In this document: positions 1-64,000 of the stretch, piece by piece
Layout: the number at the start of each line of letters is the position of its first letter
How positions within the stretch are numbered: position 1 is the stretch's first letter
Source of the DNA: Burkholderiaceae bacterium
GTDB taxonomy: Bacteria; Pseudomonadota; Gammaproteobacteria; Burkholderiales; Burkholderiaceae_C
Assembly (NCBI GenBank): GCA_035539635.1
Contig: DATLIE010000368.1
Span: 7,669-71,668, forward strand
DNA: 64,000 bases
Direction: 5' to 3'
The notes under the pieces: model-generated
Seen by the model: the letters and a program-made list of their open reading frames with translations, nothing else
Told to the model about the DNA's origin: nothing
Database searches by the model: none
Program-made: the position numbers and the translations under genes

Positions 1-531
1 CATCTGCATCATCGGCGTCGGCAGCACGCCCAGGGCCAGCAGCGCCAGCGCTGCCGAGCCCGCCAAGCCATGCAGCATCCCGACCAGCATGCTTGCCGCC
101 GGCAGCCGATGGGCATGGCGATGCGGATCGCTCGCGTGGAGGCGCTTGGGCTCGGTCGCAGCGCGCGGGGTGTGCGAGTGCCCGTGAAAGTGCGGCGCTC
201 GGCCAGCATGGCCATGGCCGTGAAAGTGCATGCGCTCCTTGTACAAGCGCCATGCCAGCCGCGCGCCGAGCACGATCAGCAGCACACCGACGGCCTGCTC
301 GAAGCGCAGGGCCCATTGCGACGGAATCACCCAGCCGAGGCCAGCCACTGCAGCAGCCACGACGAGCAGCACCAGCGAGTGGCCCAAGCCCCAGGCGGCG
401 CCCAGACGCAGCGCGCGCGCCAAAGAGTGCTCGCGCGTGGCCAGCGTCGCAACGGCGGCCAGATGGTCGGCATCGGTGGCGTGCTGCATTCCCAGCAGCA
501 ACCCCACCCCGAAAATCATGAGGATGTCCAT
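1..531 (-). CDS. Nickel/cobalt transporter (NiCoT/UreH-like), partial; C-terminus lies beyond the left edge
   Basis: Own translation from the ATG at 529-531: MDILMIFGVGLLLGMQHATDADHLAAV... It carries the HX4DH metal-transporter signature, a His-rich loop (HFHGHGHAGRAPHFHGHSH...HRHAH) and a later MLHGLAGSAA segment. It is missing from the ORF track because it runs off the window. It sits 7 nt downstream of hypB. Confidence 0.7.
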   Translation of the reverse strand, partial: MDILMIFGVGLLLGMQHATDADHLAAVATLATREHSLARALRLGAAWGLGHSLVLLVVAAAVAGLGWVIPSQWALRFEQAVGVLLIVLGARLAWRLYKERMHFHGHGHAGRAPHFHGHSHTPRAATEPKRLHASDPHRHAHRLPAASMLVGMLHGLAGSAALALLALGVLPTPMMQM

Positions 532-538
532 GGCGGAC

Positions 539-1482
<944 letters not shown>

Positions 1483-1492
<10 letters not shown>

Positions 1493-1830
1493 GTTTCCAC
1501 CTCCATCGCCTTGACGTTTAGTTCCTGGCCGGTGCGCCGACGCCAGCGGGTCGCGCCACAGTGGGCGCAAGCCGCGGGCATGGCCTCGCCGTCCGCACAT
1601 TCGGGCGTGCCACAGTCCTCGCAGAGCCAGCCTGGCGAGACCTCGACGATCTCGAGTTCGGCCGCCTCGAGCGCCGTCCCCTGCCGCACGACGCCGAAGC
1701 AGAAGCGCACCGAGTCCGGCAGCAGGGCCGTCTGCGTGCCGATCTCGAGCCACACCTTGCGCACCGGCCGGCCTTGTGCGGCCTCGGCGACGATGGCTAC
1801 GAGGTTGCGCGTGATGCCAAGTTCGTGCAT
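1483..1830 (-). CDS. hypA: Hydrogenase nickel insertion protein HypA
   Basis: MHELGITRNLV... N-terminus and two CxxC pairs (CEDCG, CAHCG). About 115 aa. 10-nt overlap with the hypB start. Confidence 0.9.
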
Positions 1831-1847
1831 GGGCCGGTCCCGGCGGA

Positions 1848-2903
1848 TCAGCAGATGCGCGGCAATTGGTCGCCGTGCAACAGATCGACCACGCGCTCGC
1901 CGCCGAAGGCCGAGCGCAGCGTCACCAGGCCGGCATGCCCGTTCGCCAGCACCTCGCCCACCACGGCGGCGTGGCGGCCCAGCGGATGCGAGCGCATCGC
2001 CGCAAGGACCGCGTCGCAGTCCTGCGGCGCCACCAGCGCCGCCAGCTTGCCCTCGTTCGCAAGATATAGCGGATCGAGCCCCAGCATCTCGCAGGCGCCG
2101 CGCACCACGTCGGCCACCGGCAGTGCGGACTCTTCCAGGCGCAGGGGCATGTGGCTTTCGGCGGCGAACTCGTTGGCCACTGTCGCCAGGCCGCCGCGCG
2201 TGCAATCGCGCAGCCAGCGCAGGCGCGGCGCGGCGGCGAACATGGCTTCGATCAGCCCGTTCAGCGGCGCACAGTCGCTTTGCACGGGAATCTGCAGCGC
2301 CATGTCGTCGCGCGCGGCCAGCACGGCCACGCCGTGGTCGCCGAGGGTGCCGTTGACGATCAGCCGGTCACCAGGCCGCACCTCGCGCGCGCCGGTCTGG
2401 CGCCCCGCGGCAATGGTGCCGATGCCCGCGGTGTTGATGAACAGCCCGTCGGCGGCTCCGCGTTCAACGACCTTGGTGTCGCCGGTGACGATGACCACGC
2501 CCGCCTCGCGCGCGCTGCGCGCCATGCTGTGCAACACCTTGCGCAGGGTGTCGAAGGGCAGGCCTTCTTCCAGGATCAGGCCGCAGCTGAGCCAGCGTGG
2601 GGTGGCGCCGCCGACGGCCAGATCGTTGACCGTGCCGCAGACGGCGAGCGTGCCGATGTCGCCGCCAGGGAACTCCAGCGGCGAGACCACGTAGCTGTCG
2701 GTCGTGAACGCCAGCGAAGCGCCCGTCGGAATCTCGCTGTAGGGAAAGCGTGCCTGGTCTTCCAGCGGCGCCAGCCAGCCATTGTCGAAGACCGGTGCGA
2801 TGAGCCCTGCGACCAGCTCGCGCATCGCGCGTCCGCCAGCACCGTGCGCGAGCGTCACGCGCTTGCCGGTCCAGGCGTCCTTGGGCGTGGGGGTCGGCGT
2901 CAT
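1848..2903 (-). CDS. hypE: Hydrogenase maturation protein HypE (carbamoyl dehydratase)
   Basis: 351 aa, AIR-synthase-like fold signature, C-terminal ...GDQLPRIC (HypE PRIC motif). Its ATG overlaps the hypD stop (ATGA). Confidence 0.95.
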   Translation of the reverse strand: MTPTPTPKDAWTGKRVTLAHGAGGRAMRELVAGLIAPVFDNGWLAPLEDQARFPYSEIPTGASLAFTTDSYVVSPLEFPGGDIGTLAVCGTVNDLAVGGATPRWLSCGLILEEGLPFDTLRKVLHSMARSAREAGVVIVTGDTKVVERGAADGLFINTAGIGTIAAGRQTGAREVRPGDRLIVNGTLGDHGVAVLAARDDMALQIPVQSDCAPLNGLIEAMFAAAPRLRWLRDCTRGGLATVANEFAAESHMPLRLEESALPVADVVRGACEMLGLDPLYLANEGKLAALVAPQDCDAVLAAMRSHPLGRHAAVVGEVLANGHAGLVTLRSAFGGERVVDLLHGDQLPRIC

Positions 2904-4039
2904 GCCGCTACCCCGATCGGGATCACCGGTTCACGGCGCGCGAACTGGTAGTAGGCCGCGCAAGCCCCTTCGCTGCTGACCATCAGCGCGCCGAGCGGCG
3001 TCTGCGGCGTGCAGGCGGTGCCGAACACCTTGCACTGCGGCGGCTTGATCGCCCCCTTCAGCACCTCGCCGCACTGGCAGCTCTTCGGGTCGGCAATGCG
3101 CGCGCCGGGAACAGAAAAGCGGCGCTCGGCGTCGTAGGCCGCGTAGGCCTCGCGCACCCGCACGCCCGAGTGGTCGATCGAGCCCAGGCCGCGCCACTCG
3201 AAGAACTCGCGTAGCTCGAAGACCTCGGTGATCGCCTCAAGCCCCGCTGCGTTGCCGCCCGGGTCGACGAGGCGCGCGTACTGGTTCTCGACCGCGGCGC
3301 GGCCCTGCTCGAGCTGGCGCAGCACCATCAGCAGGCTTTGCAGGATGTCGGTCGGCTCGAAGCCCGAGATCACGAGCGGCCGACCGTACTCGACGGCGAT
3401 GAACTCGAAGGGCGCCGTTCCCGAGACCATCGCCACATGGCCGGGACCGAGGAAGCCGTCGATCGTCATACCCGGCGAGTCGAGGATGGCTTTGATCGTC
3501 GGCACGATCGTGATGTGGTTGCAGAACAGCGAGAAGTTGTCGATGCCGCGCCGCTTCGCCTCGAGCACCGTCATCGCGGTGGAGGGCATGGTGGTCTCGA
3601 AGCCGAGTGCGAAGAACACCACGTCGCGGCTCGGGTTCGCCGCCGCGATTTCGAGCGCGTCCAGTGGCGAATAAACCATGCGCACATCGGCGCCGTCGGC
3701 GCGCGCCTGCAGCAGCGAGCCCTTGGAGCCGGGCACGCGCATCGCGTCGCCAAAGGTCGTGAAGATGACACCGGGCTGATTCGCGATCGCCACGCAGTCG
3801 TCCACGCGGCCCATCGGCAGCACGCACACGGGGCAGCCCGGGCCATGCACGAACTCGAGCGCGGGCGGGATCAGGTCCTTCAGCGCATAACGAAAGATCG
3901 AGTGGGTGTGGCCGCCGCACACCTCCATGATCTGCAGCGGGCGTTCACGGCTCGCGCCCAGGCGCACGGTCGCGCCGGCAATTTCGCGCAGCAACGCGCG
4001 CGCGGCCAGCGGATCGCGGAATTCATCGACGTACTTCAT
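2900..4039 (-). CDS. hypD: Hydrogenase maturation protein HypD
   Basis: Starts MKYVDEFRDP; contains MEVCGGHTHSI and GPGCPVCV. About 379 aa. The longer ORF in the track is upstream read-through. Confidence 0.95.
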   Translation of the reverse strand: MKYVDEFRDPLAARALLREIAGATVRLGASRERPLQIMEVCGGHTHSIFRYALKDLIPPALEFVHGPGCPVCVLPMGRVDDCVAIANQPGVIFTTFGDAMRVPGSKGSLLQARADGADVRMVYSPLDALEIAAANPSRDVVFFALGFETTMPSTAMTVLEAKRRGIDNFSLFCNHITIVPTIKAILDSPGMTIDGFLGPGHVAMVSGTAPFEFIAVEYGRPLVISGFEPTDILQSLLMVLRQLEQGRAAVENQYARLVDPGGNAAGLEAITEVFELREFFEWRGLGSIDHSGVRVREAYAAYDAERRFSVPGARIADPKSCQCGEVLKGAIKPPQCKVFGTACTPQTPLGALMVSSEGACAAYYQFARREPVIPIGVAA

Positions 4040-4773
4040 GGGGTTCTTCCTTTCGGGGCCGACGCGCGCGCCGGCCGGTCGTCGGCCAGCAGGCTGTGCA
4101 CGAGGTCCCACAGCACGTGGTAGATCGCCACATGCGTCTCCTGGATGCGGTGGATGCTGTCGCTGTCCACGAGCAGGGTCAGATCGACGCTCGCCGAGCG
4201 CGCCATCGCGCCGCCATCGCCACCAGCCAGCGCCAGCGTGCTGGCTTGCAGTTCGTGCGCGGCCTCGAGACCGCGCAGCACATTGCGCGAGTTGCCGCTG
4301 GTGGACACGCCCAGCACCATGTCGCCGGCCCTCACCAGACCCGGCATCTGGCGCGCGAACACCTCGTCGAAGCCGACGTCGTTGCCGACGGCGGTCAGCA
4401 TGGCCATGTCCTGCGCCAGGTTGTGCGCCGGCAGCGCGGGGCGCCCGGCGGTCACGGGATGCTGGAACTCGACGGCGACATGCGCGGCGTCGCAGCTGGA
4501 GCCGCCGTTGCCCATGGTGTACAGGCGCCCGCCGCGACGAAAGACCTCGGCCATTAGCTGGGCCGCACGCAGCACATCGTTGCCGTGAGCATCGAAGAAT
4601 CGCGTCTTCACAGCCACGCTGTCTCGCCACTTGGCGACCATCGCTTCGCGCAGCGCCGCTTCGAGGCGCAGTGCGTCGCGTGCGTCGTGCGCCGCGTCGC
4701 CCATGGTCGCCGCGCGAGGCGCCAGATGGGGGTACAGGGCGCCGAGTGCCGCCTTGTCCTTCGATGCGTTCAC
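4036..4773 (-). CDS. SIS-domain protein (GmhA/DiaA-like sugar isomerase fold) embedded in the hyp operon
   Basis: GGRLYTMGNGGSSCDAAHVAVEF... and VLGVSTSGNSRNV are typical SIS motifs. The GTG start at 4771-4773 overlaps the hypC stop (GTGA); an alternative ATG lies at 4702-4704. Its stop overlaps the hypD start. Confidence 0.7.
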   Translation of the reverse strand: MNASKDKAALGALYPHLAPRAATMGDAAHDARDALRLEAALREAMVAKWRDSVAVKTRFFDAHGNDVLRAAQLMAEVFRRGGRLYTMGNGGSSCDAAHVAVEFQHPVTAGRPALPAHNLAQDMAMLTAVGNDVGFDEVFARQMPGLVRAGDMVLGVSTSGNSRNVLRGLEAAHELQASTLALAGGDGGAMARSASVDLTLLVDSDSIHRIQETHVAIYHVLWDLVHSLLADDRPARASAPKGRTP

Positions 4774-5051
4774 ACCACGGCCCGCGTCTTGTAGCTCTCG
4801 AGTTCGGCCTGCGCGTCGCCGAGTTCCTTGAGCAGTTGCAGCGTCAGCATCGCCTCGCGCTCGTCGACGCGGTTCATCGCGAAGCCCACGTGGACCAGCA
4901 CCCAGGCGCCGATGCACTCCTCGAGTGGCTCGCCTTCGCGAACGATGCAGGCGATGTTGATCTCGCGCTTGACGCCGAGCACATCCACCAAAGCGAGCTT
5001 GGCTTCGGGGCGCGTGATGGCCTCGATACGGCCCGGGATGCCTAGACACAT
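4770..5051 (-). CDS. hypC: Hydrogenase assembly chaperone HypC
   Basis: MCLGIPGRIEAI... N-terminus, 93 aa. Its start overlaps the hypF stop by 10 nt. Confidence 0.9.
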   Translation of the reverse strand: MCLGIPGRIEAITRPEAKLALVDVLGVKREINIACIVREGEPLEECIGAWVLVHVGFAMNRVDEREAMLTLQLLKELGDAQAELESYKTRAVV

Positions 5052-7471
5052 GGGGGCGTCTCCTGTCGTTGTTCGTTCTGGCTGGCGCGGGCCAGCGCAA
5101 TCAGCGCCTGGCCCCAGGCCAGCCCGCCGTCGTTCACCGGCACCTGGCGCGGCAGCAGGGCCTTCAGGCCCGCCGCCTCGAGCCCGCGCAGGACGAGCTC
5201 GGTGAGCACCTTGTTCTGGAACACGCCGCCGCCCAGGGCGACGGTTGTCAGCTCGTGACGTTCGGCCTCTTGCTGCGCCATGCGCACGATGACCGCTGCC
5301 AGCCCGCGGTGAAAGCGTGCAGCGATGCGGGCCGCGGGTGTGGCGAGAATCAGATCGCCGAGCAGGGCCTGCCACATGCCCAGCGGCTCGACATAGGGCA
5401 GGCCCTTGCCCTTGTCCAGGCGAGGGATCGCGAACGGGTAGTCGAGTTCGGCGCTCTCGTCGAGGTCTTGCGCGGTGACCAGCGACTCCAGGCGCATCGC
5501 CGCCTCGCCTTCGTAGGCCACCTGCTCGCGGCAGACGCCGATTGCGGCCGCCACCGCATCGAACAGGCGCCCGACGCTGCTGGCGCGTGGCGCCAGGGCC
5601 GGGTTGGCGAGCATCGCATCGAGCATCTCGCGCGGCTTGGCGCTCAGAAAGTGGTGCAGCTCCAACTCGTCGTAGTTGCTGGTGAAGCGCGGCCAACCCA
5701 TCTCGGCCATCAACTGCGCATAGGTGTTGCGCCAGGGCTCGCGTGCCGCCAGGTCGCCGCCCGGCAGGCACACCGGTTTGAAGGTGCCCACGCGTTGCGC
5801 CTGCCGGTAATCGGCGAGCAGGAACTCGCCGCCCCAGAAGCTGCCGTCCTCGCCCATGCCGATGCCGTCGAGCGCGATGCCGAGCACCTTGCCGCCGTGC
5901 AGCGGCCACCCGTGTTCGCCCAGGCACGCGGCGATGTGCGCATGGTGGTGACCGACGCCGACCTGTCGGTCGGGCCAGCGCTCCTGCGCGTGCTGCGTCG
6001 AGGCATAACCCGGGTGCAGATCGCAGGCAACGAGATCGGGCTCGAAGGCGTAGAACGCGAGGTAGTCGGCCAGCGCGCGCCGCTGGTCGGCCAAGCAGGC
6101 GGCGTCGTGCAGGTCGCCGATGTGCTGCGAGAGCACGCCTTGCCCGTCGCGCACCAGCGCGAAGGTATTCTTCAGGTCACCGCCGAGCGCCAGCACCTTG
6201 GTGCGGTGGTCGAAGCCCTTGGGCAGCGGCAGCGGCGCCGGGGCATAGCCACGCGCGCGCCGCATCACCCGCAAGGCACCGCCGACGACGCGCCCGACCG
6301 AGTCGTCCACCCGCCGCTGGATCGCACGGTCGTGGTCGAGCACCCACGCGATGGAGGGGCCCAGGCGGGCCGCAGCATCGTCCAGCCGGATCGCCTGCGG
6401 CTCTTCGCTCAGGTTGCCACTGGTCAGCACGATCGGCGCCTTGCGGCGCCGCATCAGCAGCAGGTGCAGCGCGGTGTTCGGCAGCATCACGCCGAGCGTG
6501 GGCAGGCCGGGTGCGACGCCGTCGGCCAGCGGTGCATCGGCGCGCCGCGGCAGCAGCACGATCGGCGCTGCCGGGCTGGCGAGCGCGGCTTCGGCCACGT
6601 CGTCGCTCAGGCACCACTGGCGCGCCATTTCGATGTCACGCACCAGCAACGCGAAGGGCTTGCCTTCGCGGCGCTTGAGTGCTCGCAACCGCGCTACCGC
6701 GTCGGCGCGTGTCGCGTCGCAAGCGATCTGGTAGCCGCCCAGGCCCTTGACCAGCACCAACTCGCCGCGGCCCAGCAACGAAGTGGCGCCATCCGCGTCG
6801 TCGAGCGCGGTCAAGGCCTCCAGGCTAAAGGGCTTGCCGTCGATCCGGCGCAACGTGGCGCGCGGGCCGCAGGCGTGGCAGGCCATTGCCTGGGCGTGGA
6901 AGCGCCGGTCGTCGGTGTCGGCGTACTCGCGCGCGCAGGCCGCGCACAGCGGGAAGGGCGCCATCGTCGTGTGCGCGCGGTCGTAGGGGGCGCGTTCGAA
7001 CACGCTGAGGCGCGGGCCGCAGGCGGTGCACGCGGTGAACGCATAGCGATAGCGGCGCGCGAAAGGATCCAGCGTCTCGGCGCAACACGCCGGGCAGATG
7101 GCCCAGTCGGGCGCCACGCCGAGGCCCGGCTGCGCCAGCGCGCTGTCGGCGATCGAGAACGTCGAAGGCAGCGCCGCCGGCACGGCGAGCGGCTGCGCGA
7201 GCAGTGCATCGATACGGGTGCCGCCGTGGTCGAGCGTGCGCAGGCGTTGCTCGAACTCGGCGAGCGCCGGCTCCGGGCCAAAGGCTTCGACGATGGCCAT
7301 CGTGCCTTCGTTGTGAACGCTGCCCACCACGCCGAGCGCGCGCGCCAGGCGCAGCGCCTGCGGTCGGAAGCCGACCCCCTGAACGATGCCGCGCACCTTC
7401 AAGCGTGCGCCGTACATCGGCGCCCCATGTGGTCGATCGGTCAGCGCTGTGGTCGTGGGCACAGCGCTCAT
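5042..7471 (-). CDS. hypF: Carbamoyltransferase HypF
   Basis: Acylphosphatase-like N-terminus (VRGIVQGVGFRP), two CxxC-x18-CxxC zinc fingers, and YrdC- and Kae1-like regions. The ATG overlaps the stop of the NHL gene (ATGA). Confidence 0.95.
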   Translation of the reverse strand: MSAVPTTTALTDRPHGAPMYGARLKVRGIVQGVGFRPQALRLARALGVVGSVHNEGTMAIVEAFGPEPALAEFEQRLRTLDHGGTRIDALLAQPLAVPAALPSTFSIADSALAQPGLGVAPDWAICPACCAETLDPFARRYRYAFTACTACGPRLSVFERAPYDRAHTTMAPFPLCAACAREYADTDDRRFHAQAMACHACGPRATLRRIDGKPFSLEALTALDDADGATSLLGRGELVLVKGLGGYQIACDATRADAVARLRALKRREGKPFALLVRDIEMARQWCLSDDVAEAALASPAAPIVLLPRRADAPLADGVAPGLPTLGVMLPNTALHLLLMRRRKAPIVLTSGNLSEEPQAIRLDDAAARLGPSIAWVLDHDRAIQRRVDDSVGRVVGGALRVMRRARGYAPAPLPLPKGFDHRTKVLALGGDLKNTFALVRDGQGVLSQHIGDLHDAACLADQRRALADYLAFYAFEPDLVACDLHPGYASTQHAQERWPDRQVGVGHHHAHIAACLGEHGWPLHGGKVLGIALDGIGMGEDGSFWGGEFLLADYRQAQRVGTFKPVCLPGGDLAAREPWRNTYAQLMAEMGWPRFTSNYDELELHHFLSAKPREMLDAMLANPALAPRASSVGRLFDAVAAAIGVCREQVAYEGEAAMRLESLVTAQDLDESAELDYPFAIPRLDKGKGLPYVEPLGMWQALLGDLILATPAARIAARFHRGLAAVIVRMAQQEAERHELTTVALGGGVFQNKVLTELVLRGLEAAGLKALLPRQVPVNDGGLAWGQALIALARASQNEQRQETPPCV

Positions 7472-8649
7472 CACGCGACGTCCCACAACAGGACGCGGTT
7501 GTTGCCTGAGTCGACGATGATCGCGGTGTTGCCTTGAATCGCGATGGCATACGGCCAGCACAGCGAGTCTCGGGTTGCCGCCTGCCAGCGGTTGTCGCCC
7601 TTGTCGACAAAACTGGCCTGCCCGGCCACCGCGCGCGCCTCGCGCTCGGCAGGCGCGTCCAAGCGCAGCACGCGCGAGTTGGCGGTATCGGCGACGAAGA
7701 GCCGGTCTTCATGCACCGCCAGGCCGTAAGGCATGTTCAGGCTGCGGGCGCTGGGAAAGTATTCGCCACGGTTGTGATCCAGCGCGTCGATCTCGCCCTG
7801 ACCAATGATGAGGTCGCTGCGCGCCATGTCGCTGTCCGGGTCGCCGAGCCACAGCAGCAGGCGGTTGTTGCCGGCATCGGCCACGCACAGATAGCCCTGC
7901 CACAGCGCCAGCGCATGCGGCCAGCGCATCGTGGCTTGCGTCACACCACCAGCGTTCTCGTCGCGGTGCACGAAGTCCGGCTGGCCGAGCACGAGGTTGG
8001 CGGGCTGCCCGTCACGCGCCGGCAGGCCGTCGAAGCGCAGCACGCGGCGGTTGCCGGTGTCGGCCACCCACAGGCGCGCACCGTCCCAGAACACGCCATA
8101 CGGCCAGTGCAGGGTGTCGGCCGCAGGCGTGTCGAGCCCGCGGTTGGCCAGCCCGGCGTGCGCATCGGCCTGGCCCAGCACCACGTCGGCCGGCTGCCGG
8201 CTGTGCCGCGGCGCGCGGCGCCAGATCAGCACGCGGTGGTTCCACGCGTCGGCGACCGCAAGGCCCTCGCCGCAGGCACACACGCCGGTGGGCACATTCA
8301 AGCTCGCGCCGCTGACCTCGGCATGCGCATTGCGGCCTTCGTGGTCGAAGCCGGGCTGTCCGATCACCCACGAAGCCGGTTCGCCGTCGCTGGTCGGCAC
8401 CGCCGGCCAGCCCAGCAGCCGGTGGTGACCCGTGTCGGCGACCCACAAGGCGCCGTCGGCGGTCACCGCGGCGCCGCGCGGTCCGAACAGGGTGTTCGCG
8501 GCCGGCGTCAGGGCCGCGCCGGACAGCGGGTCGTGCAGGCCGAGGATGACTCGCGCGCCGGCCGCGGCAAGCGCCGGCGCGGCGGCTGCGCGCTCGCGCG
8601 GCCGCGCGAGCGACACCTTGAGCGGCGCGGCAGCCAAGGTGCCGCTCAC
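7471..8649 (-). CDS. NHL-repeat beta-propeller protein (six blades)
   Basis: Six repeats of the type hWVADTGNxRVLxW (ALWVADTGHHRLLGW, LAVADAWNHRVLIW, LWVADTGNRRVLRF, LCVADAGNNRLLLW, LFVADTANSRVLRL, AIIVDSGNNRVLLW). The GTG start overlaps the upstream stop (GTGA). Confidence 0.8.
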   Translation of the reverse strand: MSGTLAAAPLKVSLARPRERAAAAPALAAAGARVILGLHDPLSGAALTPAANTLFGPRGAAVTADGALWVADTGHHRLLGWPAVPTSDGEPASWVIGQPGFDHEGRNAHAEVSGASLNVPTGVCACGEGLAVADAWNHRVLIWRRAPRHSRQPADVVLGQADAHAGLANRGLDTPAADTLHWPYGVFWDGARLWVADTGNRRVLRFDGLPARDGQPANLVLGQPDFVHRDENAGGVTQATMRWPHALALWQGYLCVADAGNNRLLLWLGDPDSDMARSDLIIGQGEIDALDHNRGEYFPSARSLNMPYGLAVHEDRLFVADTANSRVLRLDAPAEREARAVAGQASFVDKGDNRWQAATRDSLCWPYAIAIQGNTAIIVDSGNNRVLLWDVA

Positions 8650-9530
8650 GTCGGCGCTCCCAGCTTCACCGCGACGCGTCCGCCGCGCACGCGAACGGCG
8701 TGAACCACCAACTGCACCTCGGGCACGTCGAGGCATTCGCCGGTGTCCAGGCGGTAGCGGAAGCCGTGATGCGGGCACTCGATCACGCCATCACTGACGG
8801 CGCCGTCGTCCAGTGGCATGCCGAGGTGCGCGCAGGCGTTGGCCACGCAGAACACCTGCGAGCCGTCGCGGTACAGCAGCAAGGCCTCATCGCGCAGCGA
8901 ACGCGCCGCCACCTGGCCTTGCGGCAGTTCGTCCACGGCGCAAAGATCGACGAAGCCAAGATCCTCCGCCTTGGCGAAGGGGCTGACGAAGTGGATCGGC
9001 ACCGCTTCGCCGGGCGCCCGCGTTTCAGCCGAGCGCCGCACCTGGACGACTCGGACGATCTCCGGCGCGTGCTCCTTGATCGCACGCTCCACGCCTTCGG
9101 ACAGCGTCTGGCCCGATGCCGGACAGCTTTGGCAGCTGCCGGTCAAGCGCACCTCGACGGTGTCGGGCAGCTTGATCGCCACCAGCTCCACGCCGCCGGC
9201 ATGCTCAGCCAGCATCGGCGCCACCGATTCCAGCGCCGCGCGGACCCGCGCCTCGAGCGGCTCGCGCACCAGGCCATGCAGCCGCAGGACGCCATAGATG
9301 AACGGGTCCGACGCCAGCTCGCGCAGCCGGGCCGCGGCAGCCGGCTCTTCGCGCAGCCCTTTGAGCAGGCGCACGAGCGCCTCGCGGTGCAGGGCCTCGA
9401 TGGCGCCACGCAGGTTGTCGAGCACGGCGCGCTGCTCCAACGGCCAGGCCTGGCCGATGGCCTGAAGCGCCGCCACCTCGGTGGCCATGTGGGCCAGCCG
9501 CTCGCCGTCGTCGTGGGTCGCCGCGTTCAC
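8646..9530 (-). CDS. NifU-like domain fused to a Rieske-type [2Fe-2S] domain
   Basis: The central LTGSCQSCPASGQTL is the CxxC of the Nfu/NifU C-terminal type. The C-terminal CAHLGMPL-x-CPHHGFRY is the Rieske pattern CxH...CxxH. The start is uncertain: GTG at 9530 or ATG at 9488. Confidence 0.8.
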   Translation of the reverse strand: MNAATHDDGERLAHMATEVAALQAIGQAWPLEQRAVLDNLRGAIEALHREALVRLLKGLREEPAAAARLRELASDPFIYGVLRLHGLVREPLEARVRAALESVAPMLAEHAGGVELVAIKLPDTVEVRLTGSCQSCPASGQTLSEGVERAIKEHAPEIVRVVQVRRSAETRAPGEAVPIHFVSPFAKAEDLGFVDLCAVDELPQGQVAARSLRDEALLLYRDGSQVFCVANACAHLGMPLDDGAVSDGVIECPHHGFRYRLDTGECLDVPEVQLVVHAVRVRGGRVAVKLGAPT

Positions 9531-9550
9531 AGAGCTGCGCCTCGGGTTCG

Positions 9551-9769
9551 TCAGTTGTACTTGAGGTTGCGGAACAGCCACGGCATCAGCGCGCCGCCGA
9601 TGGCGCCACCGGCCACCATGCCGAGCCACGGGTTCACCCAGCCGAGCGCGAGCATCAGCAGTAGTGACACGGCAAAGCCGGCGCCGAGCTGGCGGAAGAA
9701 CGCCCAGTTGTCGCGGAACAGCTTGCCGCCGACGAACAGCTTGATCGAGTTGAGCAACATATCGAACAT
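9551..9769 (-). CDS. Small membrane protein (72 aa), unknown family
   Basis: AAGGAG lies 5 nt upstream of the ATG. The central segment is hydrophobic (FAVSLLLMLALGWVNPWLGMVAGGAIGGALMPWLF). Co-directional within the operon. Confidence 0.5.
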   Translation of the reverse strand: MFDMLLNSIKLFVGGKLFRDNWAFFRQLGAGFAVSLLLMLALGWVNPWLGMVAGGAIGGALMPWLFRNLKYN

Positions 9770-9788
9770 CGTTTGCTCCTTGCCGCGT

Positions 9789-9980
9789 TCAGCGCAAAGC
9801 GTGCATCAGCACGGCCACCACCGCGGCGGGGACCACTGCGGCGAGGCCGAAGAAGGCGCCCATGAAGGCGGCCATCTCGTTGCCCATCGCCTGGCCGCCG
9901 AGCTTCACCCCGGTTGCGGCGCCGCCTGCCGCGCCCGCCAGCACGGCGGCCAAGCACATCAATACGAGGGTCACAGTCAT
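9789..9980 (-). CDS. Small Gly/Ala-rich membrane protein (about 63 aa), unknown family
   Basis: MTVTLVLMCLAAVLAGAAGG...FFGLAAVVPAAVVAVLM. GGAG lies about 8 nt upstream of this internal ATG. The track ORF begins earlier, at 10040. Confidence 0.45.
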   Translation of the reverse strand: MTVTLVLMCLAAVLAGAAGGAATGVKLGGQAMGNEMAAFMGAFFGLAAVVPAAVVAVLMHALR

Positions 9981-10036
9981 CGTCTGCTCCATGTTGATCA
10001 ACGGTTCAATTGGTGGTCCTGAAGCCCGAGTTCTGG

Positions 10037-11095
10037 TCAATGCCCGGTGGGCCCGGCATCGCCGGGAACGCGTGAGGCGCCGAAGTCGGCGTGCGAGGCA
10101 TCGATGCCGGCGAGCGCGTCGGCCACTGTGGCCGCAGCATCGTCAAGGCCCGCGGACTGAAAGATTCGTTGCGCCTCCCGATACAACGCACGCGCCTTCG
10201 CGGTGTTGCCTGGGTTGCCCAGCTCGGGGTGCTCCGGGTCGTCCGGCAGGTTGAGCAGGGCATTGGCCTTGTTGGCCGCCGTGTTGGCGTACTCCACCGG
10301 CATGTCGCGCGGGTTGCGCACCTTCAAGGCCTCGTCATACGCCTCCACTGCACGCAGGAGGTTGGCCACCGGATGGCTGCTCGGAGCGTATTGCAGCGCA
10401 TTGCCGAGGTTGTTCTGCGTCATCGCGTACTCGCTGGGGTGGTCCACCAGCGTCACGATGCCAAGCACCTCCTCGAACGACTGCACGGCGAGCGCCTCGC
10501 GCATTCGCGCACGTTCGTCGGTGGCGGGGATCGAGAGGTAGGCGATCGCCAGGTTGTTGTGCAGGATCGAGAACTCGCGTGGCCAGGCTTGTTTGGTGAA
10601 CACGCGCAGGGCGCGGTGGTAGTGCGCGATCGCCTCCTGGATCGTCGCCCGGTGAGCAGCGCAAAGAGTCTGGGTCACCAGGCCCAGGTTCATGTCGAGT
10701 TCGGCCACCTCTTCGGCCAGGCCATGGGTGGCCAGGTCGGCGCGAGCGGCCTCGAAACAGTCGCGTGCCGATTCGAGTGCGGCGGTACCGCCATCGGGCA
10801 AGGTCTGGTAGGCGGTGCCCTGGCGGGCACGAATGCGTGCCGCCAGCAGCGCGAACGTGGGTGGCACCAGCGCCAGTGCACGCTCGTACAGCGCTACCGC
10901 GTCGTGCAACTGGCGCGGCGAGCGCGGCTTGATCTGCAGACCGCGGGCGATCTCCATCAGCATCTCGGCCCGTTCCTCGGGTGCGGCGTCGCCCTCCTCG
11001 GCCAAAGCCAGCGCCGATTGCACCTCGGCGTCGGCCACCGTGAAGTGGTCTCGACCATTCGGCCTGCCCGACTCAGGCCCCGTGCTTGTCTCCAT
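10037..11095 (-). CDS. TPR-like helical-repeat protein, first gene of the hyp operon
   Basis: Repeated A-x-x-x-Y-x-x-AL helical-pair pattern (AVALYERALAL, AIAHYHRALRV, AVEAYDEALKV, ARALYREAQRI). AAGGA precedes the ATG at 11093-11095. Confidence 0.65.
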   Translation of the reverse strand: METSTGPESGRPNGRDHFTVADAEVQSALALAEEGDAAPEERAEMLMEIARGLQIKPRSPRQLHDAVALYERALALVPPTFALLAARIRARQGTAYQTLPDGGTAALESARDCFEAARADLATHGLAEEVAELDMNLGLVTQTLCAAHRATIQEAIAHYHRALRVFTKQAWPREFSILHNNLAIAYLSIPATDERARMREALAVQSFEEVLGIVTLVDHPSEYAMTQNNLGNALQYAPSSHPVANLLRAVEAYDEALKVRNPRDMPVEYANTAANKANALLNLPDDPEHPELGNPGNTAKARALYREAQRIFQSAGLDDAAATVADALAGIDASHADFGASRVPGDAGPTGH

Positions 11096-11198
11096 CTTTG
11101 TCCTTGCTGGGCCGTGGGGCCCGTGGCTGGGATCTTCTTGCGAACTACCCCGAGAGCATCGGCGACGGGCTCGAGAACGTCTACTAGGTGCGCACCTA

Positions 11199-12010
11199 AT
11201 GAAAACCAAGTTTGCTACTCAGTCCGCTGGCTCGTTCGTTGGCGCATCGCGCGGTGCGGGCCAACTTGATTGGCGCTCAACCCCCGGTGACGGGGCCGAC
11301 CGGGGCCGTGCATTGCCTCAAAACCCAGACTGAAACGAGGACTTGCGAGCCTCTCATCGCTGCTTGCCTGAGTGGCGATCGCGGTTGGCATGAAGCGTGA
11401 CTAAGAGGTGAAGACCCATCCACGCCATCCTGGGCACCTGGGGTCAAGACCAGGAGACATTCGCATGGAGTCGTTCTACGAGGTGATGCGCCGCCAGGCT
11501 GCCACTCGCTGGCCAGCGTGCGCGCGGTCGAGGACGTGCCGGGCATCAAGATCCCGAAGAACGCGCACCTGATCCACGAGACGATGGCCATGACGCTGCA
11601 GGTGCACGACCACGCGGTGCACTTCTAGCACCTGCACGCGCTGGACTGGGTCGACGTCGTCAACGCGCTGAAGGTCGATCCCAAGAAGTCAAGCGACCTG
11701 CAGCACCTGCTGTCGCCTTCGCATTCGATGTCCAGCCCCGGCTACTCCCGCGATACCCAGAACCGGCTCAAGAAGTTCTTCGACTCCGGTCAGCTCGGTC
11801 CTATCACTGGGGCAGCAAATCCTGTGCGCTGCCGCCCGGGCCAAGCTGGTGGCGGCGACGCATTACCTCGAGGCACCGGACCTACAGAAGGAGTGGGTCA
11901 AGATACACACCATCTTCGGCGGCAAGAACTCGCAACCCAACTACCTGGTGAGCGGCGTGCCTTGCGCGATCAACGGCATGGGGTCGTGGGCCGAAAAGCT
12001 GTTCGGCTAG
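11199..12010 (+). pseudogene. [NiFe]-hydrogenase large subunit (HoxG/HupL/HyaB-like) remnant covering only about the N-terminal 40%
   Basis: Own three-frame reading gives MKTKFATQ..., [52 protein letters not shown] with TAG at 11626-11628 where Tyr is expected. It continues [23 protein letters not shown]. After a frameshift it reads [45 protein letters not shown]. There are several frame changes. No C-terminal half and no small-subunit gene upstream. Confidence 0.85.
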
Positions 12011-12040
12011 GTGACTCCGCTGCACGGCCAGTCGCAGGAC

Positions 12041-12182
12041 GGGCACACCTTCCACCACTCGGCATGTGGGTGCTGATCGGGTTCGTGATCTTCCACGTCT
12101 ACGCCGCGATCCGCGAAGACATCATGGACCGCCAGATCATCTCAGCACGATCATCTCCGGCCGCCGCACGTTCAAGGACTGA
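12041..12182 (+). pseudogene. Hydrogenase cytochrome b subunit (HoxZ/HupC-like) C-terminal remnant
   Basis: [26 protein letters not shown] followed, after a frameshift, by [12 protein letters not shown]. This matches my recollection of HupC/HoxZ C-termini. Nothing of the first ~200 codons remains. Confidence 0.7.
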
Positions 12183-12239
12183 CGCGATGACGCTGCGCGC
12201 CCGCCTCACCATTGGCAGCCATGCCCGGGGGCAGCGGTG

Positions 12240-12579
12240 AACCGCAGCACCAGCCAACTGCAGCAGGCGCTGATGAACCTGGTCCAGAACGCCTACGACG
12301 CGGCTGCCGGCCCGGGCCGGGAGCAGCCGCAGTTGTGGATCGAGGTGCGGATCGAAGGCGCGTCGCTGATCGTCGCGCTGCGCGAACGGGCCAGGGACTC
12401 CGGCGCCGGACCTGGCGCGCATCTTCGACCCCTTCTTCACCACCACCGGTCGACAAGGGCACGGGTTCGGACTGTCGATTAGCTACGGCATCGTCGAGCA
12501 GCATGGCGGCGGGCTCGTCGCGGGCGCCGCGCCGGGCGGCGGCGCAGTCTTCGCAATCACGCTGCCTCTGGCTTCCTGA
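12240..12579 (+). pseudogene. Histidine kinase HATPase_c tail (possibly HoxJ/HupT-like), frameshifted and lacking the DHp/H-box
   Basis: N-box LQQALMNLVQNAYDAA and a degraded G1 region (RDSGAGP). After a frameshift: [48 protein letters not shown]. Confidence 0.75.
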
Positions 12580-12671
12580 GTGTCCCCGCTACGCAGTGTC
12601 AGCCGCGCCACCGCTTCCTGCGGCTCAAGGTGCGGCAGTTGCGTCGGCCGAAGCGTTGTCGCTCCAAAACT

Positions 12672-13955
12672 CTACAACTTCCAGAGTCGGCACCACCATT
12701 GCGGCTCGACCGGGACCGGCAGCTCGGGCAGGTCGCACCACTTCCGGTGCGGCAGGTAGTAGATGCACTCGGCGCAACGCTGTTCGACGCCACCCATCTC
12801 AACTGGCCGCGGCGCAAAGCCGCCGATGTCCAGGCGTCCCATGAGATCCTCTTCCGGAAGATCCGCGAGGCGGTCGAGAATGGCTTGGAACTCGACCTGA
12901 TTGGCCGGGAACGGCGACATCTGAGTCGCCATTCCCGAGGCCAGCAGTTCCCCGATGCGCATGCGCAGCAGGTTCAGCGCAACGCGATCCATCGCCGTCC
13001 AATCCAGTGCCGGGTTGCCGCGCGGGGGCTTGACGACCATCAGCACTTCGCGTTCGTCGAACGGTATGCGCAGGGCAGGGTAATACGGCACACGCAGAAG
13101 ATAGACCTCTCGACGCCCGATCTGCATTCGTGCCTTGCCGATGGCGCCCGGTTCGAGCCCGTACTGTTCAGCGATCGGTGCCAACGCCAGCCGGCCTTCG
13201 AAGGTCGCCGAGATTGCGCCCGCGAGCAAGGCCGATCGCGGCGCGGCGATGCCGCATCCGGCGCGCCGGTAGCTGGCGGCATGCGATTGCGCGCTCAGGT
13301 CGAACAGATCCGCGGCCAGGATCCGCTCGTCGATGTCGCAGGAAGCATGCAACAAGCTCGAAGAGCCTTCGGGCGCGCCTTGTGGTTGAGTCACTTTGCC
13401 GCCCGCGGGCTCGTGAGCGTGTGAATGCCCATGCCACGCCGCGATCAGCTTGCTCCAGAGGGACATGCTGTGCTGAGCGGGCTGCGGCCTGTTTGGATTC
13501 GTGCTCGCGCGGGTCTTGCGAACGCTCTGCAGGCGCGTGTGCACACCCCGGGCATGGACGATCGAGTCCAGCGCTGCGACGGACGCCGGAGCGTGGCGCA
13601 CGACAAGGCACAGGGCTTCCGTCGAGCCGGGCAGCCGGCTCAGTACAAGGTCGTGCTGTGGCAGCAGCAGCGACGCCGAGGTGACTCCACCGTTGGCGTC
13701 GCACTCAGCCGCGATCCGGCCGACTTCGGCGCCGATGCTGCGACCGAGCAGCGCGCGAGCAAGCATCGGCAGCAGGCTGGCATCGATGCCGAGGGCCTGA
13801 CCGGAAGCCTTTGGCGAGTCGCCGAGGGTCAGCGCCCGGCCGGTGCTGAGGTTGACCAGTGCCACCATGCCCTGGCCTTCGGTTCCGGCGATCAGCGGTG
13901 CAAGCTCCCGAGCGAGTTCGCGGCGGGGTGGAACAACACCAGCGGGAACGTTCAT
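12672..13955 (-). CDS. Hypothetical 427-aa protein with a C-terminal HiPIP-like four-cysteine signature
   Basis: GAAGGA lies about 7 nt upstream of the ATG at 13953-13955. The C-terminus is RCAECIYYLPHRKWCDLPELPVPVEPQWWCRLWKL. There is a His-rich linker (WHGHSHAHE). The N-terminal ~150 aa vaguely resemble Roadblock/LC7. No signal peptide. Confidence 0.5.
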   Translation of the reverse strand: MNVPAGVVPPRRELARELAPLIAGTEGQGMVALVNLSTGRALTLGDSPKASGQALGIDASLLPMLARALLGRSIGAEVGRIAAECDANGGVTSASLLLPQHDLVLSRLPGSTEALCLVVRHAPASVAALDSIVHARGVHTRLQSVRKTRASTNPNRPQPAQHSMSLWSKLIAAWHGHSHAHEPAGGKVTQPQGAPEGSSSLLHASCDIDERILAADLFDLSAQSHAASYRRAGCGIAAPRSALLAGAISATFEGRLALAPIAEQYGLEPGAIGKARMQIGRREVYLLRVPYYPALRIPFDEREVLMVVKPPRGNPALDWTAMDRVALNLLRMRIGELLASGMATQMSPFPANQVEFQAILDRLADLPEEDLMGRLDIGGFAPRPVEMGGVEQRCAECIYYLPHRKWCDLPELPVPVEPQWWCRLWKL

Positions 13956-14223
13956 CGGGGCATCCTTCAAGTTGCTTGGAGCGGTTGACGGGTCGATGGC
14001 GGGCATGGACGTTCGCAATGTGCGTGCCCGGGTGCCGGGTGCCTTGTGTCCTGCTCGTGATCTCCGTGATCAAGCGATGCAGCGCCTGCATTTGTGCACC
14101 TACCGTCACGAAGTTGGCCTCGCTACCTTCAGCGCATGCGCAATTGGCGTCGGTTCAACTGCAAAGGGACTTTGCGACACGGCCAACTCCTAAACTGTCT
14201 TTGCAGCGAGCGCATCGGTCTAA

Positions 14224-14483
14224 GTGACCTTGCAATCGGCCATGAATCCGGCGCGTCAACTGCCACACGCCCCACAGCACTGGCGGCATCGCGGCGCCGG
14301 CGGCGAGTTCAGAGTGGATGGGGACCCCCGCCGCGTTGGCCGCTTTGCCCCCATACAGCAGGAGGCTGACTGCGTAATAAGTGATGGCCGCGATCGCCAC
14401 AGCCCCTCGACCGTGCTCTGCAGGTGCAGGCGGATCGTTGCACCCGTTGCTGCAGACGTGCAGCTCGATAGGCCTGCCGGCAA
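14224..14483 (-). pseudogene. DUF3422-like membrane-anchored protein, C-terminal remnant with a frameshift
   Basis: RLHLQSTVEGL reads in one frame. It continues in another frame as AVAIAAITYYAVSLLLYGGKAANAAGVPIHSELAAGAAMPPVLWGVWQLTRRIHG. This matches my recollection of DUF3422 C-termini. No N-terminal part is present. Confidence 0.45.
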
Positions 14484-14603
14484 TGGTGTCGCACAGGCGC
14501 GTCCTCGAGCCGCATTGCGCGATCAGCAGCGGTAGCACCGCCCGCGCCGCCGCCGCCTCCGCCGGCGCCGACACGCCGGTGCCGAAGCGCCGGCGCTAGA
14601 ACA

Positions 14604-15248
14604 TCAGAAGCGATACCCGACACCCAAGCCGACCAGCACGGGGTCGACCTTGAGAGTGGAGAGCTTCGAGCCGCCCGACTTCAAGTCGGTACGGATCCAT
14701 GCCTTCTTGACGTCGATGTTCAAGGACCACGGGCCGCCGAGGCCGATGTCCAGCCCCGCCTGCAGGGCCGACCCGAAGCTGTTGCGGTCGAGGGTGAGCG
14801 GCCCGGTCGTGGCGTTGCCCAGCTTGACGCTGGACAGGTTCGTGTAGTTGATGCCAGCGCCGACGTAGGGACGGAACTGCCCGTCGGGGAGGAAGTGCCA
14901 CTGCACGGTCAGCGTGGGGGGCAGGGCCTTGAAAGACCCGGCATCGAATGCACCGACCGCGCTCGAAGTGACCCGCGCATCGAGCTTGGTGAAGGCCAGC
15001 ACCAGTTCGGCAGCGATCTGCTTGGTGAAGAAGTACGAGATGTCGAGCTCGGGAACCCACTTGTCCTTGACGTGAATGGCGTCCGCTGGAACGGCCAGCG
15101 AGGGAACGGGGCTGGACTTGTTCGCCGGGTCGATGTGCAGTGCGCGCACGCGAACCAGCCAGGGGCCGGTCTGCGCGTGAGCGGTCGCGGTGCCGAGCAT
15201 GGGGGCGAGGGCGAGGGCGGCGAGTGCCAGAGTTTTGGCGAGGGTCAT
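14604..15248 (-). CDS. ompW: OmpW-family outer membrane protein
   Basis: Signal peptide MTLAKTLALAALALAPMLGTATAHA, then PYVGAGINYT and the C-terminal ...VGLGVGYRF beta-barrel signature. Confidence 0.85.
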   Translation of the reverse strand: MTLAKTLALAALALAPMLGTATAHAQTGPWLVRVRALHIDPANKSSPVPSLAVPADAIHVKDKWVPELDISYFFTKQIAAELVLAFTKLDARVTSSAVGAFDAGSFKALPPTLTVQWHFLPDGQFRPYVGAGINYTNLSSVKLGNATTGPLTLDRNSFGSALQAGLDIGLGGPWSLNIDVKKAWIRTDLKSGGSKLSTLKVDPVLVGLGVGYRF

Positions 15249-15723
15249 GAGGAAAGTCTCCAAAGAGTTGTTGTCGGTCGTGGCCGAAGGCTGCGTCATG
15301 TGCGCAAGGCCAATCGGCGGGTGGGTGGCAGCGGCGCAAACGCTGTTTGCACCCAGGACATTGCGACGCAAGAAGTGCGCCCCCGCGAACGCCATGTGGC
15401 TCCCGCAGCTCCGAATGCCGGGCGCTAGGATCGATAGCGGTGATGTGGATCATCGCCGTCGGTACTGCCGATCAAAGGTGAAGTGCCTGAACGCCGTCGA
15501 CCCTGCCGAGCCGGCACAGGTGGGCGCGGTGGTGCGCGAACAGCCCGACCGTGACGACGCCGGGCCAACGGTTGATCTCACAGTCTCAAGGGCGGGAACA
15601 ACACCAGCTGCAGGGGGTTCAGGCGCGCCATGCGCCGTCGGCACTCGCCGGCGCCACCACCTGCACGCCGGCCAGGCTGCCGTTCGTCTCTAGGTGTCGG
15701 CCACGAGGCAGTTGCGGCGTCGG

Positions 15724-16719
15724 CTATCCATAGCGCAGCTCCGTCGCCTTGCCGCCGAACACGCGGTACGAGTAGATGGTGTAGGCGACGATTGCCGGCA
15801 CGGAGATGCACACGCCGACGAGCGTTACCTTCAGCGTGGCCGGGCTGCTGGCGGCCTGCCACATCGTCAGCTTGTCGATGACGACGTAGGGATAGATGCT
15901 GTAGGCCAGGCCGACGAAGCCGAGTATGAACACGGCGATCAACAGCACGAACGGCAGCCAGCACAACTCGCCGCGCACTAGGCGCGTCGGCAGCGCGCGG
16001 CGCAACACCAGCAGCGCGACCGTGGTGGTGGCGGGAATCACCACCAACGCGATGATCTGCGGCAGCTCGAACCAGCGCTCGCGCACCGTGGTGCTGATCC
16101 AGGGCGTGGCCATCGAGATCAGCACCATGCCCAGCACCACCGGCCACCAGGCCTGCCGTGCCCAGACGATGGCCTTAACTTGCAGCCCGTGCTCGGTCTT
16201 CATTACGAGCCAGGTCGCGCCCAGCAGCACGTAAGCCGCCGGCAATGTCAGCGCGATGGCGGCTGCGAACAGTGGGTAGTTCCAGCCTTCGCCGAAGCCG
16301 CTGATGTAGCGCCCCAGCATCCAGCCTTGCATCATCGACGCGAGCAAGGAGCCGCCGAAGAAGAGCCGGTTCCACGCCGCCTTGTGGCTGTCGTGCGCCT
16401 TGACGCGGAAGTCGAAGGCCACGCCGCGCAACACCAGGCCGACCAGCATCAGGGTCACGGGCAGGTAGAGCTCGGTCAAGATCAGGCCATGGGCTTTCGG
16501 GAAGGCGATCAGCAGGATGCCCACGCCGAGCACGATCCAGGTTTCATTGGCGTCCCAGAACGGCCCGATCGAGGCCACCATGATGTCCTTCTCGGCGTCG
16601 GTCGCGCGCGGCAGTAGCATGCCCACGCCCAGGTCGTAACCGTCGCTGAGCACATAGACAAGCATCGACAGGCCCATCAGGACGATGAAGATCAACGGCA
16701 GGGCTTGGTCGAAGCTCAT
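15724..16719 (-). CDS. cydB: Cytochrome bd-type quinol oxidase subunit II (short, CIO-like)
   Basis: MSFDQALPLIFIVLMGLSMLVYVLSDGYDLGVGML... and FWDANETW. The ATG overlaps the cydA stop (ATGA). Confidence 0.9.
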   Translation of the reverse strand: MSFDQALPLIFIVLMGLSMLVYVLSDGYDLGVGMLLPRATDAEKDIMVASIGPFWDANETWIVLGVGILLIAFPKAHGLILTELYLPVTLMLVGLVLRGVAFDFRVKAHDSHKAAWNRLFFGGSLLASMMQGWMLGRYISGFGEGWNYPLFAAAIALTLPAAYVLLGATWLVMKTEHGLQVKAIVWARQAWWPVVLGMVLISMATPWISTTVRERWFELPQIIALVVIPATTTVALLVLRRALPTRLVRGELCWLPFVLLIAVFILGFVGLAYSIYPYVVIDKLTMWQAASSPATLKVTLVGVCISVPAIVAYTIYSYRVFGGKATELRYG

Positions 16720-18101
16720 CGCGGCTCGCCCCCGGGGGCAGGGAACATGGCGGCGGCGGCCGGCGCGCCGCGCGGGGCGGGGATGGCCGGCGAAGTGTCC
16801 TCGGGCTTTTCGGCCATGTGCTTCAGAACGACCACGTAGGCGACGAGCAAGGCCAGGTACAGCGTCACGTAGATCGCCAGCGTGAACGCAATCATCGAGC
16901 CGGGCACGTTCGAGGCCACATCGGCCACGCGCAGCACGCTGTGGACGATGAATGGTTGGCGACCAATCTCGGTGACGTACCAACCCGCGACCGTGGCCAT
17001 CCAGCCCGAGAACGTCATGCCCACGAGAACCCAGAGCAGCGGCCGCGTCCATGCGGCGGCCCGCCAGCCGGCGCGGTGCCCCATCCACCAACCCACCCAG
17101 CTCACCAGCAGCATCAGCATGCCGACACCAACCATGATGCGGAACGCCCAGAACACCGGCGCCACGGGCGGGTGCCGATCGCGGAACTCGTCGAGGCCCC
17201 TGATCTCGCCGTCCCACTCGTGCGTGAGGATGAGGCTGGCCCCTTTGGGAATGCCGACCTCGTAGCGGTTGCTGCGTGTGGCCGCGTCGGGCCAGGCAAA
17301 CAGCAGCAGCGGCGCACCGCGCTCGGTCTGCCATATGCCTTCCATCGCCGCCACCTTCTGCGGCTGATGCTTGAGCGTGTTCAAGCCGTGCAGATCACCG
17401 ACGAACATCTGAACTGGGATCAGCAGTGCCGCACAGGTGACGCCGACGCGCAGCACGCGCGGAGCCATCTCCGGAGTCGAACCGCGCAGCACCTGCCATG
17501 CGCTCACGCCCGCCAGCACGAAGGCACAGGTCAACCCCGAAGCCAGCAGCACGTGGGCGAAGCGGTAGGGGAACGAGGGGTTGAGGATGATCCCGGCCCA
17601 GCTCTTGACGTGGAACACGCCCTCAACGATCTCGTGCCCGGCGGGCGTCTGCATCCACGAGTTGAGCACCAGGATCCAGAATGCGCTCACAGTGGTGCCG
17701 AAAGCGACGAAGAAGGTCGCGAAGGCATGGACGCGCTCGCTCACGCGCCCGTGACCGAAAAGCATGATGCCGAGGAAGCCCGCTTCCAGGAAGAAGGCGG
17801 TCAGCACCTCGTAGCCCAGCAGTGGGCCGGCGACGTTGCCGGCGCGCTCCATGAAACCGGGCCAGTTTGTGCCGAACTGGAAGCTCATCGTCACGCCGCT
17901 GACCACGCCCAGTGCGAAGGTCAGCGCGAACACCTTGGTCCAGAAGCGGTAGGCCGCCAGCCAAGCGGTGTGCTGCGTCCGGCGCCAGCGCCAGCGGAAG
18001 AACATCAGCAACCAGCCCAGCGCGATGGTGATCGACGGGAACAGGATGTGGAAGGTGATGTTGGCTGCGAACTGCGCACGTGCCAGAAGGAGCGGGTCCA
18101 T
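16716..18101 (-). CDS. cydA: Cytochrome bd-type quinol oxidase subunit I (short Q-loop, CIO-like)
   Basis: MDPLLLARAQFAANITFHILFPSITIALG..., GYEVLTAFFLEAGFLGIM. 461 aa, shorter than E. coli-type CydA. Confidence 0.9.
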   Translation of the reverse strand: MDPLLLARAQFAANITFHILFPSITIALGWLLMFFRWRWRRTQHTAWLAAYRFWTKVFALTFALGVVSGVTMSFQFGTNWPGFMERAGNVAGPLLGYEVLTAFFLEAGFLGIMLFGHGRVSERVHAFATFFVAFGTTVSAFWILVLNSWMQTPAGHEIVEGVFHVKSWAGIILNPSFPYRFAHVLLASGLTCAFVLAGVSAWQVLRGSTPEMAPRVLRVGVTCAALLIPVQMFVGDLHGLNTLKHQPQKVAAMEGIWQTERGAPLLLFAWPDAATRSNRYEVGIPKGASLILTHEWDGEIRGLDEFRDRHPPVAPVFWAFRIMVGVGMLMLLVSWVGWWMGHRAGWRAAAWTRPLLWVLVGMTFSGWMATVAGWYVTEIGRQPFIVHSVLRVADVASNVPGSMIAFTLAIYVTLYLALLVAYVVVLKHMAEKPEDTSPAIPAPRGAPAAAAMFPAPGGEPR

Positions 18102-18212
18102 CGAATGGATCGAGTGGGGTTCGGTTGTGAGGCGCGGGCTGAAATCACACCGTCGCGATGCGCATCAGGTTCGTCGCGTTGCGGTGACGGCGCATGCTGG
18201 GACGCTCACGCT

Positions 18213-19250
18213 TCAGGCGTAGCGGGCCGACATGGCCTCGAGCGGCAGCGGCTTGATGCGCGCCCCTTGGCCGGCGCAGCCGAAGGCCTCGAAGCGCGCC
18301 TTGACCACGGCGTGCGCGGCCTTCTTCGCGGCCTGCAATGCCTTGCGCGGGTCGAATTCGCTGGGCTGCTCGGCGAACGCCTGGCGCATGGCGGCGGTCA
18401 TCGCCAGCCGGATGTCGGTGTCGATGTTGATCTTGCGCACGCCGCTCTTGATGCCGCGCTGGATCTCCTCGACCGGCACGCCGTAGGTCTCCTTGATGTC
18501 GCCGCCGTATTTGCGGATGACCGCCAGCCACTCCTGTGGCACGCTGGACGAGCCGTGCATCACCAGGTGCGTGTTCGGCACCGCGGCGTGGATCTGCGCG
18601 ATGCGCTCGATGGCCAGGATGTCGCCGGTGGGCTTGCGGGTGAACTTGTAGGCGCCGTGACTGGTGCCGATGGCGATGGCCAGCGCATCGACGCCGGTGC
18701 GGGCGACGAAGTCCTTCGCCTCGTCGGGGTTGGTGAGCATCATGTCGTGCGTGAGCTTGCCCGCGGCGCCCACGCCGTCCTCCTCGCCGGCCTCACCGGT
18801 TTCGAGCGAGCCCAGGCAGCCGAGTTCGCCTTCGACCGAGACACCGATCGAGTGAGCCATCTCGCAGACCTTGCGCGTGACCTCGATGTTGTAGTCGTAG
18901 CTCGCGGGCGTCTTCGCGTCTTCGAGCAGCGAGCCGTCCATCATCACGCTGGTGAAGCCCGAGCGGATCGACTGTTGGCACACCGCCGGCGAGGCGCCAT
19001 GGTCCTGGTGCAGCACGATCGGGATGTCTGGATGCATCTCCACGGCCGCCAGCACCAAGTGGCGCAGGTAGGGCTCGCCGGCGTACTTGCGAGCGCCGGC
19101 CGAGGCTTGCAGGATCACCGGCGACTGCGTTTCCTGCGCCGCTTCCATGATCGCGTGGACCTGCTCGAGGTTGTTGACGTTGAAGGCGGGCACGCCGTAG
19201 CCGCATTCGGCGGCGTGGTCGAGCACTTGGCGCAGTGAGACGAGGGCCAT
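18213..19250 (-). CDS. fba: Class II fructose-1,6-bisphosphate aldolase
   Basis: [30 protein letters not shown]..., [15 protein letters not shown]. Confidence 0.95.
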
Positions 19251-19363
19251 GGGGTTCTCCGGGGAAGTCGTTGAGCGGGCGAGAAGTCGGTGGGATGCCG
19301 GCGGCGGGCTGGACTAAGGTGGAGGTCTTTCATGATTCAGGGCGCTGCCCGGCGTCACGAAAT

Positions 19364-20164
19364 CTAGGGGTAGTCGCTGATCGTGTCGCGTTGCGTGAAC
19401 CAGTCGGCGATATCGGCCAGGCGGACGCGGTCACCCTGGCCAGCACTTGGCCGCGGCGAGCGAGCAGCCGACGCAGGGCGCCAGCCTTCGCGCGTGTGCA
19501 GACCCGGCCCGACGGCGATGGCGCCCTCGACAGAGGACTGGGCAAAGTAGAAGCTGCGGGTGACGATGACCGGGCAATCGGCGGCACGCGCCGCCGCCAC
19601 GCCGCCCGGCGAGTCCTCGAGAGCAACGGCCTCGAGCGGGCCGACGCCCAGCGCCTGAATGGCCGTGACGAAGACCTCGGGGTCGGGCTTCTTGCGCTGC
19701 ACGTCCTCGCCGCAGACGATGGCGCCGAACCAGGCGGCCCAGCGCTCGCCCATGTGCTTGCGCAGCAACGCCTCCAAGTTGGAGCGGCTCGTTGTCGTGG
19801 CGACGGCCATGCGCACGCCGTGGTCACGGCACTCGCGCATCAGCTCGAGCACGCCGCCGCGCAGCGGGATGCCGATGCCGGCGACCAGTTCGGCATACAG
19901 GGTGTTCTTCTTCGCGTGCAGCGCACGCGCCAGCGTGTCGCGCTCGCCGGCCAACGGCGGTGCGTCGGACCGGCTATCCATGTCGTGCATCAGGCGTTCT
20001 CGACCGCCGGTGACCTGCAAGAGTTGCCCATAGCGGGCATCGTCCCAGCGCCAGGGCAGCCCGAAGGCCTCGAAGGCGAGGTTGAACGCAACCCGATGCC
20101 CGTCGCGCTCGGTCTCGGCGAGCGTGCCGTCGACATCCCAGAGGAGTGCCTTGAGCTTGCTCAT
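19364..20164 (-). CDS. HAD-superfamily phosphatase (CbbY-like)
   Basis: LLWDVDGTLAETE (DxDGT motif), then KKPDPEVF and ALEDSPGG. Lies between pgk and fba. Confidence 0.8.
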   Translation of the reverse strand: MSKLKALLWDVDGTLAETERDGHRVAFNLAFEAFGLPWRWDDARYGQLLQVTGGRERLMHDMDSRSDAPPLAGERDTLARALHAKKNTLYAELVAGIGIPLRGGVLELMRECRDHGVRMAVATTTSRSNLEALLRKHMGERWAAWFGAIVCGEDVQRKKPDPEVFVTAIQALGVGPLEAVALEDSPGGVAAARAADCPVIVTRSFYFAQSSVEGAIAVGPGLHTREGWRPASAARSPRPSAGQGDRVRLADIADWFTQRDTISDYP

Positions 20165-20177
20165 GCGCGGAGTTCCG

Positions 20178-21368
20178 TCACTGCGCGCGCTTCGCGAGGA
20201 TCTCGAAGGCCGGCAGCGTCTTGCCTTCGAGCACCTCGAGGAAGGCGCCGCCGCCGGTGGAGATGTAGCCCACGTCCTTCTCGATGCCGTACTTGGCGAT
20301 CGCGGCCAGGGTGTCGCCGCCGCCGGCAATCGAGAACGCATCACTTGCTGCGATCGCGCGCGCAATCGTTTCGGTGCCATTCGCGAACGCATCGAACTCG
20401 AACACGCCCACCGGGCCGTTCCAGACGATGGTGCCGGCGGCCTTGAGCTGGTCGGCGAGCAGCGCCGCGGTCTTGGGGCCGATGTCGAGGATCAGGTCGT
20501 CGGGAGCCACGTCGGTGGCCGCCTTGACGGTCGCCTTCGCGTCGGCCTTGAACTCCTTGGCACACACCAAGTCGACCGGGATCGGCACCGCGGCGCCGCG
20601 CGCGGCCATCGCCTCGATCACGGCCTTGGCCTCCTTGACGAGGTCGGGCTCGGCCAGGCTCTTGCCGATGGGCAACCCTTGCGCGAGCAGGAAAGTGTTG
20701 GCGATGCCGCCGCCGACCACCAAACCGTCGACCTTGGCCGCCAAGCTCTGCAGGATCGTCAGCTTGGTGCTGACCTTGGAGCCAGCGACGATGGCCACCA
20801 GCGGCCGCTTCGGGTGCGCGAGCGCCTTCGTGATCGCATCGATCTCGGCCGCCAGCAGCGGGCCGGCACAGGCGATCTTGGCGAACTGCGCGATGCCGTA
20901 GGTGCTGGCCTCGGCGCGGTGCGCGGTGCCGAAGGCGTCGTGCACGAAGATGTCGGTCAGCGCCGCCATCTTCTTCGCCAATTCCTCGTTGTTCTTCTTC
21001 TCGCCCTTGTTGAGGCGGCAGTTCTCCAGCAGCACCACCTCGCCGGGCTGAACGGCCACGCCATCGACCCAGTTCGACCGAAGCGGCACGGGGCAGCCGA
21101 GCAATTCGCTCAACCGAGCGGCCACCGGCGCCAGAGAGTCCTCGGGCTTGAACTCGCCTTCGGTCGGACGTCCGAGGTGCGAAGTGACCATCACCGCCGC
21201 GCCGGCGTCGAGCGCCATGCGGATGCAGGGCACCGAGGCGCGGATGCGCGTGTCCTCGGTGATGTGCCCGGCGTCGTCCTGCGGCACGTTGAGGTCGGCA
21301 CGGATGAAGACGCGCTGGCCGCGCACGCGGCCCTGCGCAACGAGATCGGAGAAGCGGAGGACGTTCAT
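20178..21368 (-). CDS. pgk: Phosphoglycerate kinase
   Basis: [17 protein letters not shown], and GGGDTLAAI near the C-terminus. Confidence 0.95.
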
Positions 21369-21384
21369 TCAGCGATTGTAGGAA

Positions 21385-21720
21385 TCACCAGCCGAAGCCG
21401 AGCTTGAGCACGAGCAACATCGTGGTGCCCGCGATGATGGTGCCGAGGATGTCGCGCCGCCAGTAGAAGTAGGCGGTGGCCGCCAGCACGGCGGGCAGGC
21501 GCGCGTCCATCCAGGTGCTGATCAGGCGGCCCTGGGTCATGAAGATCTCGGGCGCCACCACCGCGACCAGCGCGGCCAGCGGCGCGTAGCGCAGGCCCTG
21601 CTGCAGCCAGGCCGGCATCGGCAGCTCACGCTCGGGGTAGAGGAAGAAGCCGCGCGTGACGATCGTGATCAGCGCCAGGCCGAGGATCGCGACCACGCCC
21701 TCCCAGGTGACGCTGCTCAT
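21385..21720 (-). CDS. azlD: AzlD-family branched-chain amino acid transport protein
   Basis: 111-aa hydrophobic protein. Its ATG overlaps the azlC stop (ATGA). Confidence 0.75.
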   Translation of the reverse strand: MSSVTWEGVVAILGLALITIVTRGFFLYPERELPMPAWLQQGLRYAPLAALVAVVAPEIFMTQGRLISTWMDARLPAVLAATAYFYWRRDILGTIIAGTTMLLVLKLGFGW

Positions 21721-22466
21721 GTCAGATCCTCCTCCGGCTCCACCGGGCGCCGTGTCGTGTGGTCCATCAAGAGACCGATGACCACGGCCGCAGCGATCGC
21801 GACGAGGATGTTGAGCTTGAGCGGCAGCGCATAAGTCGCCACCGCCGCCGCACCGGCCACGACGGCCGCGACCCAGGTCGAGCGGTCGTTGAGCAGCGCG
21901 TAGGTCAGGCCCAGCAGCGCCAGCGTGCCGGCGAAGCCCAGGCCCCAATCGGGCGGGATGCGGTCGCCGACCACCAGGCCGATCAGCGACGGCACCTGCC
22001 ACGACAGCCAGTTCAGCGCCACGCCGCCCCAGAAGTACGGCACCGACTCGGAAGTCGGCGGCGCCTCGGCCTGCGGGAAGCGCTTCATGAACAGCACGTA
22101 GTTCAGGTCGGCGGCGAAGTACGACATGCGCAGGCGCTGCTTGCGCGGCAGTTCGGCGAAGTAGCGGCGCCAGCCGGCGCTGAAGATCACGAAGCGCAGG
22201 TTCACGCACAACGCGGTGGCCCAGATGATCCACAAGGGCGCGCCGCCCGCGAGCAACGGCAGGGCAGCGAGCTGTGCGCTGCCGGCAAAGACGATCAGCG
22301 ACATCAGCACCGCCAGCGGCATCGCCAGATCGCTCTTGGCCATCGCGATGCCGGTCAGCAGGCCCCAGGCGCCGATGCCCAGGGCGGTGCCCGTCATGTC
22401 ACGCGCGCCGCGCGCGAATTCGGGGTGGCGCCAAAGCGGCTGCAGTGCCAGATCGGAAGCAGACAT
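21717..22466 (-). CDS. azlC: AzlC-family branched-chain amino acid permease component
   Basis: 249-aa polytopic protein containing VFAGSAQLAALPLL. Paired with azlD. Confidence 0.8.
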   Translation of the reverse strand: MSASDLALQPLWRHPEFARGARDMTGTALGIGAWGLLTGIAMAKSDLAMPLAVLMSLIVFAGSAQLAALPLLAGGAPLWIIWATALCVNLRFVIFSAGWRRYFAELPRKQRLRMSYFAADLNYVLFMKRFPQAEAPPTSESVPYFWGGVALNWLSWQVPSLIGLVVGDRIPPDWGLGFAGTLALLGLTYALLNDRSTWVAAVVAGAAAVATYALPLKLNILVAIAAAVVIGLLMDHTTRRPVEPEEDLT

Positions 22467-22543
22467 CGGGCCGATTGTCCCGGGCGCGGCCCGCCCGCGC
22501 TCGCAGTCGGGTTCGCGCGGCCCGTGGCCGCGCTCGGATCGGC

Positions 22544-23290
22544 TCAGCGTTGCCGGACCGATCCGCTGCCCGCGACGCGCGCCTTGGCCAGCGTCGCGCC
22601 GCCGGTGTACTCCACGTCGCCCGAACCGGCGATCGACACCGAGAGTGCCTTGCTCGCGTTCACGCTGGCATCGCCCGAACCGGCAATGGAGACACTCACG
22701 TCCTCGGCCGCGAGCTCGCGCGTGCGGACGTCGCCCGACCCCGCGATCGAGATCTCGACCTTGGTCGCCTTGCCGCTGGCCTGCACGTCGCCCGAGCCCG
22801 AGATGCTGACGGTCAGCTGCCCGGCGTCGAGCTGCTCGACCTTGGCGTCCGACGAGCCGGAGATCGACAGCGCGAGCGACGGTGTCTTCAACGCACCGAG
22901 CGCGAGGTCGCCGGAACCGGACAGCGCCACCGCCGTCAGCTTGACCACGTCGACCGTGACCACGGTGCGTGACTTCGCGCGGACCGACTCGCCCGCCTTC
23001 CACTGGATGCGCAGCGAGCGCTGATCGCCACTGCCCTCGACCACGGTCTGCAGCAGCGGTAGCAGGTTGTCGTCGGTGCTGACCTGCACCGCTTCGCGCG
23101 CGCCCTGGCGCACGACGACGTCGATGTCGCCGCGCATCGTGATTGCTGCGAAACCGCTGGCCTCGCGCGCCTCGGTCCCGGGCTTGCCCGAACCGGTGGT
23201 CGCGGCCTGCGCGGCGGGCGCCAGCGCCACGATCCAGCCCAGCGTGACGGCCGTGAACCAGGCGTGGCGGCGGATCAGGTTGGCACTCAT
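22544..23290 (-). CDS. Secreted beta-helix repeat protein (DUF2807 / head GIN domain-like)
   Basis: Signal peptide, then repeated SxSGSGD motifs (ALSGSGDL, SISGSSDA, SISGSGDV, SIAGSGDV x3). Confidence 0.6.
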   Translation of the reverse strand: MSANLIRRHAWFTAVTLGWIVALAPAAQAATTGSGKPGTEAREASGFAAITMRGDIDVVVRQGAREAVQVSTDDNLLPLLQTVVEGSGDQRSLRIQWKAGESVRAKSRTVVTVDVVKLTAVALSGSGDLALGALKTPSLALSISGSSDAKVEQLDAGQLTVSISGSGDVQASGKATKVEISIAGSGDVRTRELAAEDVSVSIAGSGDASVNASKALSVSIAGSGDVEYTGGATLAKARVAGSGSVRQR

Positions 23291-23404
23291 CGTCGTGTCT
23301 CCTTCGCAAACGGGCATCGAAGGCCACACGATGCCGCAGCGGCAGGGCGACGTCACGCGCCGTGCGACCAGCTGCGGCCCCACGCGACGGAATGGCTCAA
23401 GGAG

Positions 23405-23764
23405 TCAGGACTCGGCCTTCTTGGCCTTGGCCGGCTTGACGGCCGGTTCGGCCGCGGGTTCGGCCTTGGCGGCGCTCTCGGCCGGCGCCGGCGCGCCCTG
23501 CGCGGGCACCGTGTCGACCTTGTTGTCGCGCATGTAGTCGTTCATTTCGCGCCAGCCGGCAAAGATGGCGGCCTTGTCGGCGCGCTTGTTCAGTGCAAAG
23601 CAATCCTCGATCGCGCGCCCGGCGTGGCGGCAGGCGCCGCCCACGGCTTTGCCTTCGGCCTCGCGGCGCGCCGCCACCGCCTCCGCCGGCTCGCCACCCA
23701 TGAGGTTGCAGCCCGCCAGGACGGGCAGCAGGGCGGCGACGAGGATCAGGGCGGGGCGCAACAT
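23405..23764 (-). CDS. Lipoprotein, unknown function
   Basis: MLRPALILVAALLPVLAGC lipobox. Ala/Pro/Lys-rich C-terminal tail. Confidence 0.6.
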   Translation of the reverse strand: MLRPALILVAALLPVLAGCNLMGGEPAEAVAARREAEGKAVGGACRHAGRAIEDCFALNKRADKAAIFAGWREMNDYMRDNKVDTVPAQGAPAPAESAAKAEPAAEPAVKPAKAKKAES

Positions 23765-23828
23765 GGTGGTCGGTCGGTGCACGGTGTGCCCCGTTATCGG
23801 CAGCCCGGTGACCGGGCTTGAGGCGGCT

Positions 23829-24758
23829 TCAGTGCCGCGACGCGAGCCAGGCGGCGGCACCCTGTCGGCGCCCGCCCGGCCGCTGGACCTCGACGAGCTC
23901 GAGCCCGTCGCGGCCGCACCCCACCACCGGGCGGCCCGCGTCGATCGACAGGGATCCGGGGTCTGCGGAGAAGCCGGCGCTCACCTTTGAGCGCCAGATC
24001 TTGATCGACTCGCCGCCCACTTCGGCGTGGCAGCCGGGTTGCGGATCGAAGGCGCGCACGCGGCGCTCGATCTGCGCGGCACTCTGGTGCCAGTCGATCG
24101 CCGCTTCGGCCTTGTCGATCTTGCGCGCGTAGGTCACGCCTTCAGCCGGCTGCGGACGCGGCTGCAGGCCGCCGGAGGCCGCGGCCTCGAGCGCTTCGAC
24201 GACCAGTCGCCCGCCAAGCGCGGCCAGCTTGTCGTGCAGCGTCGCGCTGCTGTCGTCGCCACCGATCGGCAGCCGCTCGACCAGCAGCATGTCGCCGGTG
24301 TCCAGGCCCTCGTCCATCTGCATGATCGTGATGCCGGTCTCGGCATCGCCAGCCTCGATGGCGCGCTGGATCGGCGCCGCGCCGCGCCAGCGCGGCAGCA
24401 GCGAGGCATGGATGTTCAGGCAACCCAGGCGCGGCAGTGCGAGCACCCAGCGCGGCAGGATCAGGCCGTACGCCGCAACCACCAGCACGTCGGGCCGCAC
24501 CGCATCGAGCGCGGCGCGTGCGGCGGCGGCGCCCTCGGGGTACTTGCCGTCCAGGCGCAGGCTGCGCGGCTGCGCCAGCGCCAGGCCATGCGCCTGCGCG
24601 ACCCGCTTGACCGCCGAGGGCTGCAGCTTCAGGCCGCGACCGGCGGGGCGGTCGGGTTGCGTCAGCACCAGCGGCACGGTGAAGCGCGCGTCGATGAGGC
24701 GGCGCAGCGCCACCGCGGCGAACTCGGGCGTGCCCGCGAAGGCGACGCGCAGGCTCAT
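23829..24758 (-). CDS. fmt: Methionyl-tRNA formyltransferase
   Basis: [36 protein letters not shown]. Confidence 0.95.
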
Positions 24759-24765
24759 GGCGGGC

Positions 24766-25302
24766 TCAGAGCCGGCGCGCGGCCGGCCCCGACTGCAACT
24801 GCTCCTCGCGGGTCTTCTTCTGCATCTTCGTCTTGATGCGATCGCGCTTGAGCGCGCTCAGGTACTCGACGAACACCTTGCCCACCAGATGATCCATCTC
24901 GTGCTGCACGCACACCGACTCCAGGCCCTCGGCGTCGAACTGGTAGGGCTGACCGTCACGGCCGAGCGCGCGCACCGTCACGCGCGCATGGCGCGGCACC
25001 TTGTCGTAGATCTGCGGCACCGAAAGACAGCCCTCTTCGCCGAGCACCATCTCCTCGCTTTGCGCGATCAGCTCGGGATTGATCAGCACCCGCGGGCGGT
25101 CACGCGACTCCGAGGTGTCGATCACGAGCACGCGTTCGTGCACGTCGACCTGCGTCGCGGCCAGGCCCACGCCGTCGGCCTCGTACATCGTTTCGAGCAT
25201 GTCGTCGACCAGACGGCGGATGCGCTCATCCACCGCGGCCACGGGCTGGGCCACGGTGTGCAGGCGTGGGTCGGGGTATCGCAGGATCGGCAACAAAGAC
25301 AT
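24766..25302 (-). CDS. def: Peptide deformylase
   Basis: [22 protein letters not shown]. Confidence 0.95.
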
Positions 25303-25509
25303 GATTCGTGAAAGGTGCCACGACTGTGCCGTGCGAGGGGGGCCCGCAGGGCACTTTCATTGCGGCATCAAGGGTTTATGGGCAGAATCTGCCAAACCAA
25401 GTGAGCATTTTGCCGACCTGGCGCAGGGCCTGCGGCAAGCTGCTCGAAGACCTCGAAAAGCGGCCGTATTTTCGCATCGCCCACGCCGCGGCCCCCGGGA
25501 GCCCCGTTC

Positions 25510-26664
25510 ATGATCCGACGCCACGTCCAGCGCCACGCCACCCCGTTGATCGCGAGCTTGCTCGCGTTGGCCTGCGGCAGCGCCGTGGCGCAGAACTACC
25601 CGATCACGCCGCAGCAGCGGGCCACCGCGCAGCAGACGGCACAGGCCGGCGTGCCGCTCGAGGACCTGGCTCCCAACGCCCCGGACAGCCACACCGTCAA
25701 GCGCGGTGACACGCTGTGGGACATCTCCAAGCTGTTTCTGAAGAGCCCCTGGCGCTGGCCGCAGCTGTGGGGCATGAACCTGGAGCAGATCCGCAACCCG
25801 CACCTGATCTACCCGGGCCAGGTGCTGGTGCTCGACAAGTCGGGCGGCCGTGCGCGCCTGACCATGGGCCAGGCCGGCCCGGACGGTACCGTCAAGCTGA
25901 GCCCGCGCATCCGCGCCGAGGGCACGTCCGACTCGGCCATTCCGTCGATCCCGCTCAACCTGATCGCGCCCTTCCTGAACGAGGCGGTGGTGTTCAATGC
26001 GAACGAGCTGGCCAACGCGCCGCGCGTCGTCGCTGCGCCGGAGAGCCGCGTGATCATGGGCCGCGGCGACCGCGCCTACGTGCGCGGCGAACTCGGCGGG
26101 CTGACCGATTGGCGCCTGTTCCGCCAGGCCACGCCGCTGGTGGACCCGACGACCAAGGAAGTGCTCGGCTACGAGGCGCACTTCGTCGGCACGGCGGCCT
26201 ACGTCCGCGAAGCCGGCTCGGCCCCGTCGACCGACGGCAAGGGCACCGTGCCGGTGCCGGCCACCTTCGAGATCACCGCGGTCAAGGAAGAGGTCGGCGT
26301 GGGCGACCGCCTCGCGGCCGTGCCGCCGCGCGACTTCTCCAGCTTCATGCCGCATGCGCCGTCCAAGCCGGTCGCCGGCCAGGTCATCAAGGTCTACGGC
26401 GAGGCCCTGAACGCGGGCCAGAACCAGGTGGTGGCGATCAACCGTGGCACGCGCGACGGCATGGAGCGCGGCCATGTGGTGGCCGTGCTGCGCGACGGCG
26501 AACGCCGCACCGACACGACCTACGCCAAGCCCGAAGCGATCAAGCTGCCCGACGAACGGCATGGCCTGATGTTCGTGTTCCGCGTGTTCGACCGCGTGTC
26601 GTACGCGCTGGTGCTCCAGGTCCAGCAGCCGGTCGTCGCCGGCGACCACTTCACCCAGCCCTGA
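25510..26664 (+). CDS. LysM-domain periplasmic protein
   Basis: Signal peptide. HTVKRGDTLWDISKLFL...IYPGQVLVL is a LysM motif. Occupies the usual position next to def/dprA. Confidence 0.8.
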   Translation: MIRRHVQRHATPLIASLLALACGSAVAQNYPITPQQRATAQQTAQAGVPLEDLAPNAPDSHTVKRGDTLWDISKLFLKSPWRWPQLWGMNLEQIRNPHLIYPGQVLVLDKSGGRARLTMGQAGPDGTVKLSPRIRAEGTSDSAIPSIPLNLIAPFLNEAVVFNANELANAPRVVAAPESRVIMGRGDRAYVRGELGGLTDWRLFRQATPLVDPTTKEVLGYEAHFVGTAAYVREAGSAPSTDGKGTVPVPATFEITAVKEEVGVGDRLAAVPPRDFSSFMPHAPSKPVAGQVIKVYGEALNAGQNQVVAINRGTRDGMERGHVVAVLRDGERRTDTTYAKPEAIKLPDERHGLMFVFRVFDRVSYALVLQVQQPVVAGDHFTQP

Positions 26665-26676
26665 CCGTCGCGGCCG

Positions 26677-27771
26677 GTGTTGGCACCGGACGACCTCGAC
26701 GCCTGGCTGCGCCTGCTGCGCACGCCCGGGGTCGGGCGCGAAAGCGCACGCAGGCTGCTGGCGGCCTGCGGTTCGGCCGAGGGCATCTTCAGCGCGTCGC
26801 CTGCGACCTTGCAGACCCTGGTCGGCGCGACGCTCGCGTCCGCGCTCGGCCGCCTGCCTGACGGACACGACGAGCAGCTCGCCGCGACGCGGGCCTGGGC
26901 CGGCACCGACGGCACGCGCCATGTCCTCACGCTGGGCGATTCGTCCTACCCGCCGCAGCTGCTCGAGAGCGCCGACCCGCCCCTGCTGCTGTTCGCGCAG
27001 GGGCGCCTCGAGCTGCTGATGGCACCCTCGATCGCGATCGTCGGCAGCCGCAACCCAACCGCACAGGGTGCCGACAACGCGCGCGCGTTCGCGGCCCACC
27101 TGTCGCAGGCGGGGCTGACCGTGGTGTCGGGCCTGGCGCTGGGCATCGACGGCGCGGCGCACGAAGGTGGGCTGACCGGGCGCGGTGCGACGATCGCCGT
27201 GATGGGCACCGGCGCCGACCGCATCTACCCGGCACGCCATCGCACGCTCGCACACCGAATTGCCGAGCACGGGTTGCTGCTGACCGAATTCCCGATCGGC
27301 ACGCCGCCGTTGCCTGAGAACTTTCCGATGCGCAATCGCATCATTGCTGGGCTGGCGCGCGGCACGCTGGTGGTGGAGGCCGCCTTGCCGTCAGGCTCGC
27401 TGTCGACCGCGCGCGCGGCGATCGAAGCCGGGCGCGAGGTGTTCGCGATCCCCGGGTCGATCCACTCGCCCCAGTCACGCGGCTGCCATGCGCTGATCAA
27501 GCAAGGCGCCAAGCTGGTCGAGTCGGCCGACGACGTGCTCGGCGAGTTGGACTGGAAAGCCCGCCCGGCCACGGCCCCACGGCCCGATGAGGGCGCCGCG
27601 CACGACCCGATCCTCAACGCGCTCGGCCACGACCCGGCCACCCTCGATGCGCTGGGCGCCCGCACCGGCCTGGGGGCGGCCGACCTCAATGCCCGCCTGC
27701 TGGAACTGGAGCTCGATGGGCTGGTGGCCCGCCTGCCAGGCGGGTTGTTCCAGCGCCGTGGCAGCGGCTGA
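26677..27771 (+). CDS. dprA: DNA-processing protein DprA (Smf)
   Basis: VGSRNPTAQG...VVSGLALGIDGAAHEG...VVEAALPSGSLSTAR. Confidence 0.9.
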   Translation: MLAPDDLDAWLRLLRTPGVGRESARRLLAACGSAEGIFSASPATLQTLVGATLASALGRLPDGHDEQLAATRAWAGTDGTRHVLTLGDSSYPPQLLESADPPLLLFAQGRLELLMAPSIAIVGSRNPTAQGADNARAFAAHLSQAGLTVVSGLALGIDGAAHEGGLTGRGATIAVMGTGADRIYPARHRTLAHRIAEHGLLLTEFPIGTPPLPENFPMRNRIIAGLARGTLVVEAALPSGSLSTARAAIEAGREVFAIPGSIHSPQSRGCHALIKQGAKLVESADDVLGELDWKARPATAPRPDEGAAHDPILNALGHDPATLDALGARTGLGAADLNARLLELELDGLVARLPGGLFQRRGSG

Positions 27772-27796
27772 GGCCTGCGCTATAGTGGGTTGAACC

Positions 27797-28249
27797 ATGT
27801 TCGATGTGCTGGTCTACCTCTACGAAACCTACTGGCGCCCGGACGCCTGTCCCGATCACGCGCAGCTCACGCGCAAGCTGTCGGCGGCCGGTTTCGAGAG
27901 CGACGAGATCCAGGAAGCACTGACCTGGCTCGACGGACTGGCCGGTGCGGCCGAGAGCTACTCCGGCCAGCAAAGCGCGCAGGCGATGCGCGTGTACTCG
28001 CCGGCCGAACACGACCGCCTGGGCGAGGAATCGATCGGCTTCATCAGCTTCCTTGAGTCGGCCGGTGTGCTGCCGCCGCCGATGCGCGAGATGGTGGTGG
28101 ACCGCGCGATGGCCGTGGGCGCGCTCCCGATCGACCTGGAGGACCTGAAGGTCATCGTGCTGATGGTGTTCTGGAGCCTGGGCGAGGAGCCCGACGCGCT
28201 GATCCTTGACGAGCTGTTTGTCGCCCCCGAGGAGCGATCGGTGCATTGA
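27797..28249 (+). CDS. smg: Smg protein (DUF494)
   Basis: MFDVLVYLYETYW... N-terminus, 150 aa, directly after dprA. Confidence 0.9.
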   Translation: MFDVLVYLYETYWRPDACPDHAQLTRKLSAAGFESDEIQEALTWLDGLAGAAESYSGQQSAQAMRVYSPAEHDRLGEESIGFISFLESAGVLPPPMREMVVDRAMAVGALPIDLEDLKVIVLMVFWSLGEEPDALILDELFVAPEERSVH

Positions 28250-28270
28250 GGCGCCGCAGGCGCATCCGCT

Positions 28271-28295
28271 GACAGGGCCCTCGGGCCCTGTTTCG
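28271..28295 (+). terminator. Hairpin terminator between convergent smg and the DUF1631 gene
   Basis: ACAGGGCC-ctcg-GGCCCTGT followed by TTTCGCTTC. Confidence 0.6.
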
Positions 28296-28298
28296 CTT

Positions 28299-30521
28299 CT
28301 AGTTCAGCAGCCTTGCGGGGTCGGCATCCAGCTTGGCCACGCGGACCGTGAGGGCCTCGTCCTGCGCCGGCAGCAGCAGGCCCGCCTGCAGGTAGGACGC
28401 CAGGCGGTTCTGCTCGAACAGCAGGCAGTGCCCGGTGGGCGTGACGAACAGCGAGAGGTGGCGCCGCATGCCCTGCCAGGCCAGCTGGACCGCCTCGGTC
28501 TTGCCGCCGTACTCCAGCATGTACCAGCTGCCGACCTGCAGCTCACGCGCCCACGACAGCATGGCCGGCGTGGGCATCGAACCGCCCTCGCCGACCACTT
28601 CGAGCTCGCTGCTGTCGTCGCCGGAAAGGTCGAGCATCAGGGTCTGGTCGAGCTGCACGTCGCCGGCATCGGGCAACAGCTCCTCCAGCGTCTCCAGCCG
28701 CTCGCGCAGTTCCTCGAAGCGGTCGGGCGGGATCGCCGCCGCCTTGGCCGAGAACGCCGCGGCCAGCGACTCGTTGAGCGAGCGCACATGCTCGTCGCGC
28801 TTGTCGGCCGGCACGCCCGCCGACTCCATGCCCTCGCGCAACTTCTTCAGCAGCGGCGGCAGCTTGCGGATCACCTCGGCGCGCTCCTCGCGCGTGACCT
28901 TGGCCCCGGCCGACCAGATCAGGTCGCCGGCCGCCGCGCGCATGGCCTTGGTGGCCTCGCTTTGGGCACCGTTGCGCACCGAGGTGACGGCCATCACGTC
29001 GGCCCAGACCTGGAACAGGAACTGGCGCACGCCCTCCTGCACCGGCACCTCGTTGAGCAGCTTGCGCAACTCGATCGTGTACTGGATCGCCAGCGTCTCG
29101 CGCTGTTCGACCTGCTGCGCCAGCGACACACCCTTGCGCGTCGCGGCGTCGCTCTTGAAGTAGTTCTCGAGAAAGCGCTCGAACTCGGTCAGCACGGTCT
29201 GGAACACGCGCCGGCCCGTGTCGGGGTAAGCCTCGACCACCTGCACGATGCGCTTGATCTCGGTCTCCAGCGCGTCGCTGACCGCGCGCGCGGTGGCCTC
29301 GAAACCCATCACGCAGGCACCCATGCGGTCGATCAGACGCCGCGCCGGATGGTCGATGGTGGCAAAGAAGTCGGGCTCCCCGACCGCCACGCGCAGCACC
29401 GGCATCTGCAGGCGGGCAAACCACACGCGCACCGAGGCCGGGATGCGTTCCTCGGTCAGGATGGCCTGGAACAGCAGCGCGACGATCTCGATCGTCGCGC
29501 GCTCGACCGGCGACTCCGCGGCGCGCTTGAGCGCCTGCTTGCGTGCCTGCAGTTCTTCCAGCAGCGCCGGCGACACCGTGGCCACCTGGGCCGTGCCGTC
29601 GCCGGACAGGCGGCGCTGCACGCCGACCTGCGCACTGCCGATGGCGGCCGACAGGCCCGGCGACACCGTGCGCTGGCCGACATGGGCCGTGTGCGCGAAC
29701 GCCGGCACCTGGCGTTCGATCATGCGGGTCAGGCGCGTCAGGACCGCCGTGGCGTTGTCGGCGGAACCGGGCGGCCCCGACGGCGCGCTGGCGACACCCG
29801 AGCGCGTCATCAGCCGCGTCTCCTCGGCCTGGCTGCCGTAACCCGTGGTCGACCCGCCACGCGTGCGCCGGATCAGCGGACGCAGGTCGATGTCGGCCAT
29901 CACGTTGTGCGCGACCAGCACGCTGTTGGCCTCGTGGTAAGCCTCCTGCACCAGCGTGGCGAACTCCTCGTGCAGCACCGGCTGCAGGTCGCGCAGCGCG
30001 GCGTCCGGCAGGCCGGCTTCGGCCCAGGCATCGACCACGAAACGCGCCAGCACGTGGGAGCGCAGCAGGTCGTTCGGGTCGAGTTCCTCGCGCCGCTCGA
30101 GCAGCGCGACGCGGGCGCGCAGGTCGTTGAACTCTTCGCCGGCTCGGTCCATGACCGCCAGCGCCAGGCGCGACGCAGTGATCTCGCGCTCGATCGTCTG
30201 GTCGTCGACCAGCGACAGCTTGCGCGCCTGGGTGTTCATCATCGTGTCGCCACCGACGGACGACCCGGCCCCGTGATGCAACGCGTGCTGAAGCGCGGCC
30301 ACCATGCCCTGGTGCCAGGCCACGCCGTGGCGCTTCAGGTCGGCAGCCAGGTCGCGCAAGCGCATCAGCGTGGCCGGGTCGGCGCCCGGCGCGACCCGCT
30401 CGGGCGAGATCGCCCAATGCGACACCGTGGTGACCAGCGGCGGCAGGCCCTTCACCAGCTCTTCGGTGTACACGCGCCTGGCCTGGTAGGCCAAGCCCGT
30501 GCTCTCGCCGATGGTCGCCAT
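28299..30521 (-). CDS. DUF1631-like 740-aa protein, unknown function
   Basis: Size and the C-terminal pattern (LQVGSWYMLEY...VQLAWQG...LSLFV) match my recollection of DUF1631. No catalytic motif recognised. Confidence 0.55.
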   Translation of the reverse strand: MATIGESTGLAYQARRVYTEELVKGLPPLVTTVSHWAISPERVAPGADPATLMRLRDLAADLKRHGVAWHQGMVAALQHALHHGAGSSVGGDTMMNTQARKLSLVDDQTIEREITASRLALAVMDRAGEEFNDLRARVALLERREELDPNDLLRSHVLARFVVDAWAEAGLPDAALRDLQPVLHEEFATLVQEAYHEANSVLVAHNVMADIDLRPLIRRTRGGSTTGYGSQAEETRLMTRSGVASAPSGPPGSADNATAVLTRLTRMIERQVPAFAHTAHVGQRTVSPGLSAAIGSAQVGVQRRLSGDGTAQVATVSPALLEELQARKQALKRAAESPVERATIEIVALLFQAILTEERIPASVRVWFARLQMPVLRVAVGEPDFFATIDHPARRLIDRMGACVMGFEATARAVSDALETEIKRIVQVVEAYPDTGRRVFQTVLTEFERFLENYFKSDAATRKGVSLAQQVEQRETLAIQYTIELRKLLNEVPVQEGVRQFLFQVWADVMAVTSVRNGAQSEATKAMRAAAGDLIWSAGAKVTREERAEVIRKLPPLLKKLREGMESAGVPADKRDEHVRSLNESLAAAFSAKAAAIPPDRFEELRERLETLEELLPDAGDVQLDQTLMLDLSGDDSSELEVVGEGGSMPTPAMLSWARELQVGSWYMLEYGGKTEAVQLAWQGMRRHLSLFVTPTGHCLLFEQNRLASYLQAGLLLPAQDEALTVRVAKLDADPARLLN

Positions 30522-30579
30522 GGTGATGCTGCTGTAGAGGCCTGTTGTTACAAGGACTCTACACCAGGGCCCGGCGCAT

Positions 30580-31611
30580 TCAGACCATGGCGCCGGCGTT
30601 CGGGTCGTTCGGATCGCCGCCCTTTGAGGCAGCTTTCACGAGGTCCTCGCGTTTGACGCGCAGCCACATCACGATGGCCGCAGCGACGAACACCGACGAG
30701 TAGATGCCGAACAGGATGCCGATCGTCAGCGCCAGCGCAAAGTAGTGCAGCGTCGGCCCCCCGAAGACCAGCATCGACACCACCATCATCAGCGTCGAGC
30801 CGTGGGTGATGATGGTGCGGCTGATGGTCGAGGTGATGGCGTGGTCGATCACCTGTTCGGTGTCGAGCTTGCGAAACTTGCGGAAGGTCTCGCGCACGCG
30901 GTCGAAGATAACCACCGACTCGTTCACCGAATAGCCCAGCACCGCCAGCACCGCCGCCAGCACCGCGAGCGAGAACTCCCACTGGAAGTAGGCGAAGAAT
31001 CCGAGAATGATCACCACGTCGTGCAGGTTGGCGACGATGCCGGCCACCGAGAACTTCCACTCGAAGCGGAACATCAGGTACAGCATGATGCCGGCGATGG
31101 TCACCAGCAGCGCCCGTGCGCCGTCGTAGGCGAGCTCCTCGCCCACCGTCGGGCCGACGAACTCGGTGCGCGACAGCGTCAGCGGCTCCTTGTCGCCGAC
31201 CGCGCAGGCCTTGCGCGCCACCTGCTCGCCCTGCGGCGTCGTGTAGCTCTTGTCCACCACGTTGCCCGACTCGGCCTTGCACAGCTCGGCGAACACGCGC
31301 GCCGCCACGGCGTCCTGCTTGTCGCCCTGGCGCAGCGGCAGGCGGATCAGCACGTCGCGCGAGGTGCCGAAGTTCTGCACCTGCACCTCGCCGAAGCCGA
31401 GCGCCTCGACCGTAGCGCGCGTCTTGGCGATGTCGGCCGGCTGCGAGTACGCCACCTCCATCACGGTGCCGCCGGTGAACTCGATCGACAGGTGCAGGCC
31501 GCGCGTCACCAGGAAGAACACCGCGGCGACGAACGTGAGGAACGAGATCGCGTTCAGCACCAGTGCGTGGCGCATGAACGGGATGTCGCGGTGGATGCGG
31601 AAGAACTCCAT
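30580..31611 (-). CDS. secF: Protein translocase subunit SecF
   Basis: MEFFRIHRDIPFMRHALV..., IEFTGGT. Confidence 0.95.
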   Translation of the reverse strand: MEFFRIHRDIPFMRHALVLNAISFLTFVAAVFFLVTRGLHLSIEFTGGTVMEVAYSQPADIAKTRATVEALGFGEVQVQNFGTSRDVLIRLPLRQGDKQDAVAARVFAELCKAESGNVVDKSYTTPQGEQVARKACAVGDKEPLTLSRTEFVGPTVGEELAYDGARALLVTIAGIMLYLMFRFEWKFSVAGIVANLHDVVIILGFFAYFQWEFSLAVLAAVLAVLGYSVNESVVIFDRVRETFRKFRKLDTEQVIDHAITSTISRTIITHGSTLMMVVSMLVFGGPTLHYFALALTIGILFGIYSSVFVAAAIVMWLRVKREDLVKAASKGGDPNDPNAGAMV

Positions 31612-31614
31612 GGC

Positions 31615-33519
31615 TCAGGCCTCCGCTTGGTCGGTCTTCGTGGCCGGCTCGACGGCCGCACCGGGCGTCGCGGCCGGCTTCCAGACCTGGCCGATCGACA
31701 CGCTCTTCAACTTCTTCTGACGCCCATACCACAGGTTCACGAGGCCGCGCGAGAACACGACCGCGGAGAACATCGACGTCAGGATGCCCAGACAGTGCAC
31801 GACGGCAAAGCCCTTGACCGGGCCCGAACCGAACGCGAACAGCGCCAAGCCGGCGATGAGGGTCGTGATGTTGGAGTCGAGGATCGTGCCCCAGGCGCGC
31901 TCGTAGCCGGTCTGGATCGCCATCTGCGCGCTCACGCCGGCGCGCAGTTCCTCGCGCACGCGTTCGTTGATCAGCACGTTGGCGTCGATCGCCATGCCCA
32001 GCGTCAGCGCGATGGCCGCGATGCCCGGCAGCGTCAGCGTGGCCTGCAGCATCGACAGCAGAGCCACCAGCAGCAGCAGGTTGAAAGCCAGCGCCAGCGT
32101 CGAGAAGACGCCGAACAGCAGGTAGTAGGCGCACATGAACAGGGCAATCGCCGCGAAGCCGTAGCTCACGCTGTCGAAGCCCTTGCCGATGTTCTCGGCG
32201 CCCAGGCTGGGGCCGATCGTGCGCTCCTCGATGATCTCCATCGGTGCGGCGAGCGAACCGGCGCGCAGCAGCAGCGCGGTGTCGCTGGCCTCCTGCGTCG
32301 TCATGCGGCCCGAGATCTGGAAACGCGCGCCGAGCTCGCCGCGGATCACCGGTGCGGTGATGACCTCGCCCTTGCCCTTCTCGAACAGCACGATGGCCAT
32401 GCGCTTGCCAATGTTCTCGCGCGAGACGTCGCGCATGATGCGCGCGCCTTTGGCGTCCACCGTCAGGTCGACCTTCGGTTCCTGGTTCTGGCTGTCGAAG
32501 CCGGGTTGGGCGTCGGTCAGGCTGTCGCCGGTGATGATGACCTGGCGCTTCAAGATCAGCGGCGCGCCGCCACGCTCGACATAACGCTCGGCACCGAAAG
32601 GCACCGGCGCCGAGCCGACTGCCGCTGCGGCGGCCTCGGCGCTGTCGTCCACCATGCGCATCTCGAGCGTCGCCGTGCGGCCGATGATGTCCTTGGCCTT
32701 GGCCGTGTCCTGCACGCCGGGCAGCTGCACCACCACGCGGTCGAGGCCCTGCTGCTGGATCACCGGCTCGGCCACGCCGAGCTCGTTGACGCGGTTGTGC
32801 AGCGTCGTGATGTTCTGTTTGACCGCCTGGTCCTGGATGCGGCGTGCCGCTTCGGGCTTGAGCGTGCCGGTGAGCTTGAAGCCTTCGCCCTCGGCGCTCT
32901 CGACCCATGCCAGGTCCGGCAGGTTGTCGCCGAGCTGGTTGCGCGCGCCGTCGGCTGCCGCCCTGTCGCGCAGGCGCACCTCGACGTTGTTGCCGTCGCG
33001 CGTGACCGCGGCACGGATGCCCTTGTCACGCAGCAGCGTGCGTGCGTCGCCGCTGTAGGCCTCGGCGCGCTTGGTCAGCGCCGCCTTCATGTCGACCTGC
33101 ATCAGGAAGTGCACGCCGCCGCGCAGGTCCAGGCCCAGGTACATCGGCAGCGCGCGCAGGCTGGCCATCCACTGCGGCGAACGCGACACCAGGTTCAGCG
33201 CGACGATGTAGGAAGGATCGGCCGCGTCGGGGTTGAGCGCCTTGGCGATGGCGTCCTTGGCCTTGATCTGCGTGTCGGTGTCGGCAAAGCGGGCGCGCAC
33301 CGAGTTGCCCTCGAGCTGAACGAAGTCGGCGCCGATCTGCGCCGCCGACAGCGCCGACTGCACGCGGCCGAGCAGCGCGCTGTCGACCTTGACCGTGGCC
33401 TTGCCCGACGACACCTGCACCGCAGGCGACTCGCCGAAGAAGTTGGGCGCCGTGTACAGCGCACCGACCACCAGCGCGATCAACAGGATCGCGTACTTCC
33501 ACCAGGGGTAGCGGTTCAT
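31615..33519 (-). CDS. secD: Protein translocase subunit SecD
   Basis: MNRYPWWKYAILLIALVVG..., LGLDLRGGVHF, and a C-terminal RND-like membrane domain. Confidence 0.95.
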   Translation of the reverse strand: MNRYPWWKYAILLIALVVGALYTAPNFFGESPAVQVSSGKATVKVDSALLGRVQSALSAAQIGADFVQLEGNSVRARFADTDTQIKAKDAIAKALNPDAADPSYIVALNLVSRSPQWMASLRALPMYLGLDLRGGVHFLMQVDMKAALTKRAEAYSGDARTLLRDKGIRAAVTRDGNNVEVRLRDRAAADGARNQLGDNLPDLAWVESAEGEGFKLTGTLKPEAARRIQDQAVKQNITTLHNRVNELGVAEPVIQQQGLDRVVVQLPGVQDTAKAKDIIGRTATLEMRMVDDSAEAAAAAVGSAPVPFGAERYVERGGAPLILKRQVIITGDSLTDAQPGFDSQNQEPKVDLTVDAKGARIMRDVSRENIGKRMAIVLFEKGKGEVITAPVIRGELGARFQISGRMTTQEASDTALLLRAGSLAAPMEIIEERTIGPSLGAENIGKGFDSVSYGFAAIALFMCAYYLLFGVFSTLALAFNLLLLVALLSMLQATLTLPGIAAIALTLGMAIDANVLINERVREELRAGVSAQMAIQTGYERAWGTILDSNITTLIAGLALFAFGSGPVKGFAVVHCLGILTSMFSAVVFSRGLVNLWYGRQKKLKSVSIGQVWKPAATPGAAVEPATKTDQAEA

Positions 33520-33561
33520 CGGCGAAGGCCTCGAGCCAGCGCGGCCGGGGCCGCGCTCGGA

Positions 33562-33885
33562 TTACTTGATGGTGCCCTTGGGCAGAACCTGCACGATCGC
33601 CGTGCGCTGCACCATCAGCTCGTTGCTGCCGGCCTCGATCGACACGTAGGTGTCGCCAAGCTTGCTGACCTTGCCCAGCAGCCCGCCGGCGGTCACGACC
33701 TCGTCGCCCTTGGCCAGCGCCTCGATCATCGCCTTGTGCTCCTTCTGGCGCTTCATCTGCGGGCGGATCATGATGAAGTACAGCACCACGAACATCAGCA
33801 CCAGCGGCAGCAGCGTGATGAAGGTGGATTCGGCGCCGCCCGCGGCGGCAGGCGCGGCTTGCGCGTAAGCGGTGGAGATGAACAC
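33562..33885 (-). CDS. yajC: Preprotein translocase subunit YajC
   Basis: The GTG start gives (M)FISTAYAQ..., the typical YajC N-terminus, followed by IRPQMKRQKEH. Confidence 0.85.
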   Translation of the reverse strand: MFISTAYAQAAPAAAGGAESTFITLLPLVLMFVVLYFIMIRPQMKRQKEHKAMIEALAKGDEVVTAGGLLGKVSKLGDTYVSIEAGSNELMVQRTAIVQVLPKGTIK

Positions 33886-34070
33886 TTGCGGGTCCTCGTC
33901 GTTGCGGGGGGAGAGCAGCTGCGGCAGTTGCGGCCGCGTCGGCACGTTTGCAAGGGCGCGCGGCCGAGGGTGAACCCTCGTGCCGCATCCAGTGCCCTGG
34001 CTGCCGCCGAAAAGCGCGGAATTCTAGTCGATCGGCCCCTGCCGGCCACGCCGCCTAAGATCGCGACCGC

Positions 34071-35270
34071 ATGAAAACGCTGCGCATCGCGGTCATCGGA
34101 GCCGGCCCGGTCGGGCTGGCGCTGTCGCTGCTGGCCGCACGCCAGTTGCCGGTGGCCCAGGTCGTGCTGTACGACGCGCGGCCGGCCGCGCACGACGTGT
34201 CGGGCGACGCGCGCACGCTGGCACTGTCGCTCGGCAGCCTGCAACTGCTCGAACGGCTGGATGCCTGGGATGGCACGCATGCCGAACCCATCCGCGAGGT
34301 GCGGGTGTCGCAGCAGTCGCCGGTGCTCGCCGTGCCGACCTGGCTGGGCGCGCCCGAGGTGCGGCTGAAGGCGGGCGACCTCGCGGTGCCGATGCTCGGT
34401 GCCGTGATCGGCTACGGGGCGCTGGTCGCACCGATGCAGCGCGCATGGGAAGCCGTGGTGGCCGCCGAGCCCGAGCGGCTGGGCAGCCGCTTCGGCACGC
34501 CGGTGGCCGCGCTGAAGGACCTGGTCGACGGCGTCGAGGTCGACGCCGGGGTGGCCGAGGCGTTCGACCTGGCCGTGGTGGCCGAGGGCGGGGTGTTCGG
34601 TGAGCAGAGGGCGCTCGCGGACCTGACCAGCGACTACCGACAGGACGCCTGGGTCGGCACCGTCACGCTCGAGGGCGCCGTGCCGGGCCTGGCGATCGAA
34701 CGCTTCACGCGCCACGGGCCGGCCGCCCTGTTGCCGCTGGGCGCGGGCCGCGCGGCGCTGGTGTGGTGCGTGCCGCGCGACGACGACCCGGTGCGCGACC
34801 TGGACGATGCGCAGCGCGTCGCGGTGCTCAACACGGTGTTCGACCCCGCCGCCGGCCGCATCGCCGCCGTGTCGCCGCTGAAGTGCTTCCCGCTCGGCCT
34901 CGCCGCACACCGCAGCCTGGTCCGCGCGCGCCAGGTGCGCATCGGCAATGCGGCGCAGACCCTGCACCCCGTGGCAGGCCAGGGCCTGAACCTGGGCCTG
35001 CGCGACGCCTATGCGCTGGCCGCGGCATTGCGCGACGCCTGTGACCGCAGTCGCGTGGCCCCGGACCTGGATGCTGCGCTCTCGCGCGTGGCCTGGCAAC
35101 GCGCGCCCGATCGCTGGGCCATGATCGCCACCACCGACTTCCTCGCGCGCAGCTTCACCTGGAACGCACCGGGCATCGACACGCTGCGTGGCGCCGGCCT
35201 CGCCCTGCTCGGCCGCCTGCCGTGGGTCAAGGACGCGCTCGCGCGCCAGATGATGTTCGGCAGCCGCTGA
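34071..35270 (+). CDS. FAD-dependent monooxygenase, UbiH/UbiF/VisC/COQ6 family
   Basis: IAVIGAGPVGLALSL (GxGxxG) and a later GNAAQTLHPVAGQGLNLG motif. Confidence 0.75.
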   Translation: MKTLRIAVIGAGPVGLALSLLAARQLPVAQVVLYDARPAAHDVSGDARTLALSLGSLQLLERLDAWDGTHAEPIREVRVSQQSPVLAVPTWLGAPEVRLKAGDLAVPMLGAVIGYGALVAPMQRAWEAVVAAEPERLGSRFGTPVAALKDLVDGVEVDAGVAEAFDLAVVAEGGVFGEQRALADLTSDYRQDAWVGTVTLEGAVPGLAIERFTRHGPAALLPLGAGRAALVWCVPRDDDPVRDLDDAQRVAVLNTVFDPAAGRIAAVSPLKCFPLGLAAHRSLVRARQVRIGNAAQTLHPVAGQGLNLGLRDAYALAAALRDACDRSRVAPDLDAALSRVAWQRAPDRWAMIATTDFLARSFTWNAPGIDTLRGAGLALLGRLPWVKDALARQMMFGSR

Positions 35271-36071
35271 TCAGAGCCTGCGGTGCGCGAGCGCCGGCAG
35301 TTGCTGGCGCACCGCCGCGAGGCGCGCCGGGTCCACGTCCGCCAGCACCACGCCCTCCCCCTCGGGCCGCACCGCGAGCACCTCGCCCCAGGGGTCGACG
35401 ATCATGCTGTGGCCCCATGTACGGCGGCCGTTCTCGTGCGTGCCGCCTTGCGCGGCGGCGATCACGTAGCACTGGTTCTCGACCGCCCGCGCGCGCAGCA
35501 GCAGTTCCCAATGCGCGCGGCCGGTCGTGTAGGTGAACGCCGCGGGCACGCTCAGCAGGTCGCACGGCGGCGTGCCCAGCGCCCGGTACAGCTCCGGGAA
35601 ACGCAGGTCGTAGCAGACCGACAAGCCCACGCGCAGCGCGCCGGCCTGCACGGCCACCGGCTCGCCGCCGGCTTCGAGCACGCGCGCCTCGTCGTAGCTT
35701 TCGCGCCCGCTGTCGAAGCGGAACAGGTGCAGCTTGTCGTAGCGCGCCGCCAGCGTGCCGTCGGGCGCATACACGCAGCAGGCGTTGCGCGCGCGCTCCG
35801 GGGTCGCACAGCGCAGCGGCAGCGTGCCGCCGATCAGCCACAGGCCGTGCTGCTTCGCCTGCGCGGCGAGGAAGCGCTGGATCGGTCCGTCCCCCGGTGC
35901 TTCGGCGACCGTCAGCTTGTCGGCATCGCTGCGCCCCATCAGGCAGAAGTACTCGGGCAGCAGCGCGAGCTGCGCGCCGGCGCGCACGGCCTCGTCGATC
36001 AGGCGCGCCGCGGTGTCGAGGTTGCGGTCGACATCGGGCGTCGCGACGGTCTGCAGGGCGGCGATCTTCAT
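35271..36071 (-). CDS. Carbon-nitrogen hydrolase family protein (nitrilase superfamily)
   Basis: MKIAALQT..., LPEYF, VCYDLRFPE (catalytic Cys context), YDKLHLF. Only the last 266 codons of the 963-aa track ORF. Confidence 0.85.
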   Translation of the reverse strand: MKIAALQTVATPDVDRNLDTAARLIDEAVRAGAQLALLPEYFCLMGRSDADKLTVAEAPGDGPIQRFLAAQAKQHGLWLIGGTLPLRCATPERARNACCVYAPDGTLAARYDKLHLFRFDSGRESYDEARVLEAGGEPVAVQAGALRVGLSVCYDLRFPELYRALGTPPCDLLSVPAAFTYTTGRAHWELLLRARAVENQCYVIAAAQGGTHENGRRTWGHSMIVDPWGEVLAVRPEGEGVVLADVDPARLAAVRQQLPALAHRRL

Positions 36072-36088
36072 GACGGGGCCTCGATCCT

Positions 36089-39000
36089 TCACGACGCCGG
36101 TTTCGGTGCCGGCGCGCCCGCCGGTGCGGACGGCGCCGCATCGAACTCGGGAATCGGCTCGCCGGGCTTGCGCTCCACGCGCTCGATCTTCGGCTCGTCC
36201 CAGCTGCCCTGCACCGTGAACTCGCGCGTGCTCGCGGCCATCAGCGGGCGGCGCAGGAACATCTGCGCCAGAAAGGTCCCCAGGCCGATCGCCGGGTTGA
36301 TCGCCGCATAGGCCAGCGACGCGGTGCCGGCGTTGATCTCGGGCACGACGACGACGCGCAGGTTCTGCGTCTCGCGCTGCAGGTCGGCGTGGCCTTCCAT
36401 CAGCACCGCGGCCTGCACGCCGCGCATGCGCAGGTTGCGCGTGGCGGCCACGCCGTCGTTGATCGTCACGTCGCCGCTGACGTTGTCGAACGCGAAGCCT
36501 TCCTGGAACAGGTCCCGGAAGTCCAGCACCAGCCGCCGCGGCAGCGACTGCAGGCTCAGCACCGACAGCAGGCGCCCCGCGCCCGGCCCCGCCTTCAGGA
36601 ACTGGCCGTTCTCGATCGACAGGTCCAGCTTGCCGTCGAGGCTCGGCACATGAAACGCCAGCGGCGAACCGGCCCAGGACACCTGACCGCCCATGTGCCC
36701 CTTGCCGCCGCGCAGCGTGCCCGGGAAGCCCAGGCGGTCGAGGAAGGCCCCGCTGTCGGCCAGGTCGAGCTTGAAGTCCATCACCATGCGCTGCGCCGCA
36801 GCCCCGCCGGCCTGCCACTGGCCGGTGCCCGTGAGCTGGGCCTCCGGGTTGGTGAGGACGAAGCGCGTCATGCGCCACTCGCGCGGGCCGCGGTTGACCG
36901 CCTCGACCTCGACGCGGCCGAGCTTCTTGCCGCGCAATTCGAAGTTGTCGATCACGATGTCCAGCGCCGGCACGGTCGACGGCGCGTCGGCGAGCAGGTT
37001 CTCGACCGAGCTGGCGTCCGACGGCGGCAGCGCCAGGCGCGCCAGGCGCGCGTACACGCGCCCGGGCGCGGCCGGGCCGCGGCCCGCGCGGTACTCGACA
37101 TAGCCACCAAGCTGATCGGCGTCGAGGCTGCCGCGCCAAGTGCCGTCGGCCGCATCCTGGCTCACGCCGGCCACCAGGTTGGTCAGGCGCCGGCCCTCCG
37201 AGCTCAGCGCCTGCGCGCGCAGGGCCACGGTGCGCGGCAGGTAGCCGTCTTCGGCCGTGCCCGGCGATGTGCCGGCCGGGCCTTGCACCTTGGCCAGCGC
37301 CGCCTGCCAGGCGTCGGCGTCGACGGCGCCCAGCGCCAGCACGGCGTGCACGCCGCGCTCCGGCAGCGGCGGCGCTGGCTCGAGCACGCCGATCGCGCCA
37401 CGCACCGGCTGCAGGCTGCCGTCGGCCCCCGCCTCGCGCTGGTACTGCGCCGTGATCACATTGCCGAGTTCGACGCGCAAGGTGTCGCGCGAGGCGCTGT
37501 CGGGGGCGACGCGGCTCTCGATGCGCAGCGGCCAGGCCGCCTCGGCCGGCTTCCTCAGCGGTGTCGGCAGGTCGATGGCGAGTCCCGCCAGCGAACTGGT
37601 CAGCGTGACCTCGGTGTGCCCGCGCACGACGCCCAGCGCCAGGCGGTAGGGCGCCTGGCCGCTCGTCAGCGCCGCCAGGCGTGACAGGCCGCCGAGCTCG
37701 CCCGCCCGCCGCACGCCGTCGGCCGTCGCCACGCCTTGCGCCGTGAAGCGCAGGGTGCCGTCGGCCTGCGAGCCGCCCTCGAAGCTGGTGTCGCCGCCCA
37801 GCACGCGCGCGCTGCCGCCCGCCACCGTGAGCGCCTTCTGCGTGAAGCCGATGCGGGCCTTGGCATTGCCCAGCAGTGGCGCGCCGGGCGTGAGTCGCAG
37901 GTCGTTGCCGGCCAGCAGCACCGAGCCCTGCACGGTGCTGCGATCGAGGTCGGCCAACGGCAGTTCCAGCGCCAGCTTCAGCTCCGTGCTGCCGCCGGCG
38001 CTGGCCTCGCGCAGCGCCTGCCCCGTCCACGCGCCGACCGGCGTGCTGTTGACGTAGCGCAGCATGTCGCCCGCCGGGCCGCGCACCTGCCCGTCCAGAC
38101 GCAGCACCGAGTGGCCCAGGTCGCGGATGCCGCCGTTGACCTTGCTCAGTTCGACGCCCCACAGGCGCGCCGACGCGTTGCGGATCTCCATCGACGTGCG
38201 GTCGAACACCAGGTCACCCGCCACGCCGCTGAACGCGGGCCACGCCGACGGCGCCCCGTCGCCGCCCGGCACGTAGGTCAGGGCCACGTCCTCGACCTTC
38301 CCGACAATGCGGAACTCGCCCGACGCTGGCGCCGGCTTGGCGCCAGCGGTGGCCGTAGGCACGAACGGAAAGTCCCACAGGTCACCCTTGACCTTGAAGG
38401 TCGCGCCGGTCACCCGGCCATCGGTGACAGCGTGCTGGACGTACTGGCGCACGGACTCGGGCACCCCCAGCGGCAGGTAGGTCGCCACCGCGGCAGCGCG
38501 CCCGCGGCTCAACTGGCCGGCCAGGTCGAGCTGGCCCGGGAAGCGCGCGCCGCGGCCGGAGCCGGCGCCCGCGCCGGTGCGCCACTGCGCCGTCGTCAGC
38601 TGACCTTGCGCATCGGCGTTGGCGAACTGGGTGTCGGCCAAGCTCACCTCGACCATCGGCGGCGCGCCACCGGCCTGCGGCGTGAGGCGCCAGGCCAGGC
38701 GCGTGCTGAAGCGGTCGAGCGCCACCTCGGGCTGCTCGAACACGCCGGGGACGATCAGCGCGCCCTGGTCGATCGCCAGCCTGGCGCGACCCCCGGCTTC
38801 GCTGGCGTCGAGTTCGAGGCTGGCGTTGCGCCAGCCGGGCCGTCCCAGGTGACCCGGCTCGGCCGCTGGGGCGGCCGCGATCGACAGCCCGGCCGCCTGG
38901 GCCTTGAGCTGATATCGCCGCGGCGCGTCCAGCGGCCCCTCCCAGCGCGCCGAGAGCTCGCGCACCTGCCCGCTCGGCGCCAGCTCGGCGAGCAGCTTGT

Positions 39001-40240
39001 CGACCGCGTCGCCAAGCGGCAGCTGGCTCGCCAGCCGCGCCAGGGGCGCCAGGTCGAGCCGGTCGGCGCTCAGCTCGCCACCGTCGAAGGGCAAGGTGGG
39101 CGCCGACGCCGATGCGGCCGCTGGCGCGGCCTCCGACTCGCGCAGCGCCAACGCCAGACGTGTCGCGGGCCACTCGATGTCGCCGCTGGCGAAGGCCAGC
39201 CGCTCGGCGCCGAAGCGCCAGAGCCGGCCGTCGCGCGACGCGCTCACGCGGCCCTGGAGGTGCTCGACCGTCAGCGCCTGCTCGCGGCCCGGGAAGCGCA
39301 GCGCCACGTGGCGCAGCGCCACATCGGCCAGCGCCGCCCGCGGCCGGCCGTCGCGCACGTCCATCCAGGCCCGTACCGCGCCCTCGCCGGCTTCGATCTG
39401 CAGCGGCAGCACGGGCAGCAGCTGGCGCAGCGCCACCACGTCGGCACGCGGCAGCTCGGCGTAGGCGGCGCCGTGCCAGCGCCGCCAGTTGCTGCGTTGC
39501 GAAAGCAGCGGTTGCGTGAAACGCCCGATCAGCGTGAAGCGCGCCCCGACATCCGCGGGCGGCGTGGCGTCGAGGCGCATGTCGTGGCGCGCCAGGCCGT
39601 TGCGCAGCACGAAGTCGACGTCGGCCAGTTCGAGCGGAGGCGCGCCACGCTGCTCGTCGATCCAGCGCACGCGGCCATGGCGAACGGCGACCTCGCGCTG
39701 CGCGAGCAGCCAGTCGGTGCCCGCGCCCTGTTCGTCGTCGTCGGCCGTGCCGGCGCGCACCTCGATGCCGGCAATGAAGAGGCGTCCGGCCGCGTCACGC
39801 CGCACTTCGAGCGAGGCGCCTTCGACATGCAGCTGCTCGAAACGCAGCTCCAGTCCCAGGATCGAGCGCGCCGACAGCGCCGCGCTGACGCGCGGCAGCC
39901 GCAGCGCCTCGCCGCCGCCCGGGCCGGACTGCGCCGGGCGGGGCGCAAGCACCACGTCGTCGAGCTCGATCAGCGGCACCCAGCCGCTGGAGCGCACGCG
40001 AATCGCGCCGATCGTCACCGGCACGCCCAGCGCCGCGCTGGCGCGCTGCTCGATTTCGGGCTTCCATTGGCCCACCCGCGGCACAATGCCCCATTGCAGA
40101 GTCAGCCATGCGAGCAGCAATAAGCTCCAGGCACCGAACAACAGAGTGAATGCCACGCGCCACGCGACGCGCCAGCCACGATGGCGGCGACGCTCGATGC
40201 GCGGCGCGGCGGGAGCAGGGGCGTTGGAGACGGAGGACAC
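36089..40240 (-). CDS. YhdP-family (AsmA-like, TIGR02099-type) large envelope protein
   Basis: 1383 aa with an N-terminal membrane anchor. Its size and its pairing with a C-N hydrolase are typical. Confidence 0.75.
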   Translation of the reverse strand: MSSVSNAPAPAAPRIERRRHRGWRVAWRVAFTLLFGAWSLLLLAWLTLQWGIVPRVGQWKPEIEQRASAALGVPVTIGAIRVRSSGWVPLIELDDVVLAPRPAQSGPGGGEALRLPRVSAALSARSILGLELRFEQLHVEGASLEVRRDAAGRLFIAGIEVRAGTADDDEQGAGTDWLLAQREVAVRHGRVRWIDEQRGAPPLELADVDFVLRNGLARHDMRLDATPPADVGARFTLIGRFTQPLLSQRSNWRRWHGAAYAELPRADVVALRQLLPVLPLQIEAGEGAVRAWMDVRDGRPRAALADVALRHVALRFPGREQALTVEHLQGRVSASRDGRLWRFGAERLAFASGDIEWPATRLALALRESEAAPAAASASAPTLPFDGGELSADRLDLAPLARLASQLPLGDAVDKLLAELAPSGQVRELSARWEGPLDAPRRYQLKAQAAGLSIAAAPAAEPGHLGRPGWRNASLELDASEAGGRARLAIDQGALIVPGVFEQPEVALDRFSTRLAWRLTPQAGGAPPMVEVSLADTQFANADAQGQLTTAQWRTGAGAGSGRGARFPGQLDLAGQLSRGRAAAVATYLPLGVPESVRQYVQHAVTDGRVTGATFKVKGDLWDFPFVPTATAGAKPAPASGEFRIVGKVEDVALTYVPGGDGAPSAWPAFSGVAGDLVFDRTSMEIRNASARLWGVELSKVNGGIRDLGHSVLRLDGQVRGPAGDMLRYVNSTPVGAWTGQALREASAGGSTELKLALELPLADLDRSTVQGSVLLAGNDLRLTPGAPLLGNAKARIGFTQKALTVAGGSARVLGGDTSFEGGSQADGTLRFTAQGVATADGVRRAGELGGLSRLAALTSGQAPYRLALGVVRGHTEVTLTSSLAGLAIDLPTPLRKPAEAAWPLRIESRVAPDSASRDTLRVELGNVITAQYQREAGADGSLQPVRGAIGVLEPAPPLPERGVHAVLALGAVDADAWQAALAKVQGPAGTSPGTAEDGYLPRTVALRAQALSSEGRRLTNLVAGVSQDAADGTWRGSLDADQLGGYVEYRAGRGPAAPGRVYARLARLALPPSDASSVENLLADAPSTVPALDIVIDNFELRGKKLGRVEVEAVNRGPREWRMTRFVLTNPEAQLTGTGQWQAGGAAAQRMVMDFKLDLADSGAFLDRLGFPGTLRGGKGHMGGQVSWAGSPLAFHVPSLDGKLDLSIENGQFLKAGPGAGRLLSVLSLQSLPRRLVLDFRDLFQEGFAFDNVSGDVTINDGVAATRNLRMRGVQAAVLMEGHADLQRETQNLRVVVVPEINAGTASLAYAAINPAIGLGTFLAQMFLRRPLMAASTREFTVQGSWDEPKIERVERKPGEPIPEFDAAPSAPAGAPAPKPAS

Positions 40241-40367
40241 GATTGGGACAGCGGACGGATGCGAGCGCGTCGCGGCATGCGCGGGCGGCCCTGTCCTTGG
40301 AACGCCGTGCGCTGCCGTCTCGACGACAAGCTGCGCCCGGCGCGGATCAATCTAGCACAGGGCCACG

Positions 40368-43133
40368 GTGTCGCAGGACGTGACGATCGAAAGTGCGGGC
40401 ACGGCGCCCGCGGCACGCGCGGACCACAGCCGTTTCGTGCAGCGCGTGCGCCGGCGCCATGCCGACCAGCTCGCGTGGCTGGCGCCGGGCGTCCCCGACG
40501 CGGCGACGATCGCCGCGCTGATCGAGCGCCTGCTGCGCGAGGGCCAGGTCCTGCCCGCGGCGTTGCGCGTCGCGCGCCAGGTGGTGCTCGAGCGCCTGGC
40601 CACGCTCGACGTGGAAGACGCGGCGCCGCTGGCGGCGGTGACGGGCGCGATGACCGCGCTGGCCGAGACCACGCTCGAGGCGGCGCTGGCCGAGGCGCGG
40701 CGCGAGACCGGTGCGCGCCATGGCGCGCCGCACAGCGCCGCCGGCGCACCGATCGAGTTCTGGATCGTGGGCATGGGCAAGCTCGGCGCGCGCGAGCTGA
40801 ACGTGTCGTCGGACATCGACCTCGTCTACGTCTACGAGGACGAAGGCCAGACCGACGGGCCCGAGCCGGTGTCGGCGCACGAGTACTTCGCCAAGGTGGC
40901 GCGGCGCCTGTACGCGCTGATCGGCGACGTGACCGACGAGGGCTTCGTGTTCCGGGTCGACCTGGCGCTGCGGCCCAACGGCAACTCGGGGCCACCGGTC
41001 GTGAGCCTCGCGATGCTCGAGGAATATCTGCAGACGCAAGGCCGCGAGTGGGAGCGCTTCGCATGGCTCAAGAGCCGGATCGTCGCGCCGCGCGCGGCCG
41101 TCACGAGCGGCCGCGCCCTGGCCCTGCGCTCGCTCATCACGCCGTTCGTCTACCGGCGCTACCTCGACTACGGCGTGTTCGAGGGCCTGCGCCAGCTGCA
41201 CGCCAAGATCCGTGAGGAAGCGCAGCGCCGCGCTGCCGGCCGGCCCGAGCGCGGCAACGACGTCAAGCTCTCGCGCGGCGGTATTCGCGAGATCGAGTTC
41301 ATCGTGCAGCTGCTGCTGGTGGTGCGCGGCGGCCAGTTCCCCGAGATCCGCACCCGCTCCACGCTGAAGGCGCTGGAACGGCTGGCCGCGCGCGGGCTGA
41401 TGAAGCCGGCCACCGCCGCACAGCTGGCCGAGGCCTACAGCTTCCTGCGCCGCGTCGAACACCGCATCCAGTACCTCGACGACCAGCAGACGCACCGGCT
41501 CCCGGACAGCGACGCGGACCTGGGCTGGATCGCGCGCTCGCTCGGCCTCGTGTGCGATGCCGACGCCTGCGAGCTGCTCGAACGCCTGGGCCAGGTGCGC
41601 GAGCTGGTGGCCACCGAGTTCGATGCCCTGCTGCACGAAGGGCGCGGCGCGGCGGGCAACGGCGACGAGGCCAAAGGCCCCTGCCGCAGCTGCGGCACCG
41701 GCCCGCTGCCGATCGACCACGAGGCCTTTCTCGAGAAGTTGCCGCCGGCCATCGGCGAGCGCGCGCGGCGCTGGGCCCAGGGGCCACGCGTGCAGTCGCT
41801 GCGCGACCCGAGCAAGCTGCGCCTGGCGCGCCTGGTGCAGCGCGCGGCCGACGGCGTGGCGCAGGGCCGCTGCAGCGAGGACGCGGCGCTGCGCTTCATC
41901 GACTGGATCGAGCCGCTGCTGCGGCGCGAGAGCTACCTGGCGCTGCTGGTCGAGCGGCCCGAGGTCCAGCAGCGCCTGCTCGGCCTGCTCGGCTTGGCGC
42001 GCTGGCCGATGCGCTACCTGATGCAGCACCCGGGCGTGATCGACGAGCTGGCCGATGCGCGCCTGATGGCCGGGCGCTTCGAGCGCGCCGAACTGGCCAC
42101 CGAGCTCGAGGAGCGCCATGCCGCGTGGCAGCGCTCGGGCGAGGCCGGCGAAGAAGCGCTGCTCGACACGCTGCGCCGCGCCCACCATGCGGAGATCTTC
42201 CGCACCCTGGTGCGCGACATCGAGGGCCGGCTGACGGTCGAAGAGGTGGCCGACGACCTGTCGGCCCTGGCCGACACGGTGCTCGCCTGCACGCTGCGCT
42301 GGGCCTGGTCGCAACTGAAGCAGCGCCACCGCGACGAGCCGCAGTTCGCGGTCATCGCCTACGGCAAGCTCGGCGGCAAGGAGCTCGGCTACGGCAGCGA
42401 CCTGGACCTCGTCTTCGTGTTCGACGACGAGCCCGACGCCGACCGCGCACTCGAGGCCTATGGCGCCTTCGTGCGCAAGCTGATCACCTGGCTCACGGTG
42501 CGCACCGCGGCCGGCGAGCTGTTCGACATCGACACCGCGCTGCGCCCCAACGGCAACTCGGGTCTGCTGGTCACCTCGATCTCGGCCTTCGAGCAGTACC
42601 AGCGCGGCCGCGGCAGCAACACCGCGTGGACCTGGGAGCATCAGGCCCTGACGCGCGCGCGCTGCTGCACCGGGCCGCCCGCGCTGGCCGCACGCATTGA
42701 GGCCGTGCGTCGCGAGGTGCTGGCCGCGCCGCGCGACACCCAGGCGCTGCGCGCCGAAGTGCTGAGCATGCGCGAGAAGGTGCGCGCCGCGCGCCCGGTC
42801 AGGGGCGGGCTGTTCGACGTCAAGCACAGCGTCGGCGGCATGATGGACGCGGAGTTCGCGGTGCAGTACCTGGTGCTCGCACAGTCGTGTGCACACCCCG
42901 AACTGCTCGACAACGCCGGCAACATCGCGCTGCTGCAGCGCGCCGAGGCCGCGGGGCTGCTGCCCGCGGGCGTCGGCCATTCCGCGGCCGACGCCTACCG
43001 CGAGTTGCGCCGGGCCCAGCACCGGGCACGCCTGGACGAGCAGCCGACGCAGTTCCCCGCCGAAACACTGGCCGCACCGCGCGACGCCGTGCTCGCGCTC
43101 TGGCGTGCCGTGTTCGGCGGGCCGGGCGCGTGA
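40368..43133 (+). CDS. glnE: Bifunctional glutamine synthetase adenylyltransferase/adenylyl-removing enzyme
   Basis: Two nucleotidyltransferase modules: GMGKLGARELNVSSDIDLVYVYE and AYGKLGGKELGYGSDLDLVFVFD. Confidence 0.95.
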   Translation: MSQDVTIESAGTAPAARADHSRFVQRVRRRHADQLAWLAPGVPDAATIAALIERLLREGQVLPAALRVARQVVLERLATLDVEDAAPLAAVTGAMTALAETTLEAALAEARRETGARHGAPHSAAGAPIEFWIVGMGKLGARELNVSSDIDLVYVYEDEGQTDGPEPVSAHEYFAKVARRLYALIGDVTDEGFVFRVDLALRPNGNSGPPVVSLAMLEEYLQTQGREWERFAWLKSRIVAPRAAVTSGRALALRSLITPFVYRRYLDYGVFEGLRQLHAKIREEAQRRAAGRPERGNDVKLSRGGIREIEFIVQLLLVVRGGQFPEIRTRSTLKALERLAARGLMKPATAAQLAEAYSFLRRVEHRIQYLDDQQTHRLPDSDADLGWIARSLGLVCDADACELLERLGQVRELVATEFDALLHEGRGAAGNGDEAKGPCRSCGTGPLPIDHEAFLEKLPPAIGERARRWAQGPRVQSLRDPSKLRLARLVQRAADGVAQGRCSEDAALRFIDWIEPLLRRESYLALLVERPEVQQRLLGLLGLARWPMRYLMQHPGVIDELADARLMAGRFERAELATELEERHAAWQRSGEAGEEALLDTLRRAHHAEIFRTLVRDIEGRLTVEEVADDLSALADTVLACTLRWAWSQLKQRHRDEPQFAVIAYGKLGGKELGYGSDLDLVFVFDDEPDADRALEAYGAFVRKLITWLTVRTAAGELFDIDTALRPNGNSGLLVTSISAFEQYQRGRGSNTAWTWEHQALTRARCCTGPPALAARIEAVRREVLAAPRDTQALRAEVLSMREKVRAARPVRGGLFDVKHSVGGMMDAEFAVQYLVLAQSCAHPELLDNAGNIALLQRAEAAGLLPAGVGHSAADAYRELRRAQHRARLDEQPTQFPAETLAAPRDAVLALWRAVFGGPGA

Positions 43134-43708
43134 GCCGCGGCGCCGCGGCTTGGGTCGCGACGAGCGCCGCGCTGGCCCTGCTGGCCGCAGGGGCCTGGTT
43201 CGCGCCGCGCAGCGCGCTCGACTGGCAGCCGGCTCGCGCCCTCGCCGAACCCTGGCGTGCCTGGACGGCTGCCTTCGTGCACTGGACGCCCTGGCACCTG
43301 GCGGCCAACACGCTCGGCGCCGTGGTGGTGGCCGCCTTCGGTGGGGCGGCGCGGATGCCGCCGCGCGCGGCGCTGACCTGGATCGTGGCCTGGCCGCTCA
43401 CGCACGTTGCGCTGGCGCTGCAACCCGCCCTCGTGAGCTACGGCGGGCTGTCGGGCGTGCTGCACGCCGGCGTGGCGATCGCGGCCTGGCATCTTTGGCG
43501 GCATGAACCCGGGCGGGCGCGCGCGTTCGGCGCGCTCGTGTTCATCGGGCTCGTGGCCAAGATCGTGCTCGAAGCGCCCTGGCGCGCCCCGACGCAGCAC
43601 GTGCCCGGCTGGGACTTCCCTGTGGCGCCGCTGGCGCACGCGACCGGCGCATCCGCAGGACTGCTGTGCGCCGTGCTCGCCGACGCACTGAGGCGCAGGA
43701 CCGCATGA
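43130..43708 (+). CDS. Rhomboid-family intramembrane serine protease (rhombosortase-like, about 192 aa)
   Basis: WRAWTAAFVHWTPWHLAANT and GGLSGVLHAG (GxSG plus His). The GTG start overlaps the glnE stop (GTGA). Confidence 0.65.
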   Translation: MSRGAAAWVATSAALALLAAGAWFAPRSALDWQPARALAEPWRAWTAAFVHWTPWHLAANTLGAVVVAAFGGAARMPPRAALTWIVAWPLTHVALALQPALVSYGGLSGVLHAGVAIAAWHLWRHEPGRARAFGALVFIGLVAKIVLEAPWRAPTQHVPGWDFPVAPLAHATGASAGLLCAVLADALRRRTA

Positions 43709-44619
43709 CCCAGGATGCCGCCCGGCCGCAGCGCCGCGAACACCTCGACGCGCTGGCCGTGAGCCTGCTGCTCGTGTGCTGCACGCTCTGGGGCCTGAAC
43801 CAGGTGGCCGCCAAGGTGGCGCTGGCCGACGTGCCGCCGCTGACCCAGGCCGCGCTGCGCTCGCTCGGTGCGGCGCTGCTCGTGCTGGCCTGGGCGCGCT
43901 GGCGCGGCATCGCGCTGTTCGAGCGCGACCTCACCTGGCGCGGCGGGCTGCTCGCCGGCGTGCTGTTCGCGGCCGAGTTCGGCTGCATCTTCGTCGGCCT
44001 GCAATACACCAGCGCGTCGCGCATGGTGGTGTTCATCTACCTGTCGCCCTTCGTCGTCGCCCTCGGCATGCCGCTGCTGGCGCGCGGCGAGCGTCTCGGC
44101 GCAGGGCAATGGGCCGGCCTCGCCGCCGCATTCGCCGGCGTGGCGTGGGCTTTCGCCGAGGGCTTTGCGCCAGCGGCGAAGGCCCCGCCGCTGCAGTGGC
44201 TCGGCGACGCACTCGGCCTCGGCGCGGCGCTGCTCTGGGGCGCCACCACGCTCGTGATCCGCGCCACGCGGCTGTCGAGCGCGGCGGCCGAGAAGACGCT
44301 GCTGTACCAGCTCGCGCTCTCGGGCGTGCTGCTCGCGCTCGCCGCGCCGCTGGCCGGCGAGTCGTGGCCGCGGACGTGGAGCGCGCTGTCGATCGGTTCG
44401 CTGCTGTTCCAGACCGTGATCGTGTCCTTCGCGAGCTACCTCTCGTGGTTCTGGCTCGTGCGGCACTACCCGGCCACGCGCATCGCGGCGTTCACGCTGC
44501 TGACGCCGGTGGCGGGGCTGGCGGCCGGCGTGCTGCTGCTGGGCGAACCCCTGACGGCGCGCCTGGTGGTCGCGCTGCTGGCGGTGGTGGCCGGGCTGGT
44601 GCTCGTGAACCGGCGCTAA
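43705..44619 (+). CDS. EamA/DMT-family transporter
   Basis: Ten predicted hydrophobic segments with two-fold repeat architecture. The ATG overlaps the upstream stop (ATGA). Confidence 0.75.
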   Translation: MTQDAARPQRREHLDALAVSLLLVCCTLWGLNQVAAKVALADVPPLTQAALRSLGAALLVLAWARWRGIALFERDLTWRGGLLAGVLFAAEFGCIFVGLQYTSASRMVVFIYLSPFVVALGMPLLARGERLGAGQWAGLAAAFAGVAWAFAEGFAPAAKAPPLQWLGDALGLGAALLWGATTLVIRATRLSSAAAEKTLLYQLALSGVLLALAAPLAGESWPRTWSALSIGSLLFQTVIVSFASYLSWFWLVRHYPATRIAAFTLLTPVAGLAAGVLLLGEPLTARLVVALLAVVAGLVLVNRR

Positions 44620-44655
44620 GCTGAGGCCGCTGAAGACGACGAACCGGAGACGACG

Positions 44656-45339
44656 ATGACGATCACGCTGTGCGGCTTTTCGCTGTCAAACTACTACAAC
44701 AAGGCCAAGATGGTGTTGCTTGAGAAGGGCGTGCCTTTCGACGAGGAGTACAACGACTTCAAGGCATTGCAGGGCGAAGCGGCGCGCGCCGCTTCGCCGA
44801 TCGGCAAGGTGCCGTTCCTGAAGACGCCGCAGGGCCCGCTGTGCGAGAGCGCGGTGATCTGCGAGTACCTGGAGCAGATCGCGCCCGAGCCGCGCCTGCT
44901 GCCGGCCGATCCCTGGGCCGCGGCCAAGGTGCGCGAGATCGTGCAGTTCCTCGAGCTGCACCTGGAGCTCGTCGCGCGCGAGGTCTTCGGCCAGGCCTTC
45001 TTCGGCGCGCCGCCAACCAGCGACGCGCACCGCGCCCGCGTGCGCCGGCTGCTCGACCGCAACATCCCGGCCTTCAAGCGCCTGACGCGCTTCGCGCCGT
45101 ATGTGGCCGGCGAGCAGTTCACGCTCGCCGACTGCGCGGCCTACGTGCATCTGCCCGTGATCGCGATGGCGACCAAGATCGTCTACGGCGAGGACCTGGT
45201 CGCCGCGCATGGAATCGACTGGAAGGCCTACGGCAAGTTCATCGCCACGCGGCCGTCGGCGCAGCGGGTCGACGCCGACCGCAAGGCCGACCAGGCGCGC
45301 ACGCTGGCTTCGGCCCAGGCCAGCGGCTACAGGGCCTGA
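44656..45339 (+). CDS. Glutathione S-transferase family protein
   Basis: MTITLCGFSLSNYYNKAKMVLLEKGVPFDE..., VPFLKT..GPLCESAVICEYL. Confidence 0.85.
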   Translation: MTITLCGFSLSNYYNKAKMVLLEKGVPFDEEYNDFKALQGEAARAASPIGKVPFLKTPQGPLCESAVICEYLEQIAPEPRLLPADPWAAAKVREIVQFLELHLELVAREVFGQAFFGAPPTSDAHRARVRRLLDRNIPAFKRLTRFAPYVAGEQFTLADCAAYVHLPVIAMATKIVYGEDLVAAHGIDWKAYGKFIATRPSAQRVDADRKADQARTLASAQASGYRA

Positions 45340-45346
45340 GGCCGGC

Positions 45347-46204
45347 TCAGGCGGGCGCGGCGCCCGGCGGCGGCGCCAGTGCCTGCAACAGCTCCTTGCG
45401 GTAGCGATTGAGCTCCTGCACGCTGGCGAAGCTGCGTTCGAACAGCAGCGACAGGTTGTGCAGGATGCGTTCGACGACCCTGTTCTCCCACACGGCGTCG
45501 AACTGGATCTGCTTGTCGAGCCAATGCTCGAGCCACTCGGGGTTGGGCAGGCGACTCTGGACCGTGTCGCGCGGGAACAGCTTCTGGTTCACGTGCAGGT
45601 TGGTTGGATGCAGCGCCTGCGCGGTGCGGCGAGCGCTGGCCATCAGCACGCCCACCTTCGCGAAGGCGGCCCGGGCCTCGTCGCCGAAGGTCTGCATCGC
45701 GCGCTTCATGTAGCGCAGGTAGGCGCCGCCGTGGCGCGCCTCGTCACGCGCCAGCGTCTCGTAGATGGCCTTGATCACCGGCTCGGTGTGCCATTCGGCA
45801 GCGCGCCGGTACCAGTGGTTCAGGCGGATCTCGCCGCAGAAGTGCAGCATCAGCGTCTCGAGCGCCGGCGCCGGGTCGAACTCGAAGCGCACCGCGTGCA
45901 GTTCCTCCTCGGTCGGCACCAGGTCGGGCCGGAAGCGCCGCAGATACTCCATCAGCACCAGCGAGTGCTTCTGCTCCTCGAAGAACCACACGCTCATGAA
46001 GGCCGAGAAGTCGCTGTCCTCGCGGTTGTCGCGCAGGAACATCTCGGTGGCCGGCAGCGCCGCCCACTCGGTGATCGCGTTCATCTTGATGGTCTGGGCC
46101 TGCTCCTGGCTGAGCAGGCTCGCATCGAAGCGATCCCAGGGGATGTCGCTGGCCATGTTCCAGCGCACGGACTCGAGTTGCTTGAAGAGTTCGGGGTACA
46201 GCAT
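45347..46204 (-). CDS. Ferritin-like diiron-carboxylate protein (acyl-ACP-desaturase-like fold)
   Basis: Two ExxH motifs (FFEEQKH, RDEARH), each preceded by a conserved Glu-containing helix. 27 nt downstream of the photoreceptor gene on the same strand. Confidence 0.65.
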   Translation of the reverse strand: MLYPELFKQLESVRWNMASDIPWDRFDASLLSQEQAQTIKMNAITEWAALPATEMFLRDNREDSDFSAFMSVWFFEEQKHSLVLMEYLRRFRPDLVPTEEELHAVRFEFDPAPALETLMLHFCGEIRLNHWYRRAAEWHTEPVIKAIYETLARDEARHGGAYLRYMKRAMQTFGDEARAAFAKVGVLMASARRTAQALHPTNLHVNQKLFPRDTVQSRLPNPEWLEHWLDKQIQFDAVWENRVVERILHNLSLLFERSFASVQELNRYRKELLQALAPPPGAAPA

Positions 46205-46231
46205 GACGGTGGTCTCGCGGGAACGCGAAGT

Positions 46232-47218
46232 CTAGGGGCGAACGCCGGTCACCGCCGACGGGGGATGTCGATGCCGCCAGGCGATGGCCGCTTCGAGGGC
46301 CTCGTCCAGGCTGGTCATCGCCTGCACGCCGTCGAGCGCCCGACGGTGCAGCAGCGCGGCGCTGCCTCCTGCCCAGAGCTCGACATGAGAGGGCAAAGTG
46401 CGGCGCAGTTCGGTCAGGTCCTCGACGATGCGTGCCGGGTCGGCCATGCCGCTGTAACTGAGCGCCACCACGTCGACCTGCAGTGCCGCAGCGGCCCGCG
46501 CCACGTCCCACGGCGGCGTCTGGACGCCGAGCGAGACGCAGCGGCAACCCGCCGGCCTCAGCACGGCCTCGACCATCAGCAGGCCCAGCCCATGCGACTC
46601 ACCACTCGTCGTGGTCAGCAGGACACCCGGCCGGCCAGCGTCCGTCGGCGACAAACGGTGCAATGCGTGCCGCAACCGGCCCTGCACCGCCTCCGTGTAC
46701 AGATGCTCCTGATACACCTCGAGACGGCCCTGCATCCAGGCGTCACCCACCTCGGCGTTCAGCGGCGCGATGAACTCGCGCACGAAGCGGCCGAGGCCCA
46801 CTTCGGCAAGCGCGCCGTCCAGCGCGGCATGCAGCCCGGCGACGTCATGGGCGACCAGCCGGTCGACGATCTCGCGTCGGCGCCCGCGCAGCTCGTCCGC
46901 GGCCGGTGCGTCGGGCACGGCAGCCGACAAGGCACGCACGAGGCGCGCCAGTTCATCGGGCGCGGCGGGGACCACCTGGTCCGGCGCGAGGCCCGCCTCC
47001 AGCACCTGGCGAATCCAGCGCAAGCGCTGGACCTGGTCCGCCGGGTAGTGGCGCAGACCCGCCGCATCGCACCGGGGCGACGGAAATCCATAGCGACGTT
47101 CCCAGTCGAGCAGCGTGTGGCCGCTCAGCCCCGTATGCCGCTCGACCGCGGGCAGGCTCCAGCCCGCCGGCTCCGGGCCCGGGCCGATGGCAGCCCCGCT
47201 CAGCGTTTCCCCAGACAT
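46232..47218 (-). CDS. MerR-family, cobalamin-binding light-responsive repressor (CarH/LitR type)
   Basis: N-terminal MerR HTH (LPAVERHTGLSGHTLLDWERRYGFPSP...GLRHY). W-x9-EH motif (WMQGRLEVYQEH). B12-binding ExHxxG (GESHGLGLLMV) in a Rossmann-like domain. A TTG alternative start lies at 47239. Confidence 0.8.
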   Translation of the reverse strand: MSGETLSGAAIGPGPEPAGWSLPAVERHTGLSGHTLLDWERRYGFPSPRCDAAGLRHYPADQVQRLRWIRQVLEAGLAPDQVVPAAPDELARLVRALSAAVPDAPAADELRGRRREIVDRLVAHDVAGLHAALDGALAEVGLGRFVREFIAPLNAEVGDAWMQGRLEVYQEHLYTEAVQGRLRHALHRLSPTDAGRPGVLLTTTSGESHGLGLLMVEAVLRPAGCRCVSLGVQTPPWDVARAAAALQVDVVALSYSGMADPARIVEDLTELRRTLPSHVELWAGGSAALLHRRALDGVQAMTSLDEALEAAIAWRHRHPPSAVTGVRP

Positions 47219-47237
47219 GATGGCCGTCGCCTTGCGC

Positions 47238-47282
47238 AATCTATACCGTATAGTATATTATTGAACTGATGAGTTCAAATCT
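47238..47282. promoter_or_regulatory. AT-rich divergent promoter/operator island with two perfect inverted repeats
   Basis: CTATAC-c-GTATAG (47241-47253) and TTGAAC-tgatga-GTTCAA (47261-47278). TATATT/TATACT-like -10 hexamers occur on both strands. Markedly AT-rich within a GC-rich genome. Confidence 0.6.
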
Positions 47283-47486
47283 GCCCGGGCCCGCGGCCTT
47301 GCCGACACATGCCGTTGCAACGCGCAGGGTGGAACTTCTCCACGAAGGCCCGGTCCATGTCAAGGTTCAGCTTTCATTGCTGCGCAGCCTTCCAGTTCAT
47401 CTGGCTGCAATCCCAGAGCGCTTCTCCTCCTCCTCCCTCCCTCCCTCCTTCGCTCCGGGGCGCCGCGCGGCAGTCTTTACACCCAA

Positions 47487-47520
47487 GGGCATCGCTGTCG
47501 GCGATGCCCTTTTTCTTTGT
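47487..47520 (+). terminator. Intrinsic terminator inside the 5' leader of the lipid operon
   Basis: GGGCATCGC-tgtcg-GCGATGCCC followed by TTTTTCTTTGT. It ends 15 nt before the ATG at 47536. No upstream plus-strand gene exists for it to terminate. Confidence 0.65.
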
Positions 47521-47535
47521 GCGAGGGGCTGAGCG

Positions 47536-48834
47536 ATGCGTCGCGTCGCCGTGGTCGGGTCGGGCATCGCGGGTCTGTCGGCGGCCCATGCGCTGAACGG
47601 CCTCGCCAAGGTCACCCTGTTCGAAGCCGCGCCTTGGTTCGGCGGCCATGCGCACACGGTCGACATCGAACTGGAGGGCGTGCGACACGGCGTCGACACG
47701 GGCTTCCTGGTCTTCAACGAGCGCACCTACCCGGGCCTGATTCGCCTGTTCGGCGAACTCGACGTCGCAACCGCGCCGTCGGACATGTCTTTCTCGGTCC
47801 AGTCGCCCAGCACCGGATGGGAGTGGTGCGGCAGCGACCTCGGCGGCCTCTTCGCGCAAAGGCGCAACCTCGTGTCGCCGCGTTTCTGGTCGATGCTGAC
47901 GGACATCCTGCGCTTCAACCGGCTCGCGAATGCGCTGGCCCGGCATGAGGCCGAACTCGACGAGCCGATCGGCGATTTCCTCGACCGGCACCGCTTCGGC
48001 ACCGCTTTCCGCGACGGGTACTTCCTGCCGATGATCGGCTGCATCTGGTCCTGCCCCACGGACCAGATGCTGCGCTTCCCGGTCGGCACGATGGTCCGCT
48101 TCTGCCACAACCACGGCCTGATCCAGCTCACCGACCGGCCGCAGTGGCACACCGTGCGCGGCGGCTCGGCGAGCTACGTGCGGCGCATCGTCGCGGGGCT
48201 CGCCGACGCCCGGCTCGCCACGCCCGTGCGCGCCTTGCGGCGCCTGCCGCCGGGCGTGGGCAGCGCCGGCGTGATGCTGCACACCGACCAGGGCGCCGAA
48301 CGCTTCGACGAGGTGGTACTGGCCACTCACACCGACCAGTCGCTCGCGCTGCTGGTCGACGCCGATGCGGACGAACGCGCCGTGCTCGGCGCGATCCGCT
48401 ACCAGCCCAACCGCGTGCTGCTGCACACCGATGCCTCGGTGCTGCCGAAGCGGCGTCGCGCCTGGGCCGCGTGGAACTACGAACGTGCGGCCGATCGCTC
48501 GCGCGAGGACGCGGCCGTTTGCCTGCACTACCTGATCAACCGCCTGCAGCCACTGCCCTGGCGCCAGCCGGTGATCGTGTCCATGAACCCGGCGCGGCCG
48601 TTGCGCGACGACGCGGTGCTCGGCGAGTGGACCTACGCCCACCCGGTGTTCGACCATGCCGCCGTGGCGGCGCAGCGTGAGCTGCCGCGCATCCAGGGCC
48701 GCTCGCATGTCTGGTTCTGCGGCGCGTGGACCCGCTACGGCTTCCACGAGGACGGGCTGATGTCGGGCCAGGGCGTCGCGGACGCACTCAAGGCGCGTTG
48801 GGCTGTCGAGTCCGCAGTGGGAGCGGCAGCGTGA
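47536..48834 (+). CDS. FAD-dependent oxidoreductase (amine-oxidase/phytoene-desaturase fold; UfaD-like)
   Basis: VAVVGSGIAGLSAAHAL dinucleotide-binding motif. 432 aa. First gene of the operon; GAGGGG SD. Confidence 0.8.
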   Translation: MRRVAVVGSGIAGLSAAHALNGLAKVTLFEAAPWFGGHAHTVDIELEGVRHGVDTGFLVFNERTYPGLIRLFGELDVATAPSDMSFSVQSPSTGWEWCGSDLGGLFAQRRNLVSPRFWSMLTDILRFNRLANALARHEAELDEPIGDFLDRHRFGTAFRDGYFLPMIGCIWSCPTDQMLRFPVGTMVRFCHNHGLIQLTDRPQWHTVRGGSASYVRRIVAGLADARLATPVRALRRLPPGVGSAGVMLHTDQGAERFDEVVLATHTDQSLALLVDADADERAVLGAIRYQPNRVLLHTDASVLPKRRRAWAAWNYERAADRSREDAAVCLHYLINRLQPLPWRQPVIVSMNPARPLRDDAVLGEWTYAHPVFDHAAVAAQRELPRIQGRSHVWFCGAWTRYGFHEDGLMSGQGVADALKARWAVESAVGAAA

Positions 48835-49616
48835 GCGCGGTCTCGCAACTGGCGATCGGACGCGTGCATCACCTGCGCCTGAAGCCGGTGGCGCACGGCT
48901 TCGACTACGCGACCTACTTCCTGCTGCTCCCGCTGCGCTCGCTGCGCGAGCAGCCCGACCCCGCGCTCGCGCGCAACCGCTTCGGTCTGATCGCCTTCCA
49001 CGACCGCGACCACGGCGACGGCCGCTCTGACTGCCTCGCCTGGCTCGACGAGCGCCTGAAGGCTGAAGGGGTGCACGACGCCGGCGGCGAGGTCTGGCTG
49101 CAGACCTACCCGCGCGTGCTTGGCTACGTCTTCAAGCCGGTGAGCTTCTGGTACTGCCATCGCCGCGACGGCTCGCTCGCGGCGGTCGTGGCCGAAGTCA
49201 ACAACACCTTCGGCGAACGCCACTGCTACCTGCTCGCCGGGCCGGACCTGGCGTGGGGCCGCGACGTGCGCGCCGACAAGGTCTTCCACGTCTCGCCGTT
49301 CTGTCGCATCGAGGGCAGCTATCGCTTCCGCTTCGCCCGCACCGACAGCCGTGTCGTCGCGCGCGTGGAACTCGAGGATGCCCTGGGCCCGCTGCTGGTC
49401 ACCAGCCTCAGCGGCGACCTTGCGGACGCCACCGCCGCACGCCAGCGCCGCGCCTTCTTCGGCCAGCCCTGGATGACGCTGGGCGTCATCGCACGCATCC
49501 ACTGGCAAGCGCTGCGTCTGTGGCTCAAGCGCGTGCCCTTCGTGACCAAGCCACCTTCGCCGCCCCGGTCGATGACCCGGGACGCCCCGTCCACGCCCGA
49601 CGCCCTCGCCCGATGA
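48831..49616 (+). CDS. DUF1365-family protein (UfaO-like)
   Basis: GRVHHLRLKPVAHGFDYATYFLLLPL... and FKPVSFWYCH. The GTG start overlaps the upstream stop (GTGA). Confidence 0.75.
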   Translation: MSAVSQLAIGRVHHLRLKPVAHGFDYATYFLLLPLRSLREQPDPALARNRFGLIAFHDRDHGDGRSDCLAWLDERLKAEGVHDAGGEVWLQTYPRVLGYVFKPVSFWYCHRRDGSLAAVVAEVNNTFGERHCYLLAGPDLAWGRDVRADKVFHVSPFCRIEGSYRFRFARTDSRVVARVELEDALGPLLVTSLSGDLADATAARQRRAFFGQPWMTLGVIARIHWQALRLWLKRVPFVTKPPSPPRSMTRDAPSTPDALAR

Positions 49617-50845
49617 GTCTGCTCGCCCGCTCGCTGCGCTTCGGCGCACCCACTCCCGCCTCCGCGCCCGCGTCCGCCCGCGCCGCGCTCGGCCTGCTGT
49701 CGCGCCTGGCCGTCGGGCGGCTCGACCTGCAACTGCCTGACGGTTCGACGCGACGCTTCGGTCCCGCGGGCGCCGGGCAACCGCAGGCGGCGATCCGGCT
49801 GCTGAACTGGAACGTGTGCGCGGCCGCCCTCAGGTCCGGCGACATCGGCTTCGCCGAGAGCTACATCGCCGGCGAATGGCAAAGCCCCGACCTGACGTCG
49901 CTGCTGAAGCTCCTGGTCGCCAACCGCGAGGCGATCGAATCGGCGGTCTACGGCTCGTGGTGGGGGTCGCTGCTGCACCGGCTGCGCCACCTCGCGAACC
50001 GCAATTCGAAGCGCGGCAGCCGCAAGAACATCCATGCCCACTACGACCTCGGCAACCCCTTCTACCGCCTCTGGCTCGACGAGTCGATGTGCTACTCGTC
50101 GGCTTGGTTTGCGGGCGACCGCACGCAAAGCCTGGGCGAAGCGCAGCGCGCCAAGCTTCATCGTGCGCTGACCGAGTGCGCCCTGCAGCCGGGCGATCGG
50201 CTGCTCGAGATCGGCTGCGGCTGGGGCACGCTGGCGCGCAAGGCGGCCACGGCGTGCGGCGCCGAGGTCACGGGGGTGACCTTGTCCACCGAGCAGCTGG
50301 CATGGGCGCAGCAGGCGGTGGCGCGAGACGGCCTGGCCGAACGTGTCGACCTGCGCCTGCAGGACTACCGCGACATCGGCGATCCACCCTTCGACGCAGT
50401 CGTTTCGATCGAGATGTTCGAGGCCGTGGGCCGGGCGTACTGGCCCGGGTTCTTCGCCACCGTGCGCGACAAGCTCAAGCCCGGCGGCCGTGCGTGCATC
50501 CAGAGCATCACGATCCGCGACGACCTGTTCGAGCGCTACGTCGCGGGCACCGACTTCATCCAGCAGTACATCTTCCCGGGCGGCCTGCTGCCCAGCCCGA
50601 GCGAGTTCCGCAAGGCCGCCCGCGCGGCCGGCCTCGAGGTCGTCAACGAACTCGCGTTCGGCGCCGACTATGCCGAGACCCTGGTGCGCTGGCGCGAGCG
50701 CTTCCTGGCCGAAGAGCCGCGTGTGCGTGCGCTCGGCTTCGACACCCGGTTCATGCGCACCTGGGAGTTCTACCTCGCGTATTGCGAAGCCGCATTCGCT
50801 TGCGGCAACACCGATGTCATGCAGTTCACCCTGCGCCGCGCCTGA
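49613..50845 (+). CDS. Cyclopropane-fatty-acyl-phospholipid synthase-family SAM methyltransferase
   Basis: HYDLGNPFYRLWLDESMCYSSAWF and LLEIGCGWGTLA (SAM motif I). The ATG overlaps the upstream stop (ATGA). Confidence 0.9.
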   Translation: MSLLARSLRFGAPTPASAPASARAALGLLSRLAVGRLDLQLPDGSTRRFGPAGAGQPQAAIRLLNWNVCAAALRSGDIGFAESYIAGEWQSPDLTSLLKLLVANREAIESAVYGSWWGSLLHRLRHLANRNSKRGSRKNIHAHYDLGNPFYRLWLDESMCYSSAWFAGDRTQSLGEAQRAKLHRALTECALQPGDRLLEIGCGWGTLARKAATACGAEVTGVTLSTEQLAWAQQAVARDGLAERVDLRLQDYRDIGDPPFDAVVSIEMFEAVGRAYWPGFFATVRDKLKPGGRACIQSITIRDDLFERYVAGTDFIQQYIFPGGLLPSPSEFRKAARAAGLEVVNELAFGADYAETLVRWRERFLAEEPRVRALGFDTRFMRTWEFYLAYCEAAFACGNTDVMQFTLRRA

Positions 50846-51383
50846 ACGCCGGCGCTGGCTCGGCGCCGCGGCCCTGCTGGCAGCCTGGCCTGGCGCGTGG
50901 GGCCAGACGGCACTGCCACCCGAGGTGTCGCTCGAGCTGCCCGGCGCGCGCCTGCAGGGCCAGGGCACGCTGCGCTACTTCGGCCTGCGCGTCTACGACG
51001 CCGTGCTCTGGACCAACACGTCGCTGGCAGCCGCCGCCGCCAGCGCGACGCCGCTCGCGCTCGAGCTGCGCTACGCGCGCCGCCTGCGCGGGCCGCTGAT
51101 CGCCGAGCGCTCAATCCAGGAAATGCGGCGCCAGACCGAGATCGACGACGCGCGCGCGCGCCGCTGGCTCGACGCCCTGTCGCGCCTGTTCCCCGATGTC
51201 GACGAGGGCGACCGCATCACCGGCGTGCATCGACCCGGCGAGGCAGCGCGTTTTCACGTCAACGGCCGCTTCGTCGGCGAGCTGCGCGATGCCGACTTCG
51301 CGCGCCTGTTCTTCGGCATCTGGTTGTCGCCGCAGACCTCCGAACCCCAGCTGCGCGCGGCGCTGCTGGGAGGCGCTCCGTGA
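50814..51383 (+). CDS. Chalcone-isomerase-like (fatty-acid-binding fold) secreted protein
   Basis: Signal-like RRRWLGAAALLAAWPGAWG, then LRYFGLRVYDAVLW and FFGIWLSPQTSEP. The start is uncertain; the ATG chosen overlaps the preceding gene by 32 nt. Confidence 0.6.
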   Translation: MSCSSPCAAPERRRWLGAAALLAAWPGAWGQTALPPEVSLELPGARLQGQGTLRYFGLRVYDAVLWTNTSLAAAAASATPLALELRYARRLRGPLIAERSIQEMRRQTEIDDARARRWLDALSRLFPDVDEGDRITGVHRPGEAARFHVNGRFVGELRDADFARLFFGIWLSPQTSEPQLRAALLGGAP

Positions 51384-52663
51384 CCGAAGCGGCCCTGCGC
51401 CACGCGCCGCGCGCACAGCGGCTGCACGCCGGGCTGGCCTATGGCGCCCTCGGACTGCCGCTGGCCTTCGTCGCGCTGCCGCTGTACGTGCTGTTGCCCA
51501 GTCTCTACGCGACGCAATTCGGCGTGCCGCTCGCCGCCCTCGGCGCACTGCTGCTCGGCGCACGGCTGCTCGATGCAGTGGCCGACCCGTGGATCGGGCG
51601 CTGGGCCGATCGCTGGTTCGCGCACTCGCCGGGCCGCGCGCTGGCCGCCGCGGTGGGGGCGGCGTTGGTAGCGGCGGCCGGTTTCCACGCCCTGCTGTTC
51701 CCGCCCGTCGCCGCCGTGCCGGCCGTGCTCGTCTGGGGCGGCATGGGCCTCACACTGACCTACCTGGCCTACAGCGTGCTCGGCGTGGTGCACCAGTCCT
51801 GGGGCGCCCGGCTCGGCGGCGACGCGACACGGCGCGCCGGCATCGTGGCCTGGCGCGAAGGCTTCGCACTGGTCGGCGTGCTGGTGGCCAGCGTGCTGCC
51901 GTCGACCGCCGGGCTCGCGGCCACGAGCGCCGCCTTCGCCGCCGCGCTGGTGCTGGCGCTCGCTGCGCTGACGCAGGCGCCGCGGCCCGCGCCGAGCCGG
52001 CTGGCCGACCCCTTGCCGCCGCTCGGCCCGCTGCGCGACGCGGGCTTTCGCCGCCTGCTCGCCGTGTTCGTCGTCAACGGCATCGCGAGCGCCGTGCCGG
52101 CAACCCTGGTGCTGTTCTTCATCCGCGACCGGCTGCAACTCGCGGCCTGGGAGCCGCTGTTCCTTGCGAGCTACTTCGCGGCCGGCGCGCTGTCGATGCC
52201 CTTGTGGGTGCGCGCGGTGCCGCGCTTCGGGCTCGCGCGCCCCTGGCTGGCCGGCATGCTGCTGTCGGTGTTGGCCTTCGTCGGCGCCATCGCACTCGAC
52301 GCAGGCCAGGCGGCCGGCTACCTGGCTGTGTGCGTGGCCAGTGGCCTGGCCTTGGGGGCGGATCTCGCGCTGCCGAGCGCATTGCTCGCCGGCGTCATCG
52401 TCCGCTCGGGCCAGGCCGGTCGCGCAGAAGGCAGTTACTTCGGCTGGTGGAACTTCGCGATCAAGCTCAACCTCGCGCTCGCCGCGGGGCTCGCACTGCC
52501 GCTGCTGGCGGCGCTGGGCTACACGCCCGGCGCGCGCGACGCCGCCGCGCTGTCCGCGTTGACCTGGGCCTATTGCCTGCTGCCCTGCGTGCTCAAGCTG
52601 ACCGCCGCCGGCCTGTTGTGGCGCCTGTGGATGCGCTCCCCACACTCGGAGGATCGGCGATGA
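51380..52663 (+). CDS. MFS transporter (GPH-like)
   Basis: 12 hydrophobic segments and DAVADPWIGRWADR (GPH-type motif). The GTG start overlaps the upstream stop (GTGA). Confidence 0.75.
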   Translation: MTEAALRHAPRAQRLHAGLAYGALGLPLAFVALPLYVLLPSLYATQFGVPLAALGALLLGARLLDAVADPWIGRWADRWFAHSPGRALAAAVGAALVAAAGFHALLFPPVAAVPAVLVWGGMGLTLTYLAYSVLGVVHQSWGARLGGDATRRAGIVAWREGFALVGVLVASVLPSTAGLAATSAAFAAALVLALAALTQAPRPAPSRLADPLPPLGPLRDAGFRRLLAVFVVNGIASAVPATLVLFFIRDRLQLAAWEPLFLASYFAAGALSMPLWVRAVPRFGLARPWLAGMLLSVLAFVGAIALDAGQAAGYLAVCVASGLALGADLALPSALLAGVIVRSGQAGRAEGSYFGWWNFAIKLNLALAAGLALPLLAALGYTPGARDAAALSALTWAYCLLPCVLKLTAAGLLWRLWMRSPHSEDRR

Positions 52664-53205
52664 GACGACATCGGAAGCTGCGTTGGATCGCGCCCTGGCT
52701 GCTGGCCGCGGCGCTGGCGGCCGGCTGCGCCAGTGCACCGGCGCCCGCCGACTACGCGCGGGAGACGCCGCGCCTGGATCTGCGCCGCTACTTCGACGGG
52801 CCGCTGGTCGCGCACGGCCTGTTCACCGACCGGGGCGGCAAGGTACAGCGCCGCTTCACGGTGCAGCTGCGCGGCACCTGGAACGGCCGCGACGGCGTGC
52901 TGGAGGAGGACTTCCGGTACAGCGACGGCAAGGTCGAGCGCCGCGTCTGGCGCCTGCAAGACCTGGGCGATGGCCACTACCGTGGACGCGCCGACGACGT
53001 GGTCGGCGAGGCCGTGGGGGTGGCGTCCGGCAACGCGCTGAACTGGCGCTACACGCTCGCGCTGAACGTCGACGGCCGAACGGTCGAGGTGCAGTTCGAC
53101 GACTGGATGTACCTGATGGACGAACGCGTGATGCTCAACAAGGCGGCGATGAGCAAGTTCGGCATCTTCCTCGGCGAAGTCACGCTCGCCTTCCACAAGC
53201 CATGA
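52660..53205 (+). CDS. DUF3833-like lipoprotein (lipocalin-like)
   Basis: Lipobox LAAGC. LDLRRYFDGPLVAHGLFTDRGGKVQRRF matches my recollection of DUF3833. The ATG overlaps the upstream stop. Confidence 0.65.
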   Translation: MRRHRKLRWIAPWLLAAALAAGCASAPAPADYARETPRLDLRRYFDGPLVAHGLFTDRGGKVQRRFTVQLRGTWNGRDGVLEEDFRYSDGKVERRVWRLQDLGDGHYRGRADDVVGEAVGVASGNALNWRYTLALNVDGRTVEVQFDDWMYLMDERVMLNKAAMSKFGIFLGEVTLAFHKP

Positions 53206-53212
53206 GCCCGCG

Positions 53213-53998
53213 ATGAGCCTGAATCCGCGCATCAACGACTGGCGCGACCGTGTGGTCTGGATCGTCGGCGCGTCCACGGGCATCGGGCGCGCGACGGCCG
53301 AGCGCCTGCTCGACGCCGGCGCGCGGGTGGTCGTGTCGGCCCGAAGCGAGGCGGGCCTGCACGCGATCTTGGCCGGTCGGGCGAACGCGCTGGCGATCGT
53401 GCTCGACGCCACCGATCGCGCCGCCGTGCACGACGCCGCGTTGCAGGTGCTCGCGCGCTTCGGCCGCATCGATCTGGCGGTGTACTGCGCCGGTCACTAC
53501 AAGGCGCTGCGCGCGACCGCGTTCGACCTCGACGAAATGCTGCGCCACCAGCAGGTCAACGTGACCGGCGCGTACCATCTGCTCGACGCCGTGCTGCCGC
53601 CGCTGCTGCGCCAGGCCGCGGCAGGGCAGCCGGCGCACCTGAGCCTGGTGGCCAGTGTGGCCGGCTACCGCGGCCTGCCGAACGCGCTGGCCTACGGGCC
53701 GACCAAGGCCGCGCTGATCCACCTGGCGGAAGTGCTCTACCTCGACCTGCAACCGAAGGGCATCGGCGTGTCCATCATCAACCCGGGCTTCGTCTCCACG
53801 TCGCTGACGGCGGGCAACCACTTCGAGATGCCGGCGCTCATCACCCCGGAGGAGGCGGCGCGCCAGATCGTGGCGGGCTGGGGCGCCGGCCGCTTCGAGA
53901 TCCACTTTCCGAAACGCTTCACGCTCTGGCTGAAGGCGATGCGCCTGCTCGGCGACGGGCCTTACTTCGCGGCGATTCGCCGCGCGACCGGCCTGTGA
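53213..53998 (+). CDS. Short-chain dehydrogenase/reductase
   Basis: VGASTGIGRATA (TGxxxGxG) and YGPTKAA (YxxxK). Confidence 0.85.
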   Translation: MSLNPRINDWRDRVVWIVGASTGIGRATAERLLDAGARVVVSARSEAGLHAILAGRANALAIVLDATDRAAVHDAALQVLARFGRIDLAVYCAGHYKALRATAFDLDEMLRHQQVNVTGAYHLLDAVLPPLLRQAAAGQPAHLSLVASVAGYRGLPNALAYGPTKAALIHLAEVLYLDLQPKGIGVSIINPGFVSTSLTAGNHFEMPALITPEEAARQIVAGWGAGRFEIHFPKRFTLWLKAMRLLGDGPYFAAIRRATGL

Positions 53999-54435
53999 CC
54001 CGGCATGCCGACCCGCGCGTGGCGCGCGTGGTCACGTTCTTTGAGGCGCTGACACCGGCGGACGTGGCACGGCTCGGTGAGTTCTACGTCGGCGACGCGC
54101 GCTTCAAGGACCCCTTCAACGAGGTGCAGGGCCTGCCGGCGATCCAGCAGGTGTTCGCGCACATGTACCGCACGCTCGACGGCCCGCGTTTCGTCGTGCA
54201 CGACAGGGTCGCCGAGGGCGATCAGGCCTTCCTGACCTGGGAGTTCCGCTTCCGCTTCCGGCGCTTCGATCAGCGCACCGAGCAGTGCGTGCGCGGCGGC
54301 TCGCATCTGGTGTTCGCCGCCGACGGCCGCATCGCGCTACACCGCGACTATTGGGACGCGGCCGAGGAGTTGTACGAGAAGCTGCCCGGTGTCGGCGCGC
54401 TGATGCGCTGGCTCAAGCGTCGGGCAAACGGCTGA
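53995..54435 (+). CDS. NTF2/SnoaL-like fold protein
   Basis: 146 aa containing FYVGDARFKDPFNEV...AFLTWEFRF. The GTG start overlaps the SDR stop (GTGA). Confidence 0.65.
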   Translation: MTRHADPRVARVVTFFEALTPADVARLGEFYVGDARFKDPFNEVQGLPAIQQVFAHMYRTLDGPRFVVHDRVAEGDQAFLTWEFRFRFRRFDQRTEQCVRGGSHLVFAADGRIALHRDYWDAAEELYEKLPGVGALMRWLKRRANG

Positions 54436-54516
54436 CGTCGGGCCCGCGCCGGGCCGCTCCCAAGCGGCCCGAGCTCCCCTCGGGGGGCGACGCCGAAGGC
54501 GTCTTGGGGCCGTTGG

Positions 54517-54981
54517 TTATCGCTGGCCTTCGGTCAGCGTGTCGAGCTGGAAGCGGCCGCTCTTGTCGACCAGCCAGATGTCGGTGTAGCGCACCGAGCC
54601 CATCTTGGCCGGCGCCGGGAACGGGCTGGCGGCCTTGATCATGGTCACGGCCCAGGGCTCGACTTCGGCGGCGGCGGGCTTGCGCACCACGCGCACGTTC
54701 TGCACATTGCCCTGCGCGTCGATCTCGGTCTCGATGATCGCGATGCCGTACAGCAGCGGCGGCATCTTGCCCTTGTGGATGTGCTTGGCGTACGCCGCGT
54801 AGATGTGACGGGCGCCGTCGCTGCGGTACTCGAGAGGCGTCTGCGCTTCCGAGGGCCGCTTGAACGCGCCGGCCACGGCCGGCGTGCTGGAGAACTTGTT
54901 GGACTGCGCCAGCGCGGCAGGGGCGGCGAGGGCCGCAGCCAGGGCCAGCGTGGCAACGAGGGGCAGGCGGGGGGTGTTCAT
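54517..54981 (-). CDS. Secreted protein with TonB C-terminal-like domain
   Basis: Signal peptide MNTPRLPLVATLALAAALAAPAALA. The C-terminal part reads GIAIIETEIDAQGNVQNVRVVRKP...AVTMIKAASPFPAP. Confidence 0.5.
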   Translation of the reverse strand: MNTPRLPLVATLALAAALAAPAALAQSNKFSSTPAVAGAFKRPSEAQTPLEYRSDGARHIYAAYAKHIHKGKMPPLLYGIAIIETEIDAQGNVQNVRVVRKPAAAEVEPWAVTMIKAASPFPAPAKMGSVRYTDIWLVDKSGRFQLDTLTEGQR

Positions 54982-55070
54982 GCGGCTCAGTCTAGGAACA
55001 CGGTTCCCGCCCGTGGCGTGCGTTCCGCACACCGCCCCCGGCCTTGCGATTGGTTACTGCGACGCAGTTC

Positions 55071-56033
55071 TCAGCGCAGCCAGCCCTTGCGCCGGAAATA
55101 GATGAAGGGCGCCGCCACCGACGCGGCCATCAGCGCCAACGCGAACGGATAACCGAGCGGCCAGTCGAGCTCGGGCATGGCCTTGAAGTTCATGCCGTAG
55201 ACGCTGGCGATCAAGGTCGGCGGCAGCAGCGCGACGCTGGCCACCGAGAAGATCTTGATGATCTTGTTCTGGTTGATGTTGACGAAGCCGATCGTCGCGT
55301 CGAGCAGGAAGTTGATCTTGTCGAACAGGAAGGCCGTGTGGCTGTCGAGCGAATCGATGTCGCGCAGGATCTGGCGCGCCTCCTCGAACTGCTCGGCATT
55401 GAGCATGCGGCTGCGCATCATGAAGCTGACCGCGCGCCGGGTGTCCATCACATTGCGCCGGATGCGGCCGTTCAGGTCCTCCTCACGCGCGATCGCGGCC
55501 AGTGCGGCGCCGGCGGCCTTGTCGTCCACGTCCTGCTTCAGCGTGCCGGCGCTGACCTTCTCGAGACTGTCGTAGATGCCCTCCAGCGCGTCGGCGCTGT
55601 ACTCGGCGTCAGCGTCGTAGAGCTTGAGCAACACGTCCTTCGCGTCCTCGATCAGCGCCGGAATGCGGCGTGCGCGCAGGCGCAGCAGGCGAAACACCGG
55701 CAGGTCTTCCGCGTGGACGGAGAACAGGACCTGCTGGTGCAGGATGAAGGCCACACGCACGTTGCGCGGCGTCTGGTCGTCGTCGATCAGGAAGTCGGAG
55801 CGGATGTGCAGCTCGCCGTTGTCTTCCTCATAGAAGCGCGCCGACTCCTCGAGGTCGTCGTCGACGATGTCATCGGGCAGCGTGAGGCCGAAGCGGCCAC
55901 GCAGCCAGCCCTTCTCTTCCGCCGACGGGGCTTCCAGGTCGACCCAGACCGGCTGCACGCCGGCCAGCGCCTGCGCGCTGTCGATCTCTTGCTGGACCAG
56001 CCGGCCATTGACCAGCGTGAAGACGTTGAGCAT
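55071..56033 (-). CDS. corA: Magnesium/cobalt transporter CorA
   Basis: YGMNF motif and two C-terminal TM helices. 320 aa from MLNVFTLVNG. Confidence 0.9.
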   Translation of the reverse strand: MLNVFTLVNGRLVQQEIDSAQALAGVQPVWVDLEAPSAEEKGWLRGRFGLTLPDDIVDDDLEESARFYEEDNGELHIRSDFLIDDDQTPRNVRVAFILHQQVLFSVHAEDLPVFRLLRLRARRIPALIEDAKDVLLKLYDADAEYSADALEGIYDSLEKVSAGTLKQDVDDKAAGAALAAIAREEDLNGRIRRNVMDTRRAVSFMMRSRMLNAEQFEEARQILRDIDSLDSHTAFLFDKINFLLDATIGFVNINQNKIIKIFSVASVALLPPTLIASVYGMNFKAMPELDWPLGYPFALALMAASVAAPFIYFRRKGWLR

Positions 56034-56287
56034 GGAACTCGGCTCCAGCGCCGCGCGCGGCGCGAGGGGCAGGCGATGGGGGAACCGGCAAACCGTCGCA
56101 CCCCACCACAACGCTGGAGCGGACGGTCACCGAGGGTGACTCGGGTCCAAACGGGTCTCCGGACAAAGACGAAAGATTATGTCACCGCCATTCGATCGCG
56201 ACGGTGCCATGATGGGCTCGCCGGGTTGCTGGATCGGCGCCTCTCGCCCGTCCGCCTGGGCACTGTCGTTCTCGAAAGGAAATCCTG

Positions 56288-56626
56288 ATGAATCTGACGA
56301 TCAGCGGACACCATCTCGAAGTCACCCCCGCGCTGCGCGAATACGTCGTCAACAAGCTGGACCGCGTGACGCGGCACTTCGATCAGGTGGTCGACATCAC
56401 CGTCTTGCTGACCGTGGAGAAGCAAAAGGAGAAGGAGCGAAGGCAGAAGGCCGAAGTGAACCTGCACGTGAAGGGGCGCGACATCCACGTCGAACACGCC
56501 AACGAGGACCTGTACGCCGCGATCGACCAGTTGGTGGACAAGCTCGACCGCCAGGTGTGCCGCCACAAGGACCGCGTGCAGGAGCACCACCATGCAACCG
56601 CCAAGCGCATGGAAGCAAGTCCGTGA
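56288..56626 (+). CDS. hpf: Ribosome hibernation promoting factor
   Basis: [24 protein letters not shown]... 112 aa. Confidence 0.9.
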
Positions 56627-56648
56627 CAACAGTTAGCGCACACAAACA

Positions 56649-56671
56649 AGCGGCCCGCGGGCCGCTTTTTC
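56649..56671 (+). terminator. Intrinsic terminator after hpf
   Basis: GCGGCCCGCGGGCCGC followed by TTTTT. Confidence 0.75.
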
Positions 56672-56851
56672 GTGGCCTGGGGCCGCGTCGGTGTCGCACC
56701 GCAGCAAATGCGCAACACCACCCCCTCTGGGCGGGGCGTGCCTCTATCTGCGCCACGACGCGGCTCCCATAATTCACCGTTCCGACATGTTTCCGCTGCG
56801 TCAGCCGAGCAAGCCACGGCGCGTTGAATGCAACGGAAGGACCCGCCCCGA

Positions 56852-57322
56852 ATGAACCGACTCGCCGCCATCCTGCCCGCCACCAACGTGCTGACCGCCG
56901 TGGACGCCACGAGCAAGAAGCGGGCGTTCGAGCACGCCGGCGTGCTGTTCGAGAACCAGCATGCGATCGCGCGTGCCACGGTCTCCGACAACCTGTTTGC
57001 GCGCGAGCGGCTCGGCTCCACCGGACTCGGCCACGGTGTCGCGATTCCGCATGGCCGCATCAAGGGCCTGAAGAACCCGCTGGCCGCCGTCCTGCGGGCA
57101 CAGCAGCCGATCGCCTTCGACGCGCCGGACGACGAGCCTGTGTCGCTGCTGATCTTCCTGCTCGTGCCCGAGGCGGCGACGCAGCGGCACCTCGAGATCC
57201 TGTCGGAGATCGCGGAGATGCTGTCCGACCGTGAGTTGCGCGAGCGCCTGAAGGCCGCGCCGGACGCGCCCGCGCTGCACAAGCTGATCGCCGATTGGGA
57301 ACCGCTGAAGTCGGTGGCGTGA
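56852..57322 (+). CDS. ptsN: PTS IIA-like nitrogen regulatory protein PtsN
   Basis: MNRLAAILP..., [20 protein letters not shown] (phosphorylatable His). GGAAGGA lies upstream of this second ATG; the track ORF starts at 56828. Confidence 0.85.
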
Positions 57323-57347
57323 GCCACCAGCCCAGCCCGGCCCGCGC

Positions 57348-58304
57348 ATGAAACCCACCTCGATCAGCGCCGAGGCGCTGTTCGAAGCGCACCGCGACGC
57401 GTTGCACTGGGAGTGGGTGGCCGGCCACGCCCACCCCGAGCGTCGCTTCGACGACGCCGCGATCCGCGACGCCCGCTCGGCGGCCGACCTGATCGGCTAC
57501 CTCAACTACATCCACCCCTACCGGGTGCAGATCGTCGGCCGGCGCGAGGTGGCCTACCTGAGCCAGCCCGCGCCCGAGGTGATCGACAGCCGCATCGCGC
57601 GCATCGTCACGCTCGAGCCGCCGCTGATCATCGTCGCCGACGAGCAGGCCCCACCCGACCGCCTGGTCGCGATGTGCGATCGCGCCGAGATCCCGCTGTT
57701 CGTGACCGCGGAGTCGGCTGGCCACGTGATCGACGTGCTGCGCGCCTACCTGGGCCAGCGCTTTGCCGAGCGGACCACGCGCCATGGCGTCTTCATGGAC
57801 ATCCTCGGCCTGGGCGTGCTGCTGACGGGCGAGTCGGGCCTGGGCAAGAGCGAACTCGGGCTGGAACTCATCTCGCGCGGCCATGGCCTAGTGGCCGACG
57901 ATGCGGTAGACATCTACCGCACCTCGCAGACGGCACTCGAAGGCCGCTGCCCGCCGCTGCTGGCGAACCTGCTCGAGGTGCGCGGCATCGGCCTGCTGGA
58001 CATCAAGGCCATCTTCGGCGAGACCGCGGTGCGGCGGAAGATGCGCGTGCAGCTGCTGGTGCACCTGGTGCGCAAAGAGACGATGGAGCGCGAGTTCGAG
58101 CGGCTGCCCTATGAGCCGCTGAGCGAGGACATCCTGGGCGTGCAGGTGCGCAAGGTGGTCATCGCGGTGGACGCGGGACGCAACCTGGCGGTGCTGGTCG
58201 AGGCCGCGGTGCGCAACAGCATCCTGCAGCTGCGCGGCATCGACACCTACGGCGAGTTCGTGCGCCGCCACCAGCAGGCGATGGAAGGGCCAGCGGACAG
58301 CTGA
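57348..58304 (+). CDS. hprK: HPr kinase/phosphorylase
   Basis: [25 protein letters not shown] and [11 protein letters not shown]. Confidence 0.9.
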
Positions 58305-58322
58305 GCCGCCCCGCTGTGGCCG

Positions 58323-58751
58323 TCACTTCGGCCGGTGCGGGCAGTCCGGCTTGGTGCAGACGGCGTACAGCGACAGCGCGTGCTCCTGCAGCGCAAAGCC
58401 GCGCTGCTCGGACACCAGGCGCTGGCGCGCCTCGATCTCGGCGTCGTAGAACTCCTCGACGCGGCCGCAGGTCAGGCACAGCAGGTGGTCGTGGTGCTTG
58501 CCCTCGTTGAGCTCGAACACCGACTTGCCGCTCTCGAAGTGGCTGCGCGACAGCAGGCCGGCCTGCTCGAACTGCATCAGCACCCGGTACACGGTGGCCA
58601 GGCCGATGTCCGCGTCCTCCGCCAGCAGCAGCTTGTAGACGTCCTCGGCCGTCATGTGGCGCTGCTGCGAGCGCTGGAAGACTTCGAGAATCTTCAGGCG
58701 CGGCAGGGTGGCCTTCAGGCCGCTGCTCTTGAGGTCGTCGGCGCGGGTCAT
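58323..58751 (-). CDS. fur: Ferric uptake regulator
   Basis: GLKATLPRLKILEVF, HHDHLLCLTCGRVEEF, and a C-terminal Cys pair. 142 aa. Confidence 0.9.
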   Translation of the reverse strand: MTRADDLKSSGLKATLPRLKILEVFQRSQQRHMTAEDVYKLLLAEDADIGLATVYRVLMQFEQAGLLSRSHFESGKSVFELNEGKHHDHLLCLTCGRVEEFYDAEIEARQRLVSEQRGFALQEHALSLYAVCTKPDCPHRPK

Positions 58752-58780
58752 GGCGGTCGTTAAAATCGTCCGCATCATAG

Positions 58781-60097
<1,317 letters not shown>

Positions 60098-60105
60098 GCG
60101 CCGTC

Positions 60106-60767
<662 letters not shown>

Positions 60768-60768
<1 letters not shown>

Positions 60769-61187
60769 TGGCCTTCGGCCGCCTCGAACGCAGCGCCGGC
60801 CCGGCGCCGATGAGCGACATCAACATGACGCCGCTGATCGACGTGATGCTGGTGCTGCTCGTCATCTTCATCATCACTGCACCGCTGATGACCTCGAGCC
60901 TGAAGCTCGACCTGCCGAAGACCGACGCCGCGACGCCGAGCGCCGCACCGAGCTTCATCGCGGTGTCGATCGACGGCAGCGGCAAGCTCTTCTTCGGCGA
61001 CGAGGCGCTGTCGCGCGAGCAGCTGGCGCAGCGCGTCATCACCGCCGCCAAGGCCAACCCGCAGCTCGAGGTGCAGCTGCGCGCCGACCAGAAGGTGCCT
61101 TACGGCCAGGTGGCCGACCTGATCGCTCTGGTGCAGCAGGCGGGGCTGACACGCATCGGCTTCGTCACCGAAGCGCCGCAGAAGTAG
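60768..61187 (+). CDS. exbD: ExbD/TolR biopolymer transport protein
   Basis: INMTPLIDVMLVLLVIFIIT. 139 aa. Overlaps the exbB stop. Confidence 0.85.
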
Positions 61188-61207
61188 CGCACTTCTAGAA
61201 TCGGCGG

Positions 61208-63808
61208 ATGAACGAGAAATACGTCCCCGCCGAAGTCGAAGCCGCTGCCCAGGCGGCCTGGCAGGCCAGCGACGCCTACCGCGTCACCGAAGACAAGGGC
61301 AAGCCCAAGTACTACGCCTGCTCGATGCTGCCCTACCCGAGCGGCAAGCTGCACATGGGCCATGTGCGCAACTACACCATCAACGACATGCTCGCGCGCT
61401 ACAAGCGCATGCAGGGCTTCAACGTGCTGATGCCGATGGGCTGGGACGCCTTCGGCCTGCCGGCCGAGAACGCGGCGATGAAGAGCAAGGTCGCGCCCGC
61501 GGCCTGGACCTACGAGAACATCCGCTCGATGAAGGCGCAGTGCCAGGCCCTAGGCCTGGCAATCGACTGGTCGCGCGAACTCGCCACCTGCTCGCCCGAG
61601 TACTACAAGTGGAACCAGTGGTTCTTCCTGAAGTGCCTGGAGCAGGGCATCGCCTACCGCAAGACGCAGGTCGTCAACTGGGACCCGGTGGACCAGACCG
61701 TGCTCGCCAACGAGCAGGTGATCGACGGCCACGGCTGGCGCTCCGGCGCGCCGGTCGAAAAGCGCGAGATTCCCGGCTACTACTTCAACATCACGAAGTA
61801 CGCCGAGGAGCTGCTCGATTGCACGCTGCACAAGCTGCCGGGCTGGAGCGAGCGCCTGCGCCTGATCCAGGAGAACTGGATCGGCAAGAGCACGGGCGTC
61901 AACTTCGGCTTCCCGTACCGCATCGACGGCGAGGACAGGCTGCTGCGCGTGTACACCACGCGCGCCGACACGATCATGGGCGTGAGCTTCGTGGCCATCG
62001 CCGCCGAGCACCCGCTCGCCACACGCCTCGCACAAGACCAGCCCGCACTGAAGCCCTTCATCGACAAGTGCAAGCAGGGCTCGGTGATGGAAGCCGACAT
62101 GGCGACGATGGACAAGGAGGGCGTGCCCACCGGCTTTCACGTCACGCACCCGCTGACCGGCACCCAGGTCGAGGTCTGGATCGGCAACTACGTGCTGATG
62201 GCCTACGGCGAGGGCGCGGTGATGGGCGTGCCGGCGCACGACGAGCGCGACTTCGCCTTCGCGAAGAAGTACGGCTTGCCGATCCCGCAGGTGATCGCCG
62301 TGCCCGGCAAGCCCTTCTCCACCGATGCATGGCAGGAGTGGTACGCCGACAAGCAGGCCGGCAGGTGCGTCAACTCCGGCAAGTACGACGGCCTGGCGCA
62401 CGAGGCTGCCGTGAACGCGATCGCCGCCGACCTGAAGGCCAAGGGTCTGGGCGACACGCAGGTGCAGTTCCGCCTGCGCGACTGGGGCATCAGCCGACAG
62501 CGCTACTGGGGCACGCCGATCCCGATCATCCATTGCGACGCCTGCGGCGTGGTGCCGGTGCCCGAGCGCGACCTGCCGGTGGTGCTGCCCGAGGACCTGA
62601 TCCCCGACGGCAGCGGCAACCCGCTGAACAAGTGCGCCTCGTTCCTGAACGTCGCCTGCCCGACCTGCGGCAAGCCGGCGCGGCGCGAGACCGACACGAT
62701 GGACACCTTCGTCGACAGCGCCTGGTACTACATGCGCTACTGCACGCCCGGTGCGCCGACGATGGTGGACGCGCGCAACGACCACTGGATGCCGATGGAC
62801 GTGTACATCGGCGGCATCGAGCATGCCGTGCTGCACCTGCTCTACGCGCGCTTCTGGACCAAGGTGATGCGCGACATGGGCCTGCTGCACTACGACGAAC
62901 CGTTCGTGCGCATGGTCAACCACGGCATGCTGCTCAACCACATCTACTTCACGCGCAATGCCAAGGGCGGCAAGGACTACGTGCCGCCGCTGGAAGTGAA
63001 GCCCACGCTCGACGCACAAGGCCACATCGTCGGCGGCACCGCCGCGGACGGCTCGGCGGTCGAGTACGGCGGCGTCGGCAAGATGGGCAAGACCGAGCGC
63101 AACGGCGTCGACCCGCAGGAGCTGATCGACAAGTACGGCGCCGACACCGCGCGCCTGTTCGTGATGTTCGTCGGCGGCCCCGAGGACGCCTCGGTCTGGT
63201 CCGACACCGGCGTCGAGGGCTCGTCGCGCTTCCTGCGCCGCGTCTGGCAGTTCGCCGCGCGCCATGCCGCGACGCTGCGCGCAGCGGGCGATGGCCCGGC
63301 CGCGCTGCGCGACGAAGCCAAGGCACTGCGGCGCGAGGTCCACACGGTGCTCAAGCAGGTCGCCTACGACTACGAGCGCATGCAGTACAACACCGTGGTC
63401 TCGGGCGCGATGAAGCTGCTCAACGCGCTCGAAGGCTTTGCGCCCGACGGGACGGCCGCCGACGCCGCCGTGCTGCGCGAGGGCCTGTCGGTGCTGCTGC
63501 GCGTGCTGTACCCGGCCTGCCCGCACATCACGCAGGTGCTGTGGCAGCAGCTGGGGTTCGCCGGCAACCTGCTCGACGCGCCGATGCCCGCAGCCGACGA
63601 GTCGGCGCTGGTGCGCGACGAGATCGAACTGGTGTTGCAGGTGTCGGGCAAGACGCGCGGCGTGATCCGCGTGCCGGCCAGCGCCGACAGGGCAGTGATC
63701 GAGGCTGCCGCGACAGGCGCGCCCGAAGTGGCGAAGTTCGGCGAGGGCAAGGCCGTGCGCAAGGTCATCGTCGTACCCGGGCGCCTGGTCAACGTGGTCG
63801 TGGCCTGA
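61208..63808 (+). CDS. leuS: Leucyl-tRNA synthetase
   Basis: [14 protein letters not shown] (HIGH), [10 protein letters not shown] (KMSK-like). 866 aa. Confidence 0.97.
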
Positions 63809-64000
63809 TGCCGAGCCGGCGCACCGTCGTCCTTACTGCGGGCCTCGCCGGCATCGCGCTGGCCGGCTGCGGCTTCGAGCTGCGCCGCACGCCGGCGCTG
63901 CCCTTCCGCTCGATGGCCCTGGTCGGCTTCGCCGATGGCTCGCCGCTGGCCGCCACGCTGCGGCGCGAGCTGACCCGCGCCGGTGTCGAGCTGCAGGCCA
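63808..64000 (+). CDS. lptE: LPS assembly lipoprotein LptE, partial (runs off the right edge)
   Basis: Own translation: [27 protein letters not shown]... (lipobox plus the GFxLR motif). Directly after leuS with a TGATG overlap. Confidence 0.7.
   Translation, partial: MPSRRTVVLTAGLAGIALAGCGFELRRTPALPFRSMALVGFADGSPLAATLRRELTRAGVELQA

Follow-up and report, generated by a model that had tools for sequence, protein, structure and literature searches.

The window, the whole 64,000-nucleotide stretch of DNA analysed here, carries at positions 11465-12579 (+ strand) the collinear relics of a group-1d membrane-bound [NiFe]-hydrogenase (MBH) cluster, reduced to ~1.1 kb. They lie beside an intact hyp operon with its accessory genes, and the features of the region are as follows.

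1..531, − strand: 5′ part of a NicO nickel transporter gene, cut at the window edge (gene calls of contigs L055 and L056)
539..7471, − strand: intact hypF-hypC-SIS-hypD-hypE-hypA-hypB operon (tblastn, L055 gene calls, dN/dS), comprising
539-1492, − strand: hypB
1483-1830, − strand: hypA
1848-2903, − strand: hypE
2900-4039, − strand: hypD
4036-4773, − strand: SIS
4770-5051, − strand: hypC
5042-7471, − strand: hypF
7471..8649, − strand: NHL-repeat accessory gene (Pfam NHL, E=5.8e-26)
8646..9530, − strand: HucE-type NifU-Rieske iron-sulfur protein gene, a group 2a accessory gene (Pfam NifU and Rieske)
10037..11095, − strand: TPR-like accessory gene of the Huc-type cluster, intact (synteny; dN/dS 0.065)
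11096..11464, no strand: intergenic region from the divergent TPR-like gene to the hoxK stub, ~75% identical to relatives at 92% identity
11465..11497, + strand: 5′ stub of hoxK (MBH small subunit), ATG and 10 codons (blastn, alignment)
11497..11974, + strand: relic of hoxG (MBH large subunit), codons ~80-242 of ~618 (tblastn, PDB match, codon-level alignment)
11978..12182, + strand: relic of hoxZ (cytochrome b), codons ~177-244 (tblastn, blastn, alignment)
12187..12199, + strand: start of hoxM (maturation endopeptidase), ATG and ~3 codons, a short stretch assigned by position and alignment alone
12210..12579, + strand: relic of hoxJ (H2-sensing histidine kinase), approximately codons 315-440 (tblastn, blastn, alignment)
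12672..13955, − strand: 427-aa ORF on the right flank; homology to the 92%-identity relatives resumes at 12678

The surviving MBH pieces are hoxK codons 1-11, hoxG codons 80-242, hoxZ codons ~177-244, the first ~4 codons of hoxM and hoxJ codons ~315-440, and all five retain the canonical hoxK/G/Z/M/J order and orientation. When pHG1 proteins were used as tblastn queries, matches to HoxG, HoxZ and HoxJ appeared in canonical order inside 1.1 kb. At the nucleotide level the relics are 68.5-91% identical to the MBH clusters of Variovorax, Acidovorax and Cupriavidus, in which the gene order is hoxKGZM...hypABFCDE(X) hoxABCJ. Three deletions of ~1.3, ~2.4 and ~16.7 kb join the pieces, in which two codons have turned into stops and four or more small indels shift the reading frame; ~95% of the cluster is gone, and every surviving piece is disrupted. 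The catalytic nickel ligands, the FeS-cluster domain and the cytochrome b except its last ~68 residues are absent, as is the kinase N-terminal region normally carrying the phospho-accepting histidine, and no working protein is possible from any of the five relics. A sequence-only reading of the window had described a graveyard of a membrane-bound-type [NiFe]-hydrogenase, which is borne out by these matches to group-1d HoxK/G/Z/M/J; the peptide strings it quoted were all found in the three plus-strand frames, and the similarity searches by tblastn, blastn and phmmer gave matches far above chance.

The hoxK stub is preceded by a Shine-Dalgarno sequence (AGGAGA, 11452-11457) and fused straight to hoxG codon 79/80. 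At this first deletion junction, the G residues at 11497-11498 are common to the stub and hoxG codon 79, giving a 2-nt microhomology. The stub matched the Variovorax cluster (L002, 13638-13671, 91%) and the Acidovorax cluster (L063, 18612-18663, 86.5%) in blastn. The HoxK Tat motif (SRRSFLK) and the whole mature protein, including the Cys ligands of the FeS clusters, are deleted, and a 35-aa ORF begins at the native hoxK ATG. The small subunit had been reported as entirely absent, but its Shine-Dalgarno sequence and first 11 codons (11465-11497) survive; likewise, the start of the TPR-like gene had been placed about 100 nt away, but it lies at 11095, 370 nt from the hoxK ATG. Positions 11199-11464 showed no similarity to hydrogenase genes. 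Upstream of the stub we observed neither a sigma-54 or sigma-70 consensus (with at most 1 mismatch) nor a sigma-70-like site, and an Rfam scan of 10900-12800 gave no match.

In the hoxG relic, tblastn with HoxG of C. necator pHG1 matched residues 80-182 at 11497-11805 (73%) and residues 204-248 at 11858-11986 (82%), with E=3.7e-59. The first 101 residues of the relic matched 3RGW_L (HoxG) in a phmmer search of PDB (E=4.8e-46), and group-1d enzymes (3RGW, 3AYX, Hyd-1) outscored all other groups. Blastn over 489 nt gave 80.4% identity to the Variovorax gene (E=2e-123) and 78.6% to the Acidovorax gene (E=9e-110). By similarity, the relic is thus that of a group 1d O2-tolerant large subunit (HoxG/HyaB, PF00374). 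It runs from Gly79-Cys-His, past the CGVC pair, to about codon 242, with ~163 of 618 codons remaining in place of an uninterrupted frame of ~600 codons; both Cys pairs of the N-terminal RxCGxCxxxH and C-terminal DPCxxCxxH NiFe ligand motifs are deleted. It bears three lesions: TAC has become TAG at 11626-11628, 10 nt are missing between 11805 and 11806, and a single nt is missing at ~11838. The TAG had been reported in place of a Tyr, and it indeed replaces the TAC of HFYHLH. The reported loss of the C-terminal Ni-binding Cys pair is also correct, but the relic ends at about codon 242-248 rather than 265, and the earlier description is corrected in that the first 79 codons, including the RxCGxC nickel ligands, are missing as well. 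A protein homologue search with the 102-aa HoxG fragment returned short fragment ORFs only, with no closer functional orthologue for dating.

The hoxZ relic follows the hoxG relic after no more than ~3 nt and comprises only the last ~68 codons of a HoxZ/HyaC frame that is ~244 codons long, with a haem-binding membrane domain, when complete. It matched in three frames by tblastn (E=4e-17) and showed 81% and 76% blastn identity to the Variovorax and Acidovorax genes, respectively. A TGG-to-TAG change at 12008-12010 and 1-nt deletions at ~12058 and ~12141 disrupt it, and the native TGA stop is kept at 12180-12182. A frameshifted cytochrome b tail had been noted here and is present, although it spans ~68 rather than 45 codons and lies ~3 nt rather than 30 nt from the hoxG relic. 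The alignment with the Variovorax cluster continues across the hoxZ stop into the start of hoxM, which stands at native spacing behind that stop and forms the left edge of the ~16.7-kb deletion. The hoxJ relic retains part of the ATP-binding domain, with several indels, in two reading frames, and keeps a TGA at the native position (12577-12579); of the complete HoxJ/HupT kinase (~447 codons), the input region and the phospho-accepting His domain are missing. Residues 315-414 of pHG1 HoxJ matched by tblastn (E=4e-11 and 7e-10), and the Acidovorax hoxJ matched by blastn (73.5% over 279 nt, E=2.6e-37). The hoxM start (12187-12199) and the ~120 hoxJ codons (~12210-12579) had been overlooked in the sequence-only reading.

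The neighbouring hyp operon has another affiliation. Its gene order is not the MBH-type hypABFCDE, and tblastn with the pHG1 hypF3C2-SIS-D2E2A3B3 products gave one HSP each at 46-73% identity. The NifU and Rieske domain pair encoded at 8646-9530 has been described for HucE (PMC6883350). The TPR-like gene had no Pfam or NCBIfam match; its orthologues in distant relatives directly follow the genes for a group-2 small subunit, large subunit and protease. At about 20 distant loci, synteny links group-2 structural genes with those for TPR, NifU-Rieske, NHL and hypFC-SIS-DEAB. The canonical order in distant relatives of the TPR-like gene begins with a sigma-54 regulator and continues with the group-2 small subunit, the large subunit, the protease, TPR, NifU-Rieske, NHL and hypFC-SIS-DEAB. 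In contigs that match the window almost exactly, the NicO gene is followed by genes for a sigma-54 activator and a HAD-family protein and by the intact genes of a Huc-like small and large subunit. These structural genes lie ~4-7 kb beyond the left edge of the window and were seen in two contigs only (L055 and L056, 99.7-99.9% identical to the window). Their products, a small subunit of 320 aa and a large subunit of 532 aa, find their best PDB match in M. smegmatis Huc (E=1.5e-156 and 1.6e-193), and they have intact RACGICGASH and DSCLVCTVH nickel motifs and no Tat signal; the enzyme encoded outside the window is thus of group 2a, being closest to Huc, cytosolic and intact in its nickel motifs. 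Group 1h had been suspected as the owner of the hyp operon on account of the hypF3C2-SIS-D2E2A3B3 likeness, NifU and NHL, and was rejected as the structural genes match Huc far better than HofG/HofK.

The hyp genes (hypA, hypE, hypD, SIS, hypC and hypF) and the accessory genes showed dN/dS of 0.04-0.16 at dS of ~0.16-0.28; hypB was left out, its value being unusable owing to a His-rich repeat. Taken together, these results indicate that the hyp operon never belonged to the MBH and is the hyp set of the Huc-type (group 2a) cluster. It evidently serves the maturation of a cytosolic Huc-like uptake hydrogenase, and the need to mature this different enzyme explains why it has stayed intact under purifying selection. 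One of two explanations offered earlier, the retention of hyp genes for another enzyme, therefore proved right. Elsewhere in the 64-kb window, tblastn with the pHG1 group 1d, 1h, 2b and 3d subunits found nothing but the relic, and Pfam scans of the ORFs from ~7.5 to 48.8 kb found housekeeping genes only; a second hydrogenase inside the window was rejected on these grounds. Judged from these 64 kb, the genome presumably contains no other MBH copy. The locus was judged to be chromosomal from its housekeeping neighbours fmt, def, dprA, secD, yajC and glnE.

The other explanation offered, a recent loss, found no support in the constraint on the relic or in the state of its relatives. Among 138 hoxG sites invariant in three functional orthologues, 25 are changed in the relic, compared with 5-7 in leave-one-out controls, an approximately fourfold excess of replacement. 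On the window branch, hoxG showed dN of ~0.12 and dS of ~0.125, giving an omega of ~1 (158 codons; dS is partly saturated). In the near-identical contigs, the density of SNP sites was ~3.1 times higher in the relic region than in flanking genes (8/1402 nt against 18/9843 nt; Fisher p=0.011). Selective constraint is thus relaxed relative to the functional orthologues, and the evolution of the hoxG relic appears roughly neutral; the loss of the MBH is therefore not recent. In addition, relatives at ~92-92.5% identity (L005, L007, L008 and L009) have already decayed differently at the syntenic locus. They have both flanks and the hoxK start in common with the window, and they keep hoxK codons ~44-90, which are absent from the window, and none of hoxG, hoxZ or hoxJ. 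Since the window and these relatives keep different pieces of hoxK, their common ancestor had the operon here and its decay went on separately in each lineage. Another relative, L010, has no relic at the locus; it carries unrelated housekeeping genes there (DUF3422, PEP carboxylase, MobA-like) and was for this reason rejected as an intermediate decay state.

We considered whether the lesions and junctions could be errors or chimeric joins in a genome that really has an intact MBH operon. The source is apparently metagenomic, and in some of the related MAGs built from long reads (L012, L017) even hyp genes are broken as if by frameshifts, which would favour such an artefact. However, five metagenome contigs (ENA ERZ27256788, JGI 3300015615, JGI 3300028590, Logan SRR30013117 and Logan SRR34292206) that were assembled independently and match the window at 99.6-99.95% identity share every lesion that falls within their span. 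Three of them (L055-L057) span the whole relic, one (L058) reaches 12128 and one (L059) 11621. Within the relic, SNPs are their only differences from the window; indels are absent, and neither stop codon is touched by a SNP. The lesions are therefore not sequencing errors. This agreement across different samples and assemblers, the flanking genes that are intact in the same contigs, and the fact that errors would not delete ~20 kb at three places make an artefact extremely improbable.

Improbable too, if somewhat less so, is that a working MBH was never present and that pieces of a foreign cluster were integrated by illegitimate recombination and are now decaying. The closest matches, in Cupriavidus, Variovorax and Acidovorax, are indeed plasmid-borne MBH clusters, and the locus is prone to rearrangement, given the other genes in L010, a junction repeat in L006 and a recombinase at the far end of L055. 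Scattered pieces, however, would hardly show the exact canonical order and orientation of all five relics, nor the native boundaries kept at the hoxZ stop-hoxM start and at the hoxJ stop. The ancestor held at least hoxK codons 1-90 and all the pieces of the window, most simply the whole cluster, and with GC3 values of 0.74-0.86 in hoxG and ~0.75-0.8 in the other parts the relic roughly resembles its host, although intact genes have higher values (0.83-0.95). Finally, the hoxK promoter, leader and stub, or a relic RNA, might have been co-opted, as a regulator of the divergent Huc accessory/hyp genes or as a 35-aa chimeric peptide. The window and the L005 lineage both keep the Shine-Dalgarno sequence, the ATG and the first 11-13 hoxK codons, their breakpoints lying only 3-5 nt from each other, and the 35-aa ORF does start at the native ATG. 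Yet L010 has no stub and its cluster is intact, the intergenic region with the stub is only ~75% identical between lineages against 92-95% for neighbouring genes, and the searches for sigma-70/sigma-54 consensus and Rfam families were negative; we regard such a residual function as very improbable indeed.

The locus at 11465-12579 is thus very probably the non-functional relic of a complete group-1d MBH cluster, hoxKGZM...hyp...hoxABCJ, of ~21 kb. Its homology to functional genes and its disabling lesions, reproduced in five independent contigs, make it an ordinary pseudogene relic, the product of ordinary gene decay and unusually well documented. The ancestral cluster was presumably complete and functional in this lineage, and would have sat between the Huc-type accessory/hyp cluster and the 427-aa gene. 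MBH function, or the need for it, may have been lost first, and the cluster would then have collapsed by deletion-biased neutral decay. In this scheme, three large deletions would have removed ~20 kb: one from hoxK codon 12 to hoxG codon 79 (~1.33 kb, at the 2-nt GG microhomology), one spanning hoxG codon 243 through hoxZ codon 176 (~2.36 kb, with its ends fused directly), and one from hoxM codon ~5 to hoxJ codon ~315 (~16.7 kb), whose lost content would, judged solely by the canonical order in other genera, be that of the hoxM-hoxJ interval. The remainder would then have acquired two nonsense mutations and four or more small indels that shift the frame, this order of events being the presumed one.

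The left breakpoints in hoxK lie only 3-5 nt apart in the window and L005 (after codon 11/12 and after codon 13, respectively), and this near identity is not explained by fully independent deletions. A tentative and rather unlikely possibility is that the first inactivating lesion, loss of the Tat signal region of the small subunit, preceded the split of the window and L005 lineages, that its junction then served as a hotspot for the next, larger deletion, and that the locus, with the Huc-type enzyme retained, records a dated MBH-to-Huc switch in a Hydrogenophaga-like clade. If so, the clade would have switched from sensor-regulated growth on high H2 (MBH and HoxJ) to Huc-only scavenging of trace H2.

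The closest known counterpart of the relic is the MBH cluster of C. necator H16 pHG1 (hoxKGZMLOQRTV-hypA1B1F1CDEX-hoxABCJ), with equivalents on a Variovorax paradoxus plasmid (NZ_CP138516.1) and Acidovorax temperans pEP1. The relics share with pHG1-type clusters their order, orientation and boundaries, at amino acid identities of 70-82% for HoxG/HoxZ and 40-64% for HoxJ; those clusters are plasmid-borne, whereas the relic locus is chromosomal and lacks ~95%. The Huc-like subunits find their best solved-structure match, over the full length, in M. smegmatis Huc, a high-affinity uptake hydrogenase of group 2a (PDB 7UTD, 7UUS, 7UUR), with which the cluster also shares the HucE NifU-Rieske domain pair, although the host here is a betaproteobacterium (Hydrogenophaga-like). 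In Rubrivivax, Rhizobacter and Hyphomicrobium the structural genes stand directly before the protease and TPR genes, whereas here they have moved to the other side of the hyp operon and are convergent.

Bacterial pseudogenes reportedly decay with a deletional bias, as Mira, Ochman and Moran are said to have described in 2001. The relic resembles such decay in several respects: its multiple deletions show hardly any microhomology or none, its small lesions in length are deletions only (-10, -1, -1, -1), it carries nonsense mutations and an excess of replacement at conserved sites, and sister lineages keep different relics. The mechanism is the same, and what is unusual is the clearly preserved five-gene collinear skeleton of a 21-kb operon. 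The relic brings no new mechanism or gene family; it is a clean multi-lineage case of a large accessory operon erased from a bacterial chromosome. For annotation and inference from MAGs, the PF00374 fragment ORFs that gene callers produce here should not lead to this organism being scored as a group-1d carrier, and its hyp operon should not be taken to imply an MBH. Taken together, our results suggest that the low-affinity, O2-tolerant MBH and its H2-sensing kinase, in this copy at least, have disappeared from this Hydrogenophaga-related lineage, and that a Huc-type enzyme with a full maturation set has been conserved.

We searched the window with the membrane-bound [NiFe]-hydrogenase (MBH) proteins of Cupriavidus necator pHG1 by tblastn, and the HoxG and HoxZ matches were far from marginal; the hydrogenase peptides quoted in the sequence-only reading were likewise all present in the three plus-strand frames of 11100-12700. 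HoxG residues 80-182 matched 11497-11805 with 73% identity and residues 204-248 matched 11858-11986 with 82% (E = 3.7e-59 for both segments together), HoxZ residues 177-244 matched 11978-12179 in three frames, and HoxJ residues 315-414, absent from that reading, matched 12210-12504 in two frames. When the first 101 residues were compared with PDB by phmmer, the HoxG chain 3RGW_L was matched with E = 4.8e-46, and group-1d enzymes outranked every other group. The best plasmid-borne DNA match was Variovorax paradoxus hoxG (80.4% over 489 nt, E = 2e-123), and hoxG of Acidovorax temperans (78.6%) was also among the best.

The relic was mapped by codon-by-codon alignment to the Variovorax, Acidovorax and pHG1 clusters, all three of which have the gene order hoxK-hoxG-(hupE)-hoxZ-hoxM...hypABFCDE(X)-hoxA-hoxB-hoxC-hoxJ.

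Remaining MBH gene pieces in the window
11465-11497 (+): hoxK relic, ATG and 10 codons left, truncated after codon 11
11497-11974 (+): hoxG relic, codons 80-242 left
11978-12182 (+): hoxZ relic, codons ~177-244 left, native TGA retained
12187-12199 (+): hoxM relic, ATG and ~3 codons at native spacing, truncated
~12210-12579 (+): hoxJ relic, ~codons 315-440 left, several indels

The Shine-Dalgarno sequence of hoxK (AGGAGA, 11452-11457) is still present, and the hoxJ relic ends with a TGA at the native position (12577-12579). The hoxG relic carries a TAC-to-TAG change at 11626-11628, a 10-nt deletion between 11805 and 11806 and a 1-nt deletion at ~11838, and the hoxZ relic carries a TGG-to-TAG change at 12008-12010 and 1-nt deletions at ~12058 and ~12141. 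As measured on the reference clusters, three deletions removed ~20 kb of the original ~21 kb. One (~1.33 kb) took out hoxK codon 12 through hoxG codon 79, and its junction, CAGG|CTGCC, shows a GG microhomology of 2 nt. Another (~2.36 kb) fused hoxG directly to hoxZ by loss of hoxG codon 243 through hoxZ codon 176, and the largest (~16.7 kb) extends from hoxM codon ~5 as far as hoxJ codon ~315. This map revises the sequence-only reading in several respects. The small subunit, described as entirely gone, survives as its start codon and 10 more codons; the large subunit has indeed lost its C-terminal side, but also 79 codons at its N-terminus, among them those of the first nickel-binding Cys pair. 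The cytochrome b stub, put at ~45 codons and ~30 nt away, has ~68 codons and abuts the hoxG relic, and the right end, placed at 12182, lies ~400 nt further on, so that hoxM and hoxJ are included. On the left, 11199-11464 is plain intergenic DNA, and the TPR-like gene starts at 11095, 370 nt from the hoxK ATG rather than ~100 nt.

Sequencing or assembly error could in principle produce such lesions. Near-identical contigs were retrieved by exact-protein look-ups from five separate assemblies or samples (ENA ERZ27256788, JGI 3300015615, JGI 3300028590, Logan SRR30013117 and Logan SRR34292206), with 99.6-99.95% identity to the window. Three of the five cover the relic in full, and the other two extend to 12128 and 11621; within the covered parts all differ from the window by SNPs only, with no indel and both stop codons unaltered, and an artefact is therefore effectively excluded. 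Elsewhere, in pgk (20208-20916), the ENA contig shows 68 differences in ~700 nt, compared with 6 in the preceding 12 kb, to be explained either by a recombination tract or by strain mixing at the contig end.

A scan of the TPR-like protein against GTDB species representatives returned 50 loci. Those of four Hydrogenophaga-like MAGs (L005, L007, L008 and L009) are identical to one another here and ~92.5% identical to the window. Their left-flank homology reaches the junction at hoxK codon 11/12 (window position 11498), and the right-flank homology starts again at 12678; between the flanks, hoxK codons 1-13 are joined to frameshifted codons ~44-90, followed by ~360 nt without assignment, and hoxG, hoxZ and hoxJ were not found there. 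In a further relative with a closed 3.23-Mb chromosome (L010), homology ends at 11250 and unrelated genes (DUF3422, PEP carboxylase) occupy the relic position. The window lineage and the four-MAG lineage each retain pieces missing from the other, and therefore their common ancestor must have held at least all of these, in order. Most simply, the complete MBH cluster was present at this site in that ancestor, and the large deletions arose separately within each lineage. The left hoxK breakpoints, after codon 11/12 in the window lineage (11495-11500) and after codon 13 in the relatives (L005 ~9594-9600), lie only 3-5 nt apart, which may represent a shared ancestral lesion with a reused junction, a hotspot or coincidence.

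Some further observations were made around this locus. The four MAGs and L014 are byte-identical over locus positions 8601-10000 though assigned to separate GTDB species or taxa (Burkholderiales, two Hydrogenophaga, Pseudomonadota and Curvibacter), which suggests cross-binning or one widespread strain; a closely similar locus, L006, is labelled Lysobacteraceae. Right after its hoxK relic (1-300, reverse strand), L006 carries an ~80-nt sequence (GGGGATAGGAAATCCAACCGCATGAGCACAAGTATGGCACACG...) twice at the contig start, which may be an IS/MITE element end or an assembly artefact. In the window, a 427-aa ORF (12672-13955, minus strand) with a C-terminal Cys-rich motif (CAECIYYLPHRKWCDL...WWCRLWKL) gave no Pfam or NCBIfam match, and its conservation in the 92%-identity relatives is limited to the last ~330 nt. 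Five PF00374 ORFs of <180 aa on long contigs of other assemblies (up to 581 kb), P0038, P0045, P0062, P0107 and P0113, are frameshift-terminated and similar to the same HoxG region; they represent either further relics of large-subunit genes or indel errors of long reads.

In hoxG, 25 of 138 codons whose amino acid is invariant in three functional orthologues are altered in the window, compared with 5-7 per functional orthologue in leave-one-out controls; in hoxZ, 9 of 50 are altered, against 4-6 in the controls. Three-taxon branch lengths from pairwise values gave dN ~0.12 and dS ~0.125 for the window branch, and omega is thus close to 1, a rough estimate from 158 codons with between-genera dS partly saturated. 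The near-identical contigs vary at 8 sites in the 1402 nt of the relic region (11199-12600) and at 18 sites in the 9843 nt of genes from 1258 to 11100, a ~3.1-fold higher density in the relic region (Fisher p=0.011). At ~0.12, the relic's neutral branch length is similar to half of the pairwise dS between the window and its relatives (~0.2), indicating that inactivation is about as old as the lineage split, contrary to recent loss, one of the two alternatives raised from the sequence.

The relic region is without function. Neither a sigma-70 or sigma-54 consensus nor an Rfam family was found in or upstream of it, and the ORFs on its minus strand are artefacts of the kind common in high-GC DNA. 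Co-option of the hoxK stub is disfavoured, as the stub is missing from L010 and its region is only ~75% conserved between lineages. Acquisition of already fragmented foreign MBH DNA is also disfavoured: canonical gene order and native gene boundaries are kept, and the relatives carry a complementary relic. Housekeeping neighbours (cydAB, fba, pgk, fmt, def, dprA, secD, yajC and glnE) place the wider window on the chromosome. The relic is most probably what neutral, deletion-biased decay has left of an operon no longer needed, beside a cluster still needed.

That neighbouring cluster runs on the minus strand from 7471 to 539 as hypF-hypC-SIS-hypD-hypE-hypA-hypB, an order different from the MBH-type hypABFCDE, and its proteins are 46-73% identical to pHG1 hypF3C2-SIS-D2E2A3B3. 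Upstream on the same strand are an NHL-repeat gene, a NifU-Rieske gene, two small ORFs and the TPR-like gene; the NifU and Rieske domain pair has been described for HucE (PMC6883350), an accessory protein of the group 2a uptake hydrogenase Huc. One of the two small ORFs, located between the genes for the TPR-like and HucE-like proteins (9789-9980, minus strand; 63 aa), weakly matched NCBIfam asr0689 (E=2.3e-8, below cutoff). We take asr0689 to be a small protein linked to cyanobacterial hup/hyp clusters, and such an ORF would be consistent with a group 2a cluster. In ~20 more distantly related loci (Rhizobacter, Rubrivivax, Hyphomicrobium, Myxococcota), genes for a sigma-54 regulator, group-2 small and large subunits and a protease stand immediately before the same accessory/hyp block. 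Two of the near-identical contigs (L055 and L056) extend beyond the window's left edge; on them, hypB and nicO are followed by genes for a sigma-54 activator and a HAD-family protein. Convergent to these lie the genes for the small (320 aa) and large (532 aa) subunits, together with two small ORFs, a HycI-type protease gene and another small ORF.

Huc-like structural block, ~4-7 kb beyond window position 1
L055 15502-19646
L056 15514-19610

Among solved structures, M. smegmatis Huc was the best match, at full length, for both the large (E=1.6e-193) and the small subunit (E=1.5e-156), the next best families giving E ~1e-60 or weaker. The RACGICGASH and DSCLVCTVH motifs of the large subunit are intact, and no Tat signal was found in the small subunit; read from the genes, this is an intact Huc-type (group 2a) hydrogenase. 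Since the same block directly precedes the TPR-like gene in other genera, whereas here it lies past the hypB-nicO side, it has been relocated or inverted in the window's lineage. Its outer flank holds a serine recombinase in L055 and DUF1016/YhcG in L056. When the window is compared with L005 or L010, dN/dS is 0.04-0.16 for the hyp and accessory genes other than hypB, and their only stop codons are the terminal ones. Low dN/dS and intact Huc-type genes therefore indicate that the hyp operon is intact because it serves the Huc-type hydrogenase; retention for another enzyme, already raised by the sequence-only reading, is borne out by hyp type, nearby structural genes and constraint alike. The hypB His-rich stretch (~1257-1277) is repeat-prone and length-variable: of the eight metagenome contigs retrieved, six terminate no more than 20 nt from it, and L056 has a 12-nt insertion there.

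The relic is a new instance of a well-known phenomenon and not an element of a new kind. The short PF00374 ORFs (36 and 53 aa) that gene callers output here call for caution in MAG-based metabolic calls. The locus provides a tidy, datable record: here, a Hydrogenophaga-like lineage lost the MBH and H2-sensor genes of this site and retained a Huc-type enzyme.

Follow-up and report, generated by a model that had tools for sequence, protein, structure and literature searches.

Group 2a [NiFe]-hydrogenases, which are oxygen-tolerant, allow aerobic bacteria to live on the trace H2 of soil, sea, and air. The only candidate acceptor discussed for the electrons of the cytoplasmic enzyme in Proteobacteria, Acidobacteriota, and others is HucE. 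The mycobacterial Huc and Hhy operons lack a gene for a cytochrome b subunit, and the only acceptors proposed for these enzymes are HucE and HhyE, putative Fe-S proteins that unite NifU and Rieske domains, are encoded in group 2a and 1h operons, and have alternatively been suggested to be assembly factors (PMC6883350). In Mycobacterium, Huc reduces menaquinone through HucM, a scaffold that forms a coiled-coil, lipid-lined tube and for which that study describes no Cys site or metal cluster (PMC10017518). The extended hyp operon of cyanobacteria carries five further ORFs, coding for two small putative transmembrane proteins and one protein each of TPR, NifU-like, and NHL type (PMC3126725), and a survey of group 2a enzymes mentions only "hypothetical proteins" (PMC7784904). 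Our literature searches for HiPIPs together with group 1h or uptake hydrogenases or hupL, for PHG067, and for Roadblock proteins together with hydrogenases returned no description of the protein module reported here.

Here we analyze a 427-aa protein encoded in a 64-kb stretch of DNA (the window, taken at its full length). The protein is real, conserved, unannotated, and cytoplasmic, and it presents a known kind of site, HiPIP-like, in a new architecture and a new context. We put it forward as a candidate for the missing redox partner of the group 2a hydrogenase.

The 427-aa protein and its operon

The coding sequence occupies 12672..13955 on the minus strand, with an ATG at 13955 and a stop codon at 12672-12674, confirming the intact reading frame described in the initial annotation. 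The good Shine-Dalgarno sequence reported there is present as well: GAAGGA, read from the sequence at 13963..13968 (minus strand), lies 7 nt 5' of the ATG. Starting at a TTG would lengthen the ORF to 448 aa; the homologues all align from the ATG instead. Scans for a promoter and a terminator around the gene were uninformative. We found no Tat- or Sec-like N-terminus, and residues 11 to 22 form the first helix of a folded domain, which bears out the earlier picture of a large protein with no signal peptide; the starts of the standalone paralogues of its C-terminal module likewise lack an exporting signal.

The protein had been called an orphan, a description that does not survive a search for relatives. 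A word-indexed search returned 95 clusters at 90% identity, all unnamed or "hypothetical" and with a Pfam domain only in one cytochrome b fusion, and a profile search run exhaustively over 1.84 billion representatives returned 147 of them at 50% identity. The resulting family of 224 retrieved proteins is unannotated and has no Pfam or NCBIfam model; scans of both collections with the 427-aa protein, 36 full-length relatives, and 26 modules gave nothing above threshold. Alignment with the homologues P0002-P0008 runs the full length of the protein at 64-81% identity and 100% coverage. That the frame is a spurious high-GC ORF or a pseudogene is scarcely credible. Gene fragments in the flanking DNA and a copy shortened to 111 aa in Hydrogenophaga relatives would speak for such a reading, which conservation already refutes: homologues are full length (38-81% identity, 94-100% coverage), and tail residues 341-427 are better conserved than the remainder (91% versus 60% identity with L001). 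The confident AF2 model and the Shine-Dalgarno sequence argue in the same direction.

The target gene heads an intact operon of TPR, HucE-like, NHL, and hyp genes, all on the minus strand. The next intact gene downstream (10037..11209, the longest ORF, with a true start that is probably later) encodes a TPR-like accessory protein and is a conserved neighbor in relatives; this copy has no Pfam match, and its orthologue in L006 gives faint TPR matches. Two small membrane-protein genes follow (9789-10040 and 9551-9769), corresponding to the pair of small cyanobacterial ORFs for putative transmembrane proteins (PMC3126725), and then, 3 kb downstream of the target, a HucE-like gene whose product matches the Pfam families NifU and Rieske (8646..9629; PMC6883350). 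Beyond an NHL-repeat gene (7471..8778) lies the hyp block (539..7561), made up of hypF (5042-7561), hypC (~4770-5051), a SIS-domain gene (~4036-4773), hypD (~2900-4039), hypE (1848-2903), and hypB (539-1753).

The immediate flanks of the target gene hold gene fragments. Between it and the TPR gene, on the plus strand, are the C-terminus of a cytochrome b (11728-12240) and a piece of a HATPase_c domain (12237-12482), which sit in ~1.17 kb unique to this genome; upstream, on the minus strand, is the C-terminal remnant of a DUF3422 gene (14155..14574), where a deletion of ~1.5 kb relative to related genomes has removed most of that gene together with its neighbor. The initial annotation had portrayed the target as the sole frame left intact within a hydrogenase graveyard; fragments are there, but the TPR, HucE-like, and NHL genes and hypF, C, D, E, and B are all intact.

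A tblastn search of the 64-kb window found no hydrogenase subunit, protease, or GTPase genes. In close relatives, whose hyp genes are 89-98% identical, the large subunit, two small module genes (modA and modB), and the protease lie ~3 kb beyond hypB in convergent orientation; the corresponding position here falls immediately outside the window at its left end, hypB ending at 539. The absence of subunit genes from the window runs against an electron relay.

Tandem domains and the HiPIP-like tail

Modeled by AF2 with the family alignment, the whole protein reaches a pLDDT of 85 and a pTM of 0.83, and the module alone a pLDDT of 93. The model comprises two domains of alpha-beta-beta-alpha-beta-beta-beta-alpha topology (residues 11-152 and 196-339) and the C-terminal module. 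Domain 1 is encoded at 13500..13925 and domain 2 at 12939..13370 (both minus strand), and hhalign relates the two with a probability of 94% and an E value of 1e-7 over 115 columns. The ~200-aa middle region that had been left as unassignable thus duplicates the N-terminal domain. Between the two copies runs a low-confidence linker (~residues 153-195; 13371..13499, minus strand), the only long low-confidence stretch in the model. It contains the His-rich WHGHSHAHE noted earlier (residues 174-182; 13410-13436, minus strand), which is unconserved among homologues; we rejected it as a Ni-binding element for that reason.

The N-terminal domain had also been described as vaguely Roadblock/LC7-like, and here the outcome is divided. 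In DSSP assignments of the AF2 model, the sandwich topology of Roadblock/LC7 (PF03259), alpha-beta-beta-alpha-beta-beta-beta(-alpha), occurs twice, and a Foldseek search with the full model returned ~10 Roadblock/LC7 chains as weak matches with E values of 0.08-0.8 (p14/MP1, Ragulator, and Streptomyces and Asgard Roadblocks). No match in that search had an E value below 1e-3, and matches to beta-lactamase, PBP, and PAS-GAF-PHY proteins were discarded on account of TM scores below 0.2 over the query. A Roadblock Pfam match was found in 0 of 36 members, a PDB sequence search with the domain-1 profile gave only nonsignificant matches and no Roadblock, and hhalign of the two domains against LAMTOR2 and DYNLRB1 stayed at background. 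Because Pfam, PDB sequences, and hhalign give no signal, we use "Roadblock-like" as a statement about predicted topology only. The family resembles Roadblock/LC7 proteins (MglB, LAMTOR2/3, and bacterial Robl) in that topology, in its two copies, which may form a pseudo-dimer, and, in one subclade, in having a GTPase gene in the same operon; it differs from them in the missing sequence signal and in Foldseek E values of at least 0.04.

The portable part of the protein is its C-terminal ~95 aa. A helical front half (~residues 340-391; 12783..12938, minus strand), recognizable in the AF2 model of the module and by the motifs PFPxT, EFxxI, and DLxGRLxIGGF, leads into a HiPIP-like four-Cys subdomain (residues 392-427; 12675..12782, minus strand). 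The last 35 residues of the protein are RCAECIYYLPHRKWCDLPELPVPVEPQWWCRLWKL (tail sequence, QRCAECIYYLPHRKWCDLPELPVPVEPQWWCRLWKL), and the Cys residues at 394, 397, 407, and 422 (codons 12774-12776, 12765-12767, 12735-12737, and 12690-12692, minus strand) have the reported spacing of x2/x9/x14. All four are invariant in a 36-sequence alignment of relatives with 24-81% identity to the window protein, as are E396, I398, Y399, W406, D408, P410, L412, P413, P415, V416, W420, and W425; the four other Cys residues of the protein show no conservation there. The pattern C-x2-C-x(7-12)-C-x(12-16)-C-x2-[FWY] is present in 163 of the 224 retrieved members, with the exact 9/14 spacing in 159 of those 163 and the end of the chain two residues past the motif in 160; the other 61 members are metagenome fragments with visible truncations or frameshifts. 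As judged from these alignments, the motif is conserved far beyond chance.

HiPIPs are classically small periplasmic proteins with a Tat signal, and their signature is C-x(6,9)-[LIVM]-x(3)-G-[YW]-C-x(2)-[FYW]. The four tail Cys residues conform to the HiPIP arrangement C-x2-C-x(8-16)-C-x(13-15)-C. Every position of the signature fits except the Gly, where the protein has Trp420 (WWC), the single deviation already pointed out in the initial annotation; in modB paralogues, W-S precedes the last Cys. The replacement of the Gly also sits uneasily with a relay.

Using a HiPIP alignment built from PDB-verified sequences and PF01355 proteins, we compared the module and HiPIP profiles with hhalign and obtained a score of 30.3 (P of 9.2e-5, probability of 59%) in a register that places C394, C397, C407, and C422 on C43, C46, C63, and C77 of the C. 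vinosum HiPIP and WWC..W on the GWC..W of HiPIPs. Three hundred column-shuffled HiPIP profiles scored 9.9 ± 2.4 with a maximum of 19.6, and the reversed HiPIP profile scored 12.4. Five of seven single HiPIPs independently aligned all four Cys residues (P of 3e-4 to 8e-3), and rubredoxin and 2x[4Fe-4S] ferredoxin controls remained at background. Among 26 module sequences, HIPIP was the sole Pfam family matched by more than one, namely by two with a best E value of 0.1; the window protein itself had no HIPIP match at an E value of 10 or less, and neither it nor any of the 26 modules reached the Pfam gathering threshold for HIPIP. PDB sequence searches with the whole protein and with the module profile gave nonsignificant matches only, and a Foldseek search with the module model gave two matches, the better of them a HiPIP, 3h31, at a weak E value of 1.8 (TM of 0.39/0.49).

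By these profile comparisons, the resemblance between tail and HiPIP is specific and nonrandom, though remote. The "near-perfect HiPIP iron-sulfur signature" of the initial annotation thus holds as a remote similarity with the four Cys residues in register and fails as a Pfam assignment. The tail shares with HiPIPs (PF01355) the order of the Cys residues and a spacing within the HiPIP range, an aromatic residue following CxxC, and [LIVM]-x3-x-[YW]-C-x2-W at the last Cys. It departs from them in its Trp (in modB, Trp-Ser) where HiPIPs have Gly-[YW], in having no Tat signal and hence being cytoplasmic, in forming the tail of a 95-aa helical module that is itself fused to further domains, and in being encoded in hydrogenase loci rather than beside photosynthetic or bc1-type partners. 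Since the replaced Gly is invariant in our compiled HiPIP alignment, we do not file the protein as a member of the HiPIP family.

The module in hydrogenase loci

We surveyed 54 genome loci, counted at species level, by tblastn, the scope at each being the fetched flank, and found hydrogenase or accessory genes in the flanks of 46 of the 54. Those 46 display the group 2a accessory set: hucS/hucL-type subunits of 320 and 531 aa together with TPR, two small membrane, NifU-Rieske, and NHL proteins. Usually the module takes the form of a small-protein pair, modA and modB, whose genes immediately follow that of the large subunit. In the commonest layout (~26 loci, mostly Alphaproteobacteria), modA and modB lie between the large subunit and the protease, the full order being small subunit (320 aa), large subunit (531 aa), modA (~107 aa), modB (~104 aa), protease, TPR, two small genes, NifU-Rieske (HucE), NHL, and hypF. 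Cultured strains carry the identical layout on plasmids, and there each of the two module genes bears the annotation "hypothetical protein." One of these is the plasmid of Sphingopyxis alaskensis RB2256, whose group 2a enzyme oxidizes atmospheric H2 (PMC10305171). By residue identity the window protein belongs to the modA type, extended at its N-terminus, with its module matching S. alaskensis modA at 54 of 99 residues versus 41 of 98 for modB.

The long form of the protein occurs in three settings. In Acidobacteriota, Thermoanaerobaculia, Polyangiaceae, and a "Deltaproteobacteria" metagenome-assembled genome, it follows the large subunit behind a gene for an Arf-like GTPase; the operon runs from the GTPase (575-809 aa) through the small and large subunits to the long form and sometimes includes a second GTPase paralogue. 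Only in the subclade of ~365-aa proteins does the operon include a gene for an Arf-like GTPase. In Litorivivens the long form has hypE on one side and hypA-hypB on the other, and in Beta- and Gammaproteobacteria, the window included, it stands at the head of the TPR-to-hypB operon. The starts of the small subunits carry no Tat signal, and the enzyme is therefore cytoplasmic, on the same side of the membrane as the module.

The module is also fused to a cytochrome b of the Ni_hydr_CYTB type (P0093 and P0131), one of these fusions adjoining a cytochrome c gene, and, at a distance from hydrogenase genes, to an unrelated domain of ~130 aa. Its occurrence outside hydrogenase loci with other N-terminal domains is as expected for a cofactor module. 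On this distribution and its sequence conservation, the ~95-aa tail module is a portable, conserved unit.

A proposed redox adaptor and competing roles

The chances are about even, in our judgment, that the 427-aa protein is a cytoplasmic redox adaptor, probably with a [4Fe-4S] cluster, of the group 2a (Huc/HupSL-type) [NiFe]-hydrogenase system. The tail would bind one such cluster shielded by Tyr and Trp in the manner of a HiPIP, and the module would dock on the hydrogenase and relay electrons at high potential to the Rieske-type HucE or to the membrane. A cytochrome b subunit is missing from group 2a enzymes. The tandem Roadblock-like platform of the long form would tether the redox module to a partner protein, so that it would act as an adaptor and not as a free carrier. 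The cytochrome b fusions and the cytochrome c neighbor argue for a redox role, and the earlier suggestion of an electron-transfer adaptor or redox sensor, like that of a cytoplasmic multidomain context, fits the genomic evidence. Two described proteins invite comparison. HucE and HhyE are, like the module, putative Fe-S proteins in the same loci, but they are unrelated to it in sequence and cluster type, and genetic evidence that they are needed for H2 oxidation exists, whereas the module family is known from sequences. HucM resembles the module proteins as an extra, lineage-specific small subunit whose gene adjoins hucSL of a group 2a enzyme (PMC10017518); that gene lies upstream of hucS, however, and the module-bearing loci do not show HucM.

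It is possible, if on the unlikely side, that the module is instead a maturation helper, an Fe-S or Fe protein that serves to assemble the clusters of the small subunit or the active site in air, with the long form as an assembly chaperone. Gene order lends itself to such a role: the window gene heads the TPR/NifU-Rieske/NHL/hypFCDEB operon, the Litorivivens long form sits among the hyp genes, and modA and modB directly precede the maturation protease gene. The cyanobacterial counterparts of the accessory genes are, moreover, cotranscribed with hyp genes and have been proposed to act in maturation of the small subunit (PMC3126725). The module itself is none of the five cyanobacterial ORFs (PMC3126725), and its absence from that group 2a accessory set argues that it is no universal requirement for maturation. 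A fusion to a quinone-type cytochrome b and a presence outside hydrogenase loci are likewise unexpected for a dedicated chaperone. The nearest analogy is with HoxR/HupI, rubredoxin-type proteins of O2-tolerant membrane-bound hydrogenases, which are also small Cys4 metalloproteins from hydrogenase operons of aerobes; they have two CxxC knuckles and no sequence similarity to the module (our rubredoxin control was at background), and the likeness of the module is to HiPIP and not to rubredoxin. The long forms of the window and of Litorivivens lie in accessory or hyp operons away from the structural genes, a placement that goes against a relay and that maturation would fit equally.

A structural Zn2+ site, by which the protein would serve the hydrogenase complex as a scaffold or oligomerization factor with no redox role, is unlikely. 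Cys4 sites are often Zn sites, and the weak top match in the PDB sequence searches (E of 0.26-0.6) fell on a Cys-containing region at the C-terminus of 2gvi_A, whose deposited name is simply "conserved hypothetical protein" and which we take to be a FwdE-like protein with a Zn ribbon. That match is nonsignificant, and the arrangement of CxxC, C, and C with invariant flanking aromatics fits a HiPIP and not two Zn knuckles. Such a protein would be a functional analogue of HucM, the non-redox scaffold of a group 2a enzyme (PMC10017518); the cytochrome b fusions, in contrast, indicate redox chemistry.

Quite improbable, finally, is a signaling adaptor whose Fe-S tail senses the redox state of the hydrogenase or the cell and whose paired Roadblock-like domains control a small GTPase in the style of MglB or Ragulator, the output being regulation rather than energy conservation. 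The Arf-like GTPase genes in long-form operons of the first setting suggest it, and paired homologous alpha/beta domains would mimic a GTPase-binding Roadblock dimer. Near the window gene and its beta- and gammaproteobacterial relatives, however, the only GTPase is HypB; the Roadblock fold has no sequence support, an observation that touches the tethering platform as well; and the loci carry the maturation protease and a full accessory set, as those of catalytic enzymes do. In one version, a long shot, the HiPIP-like cluster of the long form would read the electron output of the group 2a enzyme and switch an Arf/Ras-like GTPase through the Roadblock-like pseudo-dimer as a redox-gated G-protein adaptor; it is just as speculative that the window copy has lost a dedicated GTPase or works without one. 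If such an adaptor exists, it would constitute a route of H2 or redox signaling of a kind undescribed in bacteria.

Should the redox adaptor be real, the module family would be a second candidate acceptor besides HucE, and the HiPIP site would extend from small periplasmic carriers to cytoplasmic multidomain proteins, offering a testable link to the question of aerobic H2 oxidation. Direct tests of the family are possible in cultured H2-oxidizing strains that contain it, among them S. alaskensis RB2256 and Litorivivens lipolytica.

Gene loss and gene fragments around the protein with the HiPIP-like tail

The window gene encoding the 427-aa protein with the HiPIP-like tail (12672-13955, minus strand) is flanked on both sides by remnants of other genes. 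Immediately upstream, at 13956-14603, ~1.5 kb is missing relative to the related loci L001 and L014, a deletion that takes out most of a DUF3422 gene together with a gene for a 184-aa protein. DUF3422 may be part of the conserved hydrogenase neighborhood, because intact copies also adjoin the hydrogenase cluster of the Sphingopyxis alaskensis plasmid (L068 2850-4115). Beyond the deletion, the minus strand of the window (14604-21368) carries genes for OmpW, cytochrome bd oxidase subunits II and I, class II fructose-bisphosphate aldolase, a HAD phosphatase, and phosphoglycerate kinase. The orthologues in L001 of the OmpW and both oxidase open reading frames (ORFs) were confirmed with Pfam; pyruvate kinase, TIM, and ribose-5-phosphate isomerase, which L001 has here, were not found among the Pfam-scanned ORFs of the window.

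Downstream, between this gene and the intact TPR gene that follows it, a fragment of Ni_hydr_CYTB directly adjoins one of a histidine-kinase ATPase domain on the plus strand (11728-12482); both lie within ~1.17 kb of window sequence that is absent from relatives. Only the last ~30 residues of the hydrogenase-type cytochrome b are left. These fragments look like an insertion between the two intact genes, made up of the remains of a hoxZ/hoxJ-like region.

Arrangement of the hyp genes

A SIS-domain (sugar isomerase-like) gene is kept between hypC and hypD in group 2a clusters, namely, in the window (~4036-4773, minus strand), L001 (18634-19371), the related locus L059 (6449-7102), and the S. alaskensis plasmid (16691-17335). 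We know of no role assigned to this gene in hydrogenase maturation. The gap between hypE and hypB in the window is only ~95 nt (1753-1848), and therefore no hypA lies between them; hypA adjoins hypB in some relatives (L005, L059).

Truncated, multiplied, and decayed copies of the module

In Curvibacter (L013), Hydrogenophaga (L014 and L016), and related Burkholderiales/Pseudomonadota MAGs (L015 and L017), the protein is reduced to its last 111 aa (~10013-10348), in which the module is intact and 91% identical to residues 341 to 427 of the window protein. An unrelated 306-aa ORF lies directly upstream of the copy in L014. These short copies are either pseudogenes or secondarily standalone modules.

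In a Kangiella MAG, the large-subunit gene is followed by three standalone module genes in tandem, rather than the usual two (L043 10001-11011). On a Gallionellaceae contig (L011 4510-7177), a small-subunit gene precedes a module remnant of 40 residues, after which comes the long form, with its N-terminal Roadblock-like domains; this locus appears decayed, since the large-subunit gene is missing between the small-subunit gene and the long form.

Acidobacteriota-type loci

Loci of Acidobacteriota, Thermoanaerobaculia, and Polyangiaceae (L004, L006, L019, L020, and L025, around 3900-10000) carry two small-subunit paralogues (~79% identical) on divergent operons, yet only one large subunit, and also encode large Arf-like GTPases (575 to 809 aa). 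In L004, a second GTPase paralogue (529 aa) follows the long form. Adjoining the acidobacterial hydrogenase locus L006 is an operon (11401-17620) with UQ_con (E2-like), Prok-RING, FHA, JAB, ThiF (E1-like), and YukD (ubiquitin-like) genes, which is a bacterial ubiquitin-like conjugation system.
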